DNA from: a virus
DNA length: 64,000 bases
Strand: one strand, 5' to 3'
IMG/VR virus record: IMGVR_UViG_3300017991_000003
Location: 96,001-160,000 of that record
Part shown: piece by piece, positions 1 through 64,000 of the stretch
Numbering within the stretch: the stretch's first letter is position 1
Layout: the number at the start of each line of letters is the position of its first letter
Made by a program: the position numbers and the translations under genes
Notes under the pieces: generated by a model
Seen by the model: only the letters and a program-made list of their open reading frames with translations
The model's database searches: none
Told to the model about the DNA's origin: nothing

Positions 1-549
1 GACCAGGAGGCTCCGGGGGCGGAGGTTGATGTTCAGATTGGAGGCTATGCCCCGTAGCACCGGTGGACGGGACCGGGCCGCGTGGACGGCGAAGGCGATT
101 GAGGCTAGCCGGTGGTTGTTGTCGGCCGCAGACGGTGTGGTGGTGGCGGGGTTGTGCTTGCGGAGCGGGTCCGTGTCGGGGACCGGGTCGGGCAGCACCA
201 GGGGACCTACGCCGTTTTTGGCCAATCGGTGGTAAAGGCTTAGAGCTGCCAAAGCCCCGAGTCCCATAGCCGGCAGCAATGCGCGGTTGGAGACTCGAGC
301 GGGGCGTGGTGCGTCGACTGAGTCGGTCGACCACCAGGCGGACAGCCCTTCACGAACGGGCCCTTCATAGAGGGGCCACGTCTTCGTCAAGGCATCAATG
401 ACGGGGACGTACATTCAGATCCGGATAGGGAGGTGGAGATGTGTTCGTGTCGGCAAACAGTGGCTCACAGGACTCATGCCATGTCTGTTAGGTCTTTTCA
501 TGCGGGCCCCCAGGCGCTATCCTGAGCCTGTCAACAACTGGAGACGACC

Positions 550-1218
550 ATGTCGCAACGACCCACAGGTTCTCGCCCCGCCCCGCGCGGCTCGATGATG
601 TCCGCTGACGCCGCTGCCGCCGACGTGCGGGCTCGGCAAGAAGCCGCAGCCCAGGAGCAGCTACAGCAGCAGGCCCAGGCGGCCAATGAGGCTCCCTCTG
701 AGGAGCAGACCGAGCTCGACGAGGCCATCAGCTCCCAGATCCCCAAGGAGGTTCAAACCTCCCGCGGGATGCGCCCCTACGCCCAGTTCAAGAAGGAGTT
801 CGACGAGGTCTATGAGCAGGTCCGTGACAAGGACCACCTGCTCTCTGGTCGAGTGACATACTCGACCGAGCTGGCTGGTCTTCCTATCACCATCCAGAGC
901 CTGCGCCAACGGGACCGGCGGCTGCTGGCGGCCTGGGCCCCTGACGCCCGGGATGAGCATCGGGCATTCATGGATGGGGAGTTCCAGTACCGCTCCCGCC
1001 TGATGGTCCTGTCCCTGGTCCGGGTTGGGGATGTGGAGTTCCCGAGCCTGCCGATCAAGACGGATCCGGAATCTTGGGAGAAGCAGGACCCGATCCAGCA
1101 GGCCCTGTCCTACGTTGAAGACTGGGACGAGACCCTGTTCAACGTGATCTTCGGGCTCCTATCTGACCTCGAGACCGCCAAGCACTTCGCGCTGCTGGAG
1201 AACCTGGGAAACCCCTAG
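550..1218 (+). CDS. hypothetical protein (222 aa)
   Basis: ORF track; ATG at 550; Q/E/A-rich N-terminal region; no recognisable motif. Confidence 0.5.
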   Translation: MSQRPTGSRPAPRGSMMSADAAAADVRARQEAAAQEQLQQQAQAANEAPSEEQTELDEAISSQIPKEVQTSRGMRPYAQFKKEFDEVYEQVRDKDHLLSGRVTYSTELAGLPITIQSLRQRDRRLLAAWAPDARDEHRAFMDGEFQYRSRLMVLSLVRVGDVEFPSLPIKTDPESWEKQDPIQQALSYVEDWDETLFNVIFGLLSDLETAKHFALLENLGNP

Positions 1219-1265
1219 CCACCCCGCTCGCGTACTACCGAGTCCGCCTGCTGCTGCGGGGCGGG

Positions 1266-1559
1266 GTGGATCTAGCGGAGTTCTCCTTCCTCGAGCAGCA
1301 AGACTTCATCGAGTACGAGCGGAAGGAGCAGGCGATGCGGTTCGTCGAGCAGGCGACCCAGATCTACGCCACCGCCAAGGATACGGAAAGTGCTAAGGCC
1401 CTCGTTGAGCGGCTCCGGGAGGAGCTCTTCATCGGCCAGGCCCAGGCCAAAGCTGAGCGCACCAAGCGTCTGAGTGACGAGCTGGTCGAGGCGATCCACA
1501 AGACCTATTCGATCACTACGGCCGGCGGAGCCGCTATCCTTGAGGTGAGCAATGACTGA
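1266..1559 (+). CDS. hypothetical protein (97 aa)
   Basis: ORF track; apparent GTG start; 3' end overlaps next start (ATGA). Confidence 0.35.
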   Translation: MDLAEFSFLEQQDFIEYERKEQAMRFVEQATQIYATAKDTESAKALVERLREELFIGQAQAKAERTKRLSDELVEAIHKTYSITTAGGAAILEVSND

Positions 1560-2112
1560 ATCTTTCACCTCCCAGGTCCTCCGGCAGACCATCAAGCAGG
1601 TGCGGGCCGGGTCTCGAGACCTGACCAGCACCCGGCTTGAGCCTTACTACCGAGGGACGCGGCGCCTCTCGGCGGAGGAGGTGGCCAGCCGAGCCGCGGC
1701 CTCGGCCGCTTTTCGGCAGGAGGCTGGATTCCGACCTCTCTCCACGGCTGAGGCGGCCCAGCAGATCGGGGACAGCGGGGGCCGGGCCCTGTTCCTGACC
1801 CTCATGAGCGGGCTGGGACTGGAGCGTGAGTACGACGAGGACGTCGTCTCTCAGGATGCTGTGGAGGGGGTCCCGGATCTCGGGGACCGGACGACCTTTG
1901 CGGACACCAAAGCCGCCTCAGGCGCCTCGCTGACGGTCCAGGAGGCCCGTGCCGGCCTGCGGGCGGTCGAGGGCCTAGCCAGCCGCCTCCCCACGGGCGG
2001 GCAGGTCAAGCACATCCTTGAGCCCGCGCAGCCGGCCCTGGCGGATGATGATTCCGTGGTCCAGGAGCGGCTCGAGAAGATGTGGGACTACGTCCGCGAC
2101 CTGTTGCCGTAG
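1552..2112 (+). CDS. hypothetical protein (186 aa)
   Basis: ORF track; ATG start overlapping upstream stop. Confidence 0.5.
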   Translation: MTESFTSQVLRQTIKQVRAGSRDLTSTRLEPYYRGTRRLSAEEVASRAAASAAFRQEAGFRPLSTAEAAQQIGDSGGRALFLTLMSGLGLEREYDEDVVSQDAVEGVPDLGDRTTFADTKAASGASLTVQEARAGLRAVEGLASRLPTGGQVKHILEPAQPALADDDSVVQERLEKMWDYVRDLLP

Positions 2113-2163
2113 GTCCGGTCGGAGCGGGGGTTTATACTCCTAGCAGGCGTAGGAGCCGCTTCT

Positions 2164-2186
2164 CTGGCACTGGGTGCCAGTGCCAG
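2164..2186. repeat. palindromic element copy 1 (CTGGCACTGG-GTG-CCAGTGCCAG), perfect 10-bp arms
   Basis: read directly; lies 7 bp upstream of ATG 2193. Confidence 0.8.
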
Positions 2187-2192
2187 TAAACC

Positions 2193-4247
2193 ATGCCCGA
2201 CCCCTATCCGAACCAGAACCAGGCGCTGTACGCCCTCCAGCAGCGGATCCAGGCCCAGCAGCAGCAGCAAATGCGGGCTGAGTCCATGGCCGTGGGGGGC
2301 ACGAACTCCATGGCCACTGAGTCCATGCGGGTCTCGATGATGCTGCAACAGCAGCAGCTTCAGCTCCAGATGCAGCAGCAGATGCAGCAGCTGCGCTCGT
2401 CCATGTACGGGACGTTCACGGCTGGGGCGGGCGCCGCATCCCCGGTCATGCGCCAGAACTTCGGCTCTCTGGTGATGGGGGCTGGGGTGGCTCGGGGCGT
2501 CAACACGATGACCGGCGGGCTCCTATACCCGGACTACAACTACCATTGGGGCCTCACCCGGGCTCGGATGGAGCAGGACGCGTCGGACGAGCTCCGTCAG
2601 CGGATGTTCAGCGATGTCGGGAACGAGTTGATCGCTGGCCTGGTCCCGGACGTGATCCGACGCCGGACCGGGGCGGCCTTCGCAGGCTCGAGGCCTGAGT
2701 TTGTGCGGGCAGCTTATGCTCGCTACTCCGGTTTGCGGGGCGGGGACGTGGCCGCGTTCGGCGGTGGAGGTAACGTTGACGGACCTGGTCTGCGATTGCG
2801 GGCTGACGCGACACAGAGCTCAGCGCGGGCGTTCGAGGCCGGGCTTTTGAACCTCAACCGCCGGCTTGGGTATGCCCTCGGTAGCGATGAGGTGAGCATG
2901 CTCCAGGACGTCACGGCAGGCCTCTCGGTCCACCAGGCCTTCCGAGGTCAGCGCGCTGGGGAGTCGGTCCTTGCCTCGGATAACCGCCAGGTTCAGAGCC
3001 TGATTAGCAGCATTCATGACCTGAGTCGTGCTCTCCAGCTGAACGTTGATCAAACGCGCGAGATGGTGAACATGGGCCGGCAGCACGGCTTGATGCCTAA
3101 CAGCTCGGCGTTCCAGGCTCTGGGAGCCATCGGCCAGGGCGGAAACCTGATCCAGATGAGCAACGCGGATCGGGCCCGGTACGCTATGCCGATCATGGCT
3201 CAGGCCCGCGGGATGGGCATGGACGCGGTCACCGCAGTCAACCGGCGGTTCGGTAGTGCGGAGGGCGTCCTAGGCCGCTACCGGGCTGGCCTCATGTCTG
3301 ATGCGCAGCTGTTCCGATTCGGCGGGACCAGTGAGGACGACGCCGCGATGCGCGTCGCGGAGTATCAAGAGCGGCTCGGTCTGGGATACGCCTCGCGGTT
3401 CGGAGGCAGTCTTGGGGCACTCTCCTATGCGGGGCAGTCTGTCGGAGGTGCTATCAGCACCGGGGCCCGGTTGGGTGCGGTTCTTGGATCCAACCCTCTG
3501 GCAGGTTTGCGTGCTTCTATGAGTGGGGCGGTGCGCTCGAACATGGCAGGCTCGATGCAGATGGATGCTTACGCCTATGCGCAGGATGCCTACCGCATCG
3601 GCGAATCGATTCAACCGGGCGGCGGTGAGGTACTTGCCGCTCGAGTATTCGGCCAGATGATCGGTGAGTCTGACCCGGTTCAGGCTATGAACATGTATCG
3701 GCAAATTGCCGGTGAGGTCGGCGCTGTCCAGCGTGGTACGTCGCTCAGTGGGGCAGAGTCTCTGCGGTTTGTCCGTACCCGTCGAATGATGCAGCAGGTG
3801 ACCGGCGAAGCCCCGGATATGTTGGATACAGCTAGGCTGTATCAATCTTTGGCGGGACGGGATGTGACCGCGGTGAGTGTTGCCCGGGCGCTAGCCCTCT
3901 CGGGAGCAGGCAGCAACACGCAGACGTCGCGCGAGTCTATCAACAGTGGCTATCGACAGGCGTCCGTGGATAAGTTCCGAAAGCTGATTACGGGACAGAC
4001 GGATCCGTCGCTCCTAGCCGTGATTGCCGAGATCTCCAACCTAGATGGGACGGGACTATCGGTGGATGTTCTTCAGGACATGGCCATCAACAAGAACAGC
4101 TCTGGGTGGAACACCGACGCTGTCAGTGTTCGGGAGCTCCTGACGATGGATCAGTTCCTCGGTAACTTTGGGAAGATCAACAAGAACCCAGACAAGCCCC
4201 CGAGCGGGACTGAGAACAATCCGATCTACGTGAAGACGGTGAGCTGA
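2193..4247 (+). CDS. large hypothetical protein (684 aa), poly-Q/M-rich N-terminus, G/A/S-rich; possible virion or morphogenesis protein
   Basis: ORF track; ATG 2193; long uninterrupted frame; function is a guess from size and composition only. Confidence 0.6.
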   Translation: MPDPYPNQNQALYALQQRIQAQQQQQMRAESMAVGGTNSMATESMRVSMMLQQQQLQLQMQQQMQQLRSSMYGTFTAGAGAASPVMRQNFGSLVMGAGVARGVNTMTGGLLYPDYNYHWGLTRARMEQDASDELRQRMFSDVGNELIAGLVPDVIRRRTGAAFAGSRPEFVRAAYARYSGLRGGDVAAFGGGGNVDGPGLRLRADATQSSARAFEAGLLNLNRRLGYALGSDEVSMLQDVTAGLSVHQAFRGQRAGESVLASDNRQVQSLISSIHDLSRALQLNVDQTREMVNMGRQHGLMPNSSAFQALGAIGQGGNLIQMSNADRARYAMPIMAQARGMGMDAVTAVNRRFGSAEGVLGRYRAGLMSDAQLFRFGGTSEDDAAMRVAEYQERLGLGYASRFGGSLGALSYAGQSVGGAISTGARLGAVLGSNPLAGLRASMSGAVRSNMAGSMQMDAYAYAQDAYRIGESIQPGGGEVLAARVFGQMIGESDPVQAMNMYRQIAGEVGAVQRGTSLSGAESLRFVRTRRMMQQVTGEAPDMLDTARLYQSLAGRDVTAVSVARALALSGAGSNTQTSRESINSGYRQASVDKFRKLITGQTDPSLLAVIAEISNLDGTGLSVDVLQDMAINKNSSGWNTDAVSVRELLTMDQFLGNFGKINKNPDKPPSGTENNPIYVKTVS

Positions 4248-4948
4248 TGGGGAGCATCGACGACGTCCTGTCTGGCACCGGCCCCGACGATACGGATCTG
4301 ACCCAGGGTCCGCAGGTGTCGAGCTCGGATGATTACGAGATCGTGCTTGGGTACGATCCTGCGGATTATCGCCACCTGGGTGCGGCGATGGGGGCGGAGT
4401 ACGACAAGGTCCCTGCCACGCTGGTAGTTCGCGACATCGGAGACGCGGCCACGGCGCAGGAAGGGATCATCGATGCAGCCAGCACAGCGTTGGCTCAAGT
4501 ACTGCCCTTCCCGCTCGGTCTGGTAGCTAATGCTGGGCTCGAGATCGCGCTCTCGCCGATCGTATTCATCACAGACAAGCTGATCCTTACCAGCGCGGTC
4601 GAGCCTCGCAGCGCCCGATCGGCTATGGTGATGAGCTTCAATCAGCCGACGGTCTACACGTCGGGCATGCAGCCCTACATTTTCCGGTACGCGGGTCACG
4701 TGTTGATCAACGAGCTGGATGGGGACGGGCGCAACCAGTTCTACGCTGCCTACCGGGAGTACCTGCGCGCCTCAGCTAGCCTGGTCGGGGCGGAGCGGCA
4801 GACCATGCCGTGGGTCGTAGAGCTCACCTTCCGAGATATGTTCCGCGCCGGGTATGTGGTCGACCTGTCGATGTCGATCAACGCAGCAGAGCCTAGCAAG
4901 GCTGACATCTCGTTCACCCTCTTCGTGATCGATGACCGGTTCTCCTGA
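4247..4948 (+). CDS. hypothetical protein (233 aa)
   Basis: ORF track; start overlaps upstream stop. Confidence 0.55.
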   Translation: MGSIDDVLSGTGPDDTDLTQGPQVSSSDDYEIVLGYDPADYRHLGAAMGAEYDKVPATLVVRDIGDAATAQEGIIDAASTALAQVLPFPLGLVANAGLEIALSPIVFITDKLILTSAVEPRSARSAMVMSFNQPTVYTSGMQPYIFRYAGHVLINELDGDGRNQFYAAYREYLRASASLVGAERQTMPWVVELTFRDMFRAGYVVDLSMSINAAEPSKADISFTLFVIDDRFS

Positions 4949-5502
4949 TGGCCTTTGAACCTCGAGACACCGAGCTGCGGGAGCGCTTCGGCGAACAGGC
5001 CCAGGAGCTCTACGAGGGCGACCGGGCGGCTGTCCGTGTCTTCCCCCTGGATGCGACAGGGGCTCTGGTTTTGACCAATCCGGTGGCCGAGTTCGATCAG
5101 CTCTTGATCGGACGAGTCGAGGAGCCGGATCGGGAGCGGGTGCAGTACAGCCAGTCGTTTGACGGCAACAAGCTCTACGCCTACGGCAACGATCACCGGG
5201 TCTATGCGATCTCCGCGGCCTTGCTCGATACGGACCTGGGGACGACGATTCAACCCCCATCAGGCAGCGAGGCGAGCGCGTGGGAAGGGCGCGGGCATCG
5301 TGACTGGGTGCAGTTCTTCGAGCAGTACGCTAGTCTGTGGGCATGCGCTCGGGATCGTCTGCTGGTCCAGCTGACCTACGGTCGGCGCCAAGTCTACGGG
5401 GCCTTCCTTGAGTCGACGCCCAACCTCGTGGCCTCAGCGCCGCACCGGCTGGATCTCCTGCTCTCCTTTTACGTGACCCACAGTCAGCCCATCGAGTTCT
5501 GA
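4948..5502 (+). CDS. hypothetical protein (184 aa)
   Basis: ORF track; start overlaps upstream stop. Confidence 0.55.
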   Translation: MAFEPRDTELRERFGEQAQELYEGDRAAVRVFPLDATGALVLTNPVAEFDQLLIGRVEEPDRERVQYSQSFDGNKLYAYGNDHRVYAISAALLDTDLGTTIQPPSGSEASAWEGRGHRDWVQFFEQYASLWACARDRLLVQLTYGRRQVYGAFLESTPNLVASAPHRLDLLLSFYVTHSQPIEF

Positions 5503-8500
5503 TGACTGCCGAGACCCGAGCCGGCCTCCTAGCATCCCAGTGGAAGATCTTTCTGGATGGCGTGGAGGTTCCGCACCATGGGTTCAGCATGGTCATGTCT
5601 CAGGATCAGGTCAGCGAGGTGATGCTGAGCCTGGAGCCGGACAAGATCCTGCTCGAGCTTCGGCCGCAGACGATGGTGCACATCTTCGCCAAAGATCGAT
5701 TCCCTGACCCGGCTCCTGGGCAGGAGGATGAGGAAGGTGGTGTGCAGTTTGCCAAGACCTATACCTCGGACGAGGACGAGCTCAAGGACACGTGGCACCT
5801 GTTCTGGGAGGGCGTGGCCGCTGGGCGCACCCACCAGAAATCCAAGGGCAATAGGTCCATCCAGGTTCGAGCACGAGCCTTGGTAGAGAGCCTAGAGCGC
5901 ACCCCGGCCTTCATGATGGGTATGGGAGGGATCGAGTACAGCTCTATTGCTTCCGGCAGCCGACTGCCTGCGACTGTGGCGGGTGTGATCGAGGGCGGCG
6001 GGCCTTCGTCGGTAGACACGCTCAGCCTGTTCACGCTGGCGGATCTCTTCACTAACGACGGGGAGACCGGTTCCGATGTTCCTGGCCGTGATAGCGCTAC
6101 TCCGCGGTTCGCTGAGCGCTTGATCCGCTTGATCACCTACCTCAGTAGTTACAACGGGGTGCTACGTCAGCACGTGGTCCGTGGCCGGCTCCTGAACAAG
6201 ATCGCGTCTATCCCGGATAGCATCCTCGAAGGGATCCTCGAACGATCTGTGGGCCTGAGCCTGCTGGGCGACATGCAGAACCGAATCACGTCGCGCAGCT
6301 CGGTGCTCGACATCATTCGGCAGGTGATGTCCTATGGGTTCTATCACCTGGTCCAGGTCCCTATGCCTTACCGGCCGAGTAAGCAGCCGGAGATGGGATC
6401 GATGATCCCTACTCTGACCGGGAAGCAGGATGAGGAGCAGGCTACCGCCCACCAGATTCCCTACGAGTACTACCGGAACGACTACGTGTTCGTGCCGGAG
6501 ACGTACTACGCGCTGCCGCCTCCGTGCAACTTCGTGTTCCCGGATGAGATGGCAGACCTGTCCATCGGGCGGGAGTTCCAGTCGGAGCCGACGCGGCACC
6601 TGGTACAGGACCCGCACCTAGCCTCCTTCGTTGGTAACTTCTTCTACTGGCTGGCTCCTGAGGACATCATCCGCAAGGCGCGGGAGGGTGCTGGTGATGA
6701 CGTGACCTCGGCGAACCTCTTCGCCATGGCGTCCACGTTTGGCCGCTCGATCAACGTGAGCGGGGCCACGTCACCGTACGCATACCCGGACTCCGCCGAC
6801 TTGGAGAGCGGGTCGGTGCGTAGCCTCCTTGGCGCTGTATCGGACCTAGAGCTGGAGAAGGGTATTGTCCCGAGCTTCGGGCAGAACCGGTTCGAAGCCT
6901 TGGCAGCCGCGGCGTACCTGAGCCGCACAATCCCACGCACGGAGGACCAGGCCACGGCCCAGTCGATCGAAGACTTTGCTAACCCGGAAAATGCTGCGTA
7001 CGCCGACCTGATGGCGGCGGTGGCTAACTACCAGCTTCAGCTGATGCGCTACCGGCGCCAGGGCCAGGTCTCGATGCTTGGGCACCGGTGGATCATCCCC
7101 GGGCTTCCAACCATCATCTTCGACTCGGACATCTCGTACTTTGGTCAGGTCGTGTCGACCACCTTCGTGGTCAACTCTGATGGCCAGGAGTCGACGACTC
7201 TTCAGCTGGATCGTACTCGGCCTGTTCCGAAGATGGAGATCGAGGAGATCCGAGCCGCGCTCGAGGGCCTCTCCACGAAGCTCCAAGAGCTGCAAACCCA
7301 GAAGAGCAAGGTTGCGGACCAGGCGCTGGGGCAGACGATCTCCTCGGCGCTCTCAGGCCCCCTCGCGTCTCAGACTACGCAGTACGGCGGGCTGGGCGCC
7401 AAGATCGAGCAGACTCAGTCCGCGCTCCAGAACTGGAACACGTACATCGGTGGAGATACCGTCGACCTGGTTACGACGACGGGCGCTCCGATCCAGGAGA
7501 CTCTGACGATTGAGGGCACGCAGTTCGATGGGACCGGCTTGACGACCTACTTCCAGGACCTATCGACGGAGGCTGCGGAGATTCAAGCAGGCCTGGATGA
7601 GCTTCTGGTCGATGGGGCGGCTGTCGCAAAGGCTCTCAATACTGGGGAGATCGCTGTTGGCGGATCTGCTTTCTCCACGACCCTGACCAAAGGTGACCAG
7701 ACCATCTACGCGGCGGGCAATGTCAGTCCAGCGTACTTGGCATACCTGTTCCTCGACGTCCCGGTCCTGGTTGATACGACTGGGCAGATCACAGCAGCCA
7801 AGGCGGCGTTGGGTGACGGCTTCTCGGTGTCGGGACTCAAGAGCGCGCTAGGCTCCATTGTCAACGGCGGCGCCTCCAGCGACGTGTTTACAGGTGGCGA
7901 GGCCCCGAACACCGTGGCCGGTGCCCTCGCGGTCCTGACCGTGGCGGCGACGTACTACGAGCTGGCCACGGCGGCGATTGTCGAGTGGCTTACGATTCAG
8001 AAGGACATCGCAGATTCTGGCGAGAACTTGGACTTCCTCGATCTCCCGCCCTCGACCCAGGCTGCGGCTGATCAATCCTACAAAGACCAGTACCAGACGA
8101 TCGTCGACACACTGACGAATGAGATCATCGAGGACGGCCAGAAGGTCCTTGAGGACTTCGATACCCGCTTGGACTGGCCGGCGCCCCCGGCCTTCTTCTC
8201 TGAGGACTTGATTGCCACGGAGAAGTTGGATGACCTGTACCAGACCTCTTTCGGATGTAAGCCGTTCTACACCGGCCCGTACACGGCGACAGCAACGAAC
8301 GAGACTGTAGCGGCCATCCGAGCATCCTTGACTGAGTTGGATCTTGGGGAGCTTGAGACTGAGTCGGGCCTGAGTATGCAGGATCGACTGGAGTACTACC
8401 TCGAGTATCTGTCCGGGGTCTCGGCGTTGAACAACGTCTACCCCATCCTGGAAGGGCAGGAGGAGCTGACGGACGACGTGGCCCCGCCGCCTAGCTGGCA

Positions 8501-8981
8501 TGACGTGGCGGCAGCTGGTGGTGGGCAGGCCACGCCTTTCGAGTGGGCGCATCGGACGTTCCTCAAACGAGAGGCCACGAGCTTGGGGCAGTTCCTCGAG
8601 GATCACAAGCTCGAGCTCGTGACGCAGTTTGCCGACCGACCCACCACCAAGGAGTTCTATCAGATGCGTCCGGTCTCAGGATCGCAGACGACAACCGGAG
8701 CTGGGCTGGTATTCGACGATAGCCTCTTCAGTAAGCTGGTGGATGAGAAGAAGATGACCAACCCTGCATCCACTGTGGTTAGTGATGTTCTTGAGCAGGT
8801 TCTTCCTGGACCCTTCAACGCGGTGGCCGCCTCCGCGGTAGACGCGGCTTCAAGCGATCCATTGATCCAGGAGGCTCGAGAGCAGGCCACCAACAAGTAC
8901 CTGACCACTCAAGCACGGCAGGAGTTGATCCTGTCCTATGCCCGCAAGCACTTCGGCGACCGAGGTTTCGATGGCACGTGA
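5502..8981 (+). CDS. very large hypothetical protein (1159 aa); possible structural protein
   Basis: ORF track; 3.5-kb uninterrupted frame; no catalytic motif recognised. Confidence 0.65.
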   Translation: MTAETRAGLLASQWKIFLDGVEVPHHGFSMVMSQDQVSEVMLSLEPDKILLELRPQTMVHIFAKDRFPDPAPGQEDEEGGVQFAKTYTSDEDELKDTWHLFWEGVAAGRTHQKSKGNRSIQVRARALVESLERTPAFMMGMGGIEYSSIASGSRLPATVAGVIEGGGPSSVDTLSLFTLADLFTNDGETGSDVPGRDSATPRFAERLIRLITYLSSYNGVLRQHVVRGRLLNKIASIPDSILEGILERSVGLSLLGDMQNRITSRSSVLDIIRQVMSYGFYHLVQVPMPYRPSKQPEMGSMIPTLTGKQDEEQATAHQIPYEYYRNDYVFVPETYYALPPPCNFVFPDEMADLSIGREFQSEPTRHLVQDPHLASFVGNFFYWLAPEDIIRKAREGAGDDVTSANLFAMASTFGRSINVSGATSPYAYPDSADLESGSVRSLLGAVSDLELEKGIVPSFGQNRFEALAAAAYLSRTIPRTEDQATAQSIEDFANPENAAYADLMAAVANYQLQLMRYRRQGQVSMLGHRWIIPGLPTIIFDSDISYFGQVVSTTFVVNSDGQESTTLQLDRTRPVPKMEIEEIRAALEGLSTKLQELQTQKSKVADQALGQTISSALSGPLASQTTQYGGLGAKIEQTQSALQNWNTYIGGDTVDLVTTTGAPIQETLTIEGTQFDGTGLTTYFQDLSTEAAEIQAGLDELLVDGAAVAKALNTGEIAVGGSAFSTTLTKGDQTIYAAGNVSPAYLAYLFLDVPVLVDTTGQITAAKAALGDGFSVSGLKSALGSIVNGGASSDVFTGGEAPNTVAGALAVLTVAATYYELATAAIVEWLTIQKDIADSGENLDFLDLPPSTQAAADQSYKDQYQTIVDTLTNEIIEDGQKVLEDFDTRLDWPAPPAFFSEDLIATEKLDDLYQTSFGCKPFYTGPYTATATNETVAAIRASLTELDLGELETESGLSMQDRLEYYLEYLSGVSALNNVYPILEGQEELTDDVAPPPSWHDVAAAGGGQATPFEWAHRTFLKREATSLGQFLEDHKLELVTQFADRPTTKEFYQMRPVSGSQTTTGAGLVFDDSLFSKLVDEKKMTNPASTVVSDVLEQVLPGPFNAVAASAVDAASSDPLIQEAREQATNKYLTTQARQELILSYARKHFGDRGFDGT

Positions 8982-9711
8982 TACGACTGATCGGCCGAGT
9001 AAGGCCATCCGAGACGCCCGGAAGGATACCGATCTAGGTCTGGTAGAGCGGGCGCAGAAGGGCGACAAGGAGGCGCTGAACCGGCTGATCCGTAGCCACA
9101 TGGATCTGATCCAGATGAAGGCCCGCGGGTTCCGTAACGCCCCCATCCCAATCGCGGCGATCGAGGGTGAGGGTATGCGGCTTCTGGCTTTGGCGGTTAC
9201 CAAGTTCGACCCGTCCCAGGGTGTGGCCTTCCGCACGTTCCTCGACAACTACCTGCGCGGGCTCTACCGCTACGTCAACAGCAACAAGCGCGTGGACCGG
9301 GCGCCGGAGCACAGGCACCTGCGCTTCCACCGGTACGAGGCGGTCAAGGGCCTCCTGCGGGTGGAGCATAGTCGAGAGCCCACGGTGGCCGAGCTCTCCG
9401 ATGCGTTGGGCTGGAGCCCTACGGATGTGAAGCAGATGGACCGGATGATGTCCCAGCGTAGCCTGGCGGGCAGCGGCCTCGAGAACGTCAAGGCACTGGA
9501 CCAAGCGCACAGCCGGTACCAGGAGTCGGTTGAGCTGGCGTACGCGGGGTGGACCAAGCAGCAGCAGGCTGTCTACGATCTCAGCATGGGCGCGCACGGT
9601 AAGCAGCGCCTATCATCTGTGCCGGCCATCGCCCGCACCCTTGGGATCACGGCCGACAAGGTCTACAAGATCAAGCGGGAGCTGGCCCAGGAGCTTGGTA
9701 GTTCCCTATGA
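8971..9711 (+). CDS. sigma-70 family RNA polymerase sigma factor (phage-encoded)
   Basis: internal ATG at 8971 (GAGG 8 nt upstream) preferred over ORF-track start 8938; region-2-like LVERAQKGDKEALNRLIRSHMDLI...GMRLLALAVTKFDPSQGVAFRTFLDNYLRG and region-4-like HTH VPAIARTLGITADKVYKIKRELAQEL. Confidence 0.65.
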   Translation: MARDTTDRPSKAIRDARKDTDLGLVERAQKGDKEALNRLIRSHMDLIQMKARGFRNAPIPIAAIEGEGMRLLALAVTKFDPSQGVAFRTFLDNYLRGLYRYVNSNKRVDRAPEHRHLRFHRYEAVKGLLRVEHSREPTVAELSDALGWSPTDVKQMDRMMSQRSLAGSGLENVKALDQAHSRYQESVELAYAGWTKQQQAVYDLSMGAHGKQRLSSVPAIARTLGITADKVYKIKRELAQELGSSL

Positions 9712-10019
9712 GGATTCAGGACACACCAGAGAGTCTGCGCTTCAGTCACGTCCGCCGGCGGCCTCGATCCGAGTGGCCGAACAACTGGCTCAAGGGCGGG
9801 TCGGAGCCCGGCGACATCATGCTGCTCGAGGGAGACTGGGGGAAGATCGGCGGCATCCTCTGCTTGACCAAGACAGGGCGCTACATGGCGTTGACCGTGG
9901 CCCAGGTCTTCGAAGGCGCTGAGATCGAGTGGCCTGAGCCGGGGGCTGCCTTCTCGATTCACCTCATCGGCGACGCCGTCCAGCTAAAAGTAAAAGAAGA
10001 GCCCGAAGGCCCTTCCTGA
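9708..10019 (+). CDS. hypothetical protein (103 aa)
   Basis: ORF track; ATGA overlap with sigma gene. Confidence 0.4.
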   Translation: MRIQDTPESLRFSHVRRRPRSEWPNNWLKGGSEPGDIMLLEGDWGKIGGILCLTKTGRYMALTVAQVFEGAEIEWPEPGAAFSIHLIGDAVQLKVKEEPEGPS

Positions 10020-10033
10020 GCCCCGAGAGGCTC

Positions 10034-10252
10034 TCACAGGTCGCGGACGGTGAACCCGTACTGCTGGAACGTGGACCAAGTGTACGGGCTTGCCGTGCGT
10101 TCGGCCCAGTGCTTGGAGCAGTAGTAGGTCGTCTCGGTCCGGGTCAGTGCCTTAGTGGCCGGGGCATCGCACCGACCGCAGGGGATGCTGGCCCCGCCGC
10201 AGCTGGTGGCGACTAGCACGAGGAGCGCGAGCGTGGTGAGGAATCGTCGCAT
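10034..10252 (-). CDS. small secreted Cys-rich putative lipoprotein (72 aa)
   Basis: internal ATG at 10252 by codon counting; signal peptide MRRFLTTLALLVLVATSC with lipobox-like ATSC; 6 Cys; promoter-like motif upstream. Confidence 0.45.
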   Translation of the reverse strand: MRRFLTTLALLVLVATSCGGASIPCGRCDAPATKALTRTETTYYCSKHWAERTASPYTWSTFQQYGFTVRDL

Positions 10253-10302
10253 GACTATGTCGGGTGAGGGTGGTGGTTGGGGTATACACTCCCCAGTCAC
10301 CA

Positions 10303-10313
10303 TACTCATGCCC
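10303..10313 (-). promoter_or_regulatory. promoter-like motif copy (plus strand ATACTCATGCC)
   Basis: variant of the recurring GGACTYATGMC motif; 51 bp upstream of ATG 10252. Confidence 0.4.
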
Positions 10314-10337
10314 GACAGGCTCGCCGCTCTTGCTGGT

Positions 10338-10847
10338 TTAGGTGTCGAGCGTGCGAAGCGCCTCCCACTGCTCTTCCCACTTCTCAGCGTCGAAGATGCG
10401 GCGGTACTGCTCCACGGCTTCCGCCTCAGGAAGCGTTGGCATGACCGAAGTCTTGAACCAGTCCTCGATGCGCTGGAACAGCGGCCAGATGGAGCCGGTC
10501 CTTGGGTACACGTGAGCGCAGATCCGAGAACGCCTAGCAATCGTCTTTCGGGTCAGACGGGTGACTTCGAAGAAGGTCCAGTCTGAGGGGATCTGCCCAT
10601 CGTAGAGCAGTGGTGTCCCTGTCGGCCCGGTAGGGTGGAACCGCCACCCATCGCCGACCGGCGGCGCACCTAGCTCAGCTACATCGCCCCATGTTGCGAA
10701 CCCACGCAGGGGGTTCACGGTGAGGATGTCATCACGGACGCGGACATCCGGCCGCAGATCGAAGTGCACAGGGGTTAGTCCATCCATCAGGTGCATGATG
10801 ACTGGGCGCCAGATGTAGTCACCTACGCTGGTCTTGGGGAGGCTCAT
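10338..10847 (-). CDS. hypothetical protein (169 aa)
   Basis: ORF track; start overlaps stop of upstream gene. Confidence 0.5.
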   Translation of the reverse strand: MSLPKTSVGDYIWRPVIMHLMDGLTPVHFDLRPDVRVRDDILTVNPLRGFATWGDVAELGAPPVGDGWRFHPTGPTGTPLLYDGQIPSDWTFFEVTRLTRKTIARRSRICAHVYPRTGSIWPLFQRIEDWFKTSVMPTLPEAEAVEQYRRIFDAEKWEEQWEALRTLDT

Positions 10848-11401
10848 CAGAGGAAGTCGTCAAGGGCGTCAAGGGGATCGGTCGGCTTCGGTTTCTTTTT
10901 GCGGCGAGGAGCTCGCTTGGAGAGTGCCTCTCGAACCTGAGCCAGCGTGGCATCTCGAACGGCCACGTCAAAGGATAGCGGGTCTTTCCCAGCAGCCCGA
11001 TCGGCCGCAGCCTCCATACGAAGGTTTAGGTTGACCCATGCAGTCTCAGGTGTCGAGATAGTCTTGGTGCGCGGGAGGCGCCCAGCTGCTACGACAGGGA
11101 TTCGCGGTATCCCTTTGTAGATCCAGTACTTAGAGTAGAAGTGTCGGCCGACTGCGAGTTTGGCTCCCTGCTTCTGTACGTAGGCGCGTAGGCGCGCCCG
11201 CTGCTGTGCTGTGAGCGCGCTGAATCCTGCGACCAGGCTGCGCACGATCCATACGGCCGGCTCCTTGGTCGGGTGGCAGGCTCGATAGAAGCAAGGGGAG
11301 CAGGTGGGTTTGGCTCCCGGTCCGCCGAGATGCCCAGCAGCGGTGCAGCGTACCAGGTCCTCTTTGGCGGTAGGCCTGCCGCAGCGGCTGCACTTACTCA
11401 T
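10847..11401 (-). CDS. hypothetical protein with N-terminal Cys cluster (184 aa)
   Basis: ORF track; CxxC...CxxC near N-terminus; basic C-terminus. Confidence 0.5.
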   Translation of the reverse strand: MSKCSRCGRPTAKEDLVRCTAAGHLGGPGAKPTCSPCFYRACHPTKEPAVWIVRSLVAGFSALTAQQRARLRAYVQKQGAKLAVGRHFYSKYWIYKGIPRIPVVAAGRLPRTKTISTPETAWVNLNLRMEAAADRAAGKDPLSFDVAVRDATLAQVREALSKRAPRRKKKPKPTDPLDALDDFL

Positions 11402-11798
11402 TGGGCGAGATCAGGTCGAGCGGCTCCTCGGTGATTCCGGCCATTTCGAGGATCTGAATCGGGGTCAGCGCCTCGGTCGGGTCGTCGCTCCAGGTCATAC
11501 CGCCCGTGAGGAGGTAGACGCGCTTGTCGATGAGCAGCGTCCCCACGTCTCGGCGGTTGCTGTTCAGCACGTCGATCGCGCCCTTGATCGTTTCACTCAT
11601 CTCATCCAGGCGATCGTCCTCTGCATCGTCCTCGCCCCAGATGATGCTGCACATATCCAGCAGCCGGTCACGGGTCAGCGTCTCCGCCCTCTTCTCGAGC
11701 TCTTCGACGCCGTCAGGGTGGTCGGTGATGCAGTAGATCGTCTTACCGTCGTTGAAGGTCGGTAGCTGTGTGATGGCGAAGTTGAAGAATGCACCCAT
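11394..11798 (-). CDS. hypothetical protein (134 aa)
   Basis: ORF track; ATG at 11798. Confidence 0.5.
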   Translation of the reverse strand: MGAFFNFAITQLPTFNDGKTIYCITDHPDGVEELEKRAETLTRDRLLDMCSIIWGEDDAEDDRLDEMSETIKGAIDVLNSNRRDVGTLLIDKRVYLLTGGMTWSDDPTEALTPIQILEMAGITEEPLDLISPNE

Positions 11799-11821
11799 AA
11801 GAGAAAGAGGTGGGGGAGGTG

Positions 11822-11843
11822 CCCCGACCGGTGAGGGTCGGGG
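11822..11843 (-). terminator. terminator-like hairpin
   Basis: CCCCGACC-GGTGAG-GGTCGGGG; weak T-rich tail on minus strand. Confidence 0.35.
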
Positions 11844-11862
11844 CAGGATGGTGGTTGGTCGA

Positions 11863-12348
11863 TCAGTGCGTGTTGCCGGGGGCGGCCCAACCCGCGTGGG
11901 CGGGCACGGGATCGGCCGGCGGGTCCTCGACGGTGGTGGCCTCCGCGGGGAGCTCCGGCGGGTCCTCGTCGACCTCGGGGTGCTCGGCCGCCACGATCTC
12001 GTGGGCCGGCAGCACCTCGGTCGAGGCCGCGTGGACGAGGAAGACGTGACCGGCGGCGTTCGCGTTCTCCTCGGGGTAGAAGAGGTCCGTCCGCTCGACC
12101 ATCGCCAAGGCGAGGGCCTTGGGGACGATGAACACGGTGTCGTCCTCCCGCTCGTCGGGCATGTTGGCGACCTGGATCTGGACCTTCTTGATGTTCAGGT
12201 CCTGCGCGGGGTCGCCGGCCTCCTCGGGCATGTCGGCGAGGATGGGGTTGATCTCGACGGGGTCGATGTCGGCGGGGCGCTCGAGCATCAGGGTCCCCAA
12301 GGTGGTGAGGACGCGGACGGGGGCGGGAAGCAGGTTGATGATGCGCAT
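11863..12348 (-). CDS. hypothetical acidic protein (161 aa)
   Basis: internal ATG 12348 (MRIINLL) chosen; promoter-like motif 49-59 bp upstream; CA-rich leader. Confidence 0.5.
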   Translation of the reverse strand: MRIINLLPAPVRVLTTLGTLMLERPADIDPVEINPILADMPEEAGDPAQDLNIKKVQIQVANMPDEREDDTVFIVPKALALAMVERTDLFYPEENANAAGHVFLVHAASTEVLPAHEIVAAEHPEVDEDPPELPAEATTVEDPPADPVPAHAGWAAPGNTH

Positions 12349-12396
12349 GGTGGTTGTGGGTGGTTGAGGCTCCTGTGAGCCAAATCGGGGTTCAGG

Positions 12397-12407
12397 GGAC
12401 TCATGAC
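12397..12407 (-). promoter_or_regulatory. promoter-like motif copy (GGACTCATGAC)
   Basis: 49 bp upstream of ATG 12348. Confidence 0.5.
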
Positions 12408-12528
12408 TGATTTCACCAGGAATGTAGGAGAGGCTTGCAGGCCGGGCCCACTTCGGCCTATGCTTGACATGTCGCCACTGTGACGACACTTCTGGGCCGC
12501 GGCCCACAACCCAAGAAAGAGCAAGCAC

Positions 12529-12846
12529 ATGCCGCCTGAACTAGATATCAAGTGGGACCAGGTCCGTGACAGCCTGGCTCTCCAACTGAAGGACGAGGCC
12601 CACGCGCTTCTGGAGTCCACTGATGGGGACCTCGGAGGCTGGGCCGCCCAGATCGCTGCTGACATCGTGGAGGCCGCCTCCCTGGGGCGTGACGATCTCC
12701 TCGAGCACCTCAAGTCTCAGATGCGTACCCTAGCTGGCTCTAAGCGGGTCGAGATCCGTGAGGCCGGCTGGCGCACCCTGGACGCGGCCGTGGGAGCGGC
12801 GGTCAACGTCATGTCCACCATGGTCCGAGCCGCGGTGGTGGCCTGA
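12529..12846 (+). CDS. hypothetical protein (105 aa)
   Basis: ORF track; ATG 12529. Confidence 0.45.
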   Translation: MPPELDIKWDQVRDSLALQLKDEAHALLESTDGDLGGWAAQIAADIVEAASLGRDDLLEHLKSQMRTLAGSKRVEIREAGWRTLDAAVGAAVNVMSTMVRAAVVA

Positions 12847-13283
12847 TGAGTCGCCTCAAGACGCTTCTGACGGGCGCGGCTCTGCTAGTGGTTGCCGCCA
12901 GCTGCATCACTCCGCGCGCTACCGTCATCCTGGATGACGTGGAGGACTCCTCGATGCTAGTCATCGATGAGCACGATGCTTACGTCGCCCGTACAGATGG
13001 TGAGGGCTCCTGGGCTAGCATCGACGAGGCTGAGGCTGAGGCTATGCTCTCGCAGTCCGCGCTGTTCGCCGAGCTGTTCGCGGATGCCGACGGGACGGGC
13101 TACGTCCAGGTCTCGGTGTTCGAGGGCTTCGCTGACCCGGTGTTCGACCGCTACGTGGGCTGGGTCTCTGAGGAGTTCCCGTACGACCCCGCCGTCGACC
13201 CGATCGAGCCGCTCGACCGTCGAGTTAGGCTTCGAAGCGTCGCGCTGGTCCGTGATTACATCGAGCGGGTCAAAGGCGAATAG
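12846..13283 (+). CDS. putative lipoprotein (145 aa)
   Basis: signal peptide MSRLKTLLTGAALLVVAASC with lipobox-like AASC; acidic mature part. Confidence 0.5.
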   Translation: MSRLKTLLTGAALLVVAASCITPRATVILDDVEDSSMLVIDEHDAYVARTDGEGSWASIDEAEAEAMLSQSALFAELFADADGTGYVQVSVFEGFADPVFDRYVGWVSEEFPYDPAVDPIEPLDRRVRLRSVALVRDYIERVKGE

Positions 13284-13374
13284 CTCCGTCCGTCGAACCG
13301 GCCGAAGGCCCTGGAGTGCGATTTCCTCGTACTCCGGGGCCTTGCTCTATACTTGGGGGTGTGGAGGTAACCCC

Positions 13375-13641
13375 ATGACACCCGGTACGAAGAGCAGCGA
13401 GTACTCACTGACCAAAAATGCAGGCGCCGCGGGAGCGGCCGGTCTGTTGATCGCCTTGTTGACGGCGCTGCTCCAGGACGGCGGGATCCAGGATCTCGAG
13501 CTGACCTGGCCTGTGGCCGTGATCCTGGCTACCAGCATCGTAAGCCTGGCTGCCGTGGTCGTCAGCTATAACGTGTCCCGCGGCCTGGCTAAGAGCGAGG
13601 CGAGGGTCCCTGAGGATTACAAGAAGCCTGAGGGCTCGTGA
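13375..13641 (+). CDS. small membrane protein, two predicted TM segments (88 aa); holin-like by topology only
   Basis: internal ATG 13375 by codon counting, GGAGGT 8 nt upstream; hydrophobic stretches GLLIALLTALL and VAVILATSIVSLAAVVV. Confidence 0.45.
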   Translation: MTPGTKSSEYSLTKNAGAAGAAGLLIALLTALLQDGGIQDLELTWPVAVILATSIVSLAAVVVSYNVSRGLAKSEARVPEDYKKPEGS

Positions 13642-14069
13642 CCGGCCGCCTGATCCTCCTGCTCACGCTCGTCAGCTGTGCGGTGTTTCAGCCGGACGAG
13701 CTGTCGATGACCTATGAGCGCGGCTTCGGCCACTATGATGCCGACCCCTGGGAGGCGCCGATCTCGGAGGATCAACACACGATCGGGTTCGGTTTGACGT
13801 GGTACATCGGTACCACAATGCCACCGGCTAGGGCTGCTGTTCTTCAGCCAGGCCTGCTCGAGGATGACGAGCCCCCTAAACCGGCCCCACCCCAGCCGCC
13901 CGCCAGTGTGGCACCGGCTACCAGTGCCACAGAGCCGTACAGCCCGGCCATGGATCGGGCCCTGATCTACCAGATCACCACGCTGCTCGGTGCGTTCGTG
14001 GTGGCTTACCAGAACCGTCAGCGCCTCCCAGGCGTGAAGAAGGCCTCGGACGAGGGGAGCGCTGAATGA
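13638..14069 (+). CDS. Pro-rich putative lipoprotein (143 aa)
   Basis: GTG start overlapping upstream stop (GTGA); signal peptide with lipobox LVSC; Pro-rich linker. Confidence 0.45.
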   Translation: MTGRLILLLTLVSCAVFQPDELSMTYERGFGHYDADPWEAPISEDQHTIGFGLTWYIGTTMPPARAAVLQPGLLEDDEPPKPAPPQPPASVAPATSATEPYSPAMDRALIYQITTLLGAFVVAYQNRQRLPGVKKASDEGSAE

Positions 14070-14509
14070 GAGTTAGTCCAGACATCGTGTTCGGGATGCT
14101 TTGCGGCCTGGAGAAGCAGGCCGAGGAGCGTGAGGAGGTTACGGCCGAGGAGCTCGAGGAGGTTATCCCCGAGACGGACGATGAGCGAGACCTGCTCCAG
14201 CACATGATGCGGGTCGTTTGGGACTGCGGGGCTCGCCCGCTCCCGACCATGCCGCTGCTCTCCGAGAACGCCAAGCAACTAGAGAACACGGTTCTGCTCA
14301 GGGCCCTGGATCGAGCCAACAAGCGGCTCCTGCCAGGCGCCAAGCTGATCCGTAGCGGTCGTCCGATCACGGACATCTTGAAGAAGTTCAAGAAGATCCA
14401 GAGACGTGCCCTCAAGGGCTCGATGATCGGATTCCGCAAGACGATGAAGGCCAATCAGAAGGCTTTGATCACATCCGCGCGCCGCAGCGCCCGCTCCGCG
14501 TATCGATAG
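14066..14509 (+). CDS. hypothetical protein (147 aa)
   Basis: ORF track; ATG with GGGGAG upstream. Confidence 0.45.
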   Translation: MRVSPDIVFGMLCGLEKQAEEREEVTAEELEEVIPETDDERDLLQHMMRVVWDCGARPLPTMPLLSENAKQLENTVLLRALDRANKRLLPGAKLIRSGRPITDILKKFKKIQRRALKGSMIGFRKTMKANQKALITSARRSARSAYR

Positions 14510-14578
14510 TCTCGACGGCTCAGTTCGGCTGAGCGCTTCGGGGTATCGGTGCAAGGGGATCAACCACAGTAACTGCCC

Positions 14579-14872
14579 ATGACCAAAGCCAAGAAGAATG
14601 CCCGCGTCTTCGACTTCATTCAGTCTGAGTCGGAGCGAAAGCGCAAACGCCCCTGCCATGCCTGCATGACCGCCAAGGCTAAGCCTCAGGTGGACGAGGA
14701 TATTCGAGCGTGGCTCGAAGCCTGGTCGGCCGGCGAGGCTGGCGATACCACGTGGACTCGCTTCGTCGAGTGGCTCAAGCAAGAGCATGACATCAACCAT
14801 GGTCGCGTTCATCTAGCCAGGCATGCCTCGGAGTGTCTCGGCCTACCCAACCCAACGAAGTCCTATGCCTAG
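14579..14872 (+). CDS. hypothetical protein (97 aa)
   Basis: ORF track; ATG 14579. Confidence 0.4.
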   Translation: MTKAKKNARVFDFIQSESERKRKRPCHACMTAKAKPQVDEDIRAWLEAWSAGEAGDTTWTRFVEWLKQEHDINHGRVHLARHASECLGLPNPTKSYA

Positions 14873-15941
14873 CCGTAAGCCCAAGAAAGAGCCGGACACG
14901 CTTCTCCGCATGGAGAAGGCGGAGCACCAGGAGACGCGAGCCAAGATGGAGCGCGCAGCCCGTGCGCATCGGGCCGAGACGACAGAGCTTCGCCTCCTAC
15001 TCAAGCACGCTGATAAGCGTCGGGAGGAGCTCGAGACTGAGATCGATGCCTATTCCCACGCCCTTCGGCCGATCCGCCCGCCGAAGAAGATCCGGCCCCG
15101 CAAGAAGTCCAGCGTCAGCGAGTCGGTCCCGATCGTACTGGCCTCGGATTGGCACCTAGAGGAGCTGGTCCCTAGGGAAACGGTACAGGGGCTCAACGAG
15201 TACAACCCCGAGATCGCGGAGAAGCGAGCTGAGCGGTTCTTCACCAGTGTCCTGCGGCTGATCAATCTGAACAGGCAGCACACGCGGATTGACGACATGA
15301 TCTTGTGGTGCGGCGGCGATTTCATCACCGGCCACATTCATGAGGAGATGAAGGAGACGACGGCGATGGCCCCGCTAGAGGCGGTGGACTTCGCCGCTCG
15401 CCTTTTGCGGCGTGGCTTCGAGTTCCTGCTCAACCATGGAAAGCTCGACAGGATCATCGTTCCATGCTCCTTCGGCAACCACGGCCGCCTCACCCGCAAA
15501 CCCTTCACGACGAAGGCCGCGGAGCACAACCTCGAGTGGTTCATGTATGCCCAGCTGCGGCAGGCCTTCGAGAGTGACGATGCGATCGAGTTCCACGTCA
15601 CCCGTAGTCGGCTGCATGACACGGTCTCGGTCTTTGATCGAAGGATCCGGTTCCACCACGGGGAGGACCTCAAGTACGCCGGGGGCCAGCAAGGCGTCTA
15701 CGGCCGGCTACACAAGGCCCACCAGGCCTGGAACCAGACACGGCCCTGCTACCTCACGTGTGTTGGGCACTGGCATCAAGCCAAAGCATTCCAGGACCTG
15801 GGGATGATGAACGGATCGTTGATTGGCTACTCTGCCTATGCTCAGCTGCTTCAGTGTCAGTTCGAGCCGCCCCGTCAGATGATGTGCTTGGTCGAGAAGG
15901 ACCACGGGATGACGGGGTCCCACCCGGTATTTGTCGAGTAA
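14865..15941 (+). CDS. calcineurin-like metallophosphoesterase (possible nuclease or phosphatase)
   Basis: motifs SDWHLE (D-x-H), GGDFITGH (GD...H), FGNHG (GNH), GHWH; ATG 14865 preferred (8-nt overlap) over ORF-track 14823. Confidence 0.6.
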   Translation: MPSRKPKKEPDTLLRMEKAEHQETRAKMERAARAHRAETTELRLLLKHADKRREELETEIDAYSHALRPIRPPKKIRPRKKSSVSESVPIVLASDWHLEELVPRETVQGLNEYNPEIAEKRAERFFTSVLRLINLNRQHTRIDDMILWCGGDFITGHIHEEMKETTAMAPLEAVDFAARLLRRGFEFLLNHGKLDRIIVPCSFGNHGRLTRKPFTTKAAEHNLEWFMYAQLRQAFESDDAIEFHVTRSRLHDTVSVFDRRIRFHHGEDLKYAGGQQGVYGRLHKAHQAWNQTRPCYLTCVGHWHQAKAFQDLGMMNGSLIGYSAYAQLLQCQFEPPRQMMCLVEKDHGMTGSHPVFVE

Positions 15942-15943
15942 CT

Positions 15944-16282
15944 ATGAAGACTCAAGAACTCACCGTCGCCCGTGGTGACATGTACGGGCATCCTCTGGAT
16001 CACTTCTCCACCTCCGAAGAGCTCTACCAGCTGTGGCTCAAGCACTTCCGACACGAGCGTGAGTTGCTTGCCGAGGCCCTCTCAGGGATGCAGGCGGTGG
16101 ACGGTCGTCGGTACCTCTCAGATGAAGAGGCCCTTGCTATCCAACATGCGGCCAAGTTCGTGATCGACAAGCTGGTCCGAGCTGCGCGGTCGCCTCGGTA
16201 CGAAGATCATTGGGATGACATTGCCGGGTACGCCCGCACCGCCAAGATGGTTCTAGGCCTGATCCAGGAGGATGATGGCTAA
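15944..16282 (+). CDS. hypothetical protein (112 aa)
   Basis: internal ATG 15944 immediately after upstream stop. Confidence 0.45.
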   Translation: MKTQELTVARGDMYGHPLDHFSTSEELYQLWLKHFRHERELLAEALSGMQAVDGRRYLSDEEALAIQHAAKFVIDKLVRAARSPRYEDHWDDIAGYARTAKMVLGLIQEDDG

Positions 16283-16592
16283 GTTCGACAACAAAGAGTG
16301 GCGAGCCGCAATCCGTGCGCTGAAGGTGCTGTGCCCTTTGAGCGCTCGGGTTTCTGTCACTCGCGTCGAACTACCCGACGGTGATCTAGGCGACTGCGAC
16401 AACCGTCACGGCCGCTACTACATTCGGGTTCAGAAGATGGAGGACCTAGCCTTGTCCCTTCTGATCCTGACCCACGAGTGGGCTCACGCCATGATCTGGC
16501 CCCTGTACAAGGACCGCGACCCAGACCACACTGGGCACTTCGGGATTGCGTGGGCAGAGGCCTACCGCACCGTCTTCCACAACAACAAGTAG
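16272..16592 (+). CDS. small protein with HExxH motif (possible minimal zinc metallopeptidase-like)
   Basis: LTHEWAHAM HExxH motif; ORF track. Confidence 0.4.
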   Translation: MMAKFDNKEWRAAIRALKVLCPLSARVSVTRVELPDGDLGDCDNRHGRYYIRVQKMEDLALSLLILTHEWAHAMIWPLYKDRDPDHTGHFGIAWAEAYRTVFHNNK

Positions 16593-16593
16593 C

Positions 16594-17451
16594 ATGGTTC
16601 ATATTCAGTCGGTCAAGGCCGCCCGCACGAGCATCAACCGGCGGCGCGAGGATATCCAGGCGTTCGCCGCGGCTCCGAACCTTGACATGAAGGACAAGGT
16701 GGTGGTCATCCTCGGCAACAGCCCAGCCCTCAAGGAGGTTGACCTGTCTGTTCTGGACGACGTAGTTACCATCGGGGTCAACCGAGTCGCGGGGGTCTAC
16801 AAACCATCGGCGCTCTTGTTCACCGATCCACCGATCTACTACGTCGAGAAGGAGACCTACGACACTTTCGAGGGTCCCATCTTCACATGGCATGGGATCA
16901 CGCACAGCCTCGAGTGCTTGAAGCGGCCGAACGTCCGGTACTTCAATCTCCAGCCGGAGATCATGAACCTCAAGCACATCAAGTGGCCGTCGACACTCGA
17001 CGACCCTCTGATCCGTGAAGGAACCACCCCACCCTACGCTATCCAAATGGCAGTGCTCGGAGGCGCCAAGGCGGTGGGTATCCTCGGTGTCGACCACAGT
17101 GCGCCCGATCGGCATGCCCGTGGGCAGGAGACGCACTTCTTCGGAACTGTGCGCGGGTCCTGGTACTGCCGGGCCTGTACCCAGTGGTGCGGTCCTAAGC
17201 AGGTGGTTCGGCGTAACCGGGCTCGAGTCTGCCCGAACTGTCGAGCTGAGAATCAGCTGATGCGCCTAGCCAGCACAGGTGGGGGAGGGTGGACTAAGGT
17301 TCACGATGCGTTCTACAAGCAGTGCCGCCAGTGGGCGGCTGCTCGCGGTACCGCCATGTTCAACCTGTCGCCCTTTGCCGACACGCTAATCCATAAGGCT
17401 GAATGGCCTAAAATGACGTGTGAGGACCTAGTCCGCACACATCATGGCTGA
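16594..17451 (+). CDS. GT42-sialyltransferase / DUF115 (MptE-like) fold protein with C-terminal zinc ribbon
   Basis: N-terminal VVVILGNSPALKEVDLSVLDDVVTIGVNRV resembles the G-N-G-P-S-L...N motif of this family; GILGVDH; CRAC...CPNC; internal ATG 16594. Confidence 0.45.
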   Translation: MVHIQSVKAARTSINRRREDIQAFAAAPNLDMKDKVVVILGNSPALKEVDLSVLDDVVTIGVNRVAGVYKPSALLFTDPPIYYVEKETYDTFEGPIFTWHGITHSLECLKRPNVRYFNLQPEIMNLKHIKWPSTLDDPLIREGTTPPYAIQMAVLGGAKAVGILGVDHSAPDRHARGQETHFFGTVRGSWYCRACTQWCGPKQVVRRNRARVCPNCRAENQLMRLASTGGGGWTKVHDAFYKQCRQWAAARGTAMFNLSPFADTLIHKAEWPKMTCEDLVRTHHG

Positions 17452-17695
17452 TCGCTTTGAGCCGCCGACCACCCCGCCGGCATCCCTACCGCCCTCCGAC
17501 TTCTACCTCGGAGCGAAACTCGCGTATCAGCGCCCTCCCCAGGTCCGCCGTCGTCCAGAAGTTCGAGATCGCACTCGACTTCCCGGCTACATGAACGAGG
17601 CCCGTGTAGCTGAGCAGTGGGACGAGGCCAATCCCACTCGAGGTTCTCAGTTCGGTCACCCCAACGACGAGGCTCATCTATGGGCATGGATCTGA
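17444..17695 (+). CDS. hypothetical protein (83 aa)
   Basis: ORF track; Pro/Arg-rich, low confidence. Confidence 0.3.
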   Translation: MADRFEPPTTPPASLPPSDFYLGAKLAYQRPPQVRRRPEVRDRTRLPGYMNEARVAEQWDEANPTRGSQFGHPNDEAHLWAWI

Positions 17696-18039
17696 AAGTC
17701 ACGGACAAGGAGTGGACCGACGTCTCGTTCAAGACGGTCTCCGAGGTGCTTGAGGCCTGCTCAAGCCTGTTTGGGAAGATCATCCGCACGGTGCACGGGC
17801 CGTTTGGTGATGTGTACGTGGAGTACGAGGCGCACAACTCCGCCGCGTCGGCGGCGTTGAACCTGATCCCTGACACGATCATCACTGTATGGACTTCGAC
17901 CCAATCCACGGGTACCAAGACCCTCAAGATCCAGGCCAGCTACGACGACGTCGATGTGCACGAGCTCGTACTCGATCTGTTCGACATCGTCGACAAGTAC
18001 GTGGACGATCCGGCCCCCTCCCACCACTCGGTGCCGTGA
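17680..18039 (+). CDS. hypothetical protein (about 119 aa)
   Basis: internal ATG 17680 (or 17686) by codon counting. Confidence 0.4.
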   Translation: MGMDLKVTDKEWTDVSFKTVSEVLEACSSLFGKIIRTVHGPFGDVYVEYEAHNSAASAALNLIPDTIITVWTSTQSTGTKTLKIQASYDDVDVHELVLDLFDIVDKYVDDPAPSHHSVP

Positions 18040-18494
18040 AGTGCGACGCTCAGGTCACTCGGTTCGTGCATCGCCCCTACCGGGTGCCTGAGAAGGGTTA
18101 CAGGGTCACAGAGGATCAGGACTACGACTTCACGCGTTGCTACAGGGTGTTCGTCGCTCGCGGTACCGCGGAGGCGCGCAAGCTGGTCGACGTCGTAGCA
18201 CTAGCCGATCGAGACTGCCCTAGCGGTCATCGATCCTTTCAGGTGGTGCGTACCTTCTCCTTCGGGGCGGAGGATGACCTGGACCGGTATCTGCTTTGGC
18301 TCTTCGAGGAGTCGCTGATCGACTCGTTTGGTAACCGACCCCAGCTCGTCGTAGCCGAGCAGTGGAGTGTGACTGCTCAGGAAGAGCTGTCGGCCAAGAA
18401 TCTCCGGACGGCCTTCATCCATCCGGGCCGCCTCGATGAGTGGGGCGTGCTCTCCGGGGACACTGCGCGTAAAGGCGACCTGTCGATGTACTAA
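18036..18494 (+). CDS. hypothetical protein (152 aa), GTG start
   Basis: no in-frame ATG; GTG overlapping upstream stop (GTGA). Confidence 0.35.
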   Translation: MKCDAQVTRFVHRPYRVPEKGYRVTEDQDYDFTRCYRVFVARGTAEARKLVDVVALADRDCPSGHRSFQVVRTFSFGAEDDLDRYLLWLFEESLIDSFGNRPQLVVAEQWSVTAQEELSAKNLRTAFIHPGRLDEWGVLSGDTARKGDLSMY

Positions 18495-18517
18495 AAAGAG
18501 ACGCCTCAGCGTCTCTA
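18493..18517 (-). terminator. rho-independent terminator (minus strand)
   Basis: GAGACGC-CTCA-GCGTCTC hairpin with T-tract on minus strand. Confidence 0.55.
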
Positions 18518-18521
18518 CGCC

Positions 18522-18896
18522 CTAGGCGCGGTTCTTCAGGATCCAGTCGACGGGTATCTGAGCCAGCTCGGCGCTGTGCTTGGTGTAGGCTCGCCAGAAC
18601 CAGTCAGAGGTGAGCGCTCTCTGCTCCTCGTTGAGTGCGGGGTTCTCGTCGATAAGCGCTAGGATCTCGTTGATGAGGCGGTAGACGTCGAGCTCATGCC
18701 GCTGTTGCTGTGTTGCCTTGATAGCCAGGCGCCGATGCTGCTCGAAGTCGATATCTCGAAGGGCTGCTGACTGATTGATTAGTCGAACGAGCCCTTCGGA
18801 CGGGACCCACTCGGTGCGGGCGTAGCTGATCAGGTGTAGGAGGCGCTGGTTGATCTCCAGGCGCATCTCCACCTCGGGGCGTGTCGCTAGTTTCAT
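18522..18896 (-). CDS. hypothetical protein (124 aa)
   Basis: ORF track; ATG 18896; followed by hairpin terminator. Confidence 0.5.
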   Translation of the reverse strand: MKLATRPEVEMRLEINQRLLHLISYARTEWVPSEGLVRLINQSAALRDIDFEQHRRLAIKATQQQRHELDVYRLINEILALIDENPALNEEQRALTSDWFWRAYTKHSAELAQIPVDWILKNRA

Positions 18897-18929
18897 TACA
18901 TGAGTCTACCCGCTCGGGGCAGCTCTAGG

Positions 18930-18958
18930 CAAAAGAAGAAGGGCGCTGGTGGGCGCCC
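18930..18958 (-). terminator. rho-independent terminator (minus strand)
   Basis: GGGCGC...GCGCCC hairpin followed on minus strand by TTCTTCTTTTG. Confidence 0.5.
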
Positions 18959-18980
18959 CTCTTCGGGGATGGAAGAGCGG

Positions 18981-19352
18981 CTACTTGCCGTCCACCTCCT
19001 TGGCCTCCTCCTCGGGGGCCGGGACCTCCTCGAGCTCGACGCCGGCGGCGTTGCCGAGGGCCGCGTCGAGCTTGGCGCGGTTGCGCTCGTTGGCGATGTG
19101 CATGTCGGTCAGCTCGTTCTGCTTGGCCTGACCCCTCACGTACCTGTACACGAAGTAGGTGAAGGCGCACGCGGTCAGGAGGCTCGCGCCGGCCTGGGCG
19201 TAGTTGAGCCGGCTGGCCGACTTGGCCACGCCGACCTCGGCGTTGACCAGCTGCTGGGTCTGGTCGTCGGTGAGGGCGCCCAACCCTTCGAGGGGGTTGA
19301 CGGCGTCCAGGGAGGTGTCCAGGTCGGAGGCGATGCGGTTGATCGTTTCCAT
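18981..19352 (-). CDS. hypothetical protein with one predicted TM segment (123 aa)
   Basis: internal ATG 19352 (METINRI); CA-rich leader; terminator downstream. Confidence 0.45.
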   Translation of the reverse strand: METINRIASDLDTSLDAVNPLEGLGALTDDQTQQLVNAEVGVAKSASRLNYAQAGASLLTACAFTYFVYRYVRGQAKQNELTDMHIANERNRAKLDAALGNAAGVELEEVPAPEEEAKEVDGK

Positions 19353-19421
19353 GATGGGTGTTGATGTTGGGTGGTGCAGCGGATCTAGCCCCGTCTGGGC
19401 TGGAAAGATCCCCCGCTCACC

Positions 19422-19432
19422 AGACTCTTGCC
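19422..19432 (-). promoter_or_regulatory. promoter-like motif copy, variant (AGACTCTTGCC)
   Basis: 70 bp upstream of ATG 19352. Confidence 0.35.
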
Positions 19433-19560
19433 ACACAGCCCCCTGTTTTTGGCTTTCTAGGTACCACCAGGAGGCCTAAACTGGCTGTGTGCCCTCGACG
19501 TCGACTTTCCACTACGAGCATGTCTTTGACCCGTCCCAGACCGTCCTCAAGGGGCGGTCT

Positions 19561-20151
19561 ATGGATAGTGGCCACGGGACTGATCACGGATCTGGTCGTG
19601 GACGGCACGCTGCGGATGAGCCGCCGGAGCGCGTAAGTAAGGCGAGGAGGCTGAGTTACCGCGAACGACGTAAGCGCGGGCTGTCGCTGGCTGAGAGCTG
19701 GCTCACGGAGGATCGACCGGTGGAGCAGATGAACGACGAGGGTGCCAAGTACGGCGAGGCCAAGATCCGCACCTACCACCCATCCGGCCGGGTCACGGAC
19801 AAGAAGCATGTTCAACACCGCACCAAGCAGGGGAAGAACCCGGCGGGGCTCCAGCACAAGGAGACGGGTAGCACACCTGGCGGCCCTAAATGCAACGGCG
19901 GTAACCCCATGGTGAAGCGAGGGATGTCGGTGGCGGATGTGCGTCGAGTGGTTGAGGAGCCGCGCCTCGAGGGGATGGGGGAGAAGCTGGCTGAAGAGTT
20001 GGCTCCTGCGATTGATCCTGCGACCCGTATCCCGGGTGAGGACCCGAAGAAGCGGCTAAAGCGTCAGGCAGTTGCTTACGCCCATGAGGGGCTCCAGGCG
20101 CGGCGCAAGCTCGAGGCTCACTATCAGAATCGAGCGTTGAGGAATGGCTGA
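19561..20151 (+). CDS. hypothetical basic protein
   Basis: ATG 19561 with AAGGGG upstream; ORF track gives alternative GTG start at 19489. Confidence 0.4.
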   Translation: MDSGHGTDHGSGRGRHAADEPPERVSKARRLSYRERRKRGLSLAESWLTEDRPVEQMNDEGAKYGEAKIRTYHPSGRVTDKKHVQHRTKQGKNPAGLQHKETGSTPGGPKCNGGNPMVKRGMSVADVRRVVEEPRLEGMGEKLAEELAPAIDPATRIPGEDPKKRLKRQAVAYAHEGLQARRKLEAHYQNRALRNG

Positions 20152-20350
20152 GCGACAGTCTCGAGCGGTAGGTCGGCGACAGCGGCACGGCATCCCGGTC
20201 TCTGTCCCTCTCCCTAAGTTCTTGAAGCCAGCCAACTTGCGTCGAATCTCAGAGCGCAAACAAGAGAGCCCGGGTCGGACGTGGCCAGAGCTGATCCGCG
20301 AGGAGATCCTCAAGAGCGCCAAGAGCAAGAAGGCAGCCCGCCCGAACTAA
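20144..20350 (+). CDS. small basic protein (68 aa)
   Basis: ORF track; ATG overlapping upstream stop. Confidence 0.35.
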   Translation: MAERQSRAVGRRQRHGIPVSVPLPKFLKPANLRRISERKQESPGRTWPELIREEILKSAKSKKAARPN

Positions 20351-20429
20351 AAAACAGCTAGACCCCGAGGGAGGGGCCTAGCTGCGGGCAAGGAGGCCCG
20401 AAGGCCCCTCCTGCCCCACCATCACCTGG

Positions 20430-20918
20430 TCACGCGAGCTGCTCGGTCGGGATGACCCGGCCGTTCTGGCTCGCGCGGTGAGCGCGTCGGACCACTTCGG
20501 GGTCCTGGTGGGGGTGGTGGTCGTCGACGGTTCCGACGACCGGGAAGGTCTGCCGCTTGCGCGGCACGGCGATCCTGACGAGGCTGAAACCTTCCTTGCG
20601 GCAGTTCTTCTGCCACGTCCGTGCCTTCTGATCGATGAGCATGTCGCCGAGATCGTCGACGGTGATGGTCATGCGCAGCAGCCAGGGCGCGGCCTTGGCC
20701 AGCTGATCCAGGTCGAGGAGGAGAACGACCGGCATCTGGTCGCCCTTGAACCAGACCTCGTAGGCCTGGTACGCCTTCTGGCTGTCCCCGACCGTGATGA
20801 GGTCGTTGGGGTTCAGGGGGATTGCCGCGAAGATGCGGTCGGCCTGGCAGGCGAACTTTACGGCGTGCCCGCCGCGGAGTTCGAAGGCCCGGAACAGCCG
20901 GGGTTTGTAGTTAGCCAT
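20430..20918 (-). CDS. hypothetical protein (162 aa)
   Basis: ORF track; ATG 20918; promoter-like motif 40 bp upstream. Confidence 0.5.
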   Translation of the reverse strand: MANYKPRLFRAFELRGGHAVKFACQADRIFAAIPLNPNDLITVGDSQKAYQAYEVWFKGDQMPVVLLLDLDQLAKAAPWLLRMTITVDDLGDMLIDQKARTWQKNCRKEGFSLVRIAVPRKRQTFPVVGTVDDHHPHQDPEVVRRAHRASQNGRVIPTEQLA

Positions 20919-20957
20919 GGGTGGTGTGATGGTGGTGGGGTGAAACGGATCGTCACC

Positions 20958-20968
20958 CTACTTATGCC
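20958..20968 (-). promoter_or_regulatory. promoter-like motif copy (CTACTTATGCC)
   Basis: 40 bp upstream of ATG 20918. Confidence 0.5.
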
Positions 20969-20970
20969 AC

Positions 20971-21642
20971 CTACCCCTCCTCTTCTGGCCGGTCAGGGTC
21001 CACGACCCGGTCAGGGTCCAGACCCTCGACCTTGATGACCTCGGCAGCCGACAACCACTCCACACTGTCCACCGGGACGGCATAGGTGCCTACGGATTGA
21101 TAGTGCTTCTCGCTTAGCATCGTCATCAAGCCGAGGTACTCCGTAGAGTCGCGCAGGCGCAGCATGACTTGCGTGTGGTGCGCGGGGCAGATCACGTGGT
21201 AGACGAGGGTCTCGTGATCATCCAGCTCTTGCTGAGCCCTGTGCCACGTTTCTGGCTCAGGCTTCAGAGCTCGGCCGATAATCCCGCGGCTGATCATGGA
21301 GGCACCTTCTTGATCCGCAGCCTGGGCGCGGTGTAGGGCCTCAGGGATGGGGGGTGCCTCGTCGACGGCGCCGGCGATCATCACGATCGGCTTGTCCCCG
21401 AGCATCTGAACCATGCCCAGCGAGATGTCTATGTCAGGATCTCGGCCCAATAGCCTCTCGGTGATCCGCAAGATCTGATTGGGGTCGATCTTGACGCCTA
21501 CCTCGATACGCAGCGTTCGCCCCTCGTACCCCTCCTTGAGGATGGCGAAGGGCATGGAGCTGTCGATCAGGTAGTTCAGGACAATCTGAACCAGCTCGTG
21601 ATCGTTTCGAGCCAGGTGGATGGTGTTAGCCATGTCGGTCAT
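20971..21642 (-). CDS. hypothetical protein (223 aa)
   Basis: internal ATG 21642 in ATGA overlap with upstream gene. Confidence 0.5.
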   Translation of the reverse strand: MTDMANTIHLARNDHELVQIVLNYLIDSSMPFAILKEGYEGRTLRIEVGVKIDPNQILRITERLLGRDPDIDISLGMVQMLGDKPIVMIAGAVDEAPPIPEALHRAQAADQEGASMISRGIIGRALKPEPETWHRAQQELDDHETLVYHVICPAHHTQVMLRLRDSTEYLGLMTMLSEKHYQSVGTYAVPVDSVEWLSAAEVIKVEGLDPDRVVDPDRPEEEG

Positions 21643-21935
21643 CAGGCGCCCTCCGGAGAGCAGTAGATTACCCACTGGGTCCCTTTGGGGAGACCCGGGA
21701 TCTCGGTGTAGGACAGGCCCCCGCCGACCAGGGCGAACAGCTGATCGAGCTCGTTGCCGAAGACGGAATGCTCAGGCACCTCGAGGCCGTATGTGTCACT
21801 GTACGTGACTTCGAGGGCGGTGATGTGCTGCATCTGGCCATTGATGGTGAGCCACATCCCGTCCTTAGGGAGCGCTCGGCCGGGGTGATCGGGGTCGAGC
21901 TCCCAGTCTGGGAGCAGGTTGACGATGTTCGTCAT
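21642..21935 (-). CDS. hypothetical protein (97 aa)
   Basis: internal ATG 21935 (MTNIVNLL); promoter-like motif 34 bp upstream. Confidence 0.45.
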   Translation of the reverse strand: MTNIVNLLPDWELDPDHPGRALPKDGMWLTINGQMQHITALEVTYSDTYGLEVPEHSVFGNELDQLFALVGGGLSYTEIPGLPKGTQWVIYCSPEGA

Positions 21936-21968
21936 GGTGGTTGTAGGGGGTAAAGGGGGCGCGTCACT

Positions 21969-21979
21969 GGACTTATGAC
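21969..21979 (-). promoter_or_regulatory. promoter-like motif copy (GGACTTATGAC)
   Basis: 34 bp upstream of ATG 21935. Confidence 0.5.
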
Positions 21980-21981
21980 CC

Positions 21982-23907
21982 ATGCGTCCGCGCGCTTGGC
22001 TTACACTTTTGGACGTGGCTACGATCAAGAACACCCCGCAGAGCGAGCTCATCGAGAGCCAGACCTGTCCCTCGGCTCTCCAGGAGCTTGTGGACCTAGT
22101 AGATACCCAGCTGGAGACCGTCCTAGGGCCGCTGGGGTTCGATCTAGAGATCATCTACGCGGAGATCAAGGGCAAGCAGGCGGGGGATCTCTGGGACGCG
22201 GTGGTGACGGGCCCTCTCGAGGCGGCAGGCTCGGCGGTGGAGGAGGCGTTCGGATACGACCCGACGTCCATCTCAGCTAGTAAGGCGGAGATCGAGAACG
22301 CGCTCACGGCCATCGTGGATCCGAACAACATCCTGGCGGCCCTCACCCCAATCAAGGAACTAGGCGGGGCGCTCCTGTCTACGGACAAGCTGGTAGAGGG
22401 GGATCTGAGCCCTACGGGGCTGATCAACCAGATCCTGGACCCGACCAAGGAGAAGCAGCTCGACGGTCTTACCGAGTGCAATGAGAACGTGGTCACGGCC
22501 ACGGCGGCAACGATCACTCAGGTTGTAGCCGGTGCGGCTAACGAGGTGCTCAAGAAGGTGGGGGCAGCTCAGTCGATCCTCAGCATGGGTATGTCGCAGC
22601 TGGAGAACTTCGGCGAAGGCCTCTTCCTGCTCGCGGGAGACGCGCTGAACACGGTTCACAACGCTGAGATCATTCTTATCGACCAGATCCTCGACGTCCT
22701 CGTTGAGATGCGAGCGCTGGTGGAGGAGATGGGGAACGAGCCCTTCGGTTTCAACCACTCCAAGGTGGTGCAGGCGGCTCAGACCAACCTGCTCCAGGCG
22801 GACTCCCTCCTGTCGGCGGTCCAGGCAAAGATCGAGACTCGAGCGGGGTTTGACGGCACCTCCTACGACGCGGCTCGATCGATCATCCAGTACGTAGAGG
22901 AGCTCTTGTGCGAGGCGTCAGATGAGTTCGATCTCGGCTTTAGCTCGAAGCCGTATCGACTCCTGTCCCTGGTCTTGACCCTCGAGGCCTACCAGGCTCT
23001 CTGGTATGCCCGGGCTCAGAAAGGGGAGAGCAGCGCGGAGGGGTTGATCAGCTTCCCTGGCAGCCTGCTGAGCCAGCTCCAGACGGATAACTTCTTCTCC
23101 CCGATCATCGCTCTGGTTCGTTGCCAGTTGAACAAGGTGATCCAGGACATGGCGGATACGGACATCCGCGGCGAGCTCCTGCTCTACATCACCAAGGAGA
23201 AGAAGTGGTGCCTCGAGCTCAAGGTCCTGAACGAGACGATGAAAGCCTCGCGCAGCCTTCTTGAGGCGGGAGATGAGGCAGCCGAGTTCTCGGATCTGAT
23301 CCTGGAGGGTGTGGAGACCTACGAGGATACCAAGAAGCTGGTTACAGCTACCGCAGCCGAAGCGCAGGAAAGCATCACAGATGTCCTCACCTACGCACGA
23401 CTCAAGGTCCAGAACCAGTTGACCCCCACTAACCGAGTGACCTCTCGAATCGACGAGGCGGTATCCATCCTCACGCTTCGACGCTCTCAGATCCAGGCGC
23501 AGAGCCAGGCGCTCCTCAGCCTGCTCGGCTTGGGTAACACTGATTTCCTGCAAGGGCTGGCCTACGCCAAGCAGTTCGCAGAGTTCCTATCAGGCAAAGG
23601 CCTGGACGCCATGCTAGGGAGCCTACTTGACGGGGACTTCGACGGTGTCTTCGGGGCTGACGCCTTGACAGCCTCGATAGGCGGCAAGGTAGAGGCCTAC
23701 GCCACCAAGGTCCTCGGCTGTCTAGACACCCAGGACCCAAGCGCGACTGACAAGCTATACACAGTAGCAAAGCAGGCCAACGACGATCTTCGGGCCCAGG
23801 ACGTGCTCGTCAATCTCATCGACGGCTCTGCTTCGCTGTTTGCTCAGGGGGCGCTACTTGAGGCGCAAGAGCGCAGCGTCGACCTGAGCACGATCGAGCT
23901 AAGCTGA
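21982..23907 (+). CDS. large hypothetical protein (641 aa), L/A/E/Q-rich, probably alpha-helical
   Basis: ORF track; ATG 21982; palindromic element overlaps its stop. Confidence 0.6.
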   Translation: MRPRAWLTLLDVATIKNTPQSELIESQTCPSALQELVDLVDTQLETVLGPLGFDLEIIYAEIKGKQAGDLWDAVVTGPLEAAGSAVEEAFGYDPTSISASKAEIENALTAIVDPNNILAALTPIKELGGALLSTDKLVEGDLSPTGLINQILDPTKEKQLDGLTECNENVVTATAATITQVVAGAANEVLKKVGAAQSILSMGMSQLENFGEGLFLLAGDALNTVHNAEIILIDQILDVLVEMRALVEEMGNEPFGFNHSKVVQAAQTNLLQADSLLSAVQAKIETRAGFDGTSYDAARSIIQYVEELLCEASDEFDLGFSSKPYRLLSLVLTLEAYQALWYARAQKGESSAEGLISFPGSLLSQLQTDNFFSPIIALVRCQLNKVIQDMADTDIRGELLLYITKEKKWCLELKVLNETMKASRSLLEAGDEAAEFSDLILEGVETYEDTKKLVTATAAEAQESITDVLTYARLKVQNQLTPTNRVTSRIDEAVSILTLRRSQIQAQSQALLSLLGLGNTDFLQGLAYAKQFAEFLSGKGLDAMLGSLLDGDFDGVFGADALTASIGGKVEAYATKVLGCLDTQDPSATDKLYTVAKQANDDLRAQDVLVNLIDGSASLFAQGALLEAQERSVDLSTIELS

Positions 23908-23926
23908 CACTGGGAGGGAGTGTCAG
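23904..23926. repeat. palindromic element copy 2 (CTGACACT-GGGAGGG-AGTGTCAG)
   Basis: overlaps stop codons of the convergent genes 21982-23907 and thyX. Confidence 0.8.
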
Positions 23927-24780
23927 TAAGGCTGCGTCTGCATGCCTGTGATCTCCAGAAGTCCGTCGACCTCTTCGGTCTGAGCATCGAACAAGAGGCC
24001 CGGGCACTGCTCCATCAGGATCTCGTAGACCTGGTTGAAGATCAGGCGGATTTCCCATTCGGCATGCCGGGAGGTGCGCATCATCAGCATGTGCCGCAGG
24101 GAGCGGACGTTAGCGGACCACCCCAGCTCGTTGGCTTGCCCGTTGGGAAGGACGCGTCGCAGGGCCGAGGTGACCTTCTTCTTGGTAGCGAAGTCCCGGA
24201 TCGGCTCGTCCGGTAGGGCTGATGGGTCTCCCCAGCTGCGGCGCGCTTCCTCGAGCTCGTCATCGGAGCAGACGCCCAAGCGGAGCCGCATCGCGTCGTA
24301 GTGGTCTGTGATGGCGTTGATGACTAGCTCTACTTCATCCATGACCGGAGCCAGGATAGGGTCGACGACGACGTCCAGCTGATCCGTGCGGACGTACCGA
24401 CCACTGGTTTGACTGAAGGCCGTGCCGGCGCGATGCCGAACCATCTCGTGGGTGAAGACGCGGGAGCAGTTCGTGGTTACGAAGTTGAAGGACACATGCT
24501 CGAAGACGCTGCCGTGTCCGTGCTCCAGGGTGGCTCGCACGTTGTCGGCGATGTCACGCGTGCGGCTGATGTTCTCGTTCTTGCCTGGGGTCAGGGCGCT
24601 GTAGCAGAGCTTGGCGTAGAAGCTCGAGATGATCTCCAGATCAGACAGCCCCTGCTGCCTCGCCTTGGCGATGTCAGCCAAGAAGGAGGATTGGTTCGTG
24701 GCTCGGAGATACCCGCTGACAGCGTGGAGGTCCAGCTGGGTGCATCCGATGAGGTGTGTGGTGGGTTCGACGATGGTCAT
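23923..24780 (-). CDS. thyX: flavin-dependent thymidylate synthase ThyX
   Basis: ThyX signature R-H-R-x7-S in HEMVRHRAGTAFSQTSGRY; internal ATG 24780 (MTIVEPT) preferred over ORF-track 24864. Confidence 0.8.
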   Translation of the reverse strand: MTIVEPTTHLIGCTQLDLHAVSGYLRATNQSSFLADIAKARQQGLSDLEIISSFYAKLCYSALTPGKNENISRTRDIADNVRATLEHGHGSVFEHVSFNFVTTNCSRVFTHEMVRHRAGTAFSQTSGRYVRTDQLDVVVDPILAPVMDEVELVINAITDHYDAMRLRLGVCSDDELEEARRSWGDPSALPDEPIRDFATKKKVTSALRRVLPNGQANELGWSANVRSLRHMLMMRTSRHAEWEIRLIFNQVYEILMEQCPGLLFDAQTEEVDGLLEITGMQTQPY

Positions 24781-24896
24781 AGGTGTAGGGGGCTGCGGGG
24801 TTGAGGCTCCAGTAAAGCAGATGGGACCGGCTTCTGCCTTGTTCTTGTCTCTTTTTCTTGACAAGCAGGCACACGCGCAAGAGACTGAGTCAGATC

Positions 24897-24908
24897 GGTC
24901 ATGAGTCC
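24897..24908 (+). promoter_or_regulatory. promoter-like motif copy in plus orientation (GGTCATGAGTCC)
   Basis: same core CATGAGTCC on the coding strand, about 95 bp upstream of exonuclease ATG 25001. Confidence 0.4.
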
Positions 24909-25000
24909 TATGAGGCCACCGGTGTTGATCACATCCCTAGGCCACACCCGAACTAGGTGAGAGCCGGCTCCTGCCGGCCCTTCTGTTTTTGGAACCAAGC

Positions 25001-25792
25001 ATGAAACGACCCTTCGCTCCCTTTGACATCGAGACCGCCAAGGTCCTTCCAGAGGATGTCGAGGACATCCGAGAGCATCGCCCGCTGGGAGTCTCCTGCG
25101 CCGTCCTCGTGGTCGGTGATTCGGTCCCTCTTCGTTTCTTCAACCCCGACGATCTCGCGTGGACCCAGGAGCATGCGCAGATGTTCCTGACCACGCTCGA
25201 GCAACACATCGAGGACGGCATCCGCGTGGCTAGCTGGAATGGTCTTGGCTTTGACCTTGACATCCTGGCCGAGGAGGCTGGGGAAGGGGAGTGGCGCGAG
25301 AAGGCCCGCAAGATCGCACTCAACCACTACGACTTGATGTTCCAGGTCATGTGCACCAAGGGCTATCCGGTTAGCCTCCAGAACTCCTGCAAGGGCTTCG
25401 GCCTCGAGGGTAAGCTGGCATCGGTCGGCGGCGCCAAGGCCCCCGCCATGTGGGCGGAGGGGCATAGGCAGGAGGTCCTGGACTACTGTGCTCAAGACGT
25501 GAAGGCGACCCTCGAGGTCTTCGAGTCTGTGGAGTATGCAAGCGAGTTCCGGTGGATCTCTAAGAAAGGGCGCCCGAACTCGTTCGACTGTCCGGAGCTC
25601 CTGACGGTTTCGCAGTGCTTGGAGCTCCCGGAGCCGAACACGAGCTGGATGGACAACCCTATCCCGCGGACGGCTTTCACCCACTGGCTGTACGAGGATG
25701 TCGAGCGTCCGATGCAGCAACCTGTCACGAAGCCCGCAGACCCCACTCCAACAGGGTTTGGTGAGCTGGACTTCATTCAACCCAGGCAGTAA
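25001..25792 (+). CDS. DnaQ-like 3'-5' exonuclease
   Basis: FDIET (Exo I D-x-E) and YCAQDV motifs; ATG 25001 (ORF-track start 24989 is TTG). Confidence 0.55.
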   Translation: MKRPFAPFDIETAKVLPEDVEDIREHRPLGVSCAVLVVGDSVPLRFFNPDDLAWTQEHAQMFLTTLEQHIEDGIRVASWNGLGFDLDILAEEAGEGEWREKARKIALNHYDLMFQVMCTKGYPVSLQNSCKGFGLEGKLASVGGAKAPAMWAEGHRQEVLDYCAQDVKATLEVFESVEYASEFRWISKKGRPNSFDCPELLTVSQCLELPEPNTSWMDNPIPRTAFTHWLYEDVERPMQQPVTKPADPTPTGFGELDFIQPRQ

Positions 25793-25794
25793 TC

Positions 25795-26106
25795 ATGGCC
25801 ACACACTTCTGCGTCCTTCAAGACGCTATTCGACCTCTGAGTTCCGAAGAGGACGCGACCCTCCTGGCGTTCCTTCAATGGTGCCGAGAGAGCGAGACCC
25901 GCGCTGCGTGGGTAGATGCCTCTGCTTACGTGCTCGAGGGCACGCATTCCGTCATCATTGATGCAGGACTTCTGCGGGGTAACCTGGAGTCTGCGTACTC
26001 ACTCAACCAAGGAGAGCTTCCCTGCCCGGACGCTGTTCGAGACGTCCTCCCCATCCTGGCCAAGCTCTGTGATCAGGATACTCCCCTCGTCTGGCTCAGT
26101 TGGTAA
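25795..26106 (+). CDS. hypothetical protein (103 aa)
   Basis: ORF track; ATG 25795. Confidence 0.45.
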   Translation: MATHFCVLQDAIRPLSSEEDATLLAFLQWCRESETRAAWVDASAYVLEGTHSVIIDAGLLRGNLESAYSLNQGELPCPDAVRDVLPILAKLCDQDTPLVWLSW

Positions 26107-26109
26107 CCC

Positions 26110-26343
26110 ATGCAAGACAAAACTCACATCGTCGTGATGACTGTTACGAGCGGCCGACCCTCCGATGAGGTGGCCAAGCAGGTCCGGCAGCAGTTGGCTC
26201 ACGCAGACTGCCCGTTCACGACCACGCGCGTGCAGGCGGCAGAGCTACCGGAGCACGCGCAGATCACGCAAGTAACGGTGGGGGCCAAGACGCACCCCGA
26301 GTCCCTGATCTTTCCCATCGAGCTGGTCTCGAGCAATGACTGA
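26110..26343 (+). CDS. hypothetical protein (77 aa)
   Basis: ORF track. Confidence 0.4.
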   Translation: MQDKTHIVVMTVTSGRPSDEVAKQVRQQLAHADCPFTTTRVQAAELPEHAQITQVTVGAKTHPESLIFPIELVSSND

Positions 26344-26869
26344 GCATCTATCCCTCACGCCTAGGGTCAAAGGCGCGCATGCCTTCGCAACCGCGGCCCA
26401 CATGGGCCAAGAGCGCTTCACCGGTGAGAACTACATCACCCACCCTGAGGCCGTGGCCGAGATCGTCTATCAGGCCTTTGGCCACGAGGCGATGATCGAG
26501 TCGCTCCTCATCCTCGCGCTGCTTCACGACGTCTTGGAGGATCAAGGGGAGCACATCTTTCTCGAGGAGCTCCAGGTCGTCGACGGGTTCAGCTACAAGC
26601 TGGTCCTTGAGAAGGATGTGGGGATGATCAAGCTGGCATCCGAGGTCTTGCTCCGTCGTGATGAGATGGGCGCCCTCTGGGCTCTAACTAAGGGATCGAA
26701 AGAGCCGTACGACCAGTATGTCGATCGGTGCCTAGGTAACGCGCTGGCTCGCAAAATCAAGTGGGCCGACACGACGCACAACCGGAGCACGTTGCCCGAG
26801 GGGCACAGCCTCTTCGCGCGCTACAACAAGACCCTGGCCCGTCTAGACGAGGTGCTGTCCGATGAATAG
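26336..26869 (+). CDS. HD-domain hydrolase, SpoT/Mesh1-like (putative (p)ppGpp alarmone hydrolase)
   Basis: N-terminal AHMGQERFTGENYITHPEAVAEIV followed by LALLHDVLEDQ (HD motif in RelA/SpoT hydrolase context). Confidence 0.6.
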   Translation: MTEHLSLTPRVKGAHAFATAAHMGQERFTGENYITHPEAVAEIVYQAFGHEAMIESLLILALLHDVLEDQGEHIFLEELQVVDGFSYKLVLEKDVGMIKLASEVLLRRDEMGALWALTKGSKEPYDQYVDRCLGNALARKIKWADTTHNRSTLPEGHSLFARYNKTLARLDEVLSDE

Positions 26870-27098
26870 CCACCCGTACCTAGAGCGGTGCCCGTGCTGC
26901 GGGGATGCGCCGTTCGATCCGTTCATGTACGGGTCAGTGTTCCTCGATGGCTGGCAGCGTGTCTGGGAGGGCATCAAAGCCTTCCTCGGGCGCCGCCCCC
27001 CGCGGTACATGACCCTCATCTGCTGGAAGTGCAAACACATCGTCGCCCACGTAGGGATCGACGGCGGCATGAACATGGAGAAGAAGCATGGCTCGTAG
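26862..27098 (+). CDS. small zinc-ribbon protein (78 aa)
   Basis: CPCC...CWKC cysteine pairs. Confidence 0.45.
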   Translation: MNSHPYLERCPCCGDAPFDPFMYGSVFLDGWQRVWEGIKAFLGRRPPRYMTLICWKCKHIVAHVGIDGGMNMEKKHGS

Positions 27099-27621
27099 CT
27101 GGACGCAGTTCGAGCAGCAGGTAGCTAGCCCCCCGTACGCGCTGTCCGAGGAGGCAGCGAAGGACTGGGTTACTCACGCTGAAGCCGGGAACATCGAACT
27201 CTGGGTCAACAACCTCTACCTGGTACTGATCTACCGAGGCGACATCGTCCCGTGCGACGACGCCCTTCGCCCGCGTAACCCGGTGTGGTTGAGCATCCGG
27301 CGTGTGGAGCGCGGGAAGCTACCTCGAGACTGGCGTGACCTCCAGAGGATCAAGAATGAGATCCTGGGTACGCAGTACGAGCTGGTTGAGCTCTTCCCTG
27401 CTGAGGAGCGGCTCGTGGACGAGGCGGATCAGACGCACCTCTGGGGCTTCGAGTCTGTCGGCGCGCGCTTCCCGTTCGGCTACACCGAGCGGGTCATCGG
27501 TACCCCTGAGCAGGCTGAGTCTCTTGGTGGAACCCTACGTGAGTTTGAGTACAAGCCTGGCGAGTGGCATCACCCGCCGGCTCGCGAGCGTCGTGAGGCG
27601 CAGGAGGGCTCTGATGCCTGA
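27088..27621 (+). CDS. hypothetical protein (177 aa)
   Basis: ORF track; GGAG upstream of ATG. Confidence 0.5.
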   Translation: MARSWTQFEQQVASPPYALSEEAAKDWVTHAEAGNIELWVNNLYLVLIYRGDIVPCDDALRPRNPVWLSIRRVERGKLPRDWRDLQRIKNEILGTQYELVELFPAEERLVDEADQTHLWGFESVGARFPFGYTERVIGTPEQAESLGGTLREFEYKPGEWHHPPARERREAQEGSDA

Positions 27622-27805
27622 GTATCGTGTGTATGCCCTTGTGCGCGGTTCTAAGTACCTCGGCACGGTCGAGGCTGACAGCAAGGAAGAGGCCGAGAAG
27701 GTCGCATGGAATGAGCTCGATCACTTCGTGGGGCTATGCCATCAATGCTCCAAAGAGATTGATGATCCTGAGGTCGATGAGCTCGACATCCTGGAGAACG
27801 AATGA
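27614..27805 (+). CDS. hypothetical protein (63 aa)
   Basis: internal ATG 27614 overlapping upstream stop; contains CHQC. Confidence 0.4.
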   Translation: MPEYRVYALVRGSKYLGTVEADSKEEAEKVAWNELDHFVGLCHQCSKEIDDPEVDELDILENE

Positions 27806-27823
27806 GTAAGAAGACGAGCGCTG

Positions 27824-28084
27824 ATGAGTGACGCAACCAAGCAGAGGAGTCTGGATCGAGAACTGTGTGGCGTTCCACGCTACGAGCTGTGGCTGGAGTA
27901 CCCTGAGAGCGATTCATGGAGGTGCCTTGATCTGCGGCAAGAGCATCGCTTCAGCAGCAAGAAGAAAGCCTTCCAAGACGCTAAGTACTACACCCAATGG
28001 CATCCAGATCGTGGACGTGCCTGCGTGTTCGATCGTAAGACAGGACATGTCATAGCGGTTTTCTACCCGGAGCAAGGCAAATGA
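27824..28084 (+). CDS. hypothetical protein (86 aa)
   Basis: ORF track; preceded by a 9-codon mini-ORF that duplicates the start of the next gene. Confidence 0.4.
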   Translation: MSDATKQRSLDRELCGVPRYELWLEYPESDSWRCLDLRQEHRFSSKKKAFQDAKYYTQWHPDRGRACVFDRKTGHVIAVFYPEQGK

Positions 28085-28332
28085 GTAAGAAGATGAGCTC
28101 GGCTGTGGCCGAGGCTTTGAACATCAAGCGGGCTCATCGAGCCATCACTGCGCTCGCCGCGTACAAGCAAACGCAGCTCGGCGAGTCTGGTCCTGTGTGT
28201 CGGGATACCCTTGTTGACCTGTTGGTTGATCTGCGGCACGCGCTGGACGTCGTGGATCTAGGCATCACGCTCGAAGAGGCTCTTCGGATCTCCGAGGACC
28301 ACTACACCATCGAATCCGCCGAGGCCGAGTAG
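28081..28332 (+). CDS. hypothetical protein (83 aa)
   Basis: ORF track; GGAG upstream. Confidence 0.45.
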   Translation: MSKKMSSAVAEALNIKRAHRAITALAAYKQTQLGESGPVCRDTLVDLLVDLRHALDVVDLGITLEEALRISEDHYTIESAEAE

Positions 28333-28366
28333 CCTCACAACCCTGGGACCTAGGTCCCTTTTAGCC

Positions 28367-30778
28367 ATGCACCGAGCCACACTCATTACCACCGTCCCCA
28401 ACCTCCCCAAGTTCATCCTACGCGGCGTTGTACCACTGCCGCGTGGCTACACATTCGGCGGACCCGGCCAGGACTGCCCTTTTACCATCAAACACCCCCT
28501 GCTGGATGAGAACTGCCCGACGCAGTGGCAACCGGTAAGCTACTACCCGTCGGAGGTGGGACAGGACGCCGAGGTCGCGTCGGCCGAGATTCTTGCCGTG
28601 ATCGACCGCGATGATCTTCCGCCGGGTGTGCGCGCCTTCTTCCAGCTACATGAAGAGGCCAGTGCCTGGTCGTACCCCGAGCCGGCCACCGAGGCGATCC
28701 TGATGACGCAGATGAAGGACGCGGTGCGTCTGCGCGCTACGGATTTCTTCGGCAACGTCTACGAGGCATCCCTGTCTCGCAACATGTTTGCGCAGGTCCC
28801 CGGAGGCCCGAGCGGGCTACCCACCGGTCCGGGAACGATCCTCGACACGCGGACGCATCGCATGGGCTGTGCGATGGGCACGGTGGAGACACACGGGTGG
28901 CTTGACAAGAAGGGCCCGGGTACGGCGGAGGCCCTGCCGTGGTTCTTGGGCTGGCAGGCATTCTTCTCTGTCCGCACCGGCTCGGACGTGGTCGAGCTCG
29001 CGCTCAACGTGCACAACGCCTTCAGCCCTCCCAAGAATCTGTCGGACCCTGCGGGCCATATGTACTTCAAGGAACTCAGCCTGGTGGTGCCCAAGGGCTG
29101 GGCGATCATGTCGGAGTGGCCAGAGCCGTCGATGGGTTCTCCGAAGCCTGATGACAACGACGCCTTCTACGTCATCCCGCTGGTGGCGGCCAATGAGGAC
29201 GGCACGATGCATATGATGGCGCAGCAGGCGGAGCGGGAGTGGCGCCTAGTCCTCTTTGAGGAGGGGAACCAGAGCAACGCACAGGAGGTGCTCAACCAGT
29301 ATGGTTGGGCTGTCCCCGCGCACGACACTGCCGAGGCGGGCCTTGAGAATCCCTGGTGCTGGCAGAACGAGGAGACGGGGAACTACCAAGCACAGCGTTT
29401 CCCGGTCCCGTCCCTGGACCCGCAAGCCTGCCTGGAGCGCACCCTCGTCGAGTACTCGAAGATCCGGGCGGCGTTGGCCTCTCGTACGGCGGTGCAGTAC
29501 CCCGACGCCAAGCCTTATGGTTACTTCCATCCCTACGGCGTGTCCTATGGTGGCATGACTGGGGGCAGCGAGATCTTCCCCTTCGACGGTCTCGTGGAGC
29601 TTACGGCCGGGTCGGTCGAGGGCTTGCTCTACACCCGAGCGCTGCACTTCATGTACAGCTGTCGTCAGCAGGGGATGATCTACAACATCAAGGGCAAGCC
29701 GACCCGCTTCGAGGACTACCTCAAGGATGGGACGTGCGACTGGCACTACCTCAACGCCAAGTGGTATCCCGGCTATGACGGGGACTACGACTTCCTGAAC
29801 GCTGTCTCGACACACCGGCCGGCCATCGAGGCCGCGGGACAGCTCCCGGTCTACGAGCCGCAGGTGACTCGCGAGTATGGCAGCTACTCTTCGTACTATC
29901 AGCCGCAGGACTTCCAGCACTACGTCCGACGCACGCGTAGCTGTCGGACGCTGGCGTGGCTGGACAACGACCCGCTAGCCAAGCGCAAGCTCGAGATGCT
30001 CGCCGAGATCGGGCTGATGTGGTACCACGACATGCCGAGCAACTCGGCGGCCGGCGTCTTCGGCCACCTCTCCACGGAGATCACCGACGGCGGCGACGGC
30101 ATGACCATCCCCGAGGGGCGTGGCGCTGCTTGGGTCATGGACACGGCGGCCGCGGCCTATGCCGTAGGTGAGAAGAGCTGGCGAGACCGCGCTGTCGTCC
30201 GCTCCTGGTTCGAGGCGGTGACCTTCGTACTACGCTCAAGCCTGACCCCGGCCGGCATCTGTCAGGGCTACCGCAAGGGCAAGATGGTCACCATGCACCC
30301 CTTCCTGGGGCAGTACGTCGTCTGCCACCCGTTCGAGCAGGGCCTCCTAGCCCACGGCATGCAGGCCATCCTCAAGTCGGTGTGTGAGGGGCTCGAGGGC
30401 GCCGAAGAAGGACTCTGTCGTGAGTTCCTCCAGATCCAGGCTGATGGGCTGGCCCGCTACATGTGGCGTGACGGTACTGGCGGCGCGTGGACGAAGATGG
30501 CGGTGGGCCCACTCGATGGTGAGCCCTTCGAGTCCATTGACGAGGTCCCCGAGGACGGGTTCTATGGCCCCTACCCCGAGGTCTGGCAGATCGTTCCCGG
30601 CATGGCCTACGCGCTGGCCGATCCCGAGCTCTCCAACGTGACGCGCACCGCACTCATGGCTCGGGTCACGGACTATGCTGGCGGGCACCCGGATCCTGTG
30701 GAGTGGTTCGAAGGGCAAGGCCTGAAGATGATCGAAAACCGGGCGCCGCTGCTTGCATGGCTCCAGTTGAACGACTAG
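28367..30778 (+). CDS. large hypothetical protein (803 aa), W/Y/G-rich; possibly enzymatic or structural
   Basis: ORF track; ATG 28367; followed by hairpin plus T-tract terminator. Confidence 0.65.
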   Translation: MHRATLITTVPNLPKFILRGVVPLPRGYTFGGPGQDCPFTIKHPLLDENCPTQWQPVSYYPSEVGQDAEVASAEILAVIDRDDLPPGVRAFFQLHEEASAWSYPEPATEAILMTQMKDAVRLRATDFFGNVYEASLSRNMFAQVPGGPSGLPTGPGTILDTRTHRMGCAMGTVETHGWLDKKGPGTAEALPWFLGWQAFFSVRTGSDVVELALNVHNAFSPPKNLSDPAGHMYFKELSLVVPKGWAIMSEWPEPSMGSPKPDDNDAFYVIPLVAANEDGTMHMMAQQAEREWRLVLFEEGNQSNAQEVLNQYGWAVPAHDTAEAGLENPWCWQNEETGNYQAQRFPVPSLDPQACLERTLVEYSKIRAALASRTAVQYPDAKPYGYFHPYGVSYGGMTGGSEIFPFDGLVELTAGSVEGLLYTRALHFMYSCRQQGMIYNIKGKPTRFEDYLKDGTCDWHYLNAKWYPGYDGDYDFLNAVSTHRPAIEAAGQLPVYEPQVTREYGSYSSYYQPQDFQHYVRRTRSCRTLAWLDNDPLAKRKLEMLAEIGLMWYHDMPSNSAAGVFGHLSTEITDGGDGMTIPEGRGAAWVMDTAAAAYAVGEKSWRDRAVVRSWFEAVTFVLRSSLTPAGICQGYRKGKMVTMHPFLGQYVVCHPFEQGLLAHGMQAILKSVCEGLEGAEEGLCREFLQIQADGLARYMWRDGTGGAWTKMAVGPLDGEPFESIDEVPEDGFYGPYPEVWQIVPGMAYALADPELSNVTRTALMARVTDYAGGHPDPVEWFEGQGLKMIENRAPLLAWLQLND

Positions 30779-30824
30779 ATTGAGGGTCGATCGCAGGTAG
30801 GCATCTGTGGTCGGTGTAGAGGTA

Positions 30825-30863
30825 GGCCCGGTACCGCACGCAGCGGCGCCGGGCCTTCTTTTT
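30825..30863 (+). terminator. rho-independent terminator-like hairpin plus T-tract
   Basis: GGCCCGG...CCGGGCC followed by TTCTTTTT after stop of 28367-30778. Confidence 0.55.
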
Positions 30864-30865
30864 AG

Positions 30866-30888
30866 CTGGCACTGGCTAGGAGTGTCAG
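30866..30888. repeat. palindromic element copy 3 (CTGGCACT-GGCTAGG-AGTGTCAG)
   Basis: sits between a plus-strand and a minus-strand hairpin terminator at a convergent junction. Confidence 0.8.
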
Positions 30889-30912
30889 TAAAAAGAGAGC
30901 CCCGAAGGGCTC
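30889..30912 (-). terminator. rho-independent terminator (minus strand)
   Basis: GAGCCC-CGAA-GGGCTC hairpin followed on minus strand by TCTTTTT. Confidence 0.6.
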
Positions 30913-30944
30913 CGGCCCCTGAGGGCTCCGGCCCCGCAGGGGGC

Positions 30945-31286
30945 CTACTGGTCTCGGCGCTTCTTGAGATCCTCGATCCAGCGGGAGACCGCTTCGATCA
31001 TCTCGTACGGCACGCCCTCGTGCCGAAGGATCGCCTCGGCATCGGCGATCTGCTGGTTGAGCTCCGGGCGGGCCAGCTCCGGTTCGGGCTCCGGCTCCGC
31101 CGTCTTCGCGGTGCTGGCGCCGCAGGCCGCGAGACCCATGACGGCCTCGCCGACCTTGGCGATCTCGCCCGCGAGCTCGACGACGTTCCCCTCGAGCTCC
31201 CAGCTCGAGGCGCTTTTGAGGACCTCGCGACCGTCATCGGTCAGGACGGTGAGGGTGTAGGCGGGGATGTTGATCGAGATTTTCAT
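30945..31286 (-). CDS. hypothetical protein (113 aa)
   Basis: internal ATG 31286 (MKISIN); own promoter-like motif, conserved leader hairpin and terminator. Confidence 0.5.
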   Translation of the reverse strand: MKISINIPAYTLTVLTDDGREVLKSASSWELEGNVVELAGEIAKVGEAVMGLAACGASTAKTAEPEPEPELARPELNQQIADAEAILRHEGVPYEMIEAVSRWIEDLKKRRDQ

Positions 31287-31305
31287 CTGGGTGGGTGGTG
31301 GTGAT

Positions 31306-31335
31306 GGTGTCTCCGGAGTAGACATCTCCGGATCA
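31306..31335 (-). promoter_or_regulatory. conserved 5' leader element with hairpin (stem TCCGGA/TCCGGA, loop GTAGACATC)
   Basis: aligns with the 46202 and 47869 copies; stem differs by a compensatory pair of substitutions. Confidence 0.55.
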
Positions 31336-31337
31336 CT

Positions 31338-31348
31338 AAACACATGCC
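31338..31348 (-). promoter_or_regulatory. promoter-like motif copy, variant (AAACACATGCC)
   Basis: 52 bp upstream of ATG 31286. Confidence 0.4.
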
Positions 31349-31385
31349 CCACAACCCCCTCTTAGTTGCTGTTTCAGGTACCAGC

Positions 31386-31407
31386 TAAAAGAGGGGCCGA
31401 AGCCCCT
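31386..31407 (-). terminator. rho-independent terminator (minus strand)
   Basis: AGGGGC-CGAA-GCCCCT hairpin with TCTTTTAG on minus strand. Confidence 0.5.
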
Positions 31408-31429
31408 AGCCGGCTTACGGGCCGGCGAC

Positions 31430-31627
31430 CTAGCTCACGATAGCGGCATAGAGTGCACCTGATCCCAGGGCCATCCACAGGATGACACCCACGATCATGG
31501 CTCCGATGAAGAGCCAACTCACAGTCGCCTCATACCAGTCGGCGTCCGCGCCGGGTCTGAGATCCTCTCTGCCGCGGATCAGCCACGGGATGAACTTGAA
31601 GGCCATGACGAGGGCGAAGGCCAGCAT
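31430..31627 (-). CDS. small membrane protein (65 aa)
   Basis: ORF track; two hydrophobic segments; hairpin terminator downstream. Confidence 0.4.
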   Translation of the reverse strand: MLAFALVMAFKFIPWLIRGREDLRPGADADWYEATVSWLFIGAMIVGVILWMALGSGALYAAIVS

Positions 31628-31662
31628 AGGAGCCCAACTACCCAGCAGAACAATACCATGGT

Positions 31663-32067
31663 CTATACCTCCTCCTCGAAGAGCTTCCAGACCTCGAAGT
31701 CGCTGAGCCGGCGCCTCGAGCCGTCCTGCATGACCCAGCAGGGATCACCCATCACATCGAACTGGGCCAGCGTTACGCGGTCGTTCACGTCATGCCACGT
31801 CTGGGCTACATGCACCGGGTGAGACCGGAGCGTCGTCGGCACGACCCGGGGCAGGACCTGGTCCGTGCGGCTCCACAGCTTGGTGGATGGCGTGCGGCTG
31901 AAGGTCAGCTGACCGTCCAGCAGGATCTTCTCGAGTCGACGAACGTCCTCAGCCATTCGGTCCTCACCAGCGGCCTCAAGGCTTTCTCGATCGGCAGCCA
32001 GCATCTTGTAGAGCAGGGTGACAAGCTCGAGTTCCATCTCGAAGGCGAAGATCGCTGTGTTACTCAT
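31663..32067 (-). CDS. hypothetical protein (134 aa)
   Basis: ORF track; ATG 32067. Confidence 0.45.
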   Translation of the reverse strand: MSNTAIFAFEMELELVTLLYKMLAADRESLEAAGEDRMAEDVRRLEKILLDGQLTFSRTPSTKLWSRTDQVLPRVVPTTLRSHPVHVAQTWHDVNDRVTLAQFDVMGDPCWVMQDGSRRRLSDFEVWKLFEEEV

Positions 32068-32118
32068 CGGGCATCTCCAGGCTCTGGAAGCAGTCTTCGG
32101 TGCGTTTTCGGATAGTCA

Positions 32119-32355
32119 TCAGGAGTCCTCGTCAAGCGGCCCAAGACCGAAGAAGTCGGGATCACAGGCGAGGGCTTCACAGGCCTCGTGTGCCGCTGCT
32201 TCGGTCAGGATGCGGTGTTCCAGGACTTCCCAGGACAAGGCCCAGTCGCCCTGTTCGCTTTCGCGAACCATGTGCTCCAGGCTCGTGGCCTCCCACCTCA
32301 TATCCCCTTCGGGAACGAGGAGGGTGACCGCGATCTGGATCTTCTGAAGGCCCAT
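32119..32355 (-). CDS. hypothetical acidic protein (78 aa)
   Basis: ORF track; start overlaps upstream stop. Confidence 0.4.
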   Translation of the reverse strand: MGLQKIQIAVTLLVPEGDMRWEATSLEHMVRESEQGDWALSWEVLEHRILTEAAAHEACEALACDPDFFGLGPLDEDS

Positions 32356-33530
32356 TAGAAGGCGATCTTCTTGAGGACCTTGCCGCCGGCCGTCTCGAGG
32401 GTGACCTTCTTGTCGCCGTGCGGGATGTCCCGCGCCAGCTCCGTCAGACCACCGACGAACGCCCAGGCCGTGAGGGGATCGCCGTAGCGGTCCTCACGCT
32501 CAGCAGCACGATCGAGCCCGTCTCGGATCAGGCCGAGCGGGAGCCCGAGCTTCTTGTCCGAGAACAGGAAGTCCTCGGCCTCGTCACGATCGTCGCCCAG
32601 CCTGAACCGGCGAGCCGCCTCGATGGCGTTCTCCTCCGTATCCGTTCGGCTGTTCATGTAGTTCGTGACCTTGCCGCGGGCCTCACCCCAGCGCGCTTTG
32701 ACGCTGCCGACGTGACGCAGGCGGAACTCGAGGCTCTGCTGCACACCCCAGATGATGTGGTTGCCGCAGACGCCATCGAAGATGAACGCGAGGCCCACGA
32801 GGGCACCGTCGCCCACCTCGGAGTTACGCCAGATCATGCCGCGCATGAACCTGTCCTCCTCCCCGAACGAGCGCTCGGGGTGGACCATCAGGAAGAAGCA
32901 GTCGTGGTCCGACACGTAGACACCGGCGGGGGCGATCATGTCCCCCTCCTTCACCTGGATACCGCCCTTGTTGCCCTCGATCAGATCGTCGGCCGTAGCC
33001 GGGCGGGCACGCGGGTCGTCGGGGTTGGCCGGCCGTGCCGGCGGGACCTTCCAGCCCAAGTTGGTGAAGGGTAGCAGCCTGTCGGCCACCTCCCAGTTCC
33101 AGATGCGGGCGTACCGGTCAGACGTCCACGAACGCAGCGTCAGGACGTCCTCCCCGTCCTGGTGGAAGAGGAGCTGCTTGACGGGTTCGTCGTCGACGTC
33201 CTGGGCTTGGAGGTTGTAGTTGAGGTTCTGCGCGGCCATGGAAGTCGGCAGCCGGCGCATGTAGTCGGCAGGAACCCGCATGGATCGGCACAACTGCCCA
33301 AAGGCGTAGTGCGTCATCATCGCGGGCTGCCCGTTGGCGCCGACTAGGCGTAGGTCACGCTGGCCTTCGTCGCCCACCTCCCGCACACGCAGGACGCTGG
33401 GACGAGCAGCTGATTCGATAGCACGCTCGGCGTGCTCGTAGGCGGCGACGCGCGCTTCTTGAATGGTCCAGAAGCGCTCATCGTCAGGGCGGGTGAGCCA
33501 TTGGCTCGCCGCGGTCATGATCTCGGTCAT
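32355..33530 (-). CDS. hypothetical protein (391 aa); weak resemblance to DUF932 phage/plasmid family
   Basis: ORF track; ATG 33530; motifs VSDHD and VCGNH recalled as DUF932-like, not verified. Confidence 0.55.
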   Translation of the reverse strand: MTEIMTAASQWLTRPDDERFWTIQEARVAAYEHAERAIESAARPSVLRVREVGDEGQRDLRLVGANGQPAMMTHYAFGQLCRSMRVPADYMRRLPTSMAAQNLNYNLQAQDVDDEPVKQLLFHQDGEDVLTLRSWTSDRYARIWNWEVADRLLPFTNLGWKVPPARPANPDDPRARPATADDLIEGNKGGIQVKEGDMIAPAGVYVSDHDCFFLMVHPERSFGEEDRFMRGMIWRNSEVGDGALVGLAFIFDGVCGNHIIWGVQQSLEFRLRHVGSVKARWGEARGKVTNYMNSRTDTEENAIEAARRFRLGDDRDEAEDFLFSDKKLGLPLGLIRDGLDRAAEREDRYGDPLTAWAFVGGLTELARDIPHGDKKVTLETAGGKVLKKIAF

Positions 33531-33542
33531 ATTGTCCGTGGG

Positions 33543-33896
33543 TTAGATATCACAAGGACCCCAGTACAGCCGCTTGCGACGACGTGTTGAGAGGCCTGGG
33601 GGCGGTCGCAGTGTGGGGTCTTGCTGTAGCGCGTCGTACATTAGGTCTTGTACCTGCTCGCCTAGCTTGATTTCTGTGACCCCGTTCCTGGAGCAGAAGA
33701 AACCAGAAGCGCCCTGCTCGTAGGTTTTCAGGACTGCGGTGTAGCGCACCGCGATGAAGGTCACGACATCCGGAAGATCAAAAGTCTTCAGGAAGTCGTG
33801 GATGAGTTGAGCGGCAAACTGAGCTACGCCGTGTTGATCACCGTCGATACGTAGCCAGACATGTTGTGGGAGTGGCCTCTTGTCTTGATCGAGCAT
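33543..33896 (-). CDS. hypothetical protein (start ambiguous)
   Basis: ATG 33896 chosen; ORF-track start 34073 would give an 8-nt overlap with the upstream gene and is equally possible. Confidence 0.4.
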   Translation of the reverse strand: MLDQDKRPLPQHVWLRIDGDQHGVAQFAAQLIHDFLKTFDLPDVVTFIAVRYTAVLKTYEQGASGFFCSRNGVTEIKLGEQVQDLMYDALQQDPTLRPPPGLSTRRRKRLYWGPCDI

Positions 33897-34065
33897 GGTA
33901 GGCTCAATAGTGATGATCAGGTCTTGCTGCGGCGTGCCCGCTCTTGGAGTCGCGCTGACGGAGTGCCTTTGATCTGTGCCGGGCCGCCATTGAGCGATCT
34001 GTTGCTGCCACCACTGAACGTGCGCTGGCGCTGGGGCGGGTACGGAGGTGCAGAGCTGTGTGTAC

Positions 34066-34518
34066 CTATTCATTGACCTGCTGCTGCTGTTGCCGGGCCT
34101 GCTCGCGTTGATTCAGGATGTACCGAACCCCGGCATCGCCTAGCTCGTGGATGCTCTTGAACTCGACCCCTTCTCTGCTGATGAGGGCGACGGACGCTAC
34201 CTGCTCATTGAGTGCCGGCTTAGAGCACCATCCCACGACGATCACGTACCTGACGTCGTTGCGGTTGAAGTACTCTAGAAACTCGCTGACCTTGTTGGCG
34301 GCGGGCTCTAGCTCCGAGCCCTGGTCGTCACAGTAGAACCACACCTGTTGCGTCTCGATCTCGAAGTCGAACCGCCACTCGTCATCGATGTCGTAGTCCA
34401 CCGCGTCGGCGTGCTCGGCGTGCTCAGCCTGCTGTGCCTTTACGTCGTACCACCAGTCGAGCTCCTCTTGATCGGTTACGGGGATCTCGAAGGAGAACTG
34501 GGAATAGTACTCAGCCAT
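34066..34518 (-). CDS. hypothetical strongly acidic protein (150 aa)
   Basis: ORF track; every codon checked against the sequence; D/E-rich, W-rich. Confidence 0.5.
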   Translation of the reverse strand: MAEYYSQFSFEIPVTDQEELDWWYDVKAQQAEHAEHADAVDYDIDDEWRFDFEIETQQVWFYCDDQGSELEPAANKVSEFLEYFNRNDVRYVIVVGWCSKPALNEQVASVALISREGVEFKSIHELGDAGVRYILNQREQARQQQQQVNE

Positions 34519-34795
34519 CAGCCGGCGCCTCCTCGGGCTTGTTCTTCTCGAGGAAGTCCTCGACGTACTCGTTGATGATGGTCATGGCCGACGCGGTGTC
34601 ACCGGTGTCCTTGATGAGATCGCTTGCCTTGAAGAGCACGTTGATCGGGCCCATGGCGTCGATCTTGTCGCGCGCCTCCATGAGCTCGCAGATCCAATCC
34701 ACGATCTGGTCGTGGCGTTGGCGGACGATGGTGGTGCACCCGAGGATCTCGGAGAGGCGCTTCTCGACTTCGGCTTTGTGCTTGCTGTTGGTCAT
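34511..34795 (-). CDS. hypothetical protein (94 aa)
   Basis: ORF track. Confidence 0.45.
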   Translation of the reverse strand: MTNSKHKAEVEKRLSEILGCTTIVRQRHDQIVDWICELMEARDKIDAMGPINVLFKASDLIKDTGDTASAMTIINEYVEDFLEKNKPEEAPADG

Positions 34796-34797
34796 GA

Positions 34798-34959
34798 CTA
34801 ATCGGCCTCGGTGACGTCGACGGCCATGTGTACGGTGAGGGTGGAGGGGTCGTCTCCGCCGAGAATCTCTCGGATGGCCGCTTGCTGGTTCTCGGTCGGG
34901 ACGAGCGTGACAGCGTCGTCGGTGTTGTTGAGGATGACGATGGAGTAGATGATTTCCAT
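34798..34959 (-). CDS. small hypothetical protein (53 aa)
   Basis: C-terminal part of a longer R/P-rich ORF; start re-set to internal ATG 34959. Confidence 0.3.
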   Translation of the reverse strand: MEIIYSIVILNNTDDAVTLVPTENQQAAIREILGGDDPSTLTVHMAVDVTEAD

Positions 34960-34961
34960 GA

Positions 34962-35492
34962 CTACATCTGGATCTTGACGGCGGCGATGAGCCCGGTGAG
35001 GACCGGGTCGCCCAGCTGGGCGGCGTACGTCTCGAGAGCCTCGAGGAGGGACGGCAGCGCGTCCGCGCTCTGGCCGTTGGTAGCGGGAGCGGCCTTGGCC
35101 GGCTTGTCGAAGTCGAGCTGCCCCTGCTTGGCGCCGGCGTAGCGCAGCGGGTCCGCGATGCGGCCGGCGTCCTCGGGCGAGTTGCCCTCGGCCAGGGCCC
35201 GCAAGTACGGCCACGCGAGCCTGTTGCGGTTGCGGTTGCGGTCGATCAGCGTCTGGCCAAGCTCGGTCAGCTTGACGTTGTGGAAGCGCGAGTACTCGAT
35301 TGCCCCCGTCTTGCGGATCTGATCCCGACGCGAGCCGGCGCTGCTCAGTCGGCGGAGCGGGTCGTCGGGGATGGAGAACTGCATGGCGTGGTTGTCCGGC
35401 CAGCTTCCGGTCATCTCCTTGTGGTGCCACATGAAGAGCAGGGCGGTCAGCAGGTTCTGGGTCACGGGCTTGGGCTTGTCTTGAGTGGTCAT
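34962..35492 (-). CDS. hypothetical protein (176 aa)
   Basis: ORF track; ATG 35492. Confidence 0.5.
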   Translation of the reverse strand: MTTQDKPKPVTQNLLTALLFMWHHKEMTGSWPDNHAMQFSIPDDPLRRLSSAGSRRDQIRKTGAIEYSRFHNVKLTELGQTLIDRNRNRNRLAWPYLRALAEGNSPEDAGRIADPLRYAGAKQGQLDFDKPAKAAPATNGQSADALPSLLEALETYAAQLGDPVLTGLIAAVKIQM

Positions 35493-35821
35493 AGGTGGTC
35501 GGGGTTCGGGACGGTGTTGGTGAGGAGGATGTGCATCCAGGTACGTAGGGACTGCCAGCAGGGGTCGATGTGCTTCCCTTGCTGTCTATCCCACGTCGCC
35601 AGGGCGTGGAGCGTGTTCATCAGATTCATGGGAGGGCCCGGCAGGTACTCATCATCTTCGAGATGCTTGGGGCGCGCCCCCTCGACTAGGGCGTCGTAGC
35701 CCTTCTCGGTCACGAAGGTGATTTCTTGGAGGGCTACTCCCTCCCAGGTCTCGCCTCCGAAGTCGACCTGGACCGGGATGATCGGCGTACCCGGCTCGAG
35801 GTTTTGAAAGGTGAGGCTCAT
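35489..35821 (-). CDS. hypothetical protein (about 110 aa)
   Basis: ATG 35821 in ATGA overlap (ORF-track start 35827). Confidence 0.45.
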   Translation of the reverse strand: MSLTFQNLEPGTPIIPVQVDFGGETWEGVALQEITFVTEKGYDALVEGARPKHLEDDEYLPGPPMNLMNTLHALATWDRQQGKHIDPCWQSLRTWMHILLTNTVPNPDHL

Positions 35822-36357
35822 ACCCACTTCTCCTCGATGAGCTTACGGAGGGCCTTCAGGCACATCCGCTGCCGACCGGCGGTCATACGCATCTTCGTGA
35901 ATCGGTGACTATCGATCAACCGATCAACAAGGATCAGGGCGAGGCCCTTGTTCTCGTCGCCCGCTTGAACAGGGATCGACATCTTCTTGGGCTTCTGCGC
36001 CTTCTTACGCCCTTTCTTGAGGGCCTTCACCGCAGCGGGCTCCGAGGCGTAGCGCATGGCGTGCTTGATGACCGGCCACTCGTCCGGGTGAGCTCCGACT
36101 TGCTGAGCCAGGCGTTTACCAAGCTCGGTCAGCTCGCCACGGTCCCGGCCCACCGTACGCATCAGGCCCATGTTCTTGAGCTCGGCCTTGTAGGTTCCGA
36201 CGGTCGACGCCTTGAGCAGCGTCTTACCAGTCCCGCGTGGGAACCGGCGTGTGATCTGAACGCAAGGCCATCGCTTGACCTGCTGCTGGTAGTGGTAGTA
36301 GAAGGCTAGCAGGTCCTGCTGCCGCTTGCTCAGCTCTCGGATTGTTTCGACAAGCAT
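35818..36357 (-). CDS. hypothetical basic protein, possibly DNA-binding (179 aa)
   Basis: ORF track; K/R-rich; promoter-like motif 33 bp upstream. Confidence 0.5.
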   Translation of the reverse strand: MLVETIRELSKRQQDLLAFYYHYQQQVKRWPCVQITRRFPRGTGKTLLKASTVGTYKAELKNMGLMRTVGRDRGELTELGKRLAQQVGAHPDEWPVIKHAMRYASEPAAVKALKKGRKKAQKPKKMSIPVQAGDENKGLALILVDRLIDSHRFTKMRMTAGRQRMCLKALRKLIEEKWV

Positions 36358-36389
36358 GGGTAGGTGGTGGGGTAGAGGTGATCGACATG

Positions 36390-36400
36390 AGACTTATGCC
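36390..36400 (-). promoter_or_regulatory. promoter-like motif copy (AGACTTATGCC)
   Basis: 33 bp upstream of ATG 36357; terminator of the tRNA unit lies just beyond. Confidence 0.5.
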
Positions 36401-36411
36401 ACAGTCCCTGG

Positions 36412-36450
36412 TCTAAAAAGAGAGCCCAACCCGAGGGGGTTGAGCTCTCT
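36412..36450 (-). terminator. strong hairpin plus T-tract terminator ending the tRNA transcription unit
   Basis: 13-bp stem with one mismatch (GAGAGCCCAACCC / GGGTTGAGCTCTC), followed on minus strand by TTTTTAGAC. Confidence 0.6.
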
Positions 36451-37003
36451 GGAAGTGCCCGGGCCCGCCCCTTTCATCGCAGTCCAACGAGTGGGACAAG
36501 GGGGATGCCGTAAGGGCCCGGGCTTGTAGGTGCGGAGCCGTGCCAGGATCACGGCCCCGCGGTGCTGTGGAAGTAGCTTGGCCCCCCAAGGAGGTGGGAT
36601 GAGCCGCCGTAGCTACGATGAGGCTCGCAGTCGGGCATGGTGCTACCCGGCCAACAGCGTGGCGATACGCCGAGACCCGGATCGCCGCCGGATAAGGTGG
36701 CCCCCGTCGTGACGTGCTCAGCTCACGCTCGAGGGGTTGGAAGACCTGCCATCTAGGATCAGTGGGATCCCCATCCCTTTGCACTCCTCGGAGAGTGTGC
36801 CGCTCCTGCGGCTGATGTGATGGCAGGTGGAAGACACCCACAGGTAGCAAGAACCGGCCTGGATGACCTCTTCGTTGCCCTAGGACCGGGGTCAGAGCCT
36901 TCCGGGCGCGCCTGTGGGTGATTGGGAAAGCCGAGCACGTCATCAACGCCGCTTGTGCGTCTGCTTGGTTGGTGGAGACGTGTGACGCTGCTCGGCTTTT
37001 GTA

Positions 37004-37090
37004 TGGTGCAGGAAGGGGGACTCGAACCCCCACGCCCGGGTGGGCACGTGGACCTAAACCACGGGCGTCTACCGATTCCGCCACTCCTGC
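37004..37090 (-). tRNA. tRNA-Leu (anticodon TAG)
   Basis: cloverleaf read by hand on minus strand: acceptor GCAGGAG/CTTCCTGC, anticodon loop TTTAGGT, long variable arm, T-arm GGGGGTTCGAGTCCCCC, encoded CCA. Confidence 0.8.
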
Positions 37091-37164
37091 ATGTAAAGGC
37101 ATCGATGACCCGTGGGAGAGTTTCCCCACTCTGTGTTGAGCCCACAGATCATCGATGTGATTGA

Positions 37165-37250
37165 TGGTGCGGGAGGAGGGACTCGAACCCTCACGCCCGA
37201 AGGCAGTGGATTTTGAATCCACCGTGTCTACCGATTCCAACCACCCCCGC
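37165..37250 (-). tRNA. tRNA-Leu (anticodon CAA)
   Basis: acceptor GCGGGGG/CTCCCGC, anticodon loop TTCAAAA, long variable arm, T-arm GAGGGTTCGAGTCCCTC, encoded CCA. Confidence 0.8.
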
Positions 37251-37504
37251 AGAGGGAGTGCCCCGCCGGCCGGAGCCGACGGGGCGAGTGCCTGTCTTTC
37301 CAGACTGTCCGCCCCGTTCGTATCATGCGCTAGGGGCTCTCGACAGTTCACTACGCCGCCATGCGGACGTCGGTGTTGGCATTTGAAAGCCAGAAGGTAC
37401 AGACGCCACCGGGCAACTATTCTCTGCTCGTAACTATACCCGCGAGCACGTCGGGTTGAAAGGTGGGCTGCCGAGGACGCGCCTCGACAGCCCGTGGGGG
37501 ATCA

Positions 37505-38125
37505 TCAGAAGTCGGGACGCAGCGTGTCTGCCGCGATCAACGTCAACTCCGGAGCGGACGGAGCTCCGGTCACGACAGCCTGGGGATCCATCTGCGCCAC
37601 GGAGTGCAGCTCGTGCGTCTCCATGAGTCTAAGTAGCGCAAAGAATCCGTAGGCGCGCAGCTCGTCCTCTTCTGAGTCGGAGCGCGGCGCGTGCCTGATG
37701 AGGGCCCCCGGGACGAGGTCTGCGTCGGACAGCACCACCCAGTGATCTGTCCAGACAATCGGCTCCAGTTGAGGAACCAGCTGCGAAGCCACCAGGTCGG
37801 CTAGCCCTTCACTCAGCGGGAAGGGACGCTGAGGAGCGCACAGGTGCGTAAGCTCATGTGCGATCACGAAGCGCTGCCGGTACGGCGGCTGATCAAGCCA
37901 GTTCGGATGGAGCACGAGGTAGACCTCGTCCGCGGCATGGGCCACCAGAGCAAGCCTGTCGATCTCACTCGACACGCACACCTGGGGGACCACACCTCGG
38001 TCATGCCCGATCATCTGCACCACCTGTGGACGCAGTTCATCGAGCAGACCCTCAGCACGCTCGACGGCTGGGTGAGCGCTGGCGCAGGCAGCCAGCGGCA
38101 GGCAGGAGATGATCAAGGACTTCAC
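37505..38125 (-). CDS. putative lipoprotein with HExxH motif (possible secreted zinc metallopeptidase-like)
   Basis: GTG start in GTGA overlap; signal peptide MKSLIISCLPLAAC (lipobox LAAC); FVIAHELTHL. Confidence 0.5.
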   Translation of the reverse strand: MKSLIISCLPLAACASAHPAVERAEGLLDELRPQVVQMIGHDRGVVPQVCVSSEIDRLALVAHAADEVYLVLHPNWLDQPPYRQRFVIAHELTHLCAPQRPFPLSEGLADLVASQLVPQLEPIVWTDHWVVLSDADLVPGALIRHAPRSDSEEDELRAYGFFALLRLMETHELHSVAQMDPQAVVTGAPSAPELTLIAADTLRPDF

Positions 38126-39024
38126 GGGATCGGAACCCCCTGCTTCTCGATGGTCAGCGGGGTCACGAACCGCTCGCCCTGCGCGTACTGCATCAGGTCG
38201 AAGCGGATGCTCTCGAGCAGTCCCTCGCTGCCGAGGGGTAGGAGGCCGGCGTCGATGACGACCTCGCTGCCCCACAGCGCGGAGCCGGCCCGGGTCTTGG
38301 ACCAGGCCAGGGCGTGCTGGCTGCCGTCTTGGTAGCCGAGGCTACCGCTGGCGACCATGTCGGAGCTGTCGTTCAGCGCCCGGATCAGGAGCTTGCCCTG
38401 CCCGTGGTCGACGTAGGCGGTGACGGTGTAGGCCCAGAGAACGTCGTCGATCAGCTGGTTGATGGCCCAGTCCTCGCCGCCTGTGAGGTACCAGGCCTGC
38501 ACGATGGCGTGGGCCTCGACCTCGCTGGCGGCGGTCACCAGGAACTCACCGTAGGCGTCCATGTCGTCCTGGTGGTCGTAGGCGTCCACGGACGTCAAGG
38601 AGACCAGGAACTGCTGGAGCTCGTGGGGCTTGCTGAGATCGATGATCACCTGGTTGCCGCCGAGGGGACCGGACGTGGGTCGGCCGACGAGCTCGAGCTG
38701 CTGGGTCGCGTCGGCCAAGGTGCCTGAGAAGGTGGTGACCACGGAGCCCTCCGGAAGGAGGACCGCCGTACCGGGGGCGTACACCCCGGCGTAGCGGGCG
38801 CCGGACTTGGTGATGACCTCGACCCGGAGGTTGGTCGGGATGTCGGCCGGCACGTCACCTTGGAGGGTGCCGTCACCCTTCTTCTCCAGGCTGGCTTCCC
38901 AGCCCGAGAGCTGGACGGTGATGCCGTCACCCTCTTCGAGGTCGAGGACTTCCTCAGTCGCCGTACAGGCGACGAAGCTGAACATCAGCAGGATGAGGAG
39001 GATGAACGTGTGTTGGATGCGCAT
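38122..39024 (-). CDS. putative lipoprotein (300 aa)
   Basis: internal ATG 39024 with AGGAGA 5 nt upstream; signal peptide MRIQHTFILLILLMFSFVAC (lipobox FVAC). Confidence 0.55.
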   Translation of the reverse strand: MRIQHTFILLILLMFSFVACTATEEVLDLEEGDGITVQLSGWEASLEKKGDGTLQGDVPADIPTNLRVEVITKSGARYAGVYAPGTAVLLPEGSVVTTFSGTLADATQQLELVGRPTSGPLGGNQVIIDLSKPHELQQFLVSLTSVDAYDHQDDMDAYGEFLVTAASEVEAHAIVQAWYLTGGEDWAINQLIDDVLWAYTVTAYVDHGQGKLLIRALNDSSDMVASGSLGYQDGSQHALAWSKTRAGSALWGSEVVIDAGLLPLGSEGLLESIRFDLMQYAQGERFVTPLTIEKQGVPIP

Positions 39025-39109
39025 GGCGTCTCCTGTTGGGTTGGGTGGGAACAGTGGAGGCTCGAAGCCTCGGGGTATCAGTAGACTCGTGACACAAACC
39101 CGATAAGGT

Positions 39110-39541
39110 TTACAGCGAATCCAGGGCATCTAGGGCGTCTGTGAGGCCCTCAGCAGCCTCTTGAGCAGCGTCCGCCTTGGCGCTCTTCTTCCGCTTCTTC
39201 CCCTTCTTCTTGTGATGCAGGGCGGCCAGGCGAGCCCCCTGCTCCCGCTGAGCGTCCGTCACGGACTCCTCGCATAGGGTCTTGTACTCCGCCTCGGTGG
39301 GGATGACGCCCTCGGGTCGCGTCTTGGTGTCCGCGTAGGGGCGGTGGGCCCAGAAGAAGCAGACGTGGTCCGGGCAGTTCTTGATGGCGTCCCGGTAGCC
39401 CTCGTTGCCGACACAGGCTCGGCAGTTGAGGTCGACAGCGGATCGGAGGCTGCTACCGTGATCAGCTTTGACGGCGACGGTGGGGCGGGCGAGGCGGACG
39501 TCGTTCTCGACGCAATCGATGATGTCAGGCTTGGTGGTCAT
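39110..39541 (-). CDS. hypothetical protein with Cys pairs and K-rich C-terminus (143 aa)
   Basis: ATG 39541; palindromic element lies immediately 5' of the start. Confidence 0.45.
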   Translation of the reverse strand: MTTKPDIIDCVENDVRLARPTVAVKADHGSSLRSAVDLNCRACVGNEGYRDAIKNCPDHVCFFWAHRPYADTKTRPEGVIPTEAEYKTLCEESVTDAQREQGARLAALHHKKKGKKRKKSAKADAAQEAAEGLTDALDALDSL

Positions 39542-39543
39542 GT

Positions 39544-39566
39544 GTGGCACTGGCTAGGAGTGTCAG
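39544..39566. repeat. palindromic element copy 4 (gTGGCACT-GGCTAGG-AGTGTCAG)
   Basis: divergent region; immediately 5' of ATG 39541 (minus) and just upstream of a TTGACA hexamer preceding the GroES-like gene. Confidence 0.75.
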
Positions 39567-39625
39567 GGTGGGAAAACTGTCTCCATATCTTGACAGAGGG
39601 GCGCCGGCTAGGCACGATCCCTGGC

Positions 39626-40141
39626 ATGGAAACGACAACGACAGAGGCCCGCCCTGAGCTACAGCTTCGGCCGTTGGCCGGGCGGGTGATGATTCGAGTG
39701 GACGAGGCCCCCACGATGAGCGCAGGTACGCGAGGCCGTCAGGTCTATCTACCCGAGAGCGTCCAGAAGGAGGAGAAGGCGAACTACCGGTTCGGTACGG
39801 TCGTGGCCCTAGGGGACCCCGCGCTGCATCCGAAGACCGGCAGGCCGATCCCGTGGGCTGTGCATGTAGGCACCAAGGTCTGCTTCCAGTTCGGGGCTGA
39901 CCTTACAGGTGAGCGAGAGCTCCAGTACACAGGAGGCGTGGCCCATGCGGTGTGCTTTGCTGAGGATCTGATTTACGCCATCGAGGATGATTATGAGATT
40001 CAGCCGACTCCCGTATGCCCCAACAGCGTAGGGGTTGCGCTACGCCGCGCTCTGATGAACGACGACTGGCTGACCGAGGAGCAGGTTGACACCCTGAGCC
40101 GGCGGCTCGCGTGCACGATTGCCGGGGTTGTGCCCGCGTGA
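39626..40141 (+). CDS. GroES/Cpn10-like protein with C-terminal extension
   Basis: LRPLAGRVMIRVDE...SAG...GTVVALGD...VHVGTKVCF pattern resembles co-chaperonin GroES; internal ATG 39626. Confidence 0.45.
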   Translation: METTTTEARPELQLRPLAGRVMIRVDEAPTMSAGTRGRQVYLPESVQKEEKANYRFGTVVALGDPALHPKTGRPIPWAVHVGTKVCFQFGADLTGERELQYTGGVAHAVCFAEDLIYAIEDDYEIQPTPVCPNSVGVALRRALMNDDWLTEEQVDTLSRRLACTIAGVVPA

Positions 40142-40776
40142 GAATCGGCCGCACTTCCGATCTAGCGCCCTGGCCGCTCTTCATCGGCTTCTACACCCCG
40201 GAGTACGAGGAAGAGGCCGGGGAGCTTCGTAAGACCCTGGACGCGTTCGGGCTGCCACACGAGATCGAACCCGTCGAGTCCACGGGTAGCTGGTGGCTCA
40301 ACACGCAGATCAAGGCTCAGATCATTTTGCTCAAGCTACGGGATCACCTGGGTCGACCGCTGGTCTACCTGGACTGCGATGCCCGAGTCAGGCAGGCTCC
40401 TACCTTGTTCCGCTCCCTGCATCACCAGTGCGACTTCGCGGCTCACTTCCGACCGGATCGACGATTCGAATGCGGTCGAGAGCTTTTGAGCGGGACGCTG
40501 TACTTCAGCGGCTCGCCGGCTTGCCAGGGCCTGGTACAGGCTTGGATCGATGAGAATGAGCGCCAGGCTGCGATCAAGAGTAGCAACAAGCTCCGCCTCA
40601 TGGATCAGAGAACCTTGCAGACGGTCCTGGCTAAGGAGATCGAGGAGTACGGTCTTATGTTCACCGAGCTCCCTGCTACCTACGTTCAGATCTTCGACAT
40701 CATGCGCGACGCCGGCGACCCGGTGATCGAGCATCTCCAGGCCAGCCGCCGATTGAGGAACAAGGTTGGTCACTAG
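40138..40776 (+). CDS. hypothetical protein, possible glycosyltransferase-like
   Basis: GTG start in GTGA overlap; YLDCDARV acidic motif; assignment weak. Confidence 0.4.
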   Translation: MRIGRTSDLAPWPLFIGFYTPEYEEEAGELRKTLDAFGLPHEIEPVESTGSWWLNTQIKAQIILLKLRDHLGRPLVYLDCDARVRQAPTLFRSLHHQCDFAAHFRPDRRFECGRELLSGTLYFSGSPACQGLVQAWIDENERQAAIKSSNKLRLMDQRTLQTVLAKEIEEYGLMFTELPATYVQIFDIMRDAGDPVIEHLQASRRLRNKVGH

Positions 40777-40788
40777 ACTCATGACTCA

Positions 40789-41547
40789 ATGAAGCGACTG
40801 ATCTACCAGGTCTGCGTTGGCCCGCCTGACCCGCTCTACGACAAGTGCACGCGCACTGTTGCGGCCTACTGCAAGCGCCTCGGCATCGCGTACATCAAGC
40901 AGACCGAGCCGGTCCTGAAGATCCGCCCGAACCCCGCTACGAGCGGGAGAAGCCAGAACGCTGTTGAACGACTAGGGTACCTGCCGATCTTCGAGAAGGA
41001 GAACGCACTCGCCCACCTTGGTGAGTTCGATCAGGTGGCCATTATCGACTCCGATATCTGGATCAGGGAGGAGGCACCCAACATCTTCGAGGAGCTCGAG
41101 GAGGGTGTTGACTTCATGGGGGTGGTCGAGCGAACCGCACCCATCACGCCGCAGTATGATCGGAAGCTCAAGAGCTACGCGCGCGGCCAGTACGGTCGTC
41201 CGGACTTCCCCTTCATGAACATGGGGCTCATGCTCATGAACAAGAGCCTGCGCCGCTTCTGCCCCGAGCCTCCTCGGGAGTTTCTGGCGCGTCCGGAGTT
41301 CCAGGCCTTCGTGGATGGGCGGGGGGCCTACAAGTGGAGCACGGACCAGACCCTGCTCAACACCTGGTTGACCAGCGATCCCGACATGGTCGTGAAGCCT
41401 CTCGACTGGCGGTGGAACGCCCTGTACGGGGCGCTGGTGCCCGGGTCGATAGAACAGGCCCACTTCGTTCACTTCTTCCTCAAGAACCACCTGGATAGCC
41501 AGGATCCCGACAAGCTCCTTCAGACACAAGGCCGCAAACGCGTTTAG
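40789..41547 (+). CDS. putative glycosyltransferase (nucleotide-diphospho-sugar transferase, DxD type)
   Basis: AIIDSDIW DxD-like motif; ATG 40789. Confidence 0.45.
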   Translation: MKRLIYQVCVGPPDPLYDKCTRTVAAYCKRLGIAYIKQTEPVLKIRPNPATSGRSQNAVERLGYLPIFEKENALAHLGEFDQVAIIDSDIWIREEAPNIFEELEEGVDFMGVVERTAPITPQYDRKLKSYARGQYGRPDFPFMNMGLMLMNKSLRRFCPEPPREFLARPEFQAFVDGRGAYKWSTDQTLLNTWLTSDPDMVVKPLDWRWNALYGALVPGSIEQAHFVHFFLKNHLDSQDPDKLLQTQGRKRV

Positions 41548-41551
41548 CCCC

Positions 41552-42229
41552 ATGAGCAAAGTACCACCCCTATTCATTCACGTACCGAAGACCGGTGGCA
41601 TGTCCGTGCACCATGGACTAGGCCGCCTGATCCGAGAGACGCTGTCTCGAGACAAGCTGAAGTCTCTGGACTACGCGGCGACGATCGAGCAGCACATGCG
41701 CTCCAAGGGTGAGCCTACTCCGGGGTACCGTCATGCCCGGTGGCGTGACGTCAAGCCGGGGTGGCGGGATAAGGGCCGCTGTTTCACGGTGCTGCGCAAT
41801 CCGTGGTCCCGTGTGGTCAGTCGCTACCGGTTCGGACTCAATACCTGGGCGACGCGTCCCTACAACTACACGAACTTCGAGGAGTTTCTTGCGGAGCATG
41901 AGGAGTGGGGCCAAGAGCCGTACTACTGGCACCGCGCCGTGCGGGGCTGGTACCCTGCGGTGGATCACGTGACGGACGGCCAGGGCAACCTCAAGTGCGA
42001 TGTTCTGCGTACGGAGCACCTGGACGATGACATCTGGGCCTACTTCGGGAAGCGGCTACCTCCGCGCCGACGCAACGTCACGCGCGGCGATGCCGTGGAC
42101 TACAAGACCTTCTACGACGATCGAACCATCCAGCTGGTGGCAGACTGGTATGCCGAGGACATTGAGATGTTCGGCTTTGACTTCGACACGCCGGCGACGA
42201 AGAACCTGTGGGAGGGCCTAGGAGCATGA
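41552..42229 (+). CDS. sulfotransferase family protein
   Basis: FIHVPKTGGMSV (HIPKTGG-type PAPS 5'-phosphosulfate binding motif) and RNPWSRVVSRYRF. Confidence 0.6.
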   Translation: MSKVPPLFIHVPKTGGMSVHHGLGRLIRETLSRDKLKSLDYAATIEQHMRSKGEPTPGYRHARWRDVKPGWRDKGRCFTVLRNPWSRVVSRYRFGLNTWATRPYNYTNFEEFLAEHEEWGQEPYYWHRAVRGWYPAVDHVTDGQGNLKCDVLRTEHLDDDIWAYFGKRLPPRRRNVTRGDAVDYKTFYDDRTIQLVADWYAEDIEMFGFDFDTPATKNLWEGLGA

Positions 42230-42783
42230 TGGTTGGCAAGAACCAGGGCAGTCTCCTGGTTGTGCAGCAGATCCCAGAGAACAGCGTGGGTGCCGAGCTC
42301 GGCGTCTGGCGCGGGGACACATCAGCCCGCTTCCTAGCTAGCGGTAAGATCAAGCACTTGCACCTGGTGGATGCTTGGAGTCCCGACCCTTACTACGGCA
42401 TCGAAGGCTACCGAGAGAAGTACGCCAAGCTGGTCGGATCGGGTGATCTCGACGCCTTTCGCGCCTACTACGACGCGGTCCTAGCCGGTGTCCGCAGGCG
42501 GTTTCAAGGCCAGCCCGTTACGATCCACCAAACCACTGTGCACGAGTTTCTGACTGAGCCCCCGGAGGATCTCGACTGGGTCTACGTGGACGCGAGTCAC
42601 GAGTACCTCGACGTCCTTGATGATCTCGAGCGCTGTGCCCGTCACGTGGATCTGATCTTTGGGGATGACTACGGCAACAAGCCAGGGGTGGTTCGCGCTG
42701 TCGACGAGTTTGATCGGACGCACCCCGAGTGGCACCTCCAGGTCCTGGGCAAGAACCAGTACCGCCTCGATAGGAAGGTCTGA
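42226..42783 (+). CDS. class I SAM-dependent methyltransferase (TylF/O-methyltransferase-like)
   Basis: ELGVWRGDTS and VYVDASHEY; ATG 42226 in ATGA overlap. Confidence 0.5.
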   Translation: MMVGKNQGSLLVVQQIPENSVGAELGVWRGDTSARFLASGKIKHLHLVDAWSPDPYYGIEGYREKYAKLVGSGDLDAFRAYYDAVLAGVRRRFQGQPVTIHQTTVHEFLTEPPEDLDWVYVDASHEYLDVLDDLERCARHVDLIFGDDYGNKPGVVRAVDEFDRTHPEWHLQVLGKNQYRLDRKV

Positions 42784-43289
42784 TGCACCCATCAAGCAAG
42801 GCCAATATGAGGGAGGCCTGGGCACTCGTTCCCGACCCCCACCGCGTCGGGGACGTCCTTGATGTAGGCGGCGGTCGTGGCGGGGAATACCAGGAAATCT
42901 GGAAAGGGTGTGCTAGCTACCGAACGGCTGACATTGCAGGTGACTGCGACCTCTTGATGCCTGGTGAGTACGAGATTCCACTTCCGGATGATTCGATCGA
43001 TGTGGTGATTAGCGGCCAGACACTGGAGCATGTCCGCAACCCTTTCCGCCTCGTCACCGAGATGCGCCGGGTACTGAAGCCCGGTGGCTACGTGGTGATC
43101 ATCGCCCCGTCCGCGGGCCCGGCCCATTTCAAGATCGACTGCTGGCGCTTCGTCCGGGATGCGTTCCGGGCCATCGCCCACGAGTGCGATCTAGAGGTTG
43201 TTGCCGATTGGATCTATACCGGGGACTCTGGCCGAGGTCCTAACAAGCAGTGGAACGATCACACCTTCGTGGGGAGGAAGCCCGAGTGA
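42783..43289 (+). CDS. class I SAM-dependent methyltransferase
   Basis: VLDVGGGRGG (motif I), VISGQTLEHV, LKPGGYVVI. Confidence 0.6.
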   Translation: MHPSSKANMREAWALVPDPHRVGDVLDVGGGRGGEYQEIWKGCASYRTADIAGDCDLLMPGEYEIPLPDDSIDVVISGQTLEHVRNPFRLVTEMRRVLKPGGYVVIIAPSAGPAHFKIDCWRFVRDAFRAIAHECDLEVVADWIYTGDSGRGPNKQWNDHTFVGRKPE

Positions 43290-43987
43290 ATGCGTATGCC
43301 ATCACGCTCTTCGGTAACGAGACCAGCACCCAGAGCGTTGACAAGCTCTTTGAGTCCCATGTGGCGCTTGAGCAGCATTTCGATCTGATCCGCTTCCCGG
43401 CCATCACTCCTGACCAGAACCAGGAGATCATGGCGGAGGAGCGCCTGGTGTGGACCTATCCCTGGGAAAACAACCGGCTGGATGGGATCACTGGCTTGAA
43501 GCTGCATCCCTACGCCACACGTGATCGGGGTGCGCGGATCGCCTGCTTCCTATCGCACTACCACCTCTGGAAGCTGGCCTGCGAGACTGGGGAGTGGGTG
43601 ATGATCCTGGAGGACGACACGGTATTCACCAAGCACCTAGACCTAGACAGCCTGCCTTACCGTGAGTGGAGCGCCGTCGGCATCAACAACCCACTAGGGG
43701 CGACGCGTCGAGCGCCTGTGTTCCACGACAAGGTCGTGGCGCAGCGTCCGACTCCGATCATCGAGACCCCGTGGGTTGATGATGAAGTCAGGACCCCGCA
43801 GGGGCTGGCCGGCCACAGTGCCTACATGATCAGCCCTGAGCTGGCTAAGGACCTGATCCATCGAGCCCGTCATGCGGGTTGCTGGCCTAACGACGCATTG
43901 ATGTGCAAGCAGCTGTACCCTGGGAAGCTCGGGGTCACAACCGAGTTCTACACCCGAGTCCAGCAGACCCCGAGTACTCTGGCATGA
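43286..43987 (+). CDS. glycosyltransferase family 25-like
   Basis: GTG start (GTGA overlap); ACFLSHYHLWK and ILEDDTVF motifs. Confidence 0.5.
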   Translation: MNAYAITLFGNETSTQSVDKLFESHVALEQHFDLIRFPAITPDQNQEIMAEERLVWTYPWENNRLDGITGLKLHPYATRDRGARIACFLSHYHLWKLACETGEWVMILEDDTVFTKHLDLDSLPYREWSAVGINNPLGATRRAPVFHDKVVAQRPTPIIETPWVDDEVRTPQGLAGHSAYMISPELAKDLIHRARHAGCWPNDALMCKQLYPGKLGVTTEFYTRVQQTPSTLA

Positions 43988-44646
43988 AGGCGCGCGTCAT
44001 CACCCTGATCCACAACAAGCGATCTGTTCAGGTAGCGAATCGGTGCATTGAGAGCGCTGCAAGGTTCGGCGTTGAGGTTGATATCTTCCCGGCCATCAGG
44101 GCGGCGGATAACCCCAAGGCCCTGATGTTCGAGCGGAAGTTCTCGATGAAGGGGTTTGAGGACAATGAGTACTCGCGTCTTGAGCCGTGCCTGGCTACGT
44201 TCCTCTCCCACTCTCGCCTATGGGAGCTTGCGGTGCTGCTAAAGGAGGCAGTCCTGATCCTCGAGCACGACGCTGTGTTCCAGGCTCCGCTCCCGGAGAT
44301 GATCGAGGAGCGGGTGAAGATGCTCTGCAATCTGGGCAAACCGAGCTTCGGCTCCTTCAAGACCCCGAAAGAGGGGCTAGGCCCGTTCGTGTCCAAGCCC
44401 GGCGGCTATCTAGGCGGCGCCCACGCGTACCTGGTCCAGCCTGAGGCCGCTGAGGTGATGTTGGAGAAGGCCAAGACAGAGGCGGAGCCGGCCGATGTGT
44501 TCATCCAGAAGAAGCGCTTCCCCTGGATGACTGAGTACTACCCGTGGCCGGTGATCTGCGATGACTCCTTCTCCACCATCCAGAAGCCCGCAGGTTGCAC
44601 GGCCAAGCACAACAAGGTCGAGATCATCGATCAGGATGAATCGTGA
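43984..44646 (+). CDS. glycosyltransferase family 25-like (paralogue of previous)
   Basis: ATG 43984 in ATGA overlap; ATFLSHSRLWE and ILEHDAVF. Confidence 0.5.
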   Translation: MKARVITLIHNKRSVQVANRCIESAARFGVEVDIFPAIRAADNPKALMFERKFSMKGFEDNEYSRLEPCLATFLSHSRLWELAVLLKEAVLILEHDAVFQAPLPEMIEERVKMLCNLGKPSFGSFKTPKEGLGPFVSKPGGYLGGAHAYLVQPEAAEVMLEKAKTEAEPADVFIQKKRFPWMTEYYPWPVICDDSFSTIQKPAGCTAKHNKVEIIDQDES

Positions 44647-44879
44647 GGCTGCTAAGTCGCGCCTACTGGGCGGAGGTCGTCGAGTGCGACTACTGCCCTA
44701 ATCCTGAAGAACCGCCCGCGCTTGTTTGTGGTGTCTGCGGCGATACGGGGAAAGCCCCGCGATGGCGTCGGGCTTGGCGCGATGTCTTCCGGTGTAGTGC
44801 TCTGGTGGGCCATCCTGATAGGAGCCCTGCTTGTGGGGGCGTTGGCTCAGTAAAAACAACGCGTTGTTTTGTCGGGTAG
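44643..44879 (+). CDS. questionable Cys-rich small ORF
   Basis: ORF track; reads through an AT-rich palindrome; may be non-coding. Confidence 0.2.
   Translation: MRLLSRAYWAEVVECDYCPNPEEPPALVCGVCGDTGKAPRWRRAWRDVFRCSALVGHPDRSPACGGVGSVKTTRCFVG
44853..44870. repeat. AT-rich perfect palindrome AAAACAACGCGTTGTTTT
   Basis: stands out in GC-rich context; convergent junction between the glycan island and the HTH operon. Confidence 0.7.
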
Positions 44880-44885
44880 GTAGCT

Positions 44886-44901
44886 AAAACAACGTGTTGT
44901 T
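44886..44901. repeat. AT-rich near-palindrome AAAACAACGTGTTGTT
   Basis: second copy 33 bp from the first. Confidence 0.65.
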
Positions 44902-44939
44902 AGGCACCCCAGCGCCCGAGGGCGCCGGGGGCCTGGTTC

Positions 44940-45197
44940 TCAGGGGCGGAGCCGCAGCCCCCGAGAGGTGACCAGCACCTTACGGTGCGGGACCTTGGGG
45001 AGCTTCGGCAGGGGCGGGAGGTCGACGTCGGTGTCGACGACCGCCTCCACCAGGGACTCGCCGTCCGCCCCGCTGATGTGGAGGCGGCGGTGCTCGCTGT
45101 TCTCGGTCACGTGGACCGAGCCCAGCGGGGTTTTGACCTTGGCGATGGTTCGCTCGGGGGCGATCCACGCCAAGATCTCGTCGAAGAACCCCATCAC
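44940..45197 (-). CDS. hypothetical protein (85 aa)
   Basis: ORF track; last gene of a 5-gene overlapping operon. Confidence 0.4.
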   Translation of the reverse strand: MMGFFDEILAWIAPERTIAKVKTPLGSVHVTENSEHRRLHISGADGESLVEAVVDTDVDLPPLPKLPKVPHRKVLVTSRGLRLRP

Positions 45198-45376
45198 TTG
45201 CAGAGCAGCGGGTTCTTCCCCCGCTGCTTGATGCGGCGCACCCTCGCGCGGAGGGTGTGCTCGATGGAGAGGGGCTGCCCGCGGAGGCGGGAGGTGACGG
45301 CGATGTCTAGGCCGCGCATGGGGGAGATCTTCCCCCGGCGGACCTTGAGCATCACCTGGCGACTGAGATTGCTCAT
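45194..45376 (-). CDS. hypothetical basic protein (60 aa)
   Basis: ORF track; overlapping start/stop. Confidence 0.4.
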   Translation of the reverse strand: MSNLSRQVMLKVRRGKISPMRGLDIAVTSRLRGQPLSIEHTLRARVRRIKQRGKNPLLCK

Positions 45377-45573
45377 GTGGTCAGGTGGTCGGCGAAGGCC
45401 CAGGTGACGGCCTCCGCGAAGTTGGGGGTGAGGGTGGCGTAGCCCGTCTCTACGTGGGAGACGTGGGACTGACTGAACCCGATACGCGCAGCGAACTGCG
45501 CTTGGGACAGGCCCAGCCCCTTCCTGATCCAGCGGACCAGGCGGGGGCTGAGCTCGACGGTGGTGGCGATCAC
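45373..45573 (-). CDS. XRE-family helix-turn-helix transcriptional regulator
   Basis: LGLSQAQFAARIGFSQSHVSHVETG HTH pattern. Confidence 0.6.
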   Translation of the reverse strand: MIATTVELSPRLVRWIRKGLGLSQAQFAARIGFSQSHVSHVETGYATLTPNFAEAVTWAFADHLTT

Positions 45574-45857
45574 GACGCCTCCTCCGCGTCCGCCCAGGCT
45601 CGGGCGATCTGACGCATGGGAGCCCTCTGGGAGAGGGGCCGGACGGTCACGAGAGTGATGAGACGCTTGTGGCCGATCGTGATGAGCGGCTGCTCGTAGC
45701 CGCCCCGCGAGGCGGCCTCACGCACCTTCTTTTTGAAGGTGGTGAGCTGCGGGCTGTGAGCAGGCAGGCCGATCAGGGATTGACCTACTTCCTCGAACAC
45801 CTCGCAGATGACCTCGGGCATGAGGGGCCGCAGCGGTTCTCGCATGGGGTTCTTCAT
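45570..45857 (-). CDS. hypothetical protein (95 aa)
   Basis: C-terminal protein-like part of a longer R-rich ORF; internal ATG 45857 in ATGA overlap. Confidence 0.4.
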   Translation of the reverse strand: MKNPMREPLRPLMPEVICEVFEEVGQSLIGLPAHSPQLTTFKKKVREAASRGGYEQPLITIGHKRLITLVTVRPLSQRAPMRQIARAWADAEEAS

Positions 45858-46198
45858 CGGATCTCGAACCCCAGCTTTTCGGCGAGTTCGACCGTGGCGG
45901 TGCGGCTCGTGTGGTGGCGGGAGAACGCCACCTCGCCGGTGGCGAGGTCCACGTACCAGCGGTTGCCGCCGCCAATGCCGTAGATCGTCACGTGACCGGA
46001 CTGGCCACGCATACGCAGGGCGTGGCCCCACGTGTATTGAGAGGACTCGGGGTCCTCGATGGAGTCCATCTGGCTCAGGAGCCAGGCGACCCCGTTTGCG
46101 TCGCGGCGCTCCTCGTCGTAGGTCGACGAGAAGCCCTCGACTTCTGCCATGTCGATGAGCGTCTCGGCGCTCATGATACGACCGGTCAGGGTGGTCAT
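45854..46198 (-). CDS. hypothetical protein (114 aa), first gene of operon
   Basis: ORF track; ATG 46198 directly abutting the conserved 42-bp leader cassette. Confidence 0.5.
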   Translation of the reverse strand: MTTLTGRIMSAETLIDMAEVEGFSSTYDEERRDANGVAWLLSQMDSIEDPESSQYTWGHALRMRGQSGHVTIYGIGGGNRWYVDLATGEVAFSRHHTSRTATVELAEKLGFEIR

Positions 46199-46201
46199 GG
46201 T

Positions 46202-46243
46202 GTTGGGTGGTGAGGGTGTCTCCGGGTAGACATCCCCGGATCA
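46202..46243 (-). promoter_or_regulatory. 42-bp leader cassette GTTGGGTGGTGAGGGTGTCTCCGGGTAGACATCCCCGGATCA with hairpin
   Basis: identical over 42 bp to 47869-47910; abuts start codon. Confidence 0.6.
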
Positions 46244-46245
46244 TT

Positions 46246-46256
46246 AGACTTATGCC
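46246..46256 (-). promoter_or_regulatory. promoter-like motif copy (AGACTTATGCC)
   Basis: 48 bp upstream of ATG 46198. Confidence 0.5.
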
Positions 46257-46357
46257 CTAACCTCTCCCCCTCCTGGCGCTTTTGGTCCATACTGGGGGCA
46301 CAACTTGACGCCCTTCGGGGCCGTCTCCCACGGATAACACAACTCCAGGAGAAGAGC

Positions 46358-47062
46358 ATGCTGCTCAACAACTTCAGCGTCCGCGTGCCTGAGGGACGCG
46401 AGCACCACCAGTACGTGGAGCTCCAGCACGACACCAAGTACAGCCTCGTCCTCGCCAACAAGAACACCGAGGACTGCGACGCCCGGGTAGAGATCGATGG
46501 GCAGGCTGTTGGGACCTGGCGGATCAAGGCCAAGTCCACGGTCCGGCTCGAGAGGCCGGTTGACTCGGAGGGTAGGTTTACCTTCTACAAACAAGGCACC
46601 GAGGAGGCGAGCAAGGCTCAGCTCGAGGCAGTCGGCGAGGACAAGCTCGGCCTGGTCTGCGTGTGGTTCACCCCGGCTAAGCGACAGCAGGTACCGCAGT
46701 GGATCAGTACCCCGCAGTGGGGCAGTCACTACCCGTCGCCTACGCCCCCGCCGATCCCCTTGGATTACCAAGTCGACTGCAACACGATCCAGACGGCTTT
46801 CTTCTGCGCGAGCTCTGCGGATATGCCTTCGATGAGCCAGAAGAGCGTGGGCTCGATCACGCGAGAGGCGCGCCTTATGTCTTCAGGAGGCACGGGCCTC
46901 TCGGGTAAGAGCACACAGCAGTTCGTTGAGGCTCAAGAGCTCGACCTAGACATGGATCGACAGACCTTCATCGCCCTGCGCCTCGTGTGCGTGGAGAAGG
47001 AGGAGTCGGACATCCGTCCTCTGGTGCAGCGAGCCACCCCTGTACCGCCGCCCCTGAAGTGA
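46358..47062 (+). CDS. hypothetical protein (234 aa)
   Basis: ATG 46358 with AGGAGAAGAG upstream. Confidence 0.55.
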   Translation: MLLNNFSVRVPEGREHHQYVELQHDTKYSLVLANKNTEDCDARVEIDGQAVGTWRIKAKSTVRLERPVDSEGRFTFYKQGTEEASKAQLEAVGEDKLGLVCVWFTPAKRQQVPQWISTPQWGSHYPSPTPPPIPLDYQVDCNTIQTAFFCASSADMPSMSQKSVGSITREARLMSSGGTGLSGKSTQQFVEAQELDLDMDRQTFIALRLVCVEKEESDIRPLVQRATPVPPPLK

Positions 47063-47076
47063 GGCAAAAAAGAAGG

Positions 47077-47099
47077 CTGGCACTGGCTCCCAGTGTCAG
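47077..47099. repeat. palindromic element copy 5 (CTGGCACTGG-CTC-CCAGTGTCAG); likely also a bidirectional terminator
   Basis: flanked by AAAAAAGAAGG upstream and TCTTCTTCT downstream at a convergent junction. Confidence 0.75.
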
Positions 47100-47114
47100 T
47101 CTTCTTCTCGCGGC

Positions 47115-47483
47115 TCACTCGGAGACGGCTCCAGCGGCTCGCATGGCCAGCGAGTGCAGGTAGTCGTACCGGTCCTTGAAGACATCGAAGGCCACAGTGC
47201 GGAGCTCGGCCTGGACCCAGGTGGCGTACTCGACCGGCGGTTCTTTCTGGATCAGCTCTTCAACGATCTCCCGAGGGAGGTAGGCGATGATCCAGTTCAT
47301 GTCGTCCACGCGTCCCCCAGATCCCGGAGGTCCGAAGCCCAGCTGGTGCACAGCGTACTGAGCGCTTTCGATGAAGTCCTCGGGAACGTCGAAGTCGTCT
47401 CGCCGGCCAGCAGCGAGCACCATGGCGGCCCAAGCCGCGTGGATACCTTGCCGGTACCCGCGCAGGTATTCGTCTTTAGTCAT
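47115..47483 (-). CDS. hypothetical protein (122 aa)
   Basis: ORF track. Confidence 0.5.
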   Translation of the reverse strand: MTKDEYLRGYRQGIHAAWAAMVLAAGRRDDFDVPEDFIESAQYAVHQLGFGPPGSGGRVDDMNWIIAYLPREIVEELIQKEPPVEYATWVQAELRTVAFDVFKDRYDYLHSLAMRAAGAVSE

Positions 47484-47868
47484 GGTTAGGAGGGGTTTGG
47501 CAGGTCTGGTAGATGCGGGCCATCTGGTCGAGCGCCGTCAACCGGATGGTGATGATCTTGCGGGCCACGTTTGCGACGGTCGCGCCACTGCCCTGCCGCA
47601 TCGACAGCTTGTGCGGCCGGGTCTGAAGGAGCTCAACGAGGTCCGTGTGAGCGAGGCGCTCGCGGAGGTCGGTGACGTACTCCGTGAGGAAGCCCTGAAG
47701 CTCCCCCGGCGGGTTGGCGGTCAGGACTGCCTTGGCCCTCGTGGGCGCGGTCCCGTCGAGCTGGCTCTGGAGGCGATCCCCGAAGGGAATCTGGGAGACC
47801 AGCTCGGCCCAGAGCCAGTCCCGGGCCAGGACCGCTGCCTGGCTGTAGATCTTGTCGGCGTGCTTCAT
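47476..47868 (-). CDS. hypothetical protein (130 aa), first gene of operon
   Basis: ATG 47868 abutting the conserved 42-bp leader cassette. Confidence 0.5.
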   Translation of the reverse strand: MKHADKIYSQAAVLARDWLWAELVSQIPFGDRLQSQLDGTAPTRAKAVLTANPPGELQGFLTEYVTDLRERLAHTDLVELLQTRPHKLSMRQGSGATVANVARKIITIRLTALDQMARIYQTCQTPPNHD

Positions 47869-47910
47869 GTTGGGTGGTGAGGGTGTCTCCGGGTAGACAT
47901 CCCCGGATCA
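47869..47910 (-). promoter_or_regulatory. 42-bp leader cassette, second identical copy
   Basis: identical to 46202-46243. Confidence 0.6.
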
Positions 47911-47912
47911 AA

Positions 47913-47923
47913 GGACTCATGAC
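47913..47923 (-). promoter_or_regulatory. promoter-like motif copy (GGACTCATGAC)
   Basis: 45 bp upstream of ATG 47868. Confidence 0.5.
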
Positions 47924-48050
47924 AGACCCAAGAGATGGGTTTGGCCCGCTAGTCCCTGGCACACATCCCGGCCTAGGCCCTAGACTTAGGACGAACCCTA
48001 AGGGCTCTTTCTGGGCCCCAAGTCCCCTTCTAACCGGATCCTGAGACACC

Positions 48051-48320
48051 ATGGACGCCGCCACTCTGTTCGAATCCCAGCTCCGCGAGAGCCTGGAGCG
48101 CCACAACACCCCCTCCATCATGGACAAGATCGCCGCTTTCCACGCGGAGCAGGGCGATCTCGTCGAAGACGTTGTTGAGGAGCTCCCCCTGGAAGACCGA
48201 CTCGCCAAGGTCGCTGAGGCCATCTCTGCTCGCCTGAACAGCGAGCCCGAGGAGCCCGAGGAGCCCGGGGAGGTCGAGGAGACCCCCGAGCAGAGCCTGC
48301 TCGAGCGCCTCCGCGGCTAG
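48051..48320 (+). CDS. hypothetical acidic protein (89 aa)
   Basis: ORF track; ATG 48051. Confidence 0.45.
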   Translation: MDAATLFESQLRESLERHNTPSIMDKIAAFHAEQGDLVEDVVEELPLEDRLAKVAEAISARLNSEPEEPEEPGEVEETPEQSLLERLRG

Positions 48321-48324
48321 ACCG

Positions 48325-48729
48325 GTGGATCTGGGGGTCGTTCAGGTCTCTGATCAAGTCCTGACCCCGGGCCTGGGGGACGCTCCGGTCCGGGTGTCAG
48401 GTCTTCGTGCCCTCGTACAGCAGGCGGTCATCGAGCTCATCTCGAACCCCCTGCCGGAGCGAGGGCGCGGGGCTGGGCTAGCTCAGCTCGTTGCAGCCCT
48501 GCCTCCCCAGAACCAGGCACAAGCTCGTGGCACCTTTGCGCAGGCCGTGAGCTCCGCCAAGACGCACATCTTGGCCAACCAGCGCTACGCTTCCAACCTC
48601 ACCGCGAACGAGCGGCTGCAAGACATGACCCTGCTTCGGGCCGAGCTCAATGGGCTCGTCTGGGAGATCGACATCAGGATCACCAACGTAGCCGGCGAGT
48701 CCGCCACCTTTGCCCTGCCGGTCAGCTGA
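48325..48729 (+). CDS. hypothetical protein (134 aa)
   Basis: ORF track; apparent GTG start. Confidence 0.4.
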   Translation: MDLGVVQVSDQVLTPGLGDAPVRVSGLRALVQQAVIELISNPLPERGRGAGLAQLVAALPPQNQAQARGTFAQAVSSAKTHILANQRYASNLTANERLQDMTLLRAELNGLVWEIDIRITNVAGESATFALPVS

Positions 48730-49796
48730 TGACGTCCCACAAGAGTACCCACAAGGACAAACTACCCGGCGGACTTGCGGACAAGATGCGAGATGCCGTC
48801 TTCGCGGCCTCCGCCCTCAAGGCGGGAACCAAGGTGGAGATGGAGCATACTGATGATCCGCAGCTAGCCAAGGAGGTAGCTAAGGACCATCTCGCCGAGG
48901 ATCCGCAGTACTACAAGAAGCTGCGGAAGATGGAGAAGAAGGCCGGTGGCTACGCCACCGGCTCGGTTGAGGTCGCCTCGCAGGTAGGTCGTAGGGTCTT
49001 GCCCGCCTGGAGCCGGTCGAAGAAGATTCCCGCGGGAGCGAAGCGTGCCGCAGGTATGGTTAGGCAGCAGCCGTTCGCCCCTGGTGGGAAAAACAGCCTG
49101 ATCCCCGCTTCGTCGACGACTCGCAAGCCGCTCCCGACCTTCACCTCGACATCCAAGCCGATGAGCATGGCCAAGGCCGCGATGCTGCAAGGCATGGTGA
49201 ACACGCTGGCTAAAGAGGCGGGGTGGGTGGATAAGCTCAAAGGCGGAGCCAAGAAGGCTCCCGGTGTGATCGCCCGAGAGGGCGCAGGCATCGCAACGTG
49301 GGGAGTCGGGGAAGGGGTGGCCAACAAGCTCATTCCCCGGTGGAAGCCCCCGACCCCGCGCGTGAAAGTGGCTGGGGTTGATAAGGAGGCCATCCTTCAG
49401 GCCTTGCTATGGGCGCCGGCCCTGTATGAAGGGGCCAAGGCCGCCGGCCGCGTAGCGGCTAAACCGTTCAAATCCCTCAAGCGTGGGCTAGCCCCGAAGA
49501 GCCCCAAGATCCAAGGACCGCACCCTGAAGTGCGCGCTGCGAACACCCCTGAGGTGGCTAAGGTCGCGGTATGGGGGACGCTCGCCCGTGTGGCTACTAA
49601 GCTGGCCCCTCGATTGGCTAAGGTGGCTCCGAAGACGAGTGCCCGTCTAGCGACGGCTACGCCGCAATCTACCAAGGCGCTCGCAGGACGCGCCGGTAAG
49701 GCGGCTGCTAGGGATGCGGCGCTGGGAGCCGGTACGATGGGCGCAGCTAACGCGGCAAGCCACGTGGCCCGACCGAAACGCCCTAACCCTCTGTAG
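48729..49796 (+). CDS. basic A/K/P-rich protein (355 aa); possible nucleic-acid-binding or internal virion protein
   Basis: ORF track; composition only. Confidence 0.5.
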   Translation: MTSHKSTHKDKLPGGLADKMRDAVFAASALKAGTKVEMEHTDDPQLAKEVAKDHLAEDPQYYKKLRKMEKKAGGYATGSVEVASQVGRRVLPAWSRSKKIPAGAKRAAGMVRQQPFAPGGKNSLIPASSTTRKPLPTFTSTSKPMSMAKAAMLQGMVNTLAKEAGWVDKLKGGAKKAPGVIAREGAGIATWGVGEGVANKLIPRWKPPTPRVKVAGVDKEAILQALLWAPALYEGAKAAGRVAAKPFKSLKRGLAPKSPKIQGPHPEVRAANTPEVAKVAVWGTLARVATKLAPRLAKVAPKTSARLATATPQSTKALAGRAGKAAARDAALGAGTMGAANAASHVARPKRPNPL

Positions 49797-49805
49797 GGAT
49801 TAGAG

Positions 49806-52800
49806 ATGGCTGAGTTCAAGGACTGCCAGAGCCCGAGCCCCCTGACCGGGCGGATCGGCCCCGATCTGATCGAAGAGGTTGGCGGGGTCTCTCTGGCAGG
49901 TGTGTTGGCAGGCACGGAGACGCTGCCGGTTGGTGCAATCCCTGTCACAGCCCCGCTTTATGACAGTCCGAGCCCTACAGGTACGGCTATTGGACTGCGG
50001 TTGGATTCGAGCCTGACGGTTGATGCCCAGGGCCGGCTCAGTATTGCTGGAGCCCCATCGCCCGCGGCCCACGCCTCGAGCCACGAGCCTGGCGGGTCTG
50101 ATCCGATCACCCCTGCTGCCTTTGACGGGCTTATCACCCCGCCGGTCGCCACGACGGTTGTCCTTGGCGGTGTCAAGGACGGTGACGGCGTCTCGATCGC
50201 CGGTGACGGCACCCTGACCCTCGATCTGGCCGCCGCCAGTGGCCTCGAGATCAGCGGCGGGACCCTGAGACTGGCACTGGGTACCGGTGTCAGCTTCAGC
50301 GGCAACGATCTGGTCCTGGACGAGGCCACGGACTCCACGCTGGGCGGCATCATCGCCGGCACGGGTCTATCAGTCAGCTCGGGTACGGCGAGCCTCAACG
50401 CCCCCCAAGTCACGGGAGCCTCCCTAGCGGGCAGCACTCTGGTCTGGGATACCAGCCCGAGTGCCCAGAGTCCCAGCCCTGCTCTGAGGCTTCCGGCGAG
50501 CTTCACGTACACCAAGGCGATCCCGCAGTCGCAGCTGCCGACCGCGGCCTACGGCAGCCCGGGCAGCTCGAGCCCCAGCCCGCAGCTCGGCCTTGTCCGC
50601 ATCTATGGCCCGAGCGAGGGCCTGACGCTTAGCGATGGGCTCCTGTCGCTGGCGACTCCGATCAGCACGGATCACCTACCCACCGCTACTGGTCTAGGTG
50701 GGCGAGGCATCGTCCGCGCGGGCCTACTTGACGGTACGGGCGTCTACGTCTCCAACAGTACGACCGGCCAGCTGGCGATCCTGATTGACGCCACGTCGGA
50801 CACGTTGGCGTTGTCGTCGAGCGGGATCAAGGTCAAGTCCAATCGCTTCCTGGCGCTGACTGGCACCGGTAACCTCCCCAGCCCCGCGGCGAGCCCGAGC
50901 CCGGGGACTGACGGCTGGATGACCGGGTCGGTTCGATTCACCAACGACCTGGGTGAGCCTGCGATCCGCACCGGTAACCAGCGGATCCGCTACGAGTTCG
51001 GGGCCAGCCCGTCTCCCGGGGCGATCCTGGCATCGGCTGATCTAAGCGATCTACTAACGTACCAGGAGATCAGCACACTCATCTCCCAGGCTGAGCTTGG
51101 TGTCGAGGTTTGGACTCCTGGGCGACCTGTGCAGGCAGAGCCGGGTACGAGCCTAGGTGCGTTGGCGGAGCTCTCGGCCGGGGATCGGTTCCTTACGAGC
51201 ACGTCGTCCAACACCAACCCCGGCGGTGACTGGAATGCGCACAACTGCGTGTTCGCGGTCTGGACGGAAACGGCTCCCGATACCTTTACCTGGGTCTATG
51301 AGACCCCCACGGTCAACACCTGGTTCACAGACGACGTAACTGGGGACACGTGGGCTGTTGTTGTCGGCTCCCCCTCCCCGAAGTCGCCCTCACCGAACCC
51401 GTCGCGAGAGGCTTTCCGGTATCGCGCTCGTCAAGATGACACAGCATCGACGGCCCGAGCTGGTCGCGTGCGTGTCCCGACGACCAGTGGCCTCGTCATG
51501 GACGGCGAGGATATTCGGCTATCCCTCGCCTCGGACATCGGGGTCAGTACGGGCCTGCGTCTGATCACCCGAGCTCGCAACAACGCGCTAGCTCTCGATC
51601 TCAGCCGGTCCCAAGGGATCTTGGAGCTCAACTCCGACGGGCGCCTTCAGGTTGCCGCGTCCTCGATCCAGGCCACGGAGATCGCGGACAACACCATCGT
51701 CCTCGACAACCTGGCCGCGGATCAGGTGACAGGCGGTACCAAAGACTTCATCGCCACGCAGTACGACGGGCTATCCGTCCGGCTGGTGGGGGACTCGGAA
51801 GACTTCCGCGTCACTGGGGCGCCTGTCAGCACGGCTACGACCATTCTGATCCACACCGAGGACGGTATCGGTGTGGCGGAGGAGTCGATCAACACTGACG
51901 CTCTCTCGGACGAGGCGGTTAGCTACAGCAAACTCCTGATGCCCACGGCCTCCGGTCTGGAGGACAACGGGCAGGACAAGGTCCGGGTCAAGCTCCAGAC
52001 CCGCAGCGGCCTCGAGCGAACGGTGGATGGCCTGGCGGTCAACATCCATGACGTGGTGGACGATGCCACGATTGAGCTCGACACATCCACGGGCGGCTTG
52101 CGCGTCAAGACAGGTAGCCTGACGTCGTCGTACTTCGCGTCGGGCCTGGCGATCTCGGCCTCGGTCCTCACGCTGGGAGCCCCTATGCTCTCGTCGAGCG
52201 GGCTCCTGACCTTCTGCTACCAGAGCCCTCTGGTCCTGACCGGCAGCCCCGGCTGCTTGACGATCGGCGAAGGCTTGATCAGCTCGCCGTATCTCGGCAC
52301 CGGGTCGGTCAGCTACGCCAAGCTCAAGCTGGCGAGCCCCTCCGGCATCACGCAGACGGCCGGCGGTATCAAGGTCGACATCTCGACGGGTCTCGCCTTC
52401 AGCGGCAACCAGATCGTGGTCGACCAGGTGCCGGCAGACGCGATGGCACTGGATGCGGATTCGGCGTTGTACGCCGCTAGCCCGACCAGTCCGCTGACGC
52501 AGCTGGAGCTGAGCATCCGGGTCAGCAGCCCGTTCACGCAGACGGGTGGTACGCTGGATCTAGCGGACGAGGGTGTTCAGGTGAGTCACCTGGATCGCTC
52601 CAAGCTGCGCGGTAGCTTCCTGGCCAGCGGCCTCGAGGCCGGCCTAGGTACCCAGACCAGTCCCTTCGACTCTTGGGTCACGAGCCCGGCGTTCTACACC
52701 GGCTCGGACGCCCCGGGTATGCGGGTGGCTACGCGGACGCGATCCGATCACGACTACCTGGATGCGGCGGGTCAGGGACAAGGCACGTTCGAGCCCTATA

Positions 52801-53594
52801 GCTTGACGCTGCTTCAACTTGGTGGCACGCCCTCGGGCAGCGACTACCAGAACCGACTGGCCCCGACGCTCAACAGCATCGGTCTTCCGCACCTAGCCCT
52901 CGGCAACGAGACCCTGGCCCCCACGGACTCCGATCGGCTGCCGACTGGTTTCGGTAGCTACAAGGCGCTGGTCCAGAGCGGGAAGCTGCCCACGAGCCCG
53001 GTGACGAGCCGCGGCTGGGCAGTGGCTAACCTGTCGGAGAACATCCCAGCTGTCCGAGTCGGTCCGGGCCTCAGCATCACGGCTGCGGGCTTCGTGGTTC
53101 CGAGCGATGTCCAGGCGGATCAGATCCTCCTGGGCACCACGTCTCGCGAGACCAGTCCGCGCGGGGTCTCGAGTCTTGCGCTTGTGCGTGACGGGGGATT
53201 GAGCAGCCCGGTCACGGATGGGGCGCTGGCGCTCGGCTACGACGTATCGGACTTCGAGGTCACCTCGGCGCTTGGCCTTGGCCGACGTCAGGCGTACCAA
53301 GAGGAGTACACGGGCGCCTCGGTTCCCGCAGCGGCGAGCGGGTACTACACCTTCGCTCTGACGCTGGGGAGCTCGCAAGGCCTTGTGCCCGGCACGGTGT
53401 CGGTCCACGTCAACGGCCTACGTCTCGAAAGCCCCTTCTTCAGCTACACCAGCCCCTCGATCACCTCGAAGGAGGTGTACCTCAACGAGTCGGCAAGCCC
53501 TGGCCCCAACCTGGCCTACACGTTGAGCCAGTCTACTAGCCCGGACGTTCTTGACCGGGTTGTCATTCGCTATCGAACCCGTCCGACCTCATGA
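49806..53594 (+). CDS. giant S/T/G/P-rich fibre-like protein (1262 aa); putative tail fibre or adhesin
   Basis: ATG 49806; recurrent SPSP motifs; Gly/Ser/Thr-rich repeats. Confidence 0.6.
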   Translation: MAEFKDCQSPSPLTGRIGPDLIEEVGGVSLAGVLAGTETLPVGAIPVTAPLYDSPSPTGTAIGLRLDSSLTVDAQGRLSIAGAPSPAAHASSHEPGGSDPITPAAFDGLITPPVATTVVLGGVKDGDGVSIAGDGTLTLDLAAASGLEISGGTLRLALGTGVSFSGNDLVLDEATDSTLGGIIAGTGLSVSSGTASLNAPQVTGASLAGSTLVWDTSPSAQSPSPALRLPASFTYTKAIPQSQLPTAAYGSPGSSSPSPQLGLVRIYGPSEGLTLSDGLLSLATPISTDHLPTATGLGGRGIVRAGLLDGTGVYVSNSTTGQLAILIDATSDTLALSSSGIKVKSNRFLALTGTGNLPSPAASPSPGTDGWMTGSVRFTNDLGEPAIRTGNQRIRYEFGASPSPGAILASADLSDLLTYQEISTLISQAELGVEVWTPGRPVQAEPGTSLGALAELSAGDRFLTSTSSNTNPGGDWNAHNCVFAVWTETAPDTFTWVYETPTVNTWFTDDVTGDTWAVVVGSPSPKSPSPNPSREAFRYRARQDDTASTARAGRVRVPTTSGLVMDGEDIRLSLASDIGVSTGLRLITRARNNALALDLSRSQGILELNSDGRLQVAASSIQATEIADNTIVLDNLAADQVTGGTKDFIATQYDGLSVRLVGDSEDFRVTGAPVSTATTILIHTEDGIGVAEESINTDALSDEAVSYSKLLMPTASGLEDNGQDKVRVKLQTRSGLERTVDGLAVNIHDVVDDATIELDTSTGGLRVKTGSLTSSYFASGLAISASVLTLGAPMLSSSGLLTFCYQSPLVLTGSPGCLTIGEGLISSPYLGTGSVSYAKLKLASPSGITQTAGGIKVDISTGLAFSGNQIVVDQVPADAMALDADSALYAASPTSPLTQLELSIRVSSPFTQTGGTLDLADEGVQVSHLDRSKLRGSFLASGLEAGLGTQTSPFDSWVTSPAFYTGSDAPGMRVATRTRSDHDYLDAAGQGQGTFEPYSLTLLQLGGTPSGSDYQNRLAPTLNSIGLPHLALGNETLAPTDSDRLPTGFGSYKALVQSGKLPTSPVTSRGWAVANLSENIPAVRVGPGLSITAAGFVVPSDVQADQILLGTTSRETSPRGVSSLALVRDGGLSSPVTDGALALGYDVSDFEVTSALGLGRRQAYQEEYTGASVPAAASGYYTFALTLGSSQGLVPGTVSVHVNGLRLESPFFSYTSPSITSKEVYLNESASPGPNLAYTLSQSTSPDVLDRVVIRYRTRPTS

Positions 53595-54130
53595 CTCTCA
53601 AGCGCGTCACTTGGGTAGGTGATCGTCACCGCCCCCGTCCTCGCTACCGCGGTTTCCGTCGCGGCGTCCCTCAGCTAGTGACCAAAGAGGTTGCTGATCT
53701 CATGATTCGGGATCACGGTCCTGATGTGATCGTGGCTGATCGACTAACTAAGGTGGCTGAGCATGTGGGCGTTGATGTCGAGCGTCGCGAGTTTGAGCAG
53801 ACTACCCGCGGCGAGGGCGATGAGCGTCCGCGGTGGCGCGGTCCTGAGGCTAACGCTCCCGCGTACCGAGGCACCCCATCGCACCGGATCAACTTCTCGT
53901 GGTCGGCTCGAGGAGCTACCTTTCGGCCTGTGCAATACCGAGTGTACCGCGGGACAAGCCTGGATAACCTCCAGCTCCTGACCACGCAGGACGCTGACTC
54001 AGCTCGAGTGAGCGTTGATACCACAGTCGCGGGCCGCACGACGTACTACTACGGTGTGTCCTATGTCGACAACCGCGGCTTCGAGAGCGAGATCACGATC
54101 GCTGGATCAGCCACCACACCCACTTTCTGA
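53591..54130 (+). CDS. hypothetical protein (179 aa), tandem paralogue A
   Basis: shares KRV(T/S)W(V/F)GDR, VVAD...VAEH(V/I)G...(E/D)R(R/K)EF, Y(R/Q)(V/L)YRGT and Y(Y/I)Y(G/S)V(S/T)Y with the next ORF. Confidence 0.5.
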   Translation: MTLKRVTWVGDRHRPRPRYRGFRRGVPQLVTKEVADLMIRDHGPDVIVADRLTKVAEHVGVDVERREFEQTTRGEGDERPRWRGPEANAPAYRGTPSHRINFSWSARGATFRPVQYRVYRGTSLDNLQLLTTQDADSARVSVDTTVAGRTTYYYGVSYVDNRGFESEITIAGSATTPTF

Positions 54131-54149
54131 CCTCTAACCCCACAGACTC

Positions 54150-54692
54150 ATGACGACCTCTATTCGAAAGCGGGTGAGCTGGTTCGGTGACCGGACCACG
54201 CGCATCCCCAAGCATCGCGGGCTTCACCCGAGCGGTACTCCGACGGAGATGCCTGAAGATGATGCCAACGACCTGATCCGAGACTATCCCAGTCACCTCG
54301 TGGTGGCTGACCCGATCACGTTGGTTGCGGAGCACATCGGTGAAGAGGTGGACCGGAAGGAGTTCTACGACGCTGGATACCGCTCCTACGGTACGCAGCC
54401 TGTGAAGTGGAAAGGCCCTGCGGTGACCTCGGTCACGCCGACGGCCAGCCCGGCTACGTCGCCTACGATCGTGTGGGACGCGATGCCCGCTCGGTTTGCT
54501 CCTCAGAGCTATCAGCTGTACCGAGGTACCGCGGCAGCGCCGAAAACGACGCTGGTGGGCTCGACTACCCTCCTGACGCTCAGCGAGGCCCCGCCGGCTC
54601 AAGGCACCTACATCTACAGCGTGACCTACACGGATCCCCACGGGTATGAGAGCGACGTCGGTACGTCGGTGTCTCACTACTCGTCTCCGTGA
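54150..54692 (+). CDS. hypothetical protein (180 aa), tandem paralogue B
   Basis: see paralogue A. Confidence 0.5.
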   Translation: MTTSIRKRVSWFGDRTTRIPKHRGLHPSGTPTEMPEDDANDLIRDYPSHLVVADPITLVAEHIGEEVDRKEFYDAGYRSYGTQPVKWKGPAVTSVTPTASPATSPTIVWDAMPARFAPQSYQLYRGTAAAPKTTLVGSTTLLTLSEAPPAQGTYIYSVTYTDPHGYESDVGTSVSHYSSP

Positions 54693-54715
54693 TACGATCC
54701 CACTAACGACACGTC

Positions 54716-55738
54716 ATGGTCCACATCAAACAGGTTCGTGGGGTCCCCAGCTATCTGAGCTTGGCGACCCCGCTCACCCCGCAGGGTGACACGGTGACCC
54801 AGGTCATCACTGGGCAGAAGACGTGGACCACGAGCGCGAGCACTAACGACCGTAGCGCGCTGGCCGCTAGTGTCCCCGGACGCTTCGACTCGAACGGTAC
54901 GGACGAGGCTGCTGCGGCGTTGTTCGGGGCCTCAAGCGGTATCTTCCGCTCGACGCTCGGGTTCTGGGGTAACAGCGAGGCCAATGGCATGCTGTCCTGG
55001 GCGCCGATCGCCACCCCGGTCAATCAGGACTTCGGCCGGTTCATGATCACCAACAGCCGCACGGCTACTGGTGATGCTTGGGACCCCGCGACTAATGGTG
55101 GTGCGGATACCGGCGTCAGCGGCTTGGTGCAGTACTACGCGGAGTTCCCGGCGCTGCGGCAGTCCGTGCCTGTGGCTTCGCCATCTGACTACGCAGATGA
55201 GACGGGGCTACCGGCGCCTCCTCTTACTTTCGGCCACCTCAAGCTGTTCGCTCGTCAGGGCAACCCAGCCTACGGGTATGAGGCAAGCCCTGGGCGGGAG
55301 TTCGGGCTTAGCTACCTGTCCTACAGCGTTCCTTCGGGATCGATCGAAGAAGACATCGCGACATATCAGCGCGCTGATGTGCGGTACGGGGCGGCTCAGG
55401 TATCGCACATCCATGTGGACACGTGGAGCCCGTCGACCACGATCTACCCCTTCGTGGCTCCGGGAGACGTTCGCATCACGCAGCTTGCTCTCATCGGGTC
55501 AGCAACCGTAGCCACATCTACCCTATCTGGCTACAACCACGCGCAGGTGAGTCCGGGCTACCTCTTCTCCGCAAGCCCTGTGTCGGCTATTGGCGCCGGC
55601 TCCCCGGTGAGCTACTCGCCTGATCAGTACCGAACGATGGCCCAGGGGGATTGGCTCAGCCTTAGCTGGGCCGGCTCCTCGAGCCCCCTCACCAACCTGA
55701 CGATCAGCGTCTCCTATAACCCCATCTATCCGAGCTGA
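54716..55738 (+). CDS. hypothetical protein (340 aa), S/T/G-rich
   Basis: ORF track; ATG 54716. Confidence 0.5.
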   Translation: MVHIKQVRGVPSYLSLATPLTPQGDTVTQVITGQKTWTTSASTNDRSALAASVPGRFDSNGTDEAAAALFGASSGIFRSTLGFWGNSEANGMLSWAPIATPVNQDFGRFMITNSRTATGDAWDPATNGGADTGVSGLVQYYAEFPALRQSVPVASPSDYADETGLPAPPLTFGHLKLFARQGNPAYGYEASPGREFGLSYLSYSVPSGSIEEDIATYQRADVRYGAAQVSHIHVDTWSPSTTIYPFVAPGDVRITQLALIGSATVATSTLSGYNHAQVSPGYLFSASPVSAIGAGSPVSYSPDQYRTMAQGDWLSLSWAGSSSPLTNLTISVSYNPIYPS

Positions 55739-55740
55739 CT

Positions 55741-58029
55741 ATGTCGAAGAACCCCCTGAACCTGGGTAAGCACGCGGCACACTACGGTCAGATCGAAATG
55801 ATCGACGGGGCCTACCTGCTGAAAGGCACCGCCACCACGTACATGGTCCTGTACGGTGCCGGCACTGCGCTGGATCGGGGTCAGGTGACTGTGCTGGACG
55901 CTATTTCCGGTTACGCAGTGATCGACCGAGCTCTGGTAGGGGTACGCGGGGCTGGTAAGCTCAAGCCCGCAGCGCCGGTCGCGGCGATAAGCCATGAGGT
56001 CAAGGTGAGCGCTAAAGGCCCCATCCTGTCGACCTTGTATGAGGATGTCATTGACGGCATCACCCGCCGCCGGGAGCACGCCTACTGGGTTGAGGGTAAC
56101 TGCGTGCATGTGCTGATCTCTCAGCAGGGCGCGGGATCAACCGAGTATGAGTCCAACTACTCAGGGGTCTACGGCGGTCGCTTTGATGATGAGCTCGCCG
56201 CGGATCTGGTGGAGATGACGGGCACGCTGACGGTCCCCACTGTGTCGGCGATGATCAAGGAGTCGGGAGAGCCCGAGAAGCCGCGGTTCTTCTCGCACAT
56301 GATGGACCTTGGCTGGTCACACGCTTCGGCGTTTGATCTGCCTAACCCAGCTGTGGTCGAGGATCCACACGCCTGGACGTACTCTACTGCGGGTAAGTAC
56401 AAGAAGAACACCGCTGGAGCCCTGCAAGGGCCTCTTCAAGAGATGCTGCTGGGGTCCGCGTCGTATGACATCGTCGACTGCTTGGTCCACCCAGCACAGT
56501 CCGCTCCCCGTATTCCCAAGCGATCACTACAGCCTTGGACGCTCTTGACCAGTCGCGGCGAGTCGTGGGATCACTTCGAGAAGTACCTCGAGTGGCGTGC
56601 GGAGATGGGTATGACCAGTGGGGTGATCTACCCCATGTTCTGGTGGCAGGAGATCAACTACCCTCCGAGCGTGGTTCAGGCCAACGGCCAGCACTGGTAT
56701 CCCGCCGGCGATCACGAGGGTTTCGCCAGCTTCTGCGCTATGGCCCGTGCGCTTGGCTTCGACGTCGGCGGCTACACCTTGTGGGGCATTCAGAAGGAGA
56801 CTGTCCCTAACTACAACCCAGGTGATCGGGTACTCGAGAGCAGCGGTGCCCCGCGCCCGTCGGTGTGGGAGTCCAATGTGTGGCTTAGTCGGGAAGAGCA
56901 GACGCAGAAGTACATGGACCTGTACCTGCCTAAGCTTCGAGATGAGTACCACTGGAGCATGATCTTCTACGACGTGGAGACCTACGCAGATCCCACGCAC
57001 GGCAACGGGGATCACGTGGACATGACGGCCGGCAGCCTGTGCGGAACGCTGGCTGGCTGCATCGCTGCGCGTCGAGAATGGATGCAGTACGGACAGGACG
57101 TCCTAGGCCCGGACGCGTTTGCTCATGGCGAAGGTAGTCGAGGCGGCTACCTAAATGATCAGGAGTACCTGTGGGCCGGTGTGATGACTGGCTTGAACAA
57201 GTCGATCAACACCAACAGCGGTAAGGAGGAGATCCAGACCACCGACCCTGATCGCACGATGCTCAGCTGGCCTATGGCTCTTGAGTACGTGTGGGCCGTG
57301 GAGAACCAGGTGTTCGCTCATACGCCTAACTTCCCAGGACGCACCTTCTCCCCCAACGACGCGAGTCTCCAAGACCCCGGAGTCGGCGGCCTCTTCCCAT
57401 TCAGTGTGAAGATGGTGGATGCGCTACGAGCTGTGAACTTGATGCACGGCCGTATGGGTGCTCTTCCGATCAATGGACAAGGGCACGAGGCTTTCCTGTC
57501 AAAGCGCGAGCAGGTCAAGGAGTACTACATCGCCTCGGCGATCTCAGCCTTCACGCGTGACCTCAGCGTCCCCACGATCCACTACCACAGCGACGAGCAC
57601 GGCTATGAGACCTTCTCGCAGCGCTACGCTCGTACAGGTCTAGACGGCTTCCGCCGTACACGTGTACGCCTGGTCTTCGAGTCAGGTCTCGAGGTCTATG
57701 TGAGCCTGGACAAGCAGCCGTGGGTTCTGCCTGACCGGTTTGGTGTGACGATCGAGGAGTTCGGCTACTTCTGCTTTGGGTCGGTCAACAACACGCTGGT
57801 GGTGGGCGGTAGTTGCTCCGCTCCCGTCACAGGCAACAAGCGGGTTGACTTCGTCATGATCCCCGGCGTGCTCACGGCGGTGGATGGTCGCGGTGAGGTG
57901 ACGAACTTCCTCGGCATGCCCGTGCCCGGAGGCCGGCTAGTGGTGCGCGACTACAAGAGGCAGTTCGTGATCAATGAGGGCACTGACGGGGTGCTGCACA
58001 AGTCGCTGACTACCTCGCACGGGTTCTAG
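55741..58029 (+). CDS. large hypothetical protein (762 aa); possibly tail-associated enzyme
   Basis: ORF track; W/Y-rich central region; functional guess from context only. Confidence 0.6.
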   Translation: MSKNPLNLGKHAAHYGQIEMIDGAYLLKGTATTYMVLYGAGTALDRGQVTVLDAISGYAVIDRALVGVRGAGKLKPAAPVAAISHEVKVSAKGPILSTLYEDVIDGITRRREHAYWVEGNCVHVLISQQGAGSTEYESNYSGVYGGRFDDELAADLVEMTGTLTVPTVSAMIKESGEPEKPRFFSHMMDLGWSHASAFDLPNPAVVEDPHAWTYSTAGKYKKNTAGALQGPLQEMLLGSASYDIVDCLVHPAQSAPRIPKRSLQPWTLLTSRGESWDHFEKYLEWRAEMGMTSGVIYPMFWWQEINYPPSVVQANGQHWYPAGDHEGFASFCAMARALGFDVGGYTLWGIQKETVPNYNPGDRVLESSGAPRPSVWESNVWLSREEQTQKYMDLYLPKLRDEYHWSMIFYDVETYADPTHGNGDHVDMTAGSLCGTLAGCIAARREWMQYGQDVLGPDAFAHGEGSRGGYLNDQEYLWAGVMTGLNKSINTNSGKEEIQTTDPDRTMLSWPMALEYVWAVENQVFAHTPNFPGRTFSPNDASLQDPGVGGLFPFSVKMVDALRAVNLMHGRMGALPINGQGHEAFLSKREQVKEYYIASAISAFTRDLSVPTIHYHSDEHGYETFSQRYARTGLDGFRRTRVRLVFESGLEVYVSLDKQPWVLPDRFGVTIEEFGYFCFGSVNNTLVVGGSCSAPVTGNKRVDFVMIPGVLTAVDGRGEVTNFLGMPVPGGRLVVRDYKRQFVINEGTDGVLHKSLTTSHGF

Positions 58030-58030
58030 C

Positions 58031-58053
58031 TAAAAAAGAGCCCCGAAGGGCTC
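58031..58053 (-). terminator. rho-independent terminator (minus strand), same hairpin as 30897-30912
   Basis: AAAAAAGAGCCCCGAAGGGCTC; T-tract on minus strand. Confidence 0.6.
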
Positions 58054-58074
58054 CTAGACCTTGTTCGGGCCTAA

Positions 58075-58578
58075 CTAGGGCGAGCTCTCGTTGATGCGTA
58101 GCTGGGCTACGATCGGCCAGTACAGGCAGTTCGAGACGCTGTTGTAGACGACATACGAGATGTGATCTCGAGGCTCAGCTCGTCGATTGACGCTCTGCGC
58201 AATGAAGCGAGCTTGTCGGCAGTCTGCACGCTGTAGCGCGGGAAGCAGCCAACCAGCAGGCTCTGTGCGGGATCCCTCTTTCCGTGGGACGCGTCCGGCT
58301 TCGATCGTGGCGACGACCGTACCTGTTCGACGACCTGTCTTGGACGAGGGTCGCCAAACCACCTGATCCCCTACCGCGAAGTCCGCGTAGCCACGCAAGG
58401 CTGGGAGGATCGGAACAGGTTGAAGGTACCAATACACGGTGGCGTCTGTGGCGTAGCGCGGGTTCGTTTCGTAGTAGCGCTTCTTGGCCATGTCCAGGCG
58501 GCGGATGGCCGCGGCCTCTGAGTACAGAACGACACCGATGGGGGTGTCGTTCTGCATCAGAACGTATGCGAGCTTCAT
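58075..58578 (-). CDS. hypothetical protein (167 aa)
   Basis: ORF track; C-terminal half paralogous to 58974-59531. Confidence 0.5.
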   Translation of the reverse strand: MKLAYVLMQNDTPIGVVLYSEAAAIRRLDMAKKRYYETNPRYATDATVYWYLQPVPILPALRGYADFAVGDQVVWRPSSKTGRRTGTVVATIEAGRVPRKEGSRTEPAGWLLPALQRADCRQARFIAQSVNRRAEPRDHISYVVYNSVSNCLYWPIVAQLRINESSP

Positions 58579-58730
58579 CCTTGATCAGCGTCGCAGTTGG
58601 TGCACAGCTTGACCGGAGCGGTCTTGCAGCCGTCGTCGACCGCAGCGTCCTCCTCTACGTGCCCGCAGTACAGGCACTTGAAGACGAGGACCTCGTAGTG
58701 GTCTTCCGTTCGGATGGTGTCGAGGTACAT
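58575..58730 (-). CDS. small zinc-ribbon protein (about 51 aa), not in ORF track
   Basis: hand-translated MYLDTIRTEDHYEVLVFKCLYCGHVEEDAAVDDGCKTAPVKLCTNCDADQG; ATGA overlap with downstream gene. Confidence 0.35.
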   Translation of the reverse strand: MYLDTIRTEDHYEVLVFKCLYCGHVEEDAAVDDGCKTAPVKLCTNCDADQG

Positions 58731-58753
58731 GGGTGGTGTCAAGGGATGGGCGG

Positions 58754-58984
58754 TCAGAGGGAGTACCGACTCGGCCGGCCGCAGTGCTTGCAGTACATCT
58801 GGCTGTACAGCCGGAACTTGAGCATGACGAGCTCGCCTGAGTCACCGGGCCGCGGCATCTCCGCCCCGGAGGGTTGGATGCCTTCGTCGGCCTTACAAGT
58901 CCAACTGTGGTTGCCGAACAGACAGCCAAGGGCGACTCCTAGGCGTTTGATGCGCGCCCAGAGCCTGGTGAGCCTAGCAGACAC
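58754..58984 (-). CDS. questionable small ORF (76 aa)
   Basis: ORF track; start uncertain. Confidence 0.25.
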   Translation of the reverse strand: MSARLTRLWARIKRLGVALGCLFGNHSWTCKADEGIQPSGAEMPRPGDSGELVMLKFRLYSQMYCKHCGRPSRYSL

Positions 58985-59531
58985 GATCGACCTCCTTCAT
59001 GTAGGGCTCCTTGTGAGTGTGCCGGCCGGTCATGGTCTGGCAGTCGATGAGGCGAGCAGGCCTGAGAGCCGATACACGCGGCCAGTACAGGTGGTTACCG
59101 ACGAGGACGAGGTAGGACACGTGATTGCGTCCGTACCCGCCTCCGAGCTTGGCAGTGCTGTAGCGATCGAGGCCCAATCTCTTGAGCTTGTCGTTCAGCA
59201 GCCCGCCGTGAGAGCACTGACCACGTGTCGGACGCACGCCTGCCGGGACGATCGCAACGACCTGTCCGGTCTTCTGAGTGGTGTAACCACTTGAGGAACT
59301 CTTCCAGGTCACCCTGGACCCGACGATGAAGTCAGACTGCAACTCCTCTGTGTGCTGCTTAGCCAGAAGGAGGAGCTTCTCGACACCGCGCGGAGCGTGC
59401 TTCTTGAGGAACTCATCGAGCTCTCGTAGGTGTATCGTCTCGGTCGCGCAACCAGTAGCTGCGATCGTGAGGCGGGGAGGCAAGATCACATCGTCTTGGA
59501 TGTGAACTTGGTCAGTGAAGTGGTGCTCCAT
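58974..59531 (-). CDS. hypothetical protein (185 aa)
   Basis: internal ATG 59531 (MEHHFTDQ); motifs G.(Q/R)V.W...S..........TG.VVA and H(V/I)SY.V......LYWP.V..LR shared with 58075-58578. Confidence 0.5.
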   Translation of the reverse strand: MEHHFTDQVHIQDDVILPPRLTIAATGCATETIHLRELDEFLKKHAPRGVEKLLLLAKQHTEELQSDFIVGSRVTWKSSSSGYTTQKTGQVVAIVPAGVRPTRGQCSHGGLLNDKLKRLGLDRYSTAKLGGGYGRNHVSYLVLVGNHLYWPRVSALRPARLIDCQTMTGRHTHKEPYMKEVDRVC

Positions 59532-60145
59532 CAGAAGCCTCCGAACAGGGAGTTGGCATTGTCGATCCGCAGCGCCGCGGCCACGGTTTCGAAGCCTCCG
59601 GAGAACTCGCTTAGGGCGCGAGCGATCAAGGCATCGGCATCGGCGGCAGTCATGGGGCTGTTGAGATCCCGACAGATAAACACGCCAAAGAAACCACCGC
59701 CATCCTCGAAACTGGAGAACGTCAGCCGCGTGACGCCGCTGATGTTGTTGTAGGTGACCAAGGCGCGCTCCCGCTGGGACTCGGTCAGCAGCGGGTTGAG
59801 GGGGCGGGCGGCCATCAGGAGCAGTCGGGGCACCTCGTTCTCTACCTGAGGCTCGTCGATCGCGCCGCTGAGGAAGAAGAGGGTGCCTTCGACTCGTTCG
59901 GTCCACCCGAAGGCGGTGCTCTGGTCTTCTCCCTCGGTGATGGGGATGACGGCCTCGCGGTGCTTGAAGGCTTTCGAGATCTCGCGAGCGTTGGCCTTGG
60001 TCGTGAAGTCCTCGTTGTAGTAGTAGGTGTCCTTCTCAGCCGGCACGACTGCCAGCTGACCTTGGAGAGGCGACTTCTGGTCGGAGGACAGGCAGGTGAT
60101 GAAGAGCGAGGCGACGAGCGTCAGTGCGAGGTTGGTGTATTTCAT
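59531..60145 (-). CDS. putative lipoprotein (204 aa)
   Basis: signal peptide MKYTNLALTLVASLFITC (lipobox FITC). Confidence 0.55.
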   Translation of the reverse strand: MKYTNLALTLVASLFITCLSSDQKSPLQGQLAVVPAEKDTYYYNEDFTTKANAREISKAFKHREAVIPITEGEDQSTAFGWTERVEGTLFFLSGAIDEPQVENEVPRLLLMAARPLNPLLTESQRERALVTYNNISGVTRLTFSSFEDGGGFFGVFICRDLNSPMTAADADALIARALSEFSGGFETVAAALRIDNANSLFGGF

Positions 60146-60186
60146 GGTTGGGTAGTGTTGTTAGGCGTTGGGGTTTACTGTGTGGG

Positions 60187-60372
60187 TCACGGCCTCACCC
60201 CACGGATCTTGTAGTAGGCCAAGGCGCAGGCCCCGAGGGGCCATAGCGCGACGGCACTGAAGGTCGGGGTGCCCTTCATCCGGGCACGGTCACAGGTCTT
60301 GGCGAGGGCCAGGAGTTCGTGGGAGACGACGGCTCCAAGGGCGTAGAGGGTGGTGAGGGCGAGGTAGATCAC
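60187..60372 (-). CDS. small membrane protein (61 aa), GTG start
   Basis: hydrophobic VIYLALTTLYALGAVV and AVALWPLGACALAYY; GTGA overlap with upstream stop. Confidence 0.3.
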   Translation of the reverse strand: MIYLALTTLYALGAVVSHELLALAKTCDRARMKGTPTFSAVALWPLGACALAYYKIRGVRP

Positions 60373-60761
60373 GGCTTGTCCTCCGGTGCGGGTGTAGGTG
60401 GGGCGGGGATGGGGAGGTAGCCGACGTACCAGGAGTCGTCCGCGTTGAAGTACTCTCCGTAGCGACAGGTAGATGTCCATTCGGTTCCGTCCCACCGGGC
60501 GACAACACAGGCCAGGGAGTCGCGCTCGCATAGCAAGACCTCGCGCCCGTCCCGAGGCGCACTCTCCATGTCCCGCCACTCGGTAGCCTCGGCAAGCTGG
60601 CGGCGGGCCTCGCGCCACATCTTCATCGCGGCCCTCCGGCGCTCTTGGTCGTGCTGGGCGTCGGCCTCCAGGTCGGCCACTAGGGCCAGGAGGGCACCGC
60701 GGCGCCCCGTGAACATGGTGGCCTTGGCCAGCAGCGCCCGCGCCTCGTCGAGCCTACTCAT
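60369..60761 (-). CDS. hypothetical protein (130 aa)
   Basis: ATG 60761 (8-nt overlap) preferred over ORF-track 60806. Confidence 0.45.
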   Translation of the reverse strand: MSRLDEARALLAKATMFTGRRGALLALVADLEADAQHDQERRRAAMKMWREARRQLAEATEWRDMESAPRDGREVLLCERDSLACVVARWDGTEWTSTCRYGEYFNADDSWYVGYLPIPAPPTPAPEDKP

Positions 60762-61413
60762 CGCTTCCTCCCAGGCCAGCGGCCCGTGCGGCGGCGCGGG
60801 CTTCAAAGAGACTGTTGTAGTGGATGTGGGGTTCGTCGAGCCACCGCTCGACCTTGCCGAACAGCTCCTCCCCCGCCGCGACCTTGGCCCTCAGGGCGGC
60901 CCAGGCTTCACGCGGGTTGGCGTTGGGGCACAGGTCTTCGTGCATCACGGAGTCGCAGCCGTCCAAGCAGTCAGGCCCCTCGTTGATGATGGCGGTCAGC
61001 CGTTCGACCTCGGCGCGGGTTTCGGCAAGCTGCGCGGAGGCTTTGACCGCTTCGTCCCAGCCGCGCTCGGGCTCGGTGTGGGCGAGGGCGGCGTCGATGT
61101 CGTCGATCCTCCCGGTGTCGTCGTCGCAGAAGTCGCACTCGTAGAACTTGGCGAGGAGCCAGCGAACGTCCTCCTCTAGCACCCGGACGCGCTCGGCCAG
61201 GGCGTCGCGATCGCGCCAGAGCCCGGCCAGAGCCTCATTGGAGATCGGGGACTCGACGACCCGCTCGCGCTCGGTGGATTCGCGGGCGATAGCGTCTCGG
61301 AGGGCCCGGCGATCCGACGCCATCTCGGGCGAGTCCTCGTCGTAGTTGATCGCGGTGCAGATCAGGTTGTCGATGCACTCCTCGACGCTCGGGGTGGAGT
61401 GATTAGTGGTCAT
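60754..61413 (-). CDS. coiled-coil Cys-rich protein, paralogue family member
   Basis: internal ATG 61413 (MTTNHSTPSVEE) with GGAG upstream; shares N-terminal motif and ALAHTEPE block with 61403-62377. Confidence 0.5.
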   Translation of the reverse strand: MTTNHSTPSVEECIDNLICTAINYDEDSPEMASDRRALRDAIARESTERERVVESPISNEALAGLWRDRDALAERVRVLEEDVRWLLAKFYECDFCDDDTGRIDDIDAALAHTEPERGWDEAVKASAQLAETRAEVERLTAIINEGPDCLDGCDSVMHEDLCPNANPREAWAALRAKVAAGEELFGKVERWLDEPHIHYNSLFEARAAARAAGLGGSDE

Positions 61414-62377
61414 TTTGAATCTCCGGGGCGGTGTGGTCAGTACAGAAACGGCTACCCTCAATGGTGTCGGCGTTGCACCGGGGCTCCCCGATAGGGTGGA
61501 CGGGACACTTGCCCGGGGCGGCGGGCTCGGTGCGGGCGGCCTCCTCGTCGAGGCGCTCCTCGTCGTCCACGAACTTGCACGACGGGCAGAACGGGCCGGG
61601 GTGGTTATGCCCGGCGGTGAACGGACCAACCGTGTCGTCGCAGGACACGCAAGTCAGGGGCCCATCCGGGGCGGCGGGGCGGTTATCCCACCATGCAGCA
61701 CCTTTCGGGTTGCCGTGGCCGCACCCATCCTCCGAGGAGCCGCACTCCTCACAGAAGGTGTCGCCCGGCAGCGGCTGATCATGCAGGTCGCACGGCCCCG
61801 CCTCGAACGGTAGGCGTTTGAAGCGGGTGGCGTTCACCGCCTCGATGGCTCGCTCGGACCACGGGTTGACCTCGGGCTCGGTGCGGGCCAGGGCGGTGTC
61901 GAGGCGTTCCCAGAAGTCCCCAGGCGCGGGGCGGGAAAAGTAGCTCATCTTGGGCGACCGGGAGTGCTGTTTCATCTCGGCACCAAGCGCCTCCAGCGCC
62001 CGGATCCGCTCGGCCAGGGCGTTGCGCTCGGCTTCGAGTTCCCGCTCGCGCTCGGCGGACTCGACGCGGAGTTTGACGTACCCAGCGCCCACCTCTTCGA
62101 GCTTGCGTTGGAGGTCGGCCTCGCGTTCGGCGGACTCCTCGACCTGTACGGCCATGACCTTCACGCAGTCGTTCACGTTGTCGTGCGGGCAGTCGCCGGT
62201 CGCGCAGCCGTGCCATTGGGGCTCGCGCTCGGCGGGCTCGCGGCCAGCACGGATCAGGCGGGCGGCATTGTGGTAGTTAGCCTGGTCCTCCGTGTTGCCT
62301 TGTAGGCGCGACTCCTCCTCTCGGAGCGCCAGGAACTCCAGCGTCCACTCGAGGCTCGGGGTGGGGTGGTTACTCAT
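61403..62377 (-). CDS. coiled-coil protein with multiple Cys clusters, paralogue family member
   Basis: internal ATG 62377 (MSNHPTPSLEW); ALARTEPE block; several CxxC pairs; N-terminal part of ORF-track frame is R-rich and rejected. Confidence 0.5.
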   Translation of the reverse strand: MSNHPTPSLEWTLEFLALREEESRLQGNTEDQANYHNAARLIRAGREPAEREPQWHGCATGDCPHDNVNDCVKVMAVQVEESAEREADLQRKLEEVGAGYVKLRVESAERERELEAERNALAERIRALEALGAEMKQHSRSPKMSYFSRPAPGDFWERLDTALARTEPEVNPWSERAIEAVNATRFKRLPFEAGPCDLHDQPLPGDTFCEECGSSEDGCGHGNPKGAAWWDNRPAAPDGPLTCVSCDDTVGPFTAGHNHPGPFCPSCKFVDDEERLDEEAARTEPAAPGKCPVHPIGEPRCNADTIEGSRFCTDHTAPEIQNDH

Positions 62378-62534
62378 CGGTCTGCTCCGGTGTGTAGGGG
62401 TTGTCGGTCGGGTCCTGGCCGAAGGCGTGGTTCCACCCCAAAGCGTACGCCTCGGCCTTCGCGGCCTGGATCGCGGCGTAGAGGGCGGACTCGGCGGCGT
62501 CGCGGTCCCGCATCCTCCAAGGGCGTGGGTCCAT
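62370..62534 (-). CDS. small hypothetical protein (start ambiguous)
   Basis: ATG 62534 or GTG 62600; only the C-terminal part of the ORF-track frame looks protein-like. Confidence 0.3.
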   Translation of the reverse strand: MDPRPWRMRDRDAAESALYAAIQAAKAEAYALGWNHAFGQDPTDNPYTPEQTDE

Positions 62535-62592
62535 GCAATACTGCGACTGCGCCGAGATGGCCTGGCGGACCTCCTTCTCGCACGGTCGGGGG

Positions 62593-62916
62593 CTATCCAC
62601 GGGCGGCCTCCTGCGCGGCCCGACGGACCGCATCCAGCTCCTTCTTCCTGGTTGCCGCCCAGTCCTTCGCTTTGAAGTAGGCGGACTCGGCCACGCGCAG
62701 CGCCCGGTCCCACGCCTCGGCCTCCGTCGGACACCAATCCTCGATCGAGACCGTGGTGAGGTGCTCGGTGGCGCGGCACCGCTCCACGCGGATCTGCTTC
62801 GCGGTCCGCTTGAGGACGGGGACGACGAAGCACTTGGGTGTCGGGTCGTTGTAGCTCGCGGACCGCACAACGTAGTGGAACTCTTCGTCTTGGTTCGGGG
62901 TCGGTTGGTCACTCAT
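62593..62916 (-). CDS. hypothetical protein (107 aa), N-terminal motif family member
   Basis: internal ATG 62916 (MSDQPTPNQDEE); start region AGACCGATGAGT shared with 62377. Confidence 0.45.
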   Translation of the reverse strand: MSDQPTPNQDEEFHYVVRSASYNDPTPKCFVVPVLKRTAKQIRVERCRATEHLTTVSIEDWCPTEAEAWDRALRVAESAYFKAKDWAATRKKELDAVRRAAQEAARG

Positions 62917-62953
62917 CGGTCTTGTCCTCCTTGGGGTCGAGCCAGGGGGCGGC

Positions 62954-63151
62954 TCATTGGAAATCCTCATGCCCCGAGTCGCGGAGCCTCTTGATTTCGC
63001 CCTGTGCCCAGTCCAGGCACTCACGAGAGTGGGCAATCAGCGCTTCAGCCTTGTGAATCGACTCCCTGTGCTTCTTGACCCATGCTGTGAGGCTGTCACG
63101 TATGGATTCGTCGCGCGGGCGAAGCCCATGGAATCTGTAGAAGGCGATCAT
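62954..63151 (-). CDS. hypothetical protein (65 aa)
   Basis: ORF track. Confidence 0.4.
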   Translation of the reverse strand: MIAFYRFHGLRPRDESIRDSLTAWVKKHRESIHKAEALIAHSRECLDWAQGEIKRLRDSGHEDFQ

Positions 63152-63393
63152 CGCGGGCCCTCCTGCTCCAGGTGGGCGTCGATCAGGTCCAGCATTTCCA
63201 GGGCATCCTGGAGGGCTTCCTCCTTAGAGTAGCGCCACTCCCTCTCCCCGCTGTAGGAGAGGAAACCCTGCCAGAACCCGCCGGCCATGCGGTCGAGGCG
63301 GTCTCGGCGGACTTCTTTCGGAGATTGAGGGGCCGGCAGGACCCCCTCGGCGACGAGGTTCCTCACGACAAACTCAATGTCATTGCTATTCAT
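63148..63393 (-). CDS. hypothetical protein (81 aa)
   Basis: ORF track; overlapping start/stop. Confidence 0.4.
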   Translation of the reverse strand: MNSNDIEFVVRNLVAEGVLPAPQSPKEVRRDRLDRMAGGFWQGFLSYSGEREWRYSKEEALQDALEMLDLIDAHLEQEGPR

Positions 63394-63757
63394 CGCTTCC
63401 CCCCTGCTCCCCGAGGAGCGCGGCGAGGCGAGTTGAAACGGTAGCGGTGTGGTTCGTCTTCATTGGATACCCCACGTGGTGCAGGAAGGGTTGCAGCTGG
63501 AACAACACCTCCCGGGCCTCAAGGGCGTAGGCCAGGAGGGCGGGGGCGGCGGCAAGAAGTGCGACGAAAGCGTCCAACTCTTTACGAGGCACATCATGAG
63601 GCGCACTACACGACGCCATGAACTTGTTCTCCTTCGTGGGCTTGTCTAGCCGCACGGAGTCGCGAAGCGTGTAGATCAGGCGGTCTTCGACAAGGAGTTC
63701 GGGTATGTGTCCGGCCAGTGCGTCCAGGTCGAGCTCGTTGTAGTGGGTGGGGTTCAT
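63386..63757 (-). CDS. hypothetical protein (123 aa)
   Basis: internal ATG 63757 (MNPTHYNELDLD); promoter-like motif 35 bp upstream. Confidence 0.45.
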   Translation of the reverse strand: MNPTHYNELDLDALAGHIPELLVEDRLIYTLRDSVRLDKPTKENKFMASCSAPHDVPRKELDAFVALLAAAPALLAYALEAREVLFQLQPFLHHVGYPMKTNHTATVSTRLAALLGEQGGSDE

Positions 63758-63791
63758 TGTTCGGTCCGTGGTAAGAGAAACAGGCGTCAGT

Positions 63792-63802
63792 GGACTTATG
63801 CC
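63792..63802 (-). promoter_or_regulatory. promoter-like motif copy (GGACTTATGCC)
   Basis: 35 bp upstream of ATG 63757. Confidence 0.5.
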
Positions 63803-63819
63803 ACGGACGCCTGCTCTAT

Positions 63820-63842
63820 CTGGCACTGGTACCTAGTGTCAG
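63820..63842. repeat. palindromic element copy 6 (CTGGCACT-GGTACCT-AGTGTCAG)
   Basis: overlaps stop of the HTH gene 63839-63988 and abuts the promoter-like motif of the next gene. Confidence 0.8.
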
Positions 63843-63988
63843 CCTTCGTACAGCTTCTGGACCGATGTCCCCAGCGCCTTGGCGATCTTGCTCATGGTCG
63901 GCCACTTAGGGATGAAGCGGCTGTGCTCGGCAGCGTTGATGTACTGACGCTCTTTACCTACACGTCGACCCAGCTCAGCTTGGCTCAT
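63839..63988 (-). CDS. XRE-family (Cro/CI-type) helix-turn-helix regulator (49 aa; may extend beyond window edge)
   Basis: hand-translated MSQAELGRRVGKERQYINAAEHSRFIPKWPTMSKIAKALGTSVQKLYEG; classic HTH_XRE pattern; not in ORF track. Confidence 0.55.
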   Translation of the reverse strand: MSQAELGRRVGKERQYINAAEHSRFIPKWPTMSKIAKALGTSVQKLYEG

Positions 63989-64000
63989 ATTTTTAGCCTC

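What the first reader, a model, noticed from the sequence alone, without database searches (positions are those of the whole stretch)
44853..44901. Pair of AT-rich palindromes in a GC-rich convergent intergenic region
AAAACAACGCGTTGTTTT (perfect, 18 bp) and AAAACAACGTGTTGTT, 33 bp apart, between the end of the glycan island and the end of the HTH operon. AT-rich dyads in a GC-rich genome are typical of operators, origin elements or bidirectional terminators (A-tract, hairpin, T-tract). A questionable ORF (44643-44879) reads through the first one.
Basis: seen in the sequence. Interest (0 to 1): 0.45.

Follow-up and report, generated by a model that had tools for sequence, protein, structure and literature searches.

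The report
Orphan defence-gene operator pair in phage
The two AT-rich palindromes are real and match, in sequence and 33-bp spacing, a paired protein-binding site that in many bacterial phyla sits in the promoter of a very common but uncharacterised candidate anti-phage gene (PDC-S01). Here the pair stands alone, with no such gene and no promoter beside it.

Summary
AAAACAACGCGTTGTTTT (44853-44870) and AAAACAACGTGTTGTT (44886-44901) lie 33 bp start-to-start between two convergent genes, and they are the only copies in 78.5 kb of this uncultivated phage-like element.

They are not terminators. Each folds weakly (-3.7 and -3.9 kcal/mol, no better than shuffles). The strong GC-rich hairpin next to them (44902-44934) is the likely terminator.

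Relatives of the element lack the pair, and this slot is a hypervariable cassette site.

A pattern scan found the same extended dyad (rAAACAACGNGTTGTTTy), in pairs or arrays with a 32-33 bp period, in at least seven bacterial phyla. In 32 of 43 assessable loci (a 33rd lies 250 nt away) it sits just upstream of a ~460-aa AAA_14 + DUF4143 gene, which PADLOC calls candidate defence gene PDC-S01. The gene-proximal dyad often fills the spacer of a TTGACA/TATAAT-like promoter. A sequence model built from those loci scores the window pair at 48 bits (E 2e-13).

The window has no such ATPase, no remnant of one and no promoter. Orphan pairs and decayed loci also occur in bacteria.

Best reading: an orphan PDC-S01-type tandem operator, probably acquired by recombination. 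Whether it still does anything, such as binding a host protein, is untested.

The parts
44853..44870 (.). Dyad 1: AAAACAACGCGTTGTTTT, a perfect 18-bp palindrome. It resembles the 'distal' dyad of the bacterial pairs (CGCG centre, followed by TTTTGTC).
   Evidence: Model R1 aligns it to the distal consensus. It shares 21-22 nt of exact identity with L033, L084 and L098.
44871..44885 (.). 15-bp spacer GTCGGGTAGGTAGCT, which gives the 33-bp period. The spacer sequence is not conserved in the bacterial pairs.
44886..44901 (.). Dyad 2: AAAACAACGTGTTGTT. It resembles the 'proximal' dyad of the bacterial pairs. The CGTG centre also occurs in gene-linked bacterial pairs (L089, L049, L143, L227).
44902..44934 (.). 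GC-rich hairpin directly abutting dyad 2 and 5 nt from the stop of the 84-aa gene. It is the likely bidirectional terminator or RNA 3' stabiliser of the convergent operons.
   Evidence: -25.8 kcal/mol on + and -32.0 kcal/mol on - (z -5.15 on -). Relatives have a single GC-rich inverted repeat (read by eye, not folded) at the equivalent place.
43984..44646 (+). Second GT25 glycosyltransferase, the last called gene of the rightward glycan-modification island.
44643..44879 (+). Uncalled 78-aa ORF with a CxxC...CxxC motif. Its GTG start overlaps the GT25 stop, and it reads through dyad 1. Doubtful as a gene.
   Evidence: One search gave only one low-complexity Cys-repeat hit among 1.84 billion representatives.
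44782..44853 (+). Alternative 23-aa hydrophobic ORF, MSSGVVLWWAILIGALLVGALAQ*. Its TAA stop is the start of the A-tract of dyad 1. Unverified.
   Evidence: within ORF 44722-44853. GC3 is 0.70 in this frame.
44940..45194 (-). 84-aa orphan gene, the last gene of the leftward operon. It converges on the dyads.
   Evidence: One search found no homologue among 5.8 billion proteins.
45373..45573 (-). 66-aa HTH_3/Xre-type protein in the same leftward operon. It is an orphan and is not linked to the motif anywhere else.

Best explanation
The pair is a tandem protein-binding site (operator) that acts at the DNA level. It consists of two copies of the dyad rAAACAACGNGTTGTTTy, set 33 bp (about three helical turns) apart, so that two dimers would sit on one face of the helix.

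In bacteria this same pair forms the promoter-operator of one clade of AAA_14 + DUF4143 ATPase/PD-(D/E)XK-nuclease genes, which PADLOC lists as candidate defence gene PDC-S01. The most economical inference is that the ATPase binds the dyads and regulates its own gene.

In this phage-like element the pair is an orphan. It has no ATPase gene, no gene remnant and no promoter hexamers, and it sits in a hypervariable cassette slot beside the real terminator hairpin. It most likely arrived by recombination with DNA from a PDC-S01 locus, or it is what remains after the gene was lost. If it does anything now, it would act by binding a PDC-S01-type protein made by the host (titration or roadblock), not by forming a terminator.

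Shown: the sequence, spacing and family match; the gene linkage in bacteria; and the absence of the gene and promoter here. Inferred: that the ATPase is the binder, the route of acquisition, and any present function.
For: Scale of the hits: pattern scans returned 98 genome loci and more than 120 metagenome loci, against roughly one expected by my own back-of-envelope estimate (not a tool result). The commonest gap gives the window's 33-bp period.

Gene linkage: of 45 loci with the A/T-flanked dyad class, 32 have an AAA_14 + DUF4143 gene starting within about 2-114 nt of the proximal dyad and pointing away from it. One more is linked at 250 nt, 2 have the pair fused to a C-terminal gene fragment, 8 are orphans and 2 cannot be judged. 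The gene matches PADLOC PDC-S01 at E 1e-125 to 1e-145.

Promoter context: TTGACA abuts the proximal dyad in 10 of 33 loci (plus one TTGACG). Full sigma-70-like promoters have the dyad as their spacer in, for example, L047 and L113.

Family feature: more distant PDC-S01 clades on viral contigs carry their own tandem upstream repeats, many with a period near 33 bp, in most of the 15 loci inspected, so upstream tandem sites look like a family feature.

Window match: model R1, built only from bacterial gene-linked pairs, scores the window pair at 48.1 bits, E 2e-13.

No other partner: the only gene family recurring near the sites is the ATPase.

Slot variability: the element's relatives share the flanking modules but have different cassettes and no dyads.
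Against: No binding experiment exists, and the binder is only inferred from linkage. No DNA-binding domain of the ATPase could be confirmed, because there is no solved relative.

The bacterial loci were retrieved with a pattern derived from the window, so the core match is by construction. Only the flanks, the spacing class and the gene linkage are independent evidence.

Both dyads and their spacing are fully intact, which is somewhat unexpected for an old relic.

Only 78.5 kb of a 175-193 kb element could be inspected, so an ATPase gene elsewhere in the genome is not excluded.

No flanking homology to any bacterial locus documents the transfer.

That the element is a phage is itself only probable: it has a sigma factor, an exonuclease, tRNAs and mostly ORFan genes, but no match to cultured phages.
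Confidence: 0.6

Rival explanations
1. The pair is an operator for the element's own 66-aa Xre/Cro-type HTH protein (45373-45573). A dimer would bind each ACAA-N4-TTGT dyad, as phage 434 Cro and repressor bind ACAA-N6-TTGT, to block readthrough or control a local transcript.
For: An HTH_3 gene lies 470 bp away in the converging operon. The dyad half-site ACAA/TTGT resembles 434 operators, and the recognition helix keeps a Gln at the position of 434 Gln28; both of these points are from my own knowledge and inspection, not tested. The dyads and the HTH gene are both absent from relatives.
Against: The dyads lie at the 3' end of the operon, not at a promoter. The operon's own upstream region (46199-46357) has no copy of the motif. 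The HTH protein has no homologue anywhere and none in the 218 motif-bearing loci, where the consistent partner is the ATPase.
Confidence: 0.12
2. The pair is an RNA-level element. Because each arm is a copy of the same palindrome, the two arms pair with each other into a 17-bp AU-rich hairpin. Together with the adjacent GC hairpin this would form a compound bidirectional terminator or a 3'-end protecting structure.
For: The long hairpin is predicted at -20.9 kcal/mol on + and -17.3 kcal/mol on -, with z about -3.6 to -3.9. It lies exactly between convergent genes and starts at a possible stop codon.
Against: A hairpin does not need each arm to be self-complementary. Any direct repeat of a palindrome gives this fold, so it comes for free. 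Each dyad alone is no better than shuffles, and the scan found no terminator-like sites. In bacteria the same pair lies upstream of or within promoters, where it is not transcribed as a 3' end. The element's usual hairpin family (CTGRCACTGG...) and the relatives' GC-rich inverted repeat look different. There was no Rfam match.
Confidence: 0.12
3. The pair is a replication origin, partition (centromere-like) site or recombination site of the element.
For: It is an AT-rich island with repeated dyads in helical phase. In some bacteria the dyads form iteron-like arrays of up to 7 copies (L191, L160).
Against: There are only two copies here. No rep, par or integrase gene is adjacent. Cumulative GC skew does not turn here. 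The element's relatives lack the pair, although an origin should be conserved. There is no other copy in 78.5 kb.
Confidence: 0.05
4. The pair is a chance local duplication with no relation to the bacterial sites and no function.
For: A single 18-bp palindrome is not rare. The region is a recombination hot spot.
Against: The match extends over the flanks, the 33-bp spacing and the centre variants. R1 scores it at 48 bits, E 2e-13, and it shares 21-22 nt of exact identity with gene-linked sites.
Confidence: 0.03

Closest known systems
Upstream tandem dyads of PDC-S01 (AAA_14/PF13173 + DUF4143/PF13635, COG1373) genes.
   Same: The dyad sequence including its A/T flanks, the 33-bp period, the perfect CGCG 'distal' dyad plus a variant-centre 'proximal' dyad, and the TTTTGTC after the distal dyad.
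   Different: There is no ATPase gene downstream, no -35/-10 hexamers around the proximal dyad, and a terminator hairpin and a converging gene where the ATPase would be. It is the only instance on a virus-like contig; an exact-match scan for the core-dyad pair in IMG/VR found none.
Orphan or decayed PDC-S01 operator pairs in bacterial genomes (L027, L029, L038/L095, L051, L075, L098, L105; L040, a partly degenerate three-dyad site outside the tally; fragments in L070, L184)
   Same: An intact dyad pair without the gene, lying in an intergenic region beside the 3' end of an unrelated gene. In L040 it is also followed by what looks like a terminator hairpin (read by eye, not folded).
   Different: Those are in bacterial chromosomes. 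Here the carrier is a large phage-like element whose relatives lack the pair.
Phage 434 / lambda-type Cro-cI operators (HTH_3 family); this comparison is from my own knowledge
   Same: Short dyads with ACAA...TTGT half-sites, multiple copies in helical phase, and a small HTH_3 gene nearby.
   Different: The centre is 4 bp rather than 6 bp. The pair is not at a promoter, the HTH gene's own promoter lacks the site, and the HTH protein does not co-occur with the site in other genomes.
Phage-borne operators for host repressors, e.g. LexA boxes in CTXphi and GIL01 (from my own knowledge)
   Same: A mobile element carries the binding site of a host-encoded DNA-binding protein.
   Different: In those cases the site overlaps a phage promoter and has a demonstrated regulatory role. 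Here no promoter is evident and no role has been shown.
Intrinsic (Rho-independent) bidirectional terminators
   Same: Position between convergent genes, and an A-tract / dyad / T-tract layout.
   Different: The stem is AU-rich, 7 bp and -3.7 kcal/mol, which fails the consensus scan. A separate GC-rich hairpin is present.

Membership tests
PDC-S01-linked tandem dyad operator (defined here) | Dyad rAAACAACGNGTTGTTTy | tested here: met
   Both dyads match. R1, built from 24 gene-linked bacterial pairs, scores the pair at 48.1 bits, E 2e-13. The core match is partly by construction, because the retrieval pattern came from the window; the flanks are independent evidence.
PDC-S01-linked tandem dyad operator (defined here) | Two or more dyads with a 32-33 bp period | tested here: met
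   The window period is 33 bp. This is the commonest class among retrieved pairs, 54 occurrences with a 21-bp gap.
PDC-S01-linked tandem dyad operator (defined here) | An AAA_14 + DUF4143 gene starts within about 120 nt (rarely 250 nt) downstream of the proximal dyad | tested here: not met
   There is no tblastn hit (E<=1e-3) and no six-frame HMM hit below E 0.77 anywhere in the window. None of the called genes in the additional 14.5 kb carries AAA_14 or DUF4143.
PDC-S01-linked tandem dyad operator (defined here) | Proximal dyad embedded in a promoter (a -35 hexamer abutting it and a -10 hexamer 16-18 nt later) | tested here: not met
   The best hexamer pair in the window scores 5-6 of 12 with no A2/T6. 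Bacterial loci reach 9-12 of 12 in about 14 of 33 cases. The sigma-70 scan found none in 43500-46500.
PDC-S01-linked tandem dyad operator (defined here) | Bound by the PDC-S01 protein | not testable with these tools
   Inferred from linkage only. There is no solved structure or described DNA-binding domain and no literature on the motif.
Intrinsic terminator | Stable GC-rich stem-loop followed directly by a U-tract | tested here: not met
   The dyads fold at -3.7 and -3.9 kcal/mol, and 64 and 47 of 200 shuffles fold as well. The scan found 0 terminator-like sites. The neighbouring hairpin 44902-44934 is stable but has only a weak U-tract.
Cro/cI-type operator of the adjacent HTH_3 protein | Site overlaps the promoter controlled by the repressor, and the repressor gene and site travel together | tested here: not met
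   The site is at the operon's 3' end. There is no copy in the operon's upstream region. The HTH protein is absent from all other motif-bearing loci.
Replication origin / iteron or parS-type centromere | Adjacent initiator or partition gene, several repeats, conserved in relatives | tested here: not met
   There are no rep or par domains in the neighbours, only two copies, the pair is absent from relatives, and there is no skew inflection.
REP/MITE-like dispersed palindromic element | Many dispersed copies in the same genome | tested here: not met
   A single locus in 78.5 kb. The bacterial loci mostly hold a single pair or array within the up-to-8-kb stretch fetched (L070 has an extra solo dyad).

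The most novel reading that the evidence does not exclude
The orphan pair is functional. One possibility is that the phage carries a DNA mimic of the PDC-S01 operator which, once amplified by genome replication, titrates or mislocalises the host's PDC-S01 ATPase-nuclease; that would be a DNA-encoded anti-defence decoy. A second possibility is the converse: it is the sequence by which that protein recognises this phage. A related reading is that PDC-S01 plus its dyads is a selfish, homing-like unit and that orphan pairs, including this one, are empty target sites. Any of these would give the first mechanistic handle on the fourth most common candidate defence gene of prokaryotes.
Probability: 0.15. 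Interest if true: 0.85.

Novelty: new variant of a known kind. Interest (0 to 1): 0.58.

Why it matters
PDC-S01 (AAA_14 + DUF4143) is reported as the fourth most common candidate defence gene across prokaryotes, yet it has not been validated and no mechanism is known (PMC12988326).

This finding led to a conserved tandem dyad that occurs across phyla in the promoter of one clade of these genes. Other clades have clade-specific tandem repeats in the same position. This implies sequence-specific DNA binding and probably autoregulation, and it can be tested directly by EMSA, footprinting and reporter assays.

A phage-like element that carries an intact orphan copy raises a further testable question: do mobile elements pick up, exploit or suffer from these sites?

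For annotating this window, the result also corrects the simple reading. The dyads are not the terminator; the GC hairpin beside them is.

Tried and rejected
- Cultured-phage databases: megablast and blastn of the region, megablast of 25 kb of the window, and tblastn of the 1262-aa protein all gave no match.
- Exact 18-mer in IMG/VR: two unrelated low-GC chance hits. The dyad-pair pattern in IMG/VR gave none.
- Protein-based search for relatives in IMG/VR with GT25-2 and the 224-aa ORF: none.
- Phylogenetic footprinting: the closest relatives (GT25-2 at 52-61% identity) lack the pair and carry different cassettes, so no footprint was possible.
- Homologues of the 84-aa and 66-aa HTH proteins, to find the cassette elsewhere: both are orphans.
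- Exhaustive search with the 78-aa ORF: only a Cys-repeat artefact.
- Rfam on the region: nothing.
- ATPase gene or remnant in the window by tblastn and six-frame HMM: nothing.
- Flanking homology between the window region and the bacterial loci: none beyond the dyads.
- Solved structures, to find the ATPase's DNA-binding domain: only P-loop matches.
- Literature: no paper contains the motif, and there is no functional work on DUF4143 or COG1373.
- Walking the full 175-kb contig: only about 14.5 kb beyond the window could be fetched.
- Considered and rejected by inspection, from my own knowledge: NrdR boxes, parS, LacI-type and LexA boxes, and integron attC. The GTTAGGC next to dyad 2 fits GTTRRRY, but no inverse core site or integrase is present.

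Full report
**Observation**

The sequence is as described. AAAACAACGCGTTGTTTT occupies 44853-44870 and is a perfect 18-bp palindrome. AAAACAACGTGTTGTT occupies 44886-44901 and differs only by the central C->T. The two are 33 bp apart start-to-start, separated by a 15-bp spacer.

With up to three mismatches, these are the only good matches to the 15-mer in the 64-kb window; the sole other hit is a 3-mismatch match at 57787.

A lone 18-bp palindrome would not be unusual, since simulation gives a mean of 0.37 per window. What exceeds chance is the repetition of a 16-mer that is AT-rich in a 62% GC sequence. Local GC is 0.38, against about 0.61 around it.

**Setting**

Third-position GC and the gene calls on two independent, identical assemblies were used to place the flanking genes. 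The assemblies are JGI 3300018080 Ga0180433_10001560 (38 kb) and ENA ERZ27256773 k141_2423138 (174,660 bp). Together they show the following:
- The rightward 'glycan island' (a weak sulfotransferase-like hit, two methyltransferases, two GT25 glycosyltransferases) ends at 44646.
- A leftward operon of 114-, 95-, 66- (HTH_3), 60- and 84-aa genes ends at 44940.

Nothing was called in the 293 bp between these ends. Two candidate small ORFs lie there:
- The 78-aa ORF 44643-44879 has a CxxC...CxxC motif and a start overlapping the GT25 stop, but its GC3 is low and an exhaustive search found no real homologue.
- An alternative 23-aa hydrophobic ORF ends with a TAA that begins the A-tract of dyad 1.

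Neither can be confirmed.

The carrier is a large, almost entirely ORFan element with contigs of 175-193 kb. It has a phage-type sigma factor, an exonuclease and two tRNA-Leu genes, but no match to any cultured phage. It is probably a large uncultivated phage, but that is not proven.

**Not a terminator**

Each dyad alone folds at only -3.7 or -3.9 kcal/mol, which is no better than shuffled sequence, and the terminator scan found no site.

Directly abutting dyad 2 is a strong GC-rich hairpin at 44902-44934. It folds at -25.8 kcal/mol on the + strand and -32.0 kcal/mol on the - strand.

Relatives of the element have a single GC-rich inverted repeat (read by eye, not folded) at the same junction. 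That is the likely terminator.

The two dyads can pair with each other into a 17-bp stem (-20.9 and -17.3 kcal/mol, z about -3.6 to -3.9). However, any direct repeat of a palindrome does this. A plain hairpin would not require each arm to be self-complementary, so the dyad symmetry points to a dimeric DNA-binding protein. No Rfam family matches.

**Relatives**

The second GT25 protein has relatives at 52-61% identity on other 50-180-kb contigs. These contigs share the glycan island and the downstream module (an 80-90-aa gene, a 134-aa gene, a DUF5661 protein and a ~1250-aa protein). Between those modules they carry different leftward cassettes or none, and they have no dyads.

The 84-aa and HTH proteins have no homologues among 5.8 billion proteins. 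The dyads therefore sit in a hypervariable cassette slot and are not part of the lineage's conserved core.

**The key result**

I scanned public genomes and metagenomes for ACAACGNGTTGT-N(10-40)-ACAACGNGTTGT. The scans returned 98 and more than 120 loci. My own estimate of the chance expectation is roughly one; this is not a tool result.

The commonest gap, 21 bp, gives the window's 33-bp period. In that class the flanks also match the window, with consensus rAAACAACGCGTTGTTTy.

These pairs, and arrays of up to seven with a 33-bp period (L191), occur in Spirochaetota, Desulfobacterota, Myxococcota, Planctomycetota, Verrucomicrobiota, Firmicutes and Fibrobacterota.

Clustering of neighbouring ORFs found one recurrent gene. 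It is a ~460-aa protein with Pfam AAA_14 and DUF4143 domains, the latter a PD-(D/E)XK nuclease domain (PMC3424549). It matches PADLOC's candidate defence gene PDC-S01 at E 1e-125 to 1e-145.

The tally of the 45 loci of this dyad class is:

| Category | Loci |
|---|---|
| ATPase gene starts 2-114 nt beyond the proximal dyad, pointing away | 32 |
| Linked at 250 nt | 1 |
| Pair fused to a C-terminal gene fragment | 2 |
| Orphan pair | 8 |
| At a locus edge, cannot be judged | 2 |

A TTGACA hexamer abuts the proximal dyad in 10 of the 33 linked loci (plus one TTGACG), with a -10-like hexamer 16-18 nt later. Examples are L047 (TTGACA-16-TATAAT) and L113 (TTGACA-16-TATGAT). In these loci the dyad fills the promoter spacer, which is a classical operator position.

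More distant PDC-S01 clades on IMG/VR contigs (27-35% identity) carry tandem upstream repeats of their own, many with a period near 33 bp. I saw this in most of the 15 loci inspected. Tandem upstream sites therefore look like a general property of the family.

I found no paper describing the motif or any functional work on this family. PDC-S01 is described as the fourth most common defence candidate in prokaryotes and as unvalidated (PMC12988326).

**How the window pair compares**

A sequence-only model built from 24 gene-linked bacterial pairs scores the window pair at 48.1 bits (E 2e-13). It finds nothing else in the window, in 14.5 kb of additional flanks, or in the relatives.

Orientation slightly favours the + strand (48.1 against 46.7 bits). 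On that reading:
- The perfect CGCG dyad followed by TTTTGTC corresponds to the bacterial 'distal' site.
- The CGTG dyad corresponds to the 'proximal' site. This variant also occurs in gene-linked loci such as L089.

The place where the ATPase gene should start holds only the GC hairpin and the 3' end of the 84-aa gene.

No ATPase homologue or remnant exists in the window by tblastn or six-frame HMM. No promoter-like hexamers flank dyad 2 (5-6 of 12). No homology to the bacterial loci extends beyond the dyads, where exact identity reaches at most 22 nt. The window pair is therefore an orphan.

Orphans are not rare in bacteria. There they also lie beside the 3' ends of unrelated genes such as ligA, infC, fapA and TPR genes. 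L040 (a partly degenerate three-dyad site) is followed by what looks like a terminator hairpin, as here. L070 and L184 show the pair fused to the last ~50-70 codons of a decayed ATPase gene.

**Mechanism**

Three things are shown. The pair belongs by sequence and geometry to the PDC-S01-linked dyad family. That family occupies promoter-operator positions in bacteria. The window has neither the gene nor a promoter.

The rest is inferred:
- The dyads bind a dimeric protein, most economically the ATPase itself, because it is the only gene that travels with them across phyla.
- The 33-bp period places two dimers on one helical face.
- The phage-like element acquired the pair by recombination in a variable slot, or lost the gene.

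I put about 0.6 on this reading overall. Within it, a neutral relic is somewhat more likely than a site that still acts by binding a host PDC-S01-type protein.

**Rivals**

- An operator for the adjacent 66-aa HTH_3 protein (0.12). This is attractive because ACAA...TTGT recalls 434 operators, but the site is at the wrong end of the operon and the HTH never co-occurs with the motif.
- An RNA hairpin that forms part of the terminator (0.12).
- An origin, partition or recombination site (0.05).
- Chance (0.03).

**Caveats**

- The bacterial loci were fished out with a pattern taken from the window, so the core identity is circular. The independent evidence is the flank consensus, the dominant 33-bp class, the ATPase linkage and the promoter context.
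- The scans were capped, so the proportions are a sample and not a census.
- Only 78.5 kb of the 175-193 kb element could be read.
- No binding has been demonstrated.

**Verdict**

The partner family is unexpected, and the site family appears to be undescribed in the literature I could search.

The window's copy is an orphan of uncertain present function, so I rate interest as moderate to high. That rating rests mainly on the testable link to PDC-S01.

Noticed in passing
window 2163-2186, 13907-13930, 23903-23926, 30865-30888, 39543-39566, 47076-47099, 50270-50293, 63819-63842: A conserved hairpin family, CTGRCACTGG-loop-..AGTGYCAG, with 8 copies. Several lie at gene ends or convergent junctions, for example 47076 between the ends of the 234-aa and 122-aa genes. 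It is probably the element's usual terminator-like or processing signal. It is not used at the 44.9-kb junction.
   Followed up: partly
window 46203-46243 and 47870-47910 (identical 41-mers); weaker copy at 31293-31346: A repeated leader, TTGGGTGGTGAGGGTGTCTCCGGGTAGACATCCCCGGATCA, lies immediately upstream (on the - strand) of the start codons of two leftward operons. It contains a CCGGGG...CCCGG hairpin. It is probably a shared promoter or 5'-UTR element.
   Followed up: partly
IMG/VR loci L234-L266, about 200 nt upstream of position 3001 in most: More distant PDC-S01-like ATPase genes on viral or prophage contigs each have their own tandem upstream repeats. Examples are L238/L264 (4 x TTATTTCTCGGATTTGAGTA.., 33-bp period), L247 (2 x AAATGTGTAACGTCTACACATTT) and L236/L265 (GGACATGATGTCC dyads). 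Upstream tandem sites seem to be a general feature of the family.
   Followed up: partly
L070:3560-5210 (Kofleriaceae MAG): The end of an AlkB-like gene plus one dyad is duplicated on both sides of a PhD/VapC-like toxin-antitoxin cassette. Next to it are three dyads fused to a C-terminal PDC-S01 fragment. This is a snapshot of rearrangement at such a locus.
   Followed up: no
L022, L055, L059, L088 etc. (Flavobacteriales); L115, L117, L167 (Ga0209365 and similar contigs); L037, L045, L085 (Planctomycetaceae MAG): Three other repeat families share the ACAACGNGTTGT core but have different flanks. They are GTCATCACAACGTGTTGTGTCATC arrays with a 50-bp period, densely dispersed CTACAACGCGTTGTAG palindromes, and CGACAACGAGTTGTCGGTTTGG arrays with 25- or 34-bp periods. 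Their nature is unknown.
   Followed up: no
window 44643-44879 and 44782-44853: Two uncalled small ORFs lie in the 'intergenic' gap. One is a CxxC...CxxC 78-aa ORF whose GTG overlaps the GT25 stop (GTGA) and has an AGGA 6 nt upstream. The other is a 23-aa hydrophobic ORF in another frame that ends at dyad 1. Two assemblies agree on the sequence, so this is not a frameshift error.
   Followed up: partly
window 37004-37090 and 37165-37250 (-): Two tRNA-Leu genes (anticodons TAG and CAA) in tandem.
   Followed up: no
window 8938-9711; L271:7101-8204 and 3206-3940; L274:1-3092: A phage-type sigma factor lies inside the window. Just left of the window are a reverse transcriptase (RVT_1) and a ThiF-like gene. 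Just right of it is a 3406-aa ORF. Most other genes are ORFans with no Pfam or PHROG match.
   Followed up: no
window 44647-48050 versus L005-L015: The slot between the second GT25 gene and the conserved 80-90-aa gene holds 8 genes here, 3-4 in the L005-L008 group, 2-3 in the L009-L012 group and none in L013-L015. It is a cassette-exchange hot spot.
   Followed up: partly

What the first reader, a model, noticed from the sequence alone, without database searches (positions are those of the whole stretch)
44940..46198. Five-gene overlapping operon of small proteins with an embedded XRE-family HTH regulator
Genes of 114, 95, 66 (HTH), 60 and 85 aa are linked by 4-nt overlaps and driven by the duplicated promoter-leader cassette. 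Small unknown proteins co-transcribed with an HTH regulator resemble the layout of anti-defence (anti-CRISPR/Aca-like) or host-takeover loci. Function is unknown and this is only an analogy.
Basis: inference. Interest (0 to 1): 0.5.

Follow-up and report, generated by a model that had tools for sequence, protein, structure and literature searches.

The report
Accessory small-gene operon in phage island
Five small overlapping genes, one of them a DNA-binding regulator, form a real operon inside a fast-changing accessory-gene island of a new ~190-kb uncultured phage; this is a familiar kind of phage locus and its function remains unproven.

Summary
Five minus-strand ORFs (114, 95, 66, 60 and 84/85 aa) all look coding (third-position GC 0.83-0.94). 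Their junctions are ATGA, GTGA, ATGA and TGATG/GTGA. Gene 3 is an XRE-type HTH.

The "duplicated promoter-leader cassette" is real, but it is one copy of a promoter-like motif (TGKCATRAGTCYNNTGA). About a dozen candidate copies lie in the window, nearly all on the minus strand.

The window comes from an uncultured 175-193 kb phage. In three related phage lineages both flanks are syntenic (46-82% aa identity), but the interval holding this operon varies from 1 to 8 genes. Only g2 and g5 have homologues there, sitting in separate cassettes without any HTH. g1, g3 and g4 have no relatives in any database searched.

Two near-identical strains differ by a 411-bp g2-type cassette flanked by a perfect 129-bp terminator-promoter repeat. 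This resembles the PeSL mobile regulatory cassettes of T4-type phages.

The best reading is an accreted, translationally coupled accessory (probably early) operon with a Cro-sized regulator. The anti-defence/Aca analogy fits the context but passed no membership test. Structure prediction failed (pLDDT 43 and 59).

The parts
46241..46254 (-). Promoter-like motif CATAAGTCTAATGA, preceded by GG. It is one candidate copy of the motif class TGKCATRAGTCYNNTGA.
   Evidence: About a dozen candidate copies with 0-2 mismatches lie in the window, nearly all on the minus strand. The motif recurs upstream of minus-strand genes in related phages (L085, L086, L091, L097). No sigma-70 -35/-10 consensus is present.
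46221..46240 (-). Inverted repeat / 5' hairpin TCCGGG-GATGTCTA-CCCGGA, directly after the promoter motif.
   Evidence: The same CCGGG-N8-CCCGG stems sit at the same place in cassette B, in cassette C (with a compensatory G:C to A:T change), and in L086, L097 and L095 with different loops.
46199..46220 (-). C/A-rich leader (GACACCCTCACCACCCAACACC) with no Shine-Dalgarno sequence, running up to the g1 ATG.
   Evidence: It is predicted to be unstructured. Similar CA-rich leaders follow other copies of the promoter.
45854..46198 (-). g1, 114 aa, acidic (pI 5.0), no relatives found.
   Evidence: GC3 0.87. It finds only itself among 5.8 billion proteins. No hit in IMG/VR, the phage genome collection or PDB sequences. 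Pfam gives only DUF6882 at E 0.028, below threshold. The AF2 model has pLDDT 43.
45570..45857 (-). g2, 95 aa, basic (pI 9.7), a small family confined to this phage group. ATGA overlap with g1.
   Evidence: An exhaustive HMMER search of 1.84 billion representatives finds only P0007 (85 aa, 56% identity) and a repeat artefact. The homologue in L086 (52% identity, E 1.5e-26) is a stand-alone cassette gene. A distant paralogue sits in L085. The model is four helices at pLDDT 59 with no fold match.
45373..45573 (-). g3, 66 aa, XRE/Cro-type helix-turn-helix regulator. GTG start, GTGA overlap with g2, own strong SD (GGAGGAGG).
   Evidence: HTH_3 at 4.7e-10 and HTH_31 at 4.3e-09. PHROGs transcriptional regulators. 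Nearest solved structures are phage Cro, 434 repressor, HigA, HipB and C.AhdI. The word-indexed 5.8-billion-protein search finds no close homologue.
45194..45376 (-). g4, 60 aa, extremely basic (pI 12.0, +13.6 net charge), probably binds nucleic acid. ATGA overlap with g3, no SD.
   Evidence: No hit in Pfam, PHROGs, NCBIfam, PADLOC, PDB sequences or phage genomes.
44940..45197 (-). g5, 84 aa from the ATG at 45194 (favoured) or 85 aa from the GTG at 45197. A family shared with a related phage.
   Evidence: 33% identical to a 90-aa protein in L085/L086 (pairwise E 4e-13; tblastn E 7.7e-10). There it is the first gene of its own cassette, ATGA-coupled to a g2 paralogue.
44850..44934 (-). 3' end of the operon: a GC-rich hairpin (44934-44902), then a 16-bp AU-rich hairpin formed by the two palindromes AAACAACGTGTTGTTA and AAACAACGCGTTGTTT (44901-44855), then a U run.
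   Evidence: RNA fold -47.6 kcal/mol, z = -6.4, with 0 of 200 shuffles folding as well. The palindromes occur only here in the window and not in the relatives' loci.
47868..47921 (-). Twin promoter-leader cassette B, heading the neighbouring two-gene operon B1 (47476-47868) and B2 (47115-47483).
   Evidence: 93% identical to cassette A (sequence). B1 is the weakly conserved positional resident of the island in all four lineages.
31293..31346 (-). Diverged third cassette C, heading a single 113-aa gene (30945-31286). An upstream terminator directly precedes it, making a composite terminator-promoter.
46358..47062 (+). p234, a divergently transcribed 234-aa gene with no relatives found, lying between operons A and B inside the same variable interval.
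   Evidence: GC3 0.81. No family hits. No homologue in the relatives' loci.

Best explanation
This is an accreted operon of accessory genes, probably early, in a hyperplastic island of a previously unseen large phage (contigs 175-193 kb, about 62% GC).

Expression, inferred from anatomy. The operon is transcribed as one mRNA from one copy of a phage-wide promoter class, TGKCATRAGTCYNNTGA. This looks like an extended -10 with no -35. The likely start lies at or just after the conserved TGA. The transcript would begin with a short GC hairpin / inverted repeat, continue through a CA-rich leader without a Shine-Dalgarno sequence, and end at a GC hairpin followed by a long AU-rich hairpin with a U run.

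Translation. It is coupled through overlapping stop/start codons. g2, g4 and g5 have no usable SD and would depend on re-initiation. The HTH gene g3 has its own strong SD (GGAGGAGG), so the regulator can be made independently of upstream translation.

Function, inferred. g3 is a Cro-sized XRE dimer that most likely sets the level or timing of transcription of this locus. g4 (pI 12) is probably a second nucleic-acid binder. g1 (acidic), g2 and g5 are soluble cytoplasmic effectors of unknown target, most plausibly acting on host-phage interaction.

Evolution, shown by comparison. The five genes are not an indivisible system. The g2 and g5 families occur in related phages as independent cassettes. 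g1, g3 and g4 are additions specific to this lineage. Cassettes are gained or lost by homologous recombination between composite terminator-promoter-hairpin repeats, as with the PeSLs of T4-type phages.
For: - Real genes and coupling.
- HTH.
- Phage identity of the contig: ThyX, an SbcD-like exonuclease, a sigma factor, an HD hydrolase, GroES, methyltransferases and DUF5661; two tRNAs; contigs of 174,660 and 193,018 bp.
- Promoter class: about a dozen candidate copies, strand-biased, also present in relatives. No sigma-70 consensus. Ten minus-strand genes tested, from units several of which are headed by the motif, have no Pfam hit.
- Terminator.
- Hypervariable island between conserved flanks: flanks are 46-76% identical to the L085/L086 and L091 phages and up to 82% to L096/L097. 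The interval holds 1 gene (L091), 3 (L085), 4 (L086), 1 plus a methylase fragment (L097), and 8 in this window.
- g2 homologue as a stand-alone cassette and g5 homologue heading its own unit.
- g1 and g3 have no homologue in 5.8 billion proteins.
- A 411-bp presence/absence polymorphism flanked by a perfect 129-bp repeat separates two otherwise 99.98-100% identical strains.
- PeSL precedent: PMC2839356 and PMC4122927.
Against: - No function is shown for any of the five proteins.
- The temporal class (early) is inferred only from gene content and promoter sharing.
- The promoter has no experimental support, and no transcription start is known.
- Only one genome carries this exact operon. All public copies are 100% identical over the stretch compared, so there is no within-operon comparative or selection evidence for g1, g3 or g4.
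- A general 5' hairpin after this promoter class is not statistically supported: mean MFE -7.4 against -7.0 kcal/mol for background, p = 0.14.
- Recombination between cassettes is shown in a related phage, not in the window itself.
Confidence: 0.6

Rival explanations
1. An anti-defence operon of the Acr-Aca type. One or more of g1, g2, g4 and g5 inhibit a host defence system. g3 is the Aca-like autorepressor. It binds the inverted repeat TCCGGG-N8-CCCGGA as DNA and/or as the 5'-UTR RNA hairpin, and so also controls the neighbouring operons B and C, which carry the same element.
For: - Small proteins without known relatives plus an HTH in one operon.
- Location in a hypervariable island whose cargo in one relative includes a DNA methylase remnant.
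- The same inverted repeat sits just after the promoter motif in three units of the window.
- Aca proteins are reported to bind promoter inverted repeats and 5'-UTR RNA motifs, and to co-regulate adjacent operons (PMC13551039).
Against: - g3 shows only generic XRE similarity, and no Aca appears among the solved-structure matches.
- No small protein matches any known family.
- The inverted repeat is conserved in L086, L097 and L095, where no g3 homologue was found, so it does not need g3.
- g3 is the third of five genes, not the last.
- g2 and g5 homologues are expressed in relatives without an HTH.
Confidence: 0.17
2. A phage-internal regulatory module. g3 (Cro-like) and the very basic g4 control the phage's own gene timing, for example by binding the two AT-rich palindromes (half-sites ACAA..TTGT) at the convergent junction with the plus-strand glycosyltransferase/methyltransferase operon. 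The other three genes are passengers.
For: - The nearest solved relatives of g3 are phage Cro and 434 repressor.
- The two 16-bp palindromes lie 33 bp apart, are unique in the window, and are absent from relatives' loci, where no g3 homologue was found.
- g3 has its own strong SD.
- g4 has pI 12.
Against: - The palindromes are explained more simply as the two arms of an intrinsic terminator hairpin followed by a U run.
- The related phages already carry a different, conserved 66-68 aa HTH elsewhere. The window has it too, cut by the window end at 63842-63988. g3 is therefore an extra regulator, not the core one.
- No binding data exist.
Confidence: 0.13
3. A toxin-antitoxin or abortive-infection/superinfection-exclusion module, with g3 as an XRE-type antitoxin (HigA, HipB or MqsA-like).
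For: The best NCBIfam matches of g3 are antitoxin families: Y4mF/HipB-like at 7.7e-08 and MqsA at 4.1e-06. HigA and HipB appear among its PDB matches.
Against: - All these matches are far below the family cut-offs (32 bits against 71.65, and 26.6 against 61.8).
- No toxin domain is found in any neighbour.
- At 66 aa, g3 has no room for an antitoxin's toxin-binding domain.
Confidence: 0.05

Closest known systems
PeSL (promoter-early stem-loop) mobile regulatory cassettes and hyperplastic regions of T4-type phages (Arbiol et al. 2010, PMC2839356; Comeau et al. 2014, PMC4122927)
   Same: - Variable genes without known relatives are clustered between conserved core blocks.
- Each unit is bounded by a composite terminator + promoter + stem-loop repeat.
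- Close relatives differ by indels whose ends lie in these repeats. Here L085 and L086 differ by 411 bp flanked by a perfect 129-bp repeat.
   Different: - The phage lineage is unrelated: no match to 50,697 phage genomes for the 1262-aa anchor protein or the operon region.
- The genome is GC-rich.
- The promoter motif is not the E. coli sigma-70 early consensus.
- A subset of cassettes carries a sequence-conserved inverted repeat, CCGGG-N8-CCCGG.
- Recombination is shown in a sister phage, not for this operon itself.
acr-aca operons (anti-CRISPR genes with an HTH autorepressor; PMC6765145, PMC9410906, PMC13551039)
   Same: - Small unknown proteins and a small HTH share one operon behind a promoter that looks strong.
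- An inverted repeat lies at the transcript start.
- The same element sits on neighbouring operons.
   Different: - No sequence membership in any Aca or Acr family that could be tested.
- The HTH is internal, the third of five genes.
- The inverted repeat is conserved in relatives where no g3 homologue was found.
- There is no functional evidence.
Cro / 434-repressor-type XRE regulators and R-M controller (C) proteins
   Same: g3 is a stand-alone 66-aa HTH_3 domain. Its best solved matches are phage Cro, 434 repressor and C.AhdI.
   Different: - No lysogeny module or restriction-modification genes lie next to it.
- Its operator is unknown.

Membership tests
XRE-family HTH (Pfam HTH_3 / HTH_31) | Score above the Pfam gathering threshold for the HTH_3 or HTH_31 domain | tested here: met
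   g3 scores 39.8 bits on HTH_3 (cut-off 23) and 37 bits on HTH_31 (cut-off 27).
acr-aca operon | An HTH (or RHH) regulator encoded in the same operon as small effector genes | tested here: met
   g3 overlaps g2 and g4 by 4 nt within one transcription unit.
acr-aca operon | The regulator belongs to a described Aca family | tested here: not met
   Only generic XRE hits were found. No Aca protein is among the 30 best solved-structure matches. Caveat: no dedicated Aca profile library was available.
acr-aca operon | At least one operon member is a known or demonstrable anti-defence protein | tested here: not met
   g1, g2, g4 and g5 have no significant match in Pfam, PHROGs, NCBIfam, PADLOC or PDB sequences. 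g1, g4 and g5 have none in phage genomes. g2 has none in 1.84 billion representatives beyond its own small family. Activity cannot be tested here.
acr-aca operon | The regulator binds an inverted repeat in its own promoter or 5' UTR and represses it | not testable with these tools
   An inverted repeat exists at 46221-46240. The same repeat is conserved in phages where no g3 homologue was found, which argues against g3 specificity. Binding needs an experiment.
PeSL-type mobile regulatory cassette / hyperplastic region | Variable genes clustered between conserved core gene blocks | tested here: met
   The flanks are syntenic at 46-82% aa identity in three further lineages. Interval content varies from 1 to 8 genes.
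PeSL-type mobile regulatory cassette / hyperplastic region | Repeated composite terminator + promoter + stem-loop sequences flanking the variable ORFs | tested here: met
   Cassettes A, B and C in the window. A 129-bp terminator-promoter-IR repeat in L086.
PeSL-type mobile regulatory cassette / hyperplastic region | Indels between close relatives with end points in the repeats | tested here: met
   L085 and L086 are identical except for a 411-bp g2-type cassette flanked by the 129-bp repeat. This is shown in a sister phage. No close strain of the window phage exists to test it directly.
PeSL-type mobile regulatory cassette / hyperplastic region | T4-type phage with a sigma-70 early promoter consensus in the cassette | tested here: not met
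   There is no sigma-70 -35/-10 match and no similarity to any phage in the collection. It therefore works like a PeSL but is not a member of the T4 family of elements.
Type II toxin-antitoxin with XRE antitoxin | The antitoxin family model is passed and a toxin domain lies in an adjacent gene | tested here: not met
   TIGR03070 gives 32.2 bits against a cut-off of 71.65. MqsA gives 26.6 against 61.8. No toxin family is found in g1, g2, g4 or g5.

The most novel reading that the evidence does not exclude
The variable interval is an anti-defence hot spot of a new clade of large phages. g3 would be a new Aca-like regulator that acts on the shared CCGGG-N8-CCCGG element (as DNA operator and/or 5'-UTR RNA hairpin) and co-regulates three operons. 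At least one of g1, g2, g4 and g5 would be a new family of defence inhibitor. The g2/g5 pair is the best candidate, because it recurs in a sister lineage.
Probability: 0.15. Interest if true: 0.6.

Novelty: new member of a known kind. Interest (0 to 1): 0.33.

Why it matters
If the reading is right, the operon itself is ordinary: accessory phage genes plus a small regulator. The surrounding picture is useful for three reasons.

- A previously undescribed clade of ~190-kb GC-rich phages uses a non-canonical promoter motif, strongly biased to one strand, for its small genes of unknown function.
- These phages shuffle such genes as self-contained terminator-promoter cassettes. This mechanism has so far been documented mainly in T4-type phages.
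- The variable interval gives a short, well-delimited list of candidate host-interaction genes to test once a host is found: g1, g2, g4, g5, B1, B2 and p234. It also gives a candidate regulatory inverted repeat that is conserved across four of the five lineages examined.

Tried and rejected
1. **Homology, all negative.**
   - Near-identity DNA search of the region, and a protein search with the 1262-aa neighbour, against 50,697 phage genomes.
   - g1 and g2 against IMG/VR.
   - g1 and g3 in the word-indexed 5.8-billion-protein search: each found only itself.
   - g1, g4 and g5 by tblastn against phage genomes.
   - Pfam, PHROGs, NCBIfam and PADLOC.
   - PDB sequences.
2. **Exhaustive HMMER for g2.** It found one true homologue and one artefact from a tandem-repeat protein.
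3. **Structure prediction.** g1 gave pLDDT 43, which is unusable. g2 gave pLDDT 59, and its Foldseek search against the PDB had no hit below E = 1. My guess from the sequence pattern that g2 is Phd/YefM-like is not supported, because the model is all-helical.
4. **Leader uORF idea.** The hairpin loop ATG opens a 12-codon (A) or 11-codon (B) uORF that ends in ATGA on the g1/B1 start. I rejected it as a conserved feature: in cassette C a 1-nt insertion changes the frame, and the relatives have loops without an ATG.
5. **General 5' hairpin after every promoter copy.** Not significant against background.
6. **Cassette scans.** The cassette sequence was not found in viral or metagenome contigs.
7. 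**DUF5661 anchor.** It returned 80 unrelated phages that share only a 70-aa domain, so it was useless for synteny.
8. **Rfam.** Only the two tRNAs.
9. **Paralogy.** No paralogy among the cassette-driven proteins or elsewhere in the window.
Full report
**1. Observation**

The five ORFs exist exactly as described, on the minus strand:

| Gene | Coordinates | Length | Start |
|---|---|---|---|
| g1 | 46198-45854 | 114 aa | ATG |
| g2 | 45857-45570 | 95 aa | ATG |
| g3 | 45573-45373 | 66 aa | GTG |
| g4 | 45376-45194 | 60 aa | ATG |
| g5 | 45197-44940 | 85 aa | GTG |

- Third-position GC is 0.83-0.94 and second-position GC is 0.43-0.52 in every one.
- The frame of highest GC3 switches at each junction.
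- Overlapping alternative ORFs lack this signature.
- The gene calls attached to the public contigs are the same five genes.
- Junctions 1 to 3 are ATGA, GTGA and ATGA.
- At junction 4 the ATG one codon downstream (84 aa, TGATG, 1-nt overlap) is more likely than the GTG. The homologue in a related phage aligns from that Met, and the public gene call uses it.
- Only g3 has a good Shine-Dalgarno sequence, GGAGGAGG ending 5 nt before the GTG start. g1, g4 and g5 have none and g2's is weak. Translation of most of the operon therefore probably relies on coupling. This is an inference.

**2. Source of the window**

- The window is part of an uncultured element. It was assembled three times from what appears to be one sample, because all copies are 100% identical over the 6-kb stretch compared.
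- The public records are ENA ERZ27256773 (174,660 bp), a 38-kb JGI 3300018080 contig and a Logan SRR6963352 fragment. The longest contig is 193,018 bp.
- It is a phage. The window encodes ThyX, an SbcD-like exonuclease, a sigma factor, an HD hydrolase, GroES, methyltransferases, a PolB-type exonuclease and a DUF5661 protein whose N-terminal domain is widespread in IMG/VR. It also carries two tRNA-Leu genes.
- No match was found in a collection of 50,697 phage genomes, using the operon-region DNA or the 1262-aa neighbour as a protein query.

**3. The promoter-leader cassette**

- The two near-identical copies, 46201-46254 and 47868-47921, and a diverged third copy, 31293-31346, are real.
- They belong to a larger class. 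The motif TGKCATRAGTCYNNTGA has about a dozen candidate copies with 0-2 mismatches in the window: 63800, 47921, 46254, 40783, 39091, 36398, 31346, 21977, 19430, 12405, 10310 and 478 on the minus strand, plus 24900 on the plus strand. Some are weak: the copy at 24900 has no ORF downstream, and 40783 and 39091 lie inside called ORFs.
- Most copies sit 30-70 nt upstream of a minus-strand ORF. The motif recurs in the same position in related phages.
- There is no sigma-70 -35/-10 consensus.
- The motif reads like an extended -10 (TGn + CATRAG), with the conserved TGA about 7 nt downstream at the likely start site. This is an inference.
- Ten minus-strand genes tested, from units several of which are headed by the motif, have no Pfam hit. 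That fits an early, ORFan-rich class but does not prove it.

**4. The inverted repeat after the promoter**

- In cassettes A, B and C the motif is followed at once by the inverted repeat TCCGGG-N8-CCCGGA. Copy C carries a compensatory G:C to A:T change.
- The same stems, at the same distance from the motif, occur in four of the five lineages examined. The loops differ: GATGTCTA, AGCGTATA, AACTGTGC and AACTGTAC.
- Conserved stems with free loops point to a sequence-specific element: a protein-bound DNA repeat, or an RNA hairpin recognised by sequence.
- The element is present in phages where no g3 homologue was found, so it does not depend on g3.
- A general tendency of all promoter copies to be followed by a hairpin is not significant.
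- The ATG in the hairpin loop opens a tiny uORF ending ATGA on the g1 and B1 start codons. It is not conserved in copy C or in the relatives, so I do not rely on it.

**5. The 3' end**

- After the g5 stop codon, the minus-strand RNA folds into a GC hairpin (44934-44902).
- A 16-bp AU-rich hairpin follows, made by pairing the two AT-rich palindromes (44901-44855), and then a U run.
- The fold is -47.6 kcal/mol with z = -6.4.
- The "palindromic elements" are therefore most simply an intrinsic terminator.
- They are unique to this phage. Each is itself a perfect or near-perfect 16-bp palindrome with ACAA..TTGT half-sites. A second role as a binding site for g3 cannot be excluded.

**6. The proteins**

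- **g3** is a stand-alone XRE HTH. Its closest solved relatives are phage Cro, 434 repressor, HigA, HipB and C.AhdI, all at weak E-values, and no Aca is among them. Its antitoxin-family scores are far below the cut-offs.
- **g1** (pI 5.0), **g2** (9.7), **g4** (12.0, +13.6 charge) and **g5** (8.2) are soluble and have no transmembrane segment.
- None of those four matches any family in Pfam, PHROGs, NCBIfam, PADLOC or PDB sequences, and g1, g4 and g5 match no phage genome.
- g1 and g3 find only themselves among 5.8 billion proteins.
- An exhaustive HMMER search with g2 finds one real homologue.
- Structure prediction without usable alignments failed: g1 pLDDT 43; g2 pLDDT 59, four helices, no Foldseek hit.

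**7. Comparative genomics: the decisive evidence**

The neighbouring 1262-aa protein has relatives at 56-61% identity. The very conserved 134-aa protein next to the island brought in more. In three further lineages the flanks are syntenic at 46-82% aa identity. On one side lie sulfotransferase, two methyltransferases and two GT25 genes (one lineage lacks some of the transferases). On the other lie an ~80-aa gene, the 134-aa gene, DUF5661, the 1262-aa gene and genes of ~180 and ~340 aa.

The interval between the flanks differs completely:

| Phage | Content of the variable interval |
|---|---|
| L091 | one minus-strand gene |
| L085 | three |
| L086 | four |
| L096/L097 | one gene plus a C-terminal fragment of a C5 DNA methylase (PF00145, E 4.7e-13) |
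| This window | eight (g1-g5, p234, B2, B1) |

- Only B1 is a weak positional orthologue everywhere.
- g5 has a 33%-identical homologue in L085/L086 (E 4e-13). There it heads its own cassette and is ATGA-coupled to a distant g2 paralogue.
- g2 has a 52%-identical homologue in L086 that forms a complete stand-alone unit with its own terminator, promoter and hairpin.
- L085 and L086 are otherwise 99.98-100% identical. They differ by exactly this 411-bp unit, which is flanked by a perfect 129-bp direct repeat of the terminator-promoter-IR composite.
- g1, g3, g4, p234 and B2 have no homologue in any relative's locus.

**8. Interpretation**

- The five genes are one expression unit, but they are not an indivisible system. 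The operon is an accretion of accessory genes in a hyperplastic island.
- The regulatory cassettes also serve as recombination substrates. This is the behaviour described for PeSLs in T4-type phages (PMC2839356, PMC4122927).
- This phage is not T4-like and its promoter is not the sigma-70 early consensus. It therefore works like a PeSL system without belonging to that family.
- g3 is most likely a small Cro-like or autoregulatory repressor of this locus, and g4 a second nucleic-acid binder. The targets of g1, g2 and g5 are unknown. The recurrence of g2- and g5-family genes together in two lineages hints that they work as a pair.

**9. The anti-defence/Aca analogy**

- It fits the context: a variable island, a methylase remnant in a relative, and an inverted repeat shared by three operons. 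Published Aca proteins bind promoter inverted repeats and 5'-UTR RNA and co-regulate adjacent operons (PMC13551039).
- No membership feature that could be tested was met beyond "HTH in the same operon". The inverted repeat is also present where no g3 homologue was found.
- I give it about 0.15-0.2.
- A phage-internal Cro-like role gets about 0.13.
- A toxin-antitoxin role gets about 0.05.

**10. Verdict**

- The locus is a new member of a known kind: an accessory, probably early, gene operon with an XRE regulator in a hyperplastic region.
- Interest is modest. The main value lies in the promoter class, the conserved inverted repeat and the cassette-shuffling evidence in a new phage clade.

Noticed in passing
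window minus strand 63800, 47921, 46254, 40783, 39091, 36398, 31346, 21977, 19430, 12405, 10310, 478; plus strand 24900: A strongly strand-biased promoter-like motif, TGKCATRAGTCYNNTGA, heads most minus-strand units. It is usually followed by a CA-rich leader with no Shine-Dalgarno sequence (for example ...CACCCACAACCACC-ATG). It is conserved in at least three related phage lineages. Which polymerase or sigma factor reads it is unknown; the window itself encodes a sigma factor.
   Followed up: partly
window 2163-2187, 23903-23927, 30865-30889, 39543-39567, 47076-47100, 50270-50294: A family of six stem-loops, CTGGCACTGG...CCAGTGTCAG. At least the copies at 30865 and 47076 are followed by T runs and sit at gene ends, so they look like a shared intrinsic-terminator family. 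The same type forms part of the 129-bp repeat in L086.
   Followed up: partly
L086 7060-7188 and 7471-7599 (compared with L085): A perfect 129-bp direct repeat (terminator + promoter + inverted repeat) flanks a 411-bp presence/absence polymorphism that carries a g2-family gene. The two strains are otherwise identical. This is direct evidence of cassette gain or loss by recombination.
   Followed up: yes
L097 about 8575-8880, plus strand (also L096): A C-terminal fragment of a C5 cytosine DNA methylase (PF00145, profile positions 257-323 of 324, E 4.7e-13). It has no N-terminal catalytic part and sits in the same variable interval of a related phage. It looks like a decayed anti-restriction gene.
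   Followed up: partly
window 63842-63988, minus strand (cut by the window end): A homologue (55-65% identity) of a 66-68 aa HTH_31 protein that is conserved at the head of another minus-strand region in the related phages. This is probably the clade's core small regulator, which makes g3 an additional one.
   Followed up: partly
L085 21242 onward (also L086, L087, L089): The related phages encode a giant ORF of 3449 aa just beyond the region equivalent to the window's end. That is the size of the virion RNA polymerase of N4-like phages. Only the N-terminal part was in hand and it was not analysed.
   Followed up: no
L098 (CAZCPY010000001.1, 189,901 bp): A distant relative of the conserved 134-aa protein (43% identity) lies on a 190-kb contig binned as an uncultured Rhodobacterales MAG. 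It is either a host clue or a phage genome placed in the wrong bin.
   Followed up: no
window 44782-44853, plus strand: A possible 23-codon hydrophobic mini-ORF (MSSGVVLWWAILIGALLVGALAQ) lies in the otherwise non-coding 290-nt spacer between the GT25 gene and g5, ending just before the AT-rich palindromes. It has no SD and the coding signal is weak. The related phages have only a 45-60 nt spacer here.
   Followed up: no
window 46232-46195 and 47899-47865, minus strand: The ATG in the loop of the leader hairpin opens a 12-codon (A) or 11-codon (B) uORF whose TGA overlaps the g1 or B1 start codon as ATGA. A 3-nt indel between A and B preserves this arrangement. It is not conserved in cassette C or in the related phages.
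   Followed up: yes
window 37004-37090 and 37165-37250, minus strand: Two adjacent tRNA-Leu genes, with anticodons TAG and CAA.
   Followed up: no
window 61066-62927: Several direct-repeat families (61066/61520/61871, 61173/61990, 61253/62034, 62353/62892) lie about 450-820 bp apart within the minus-strand ORFs of 60754-62833. They suggest tandemly duplicated gene segments.
   Followed up: no
whole window (rough gene list): By eye from the list, minus-strand genes have higher third-position GC than plus-strand genes: roughly 0.83 against 0.78, an estimate that was not formally computed. g3, g4 and g5 (0.91-0.95) are among the highest in the window. This could reflect recent acquisition from a GC-richer source or a different expression class.
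   Followed up: no
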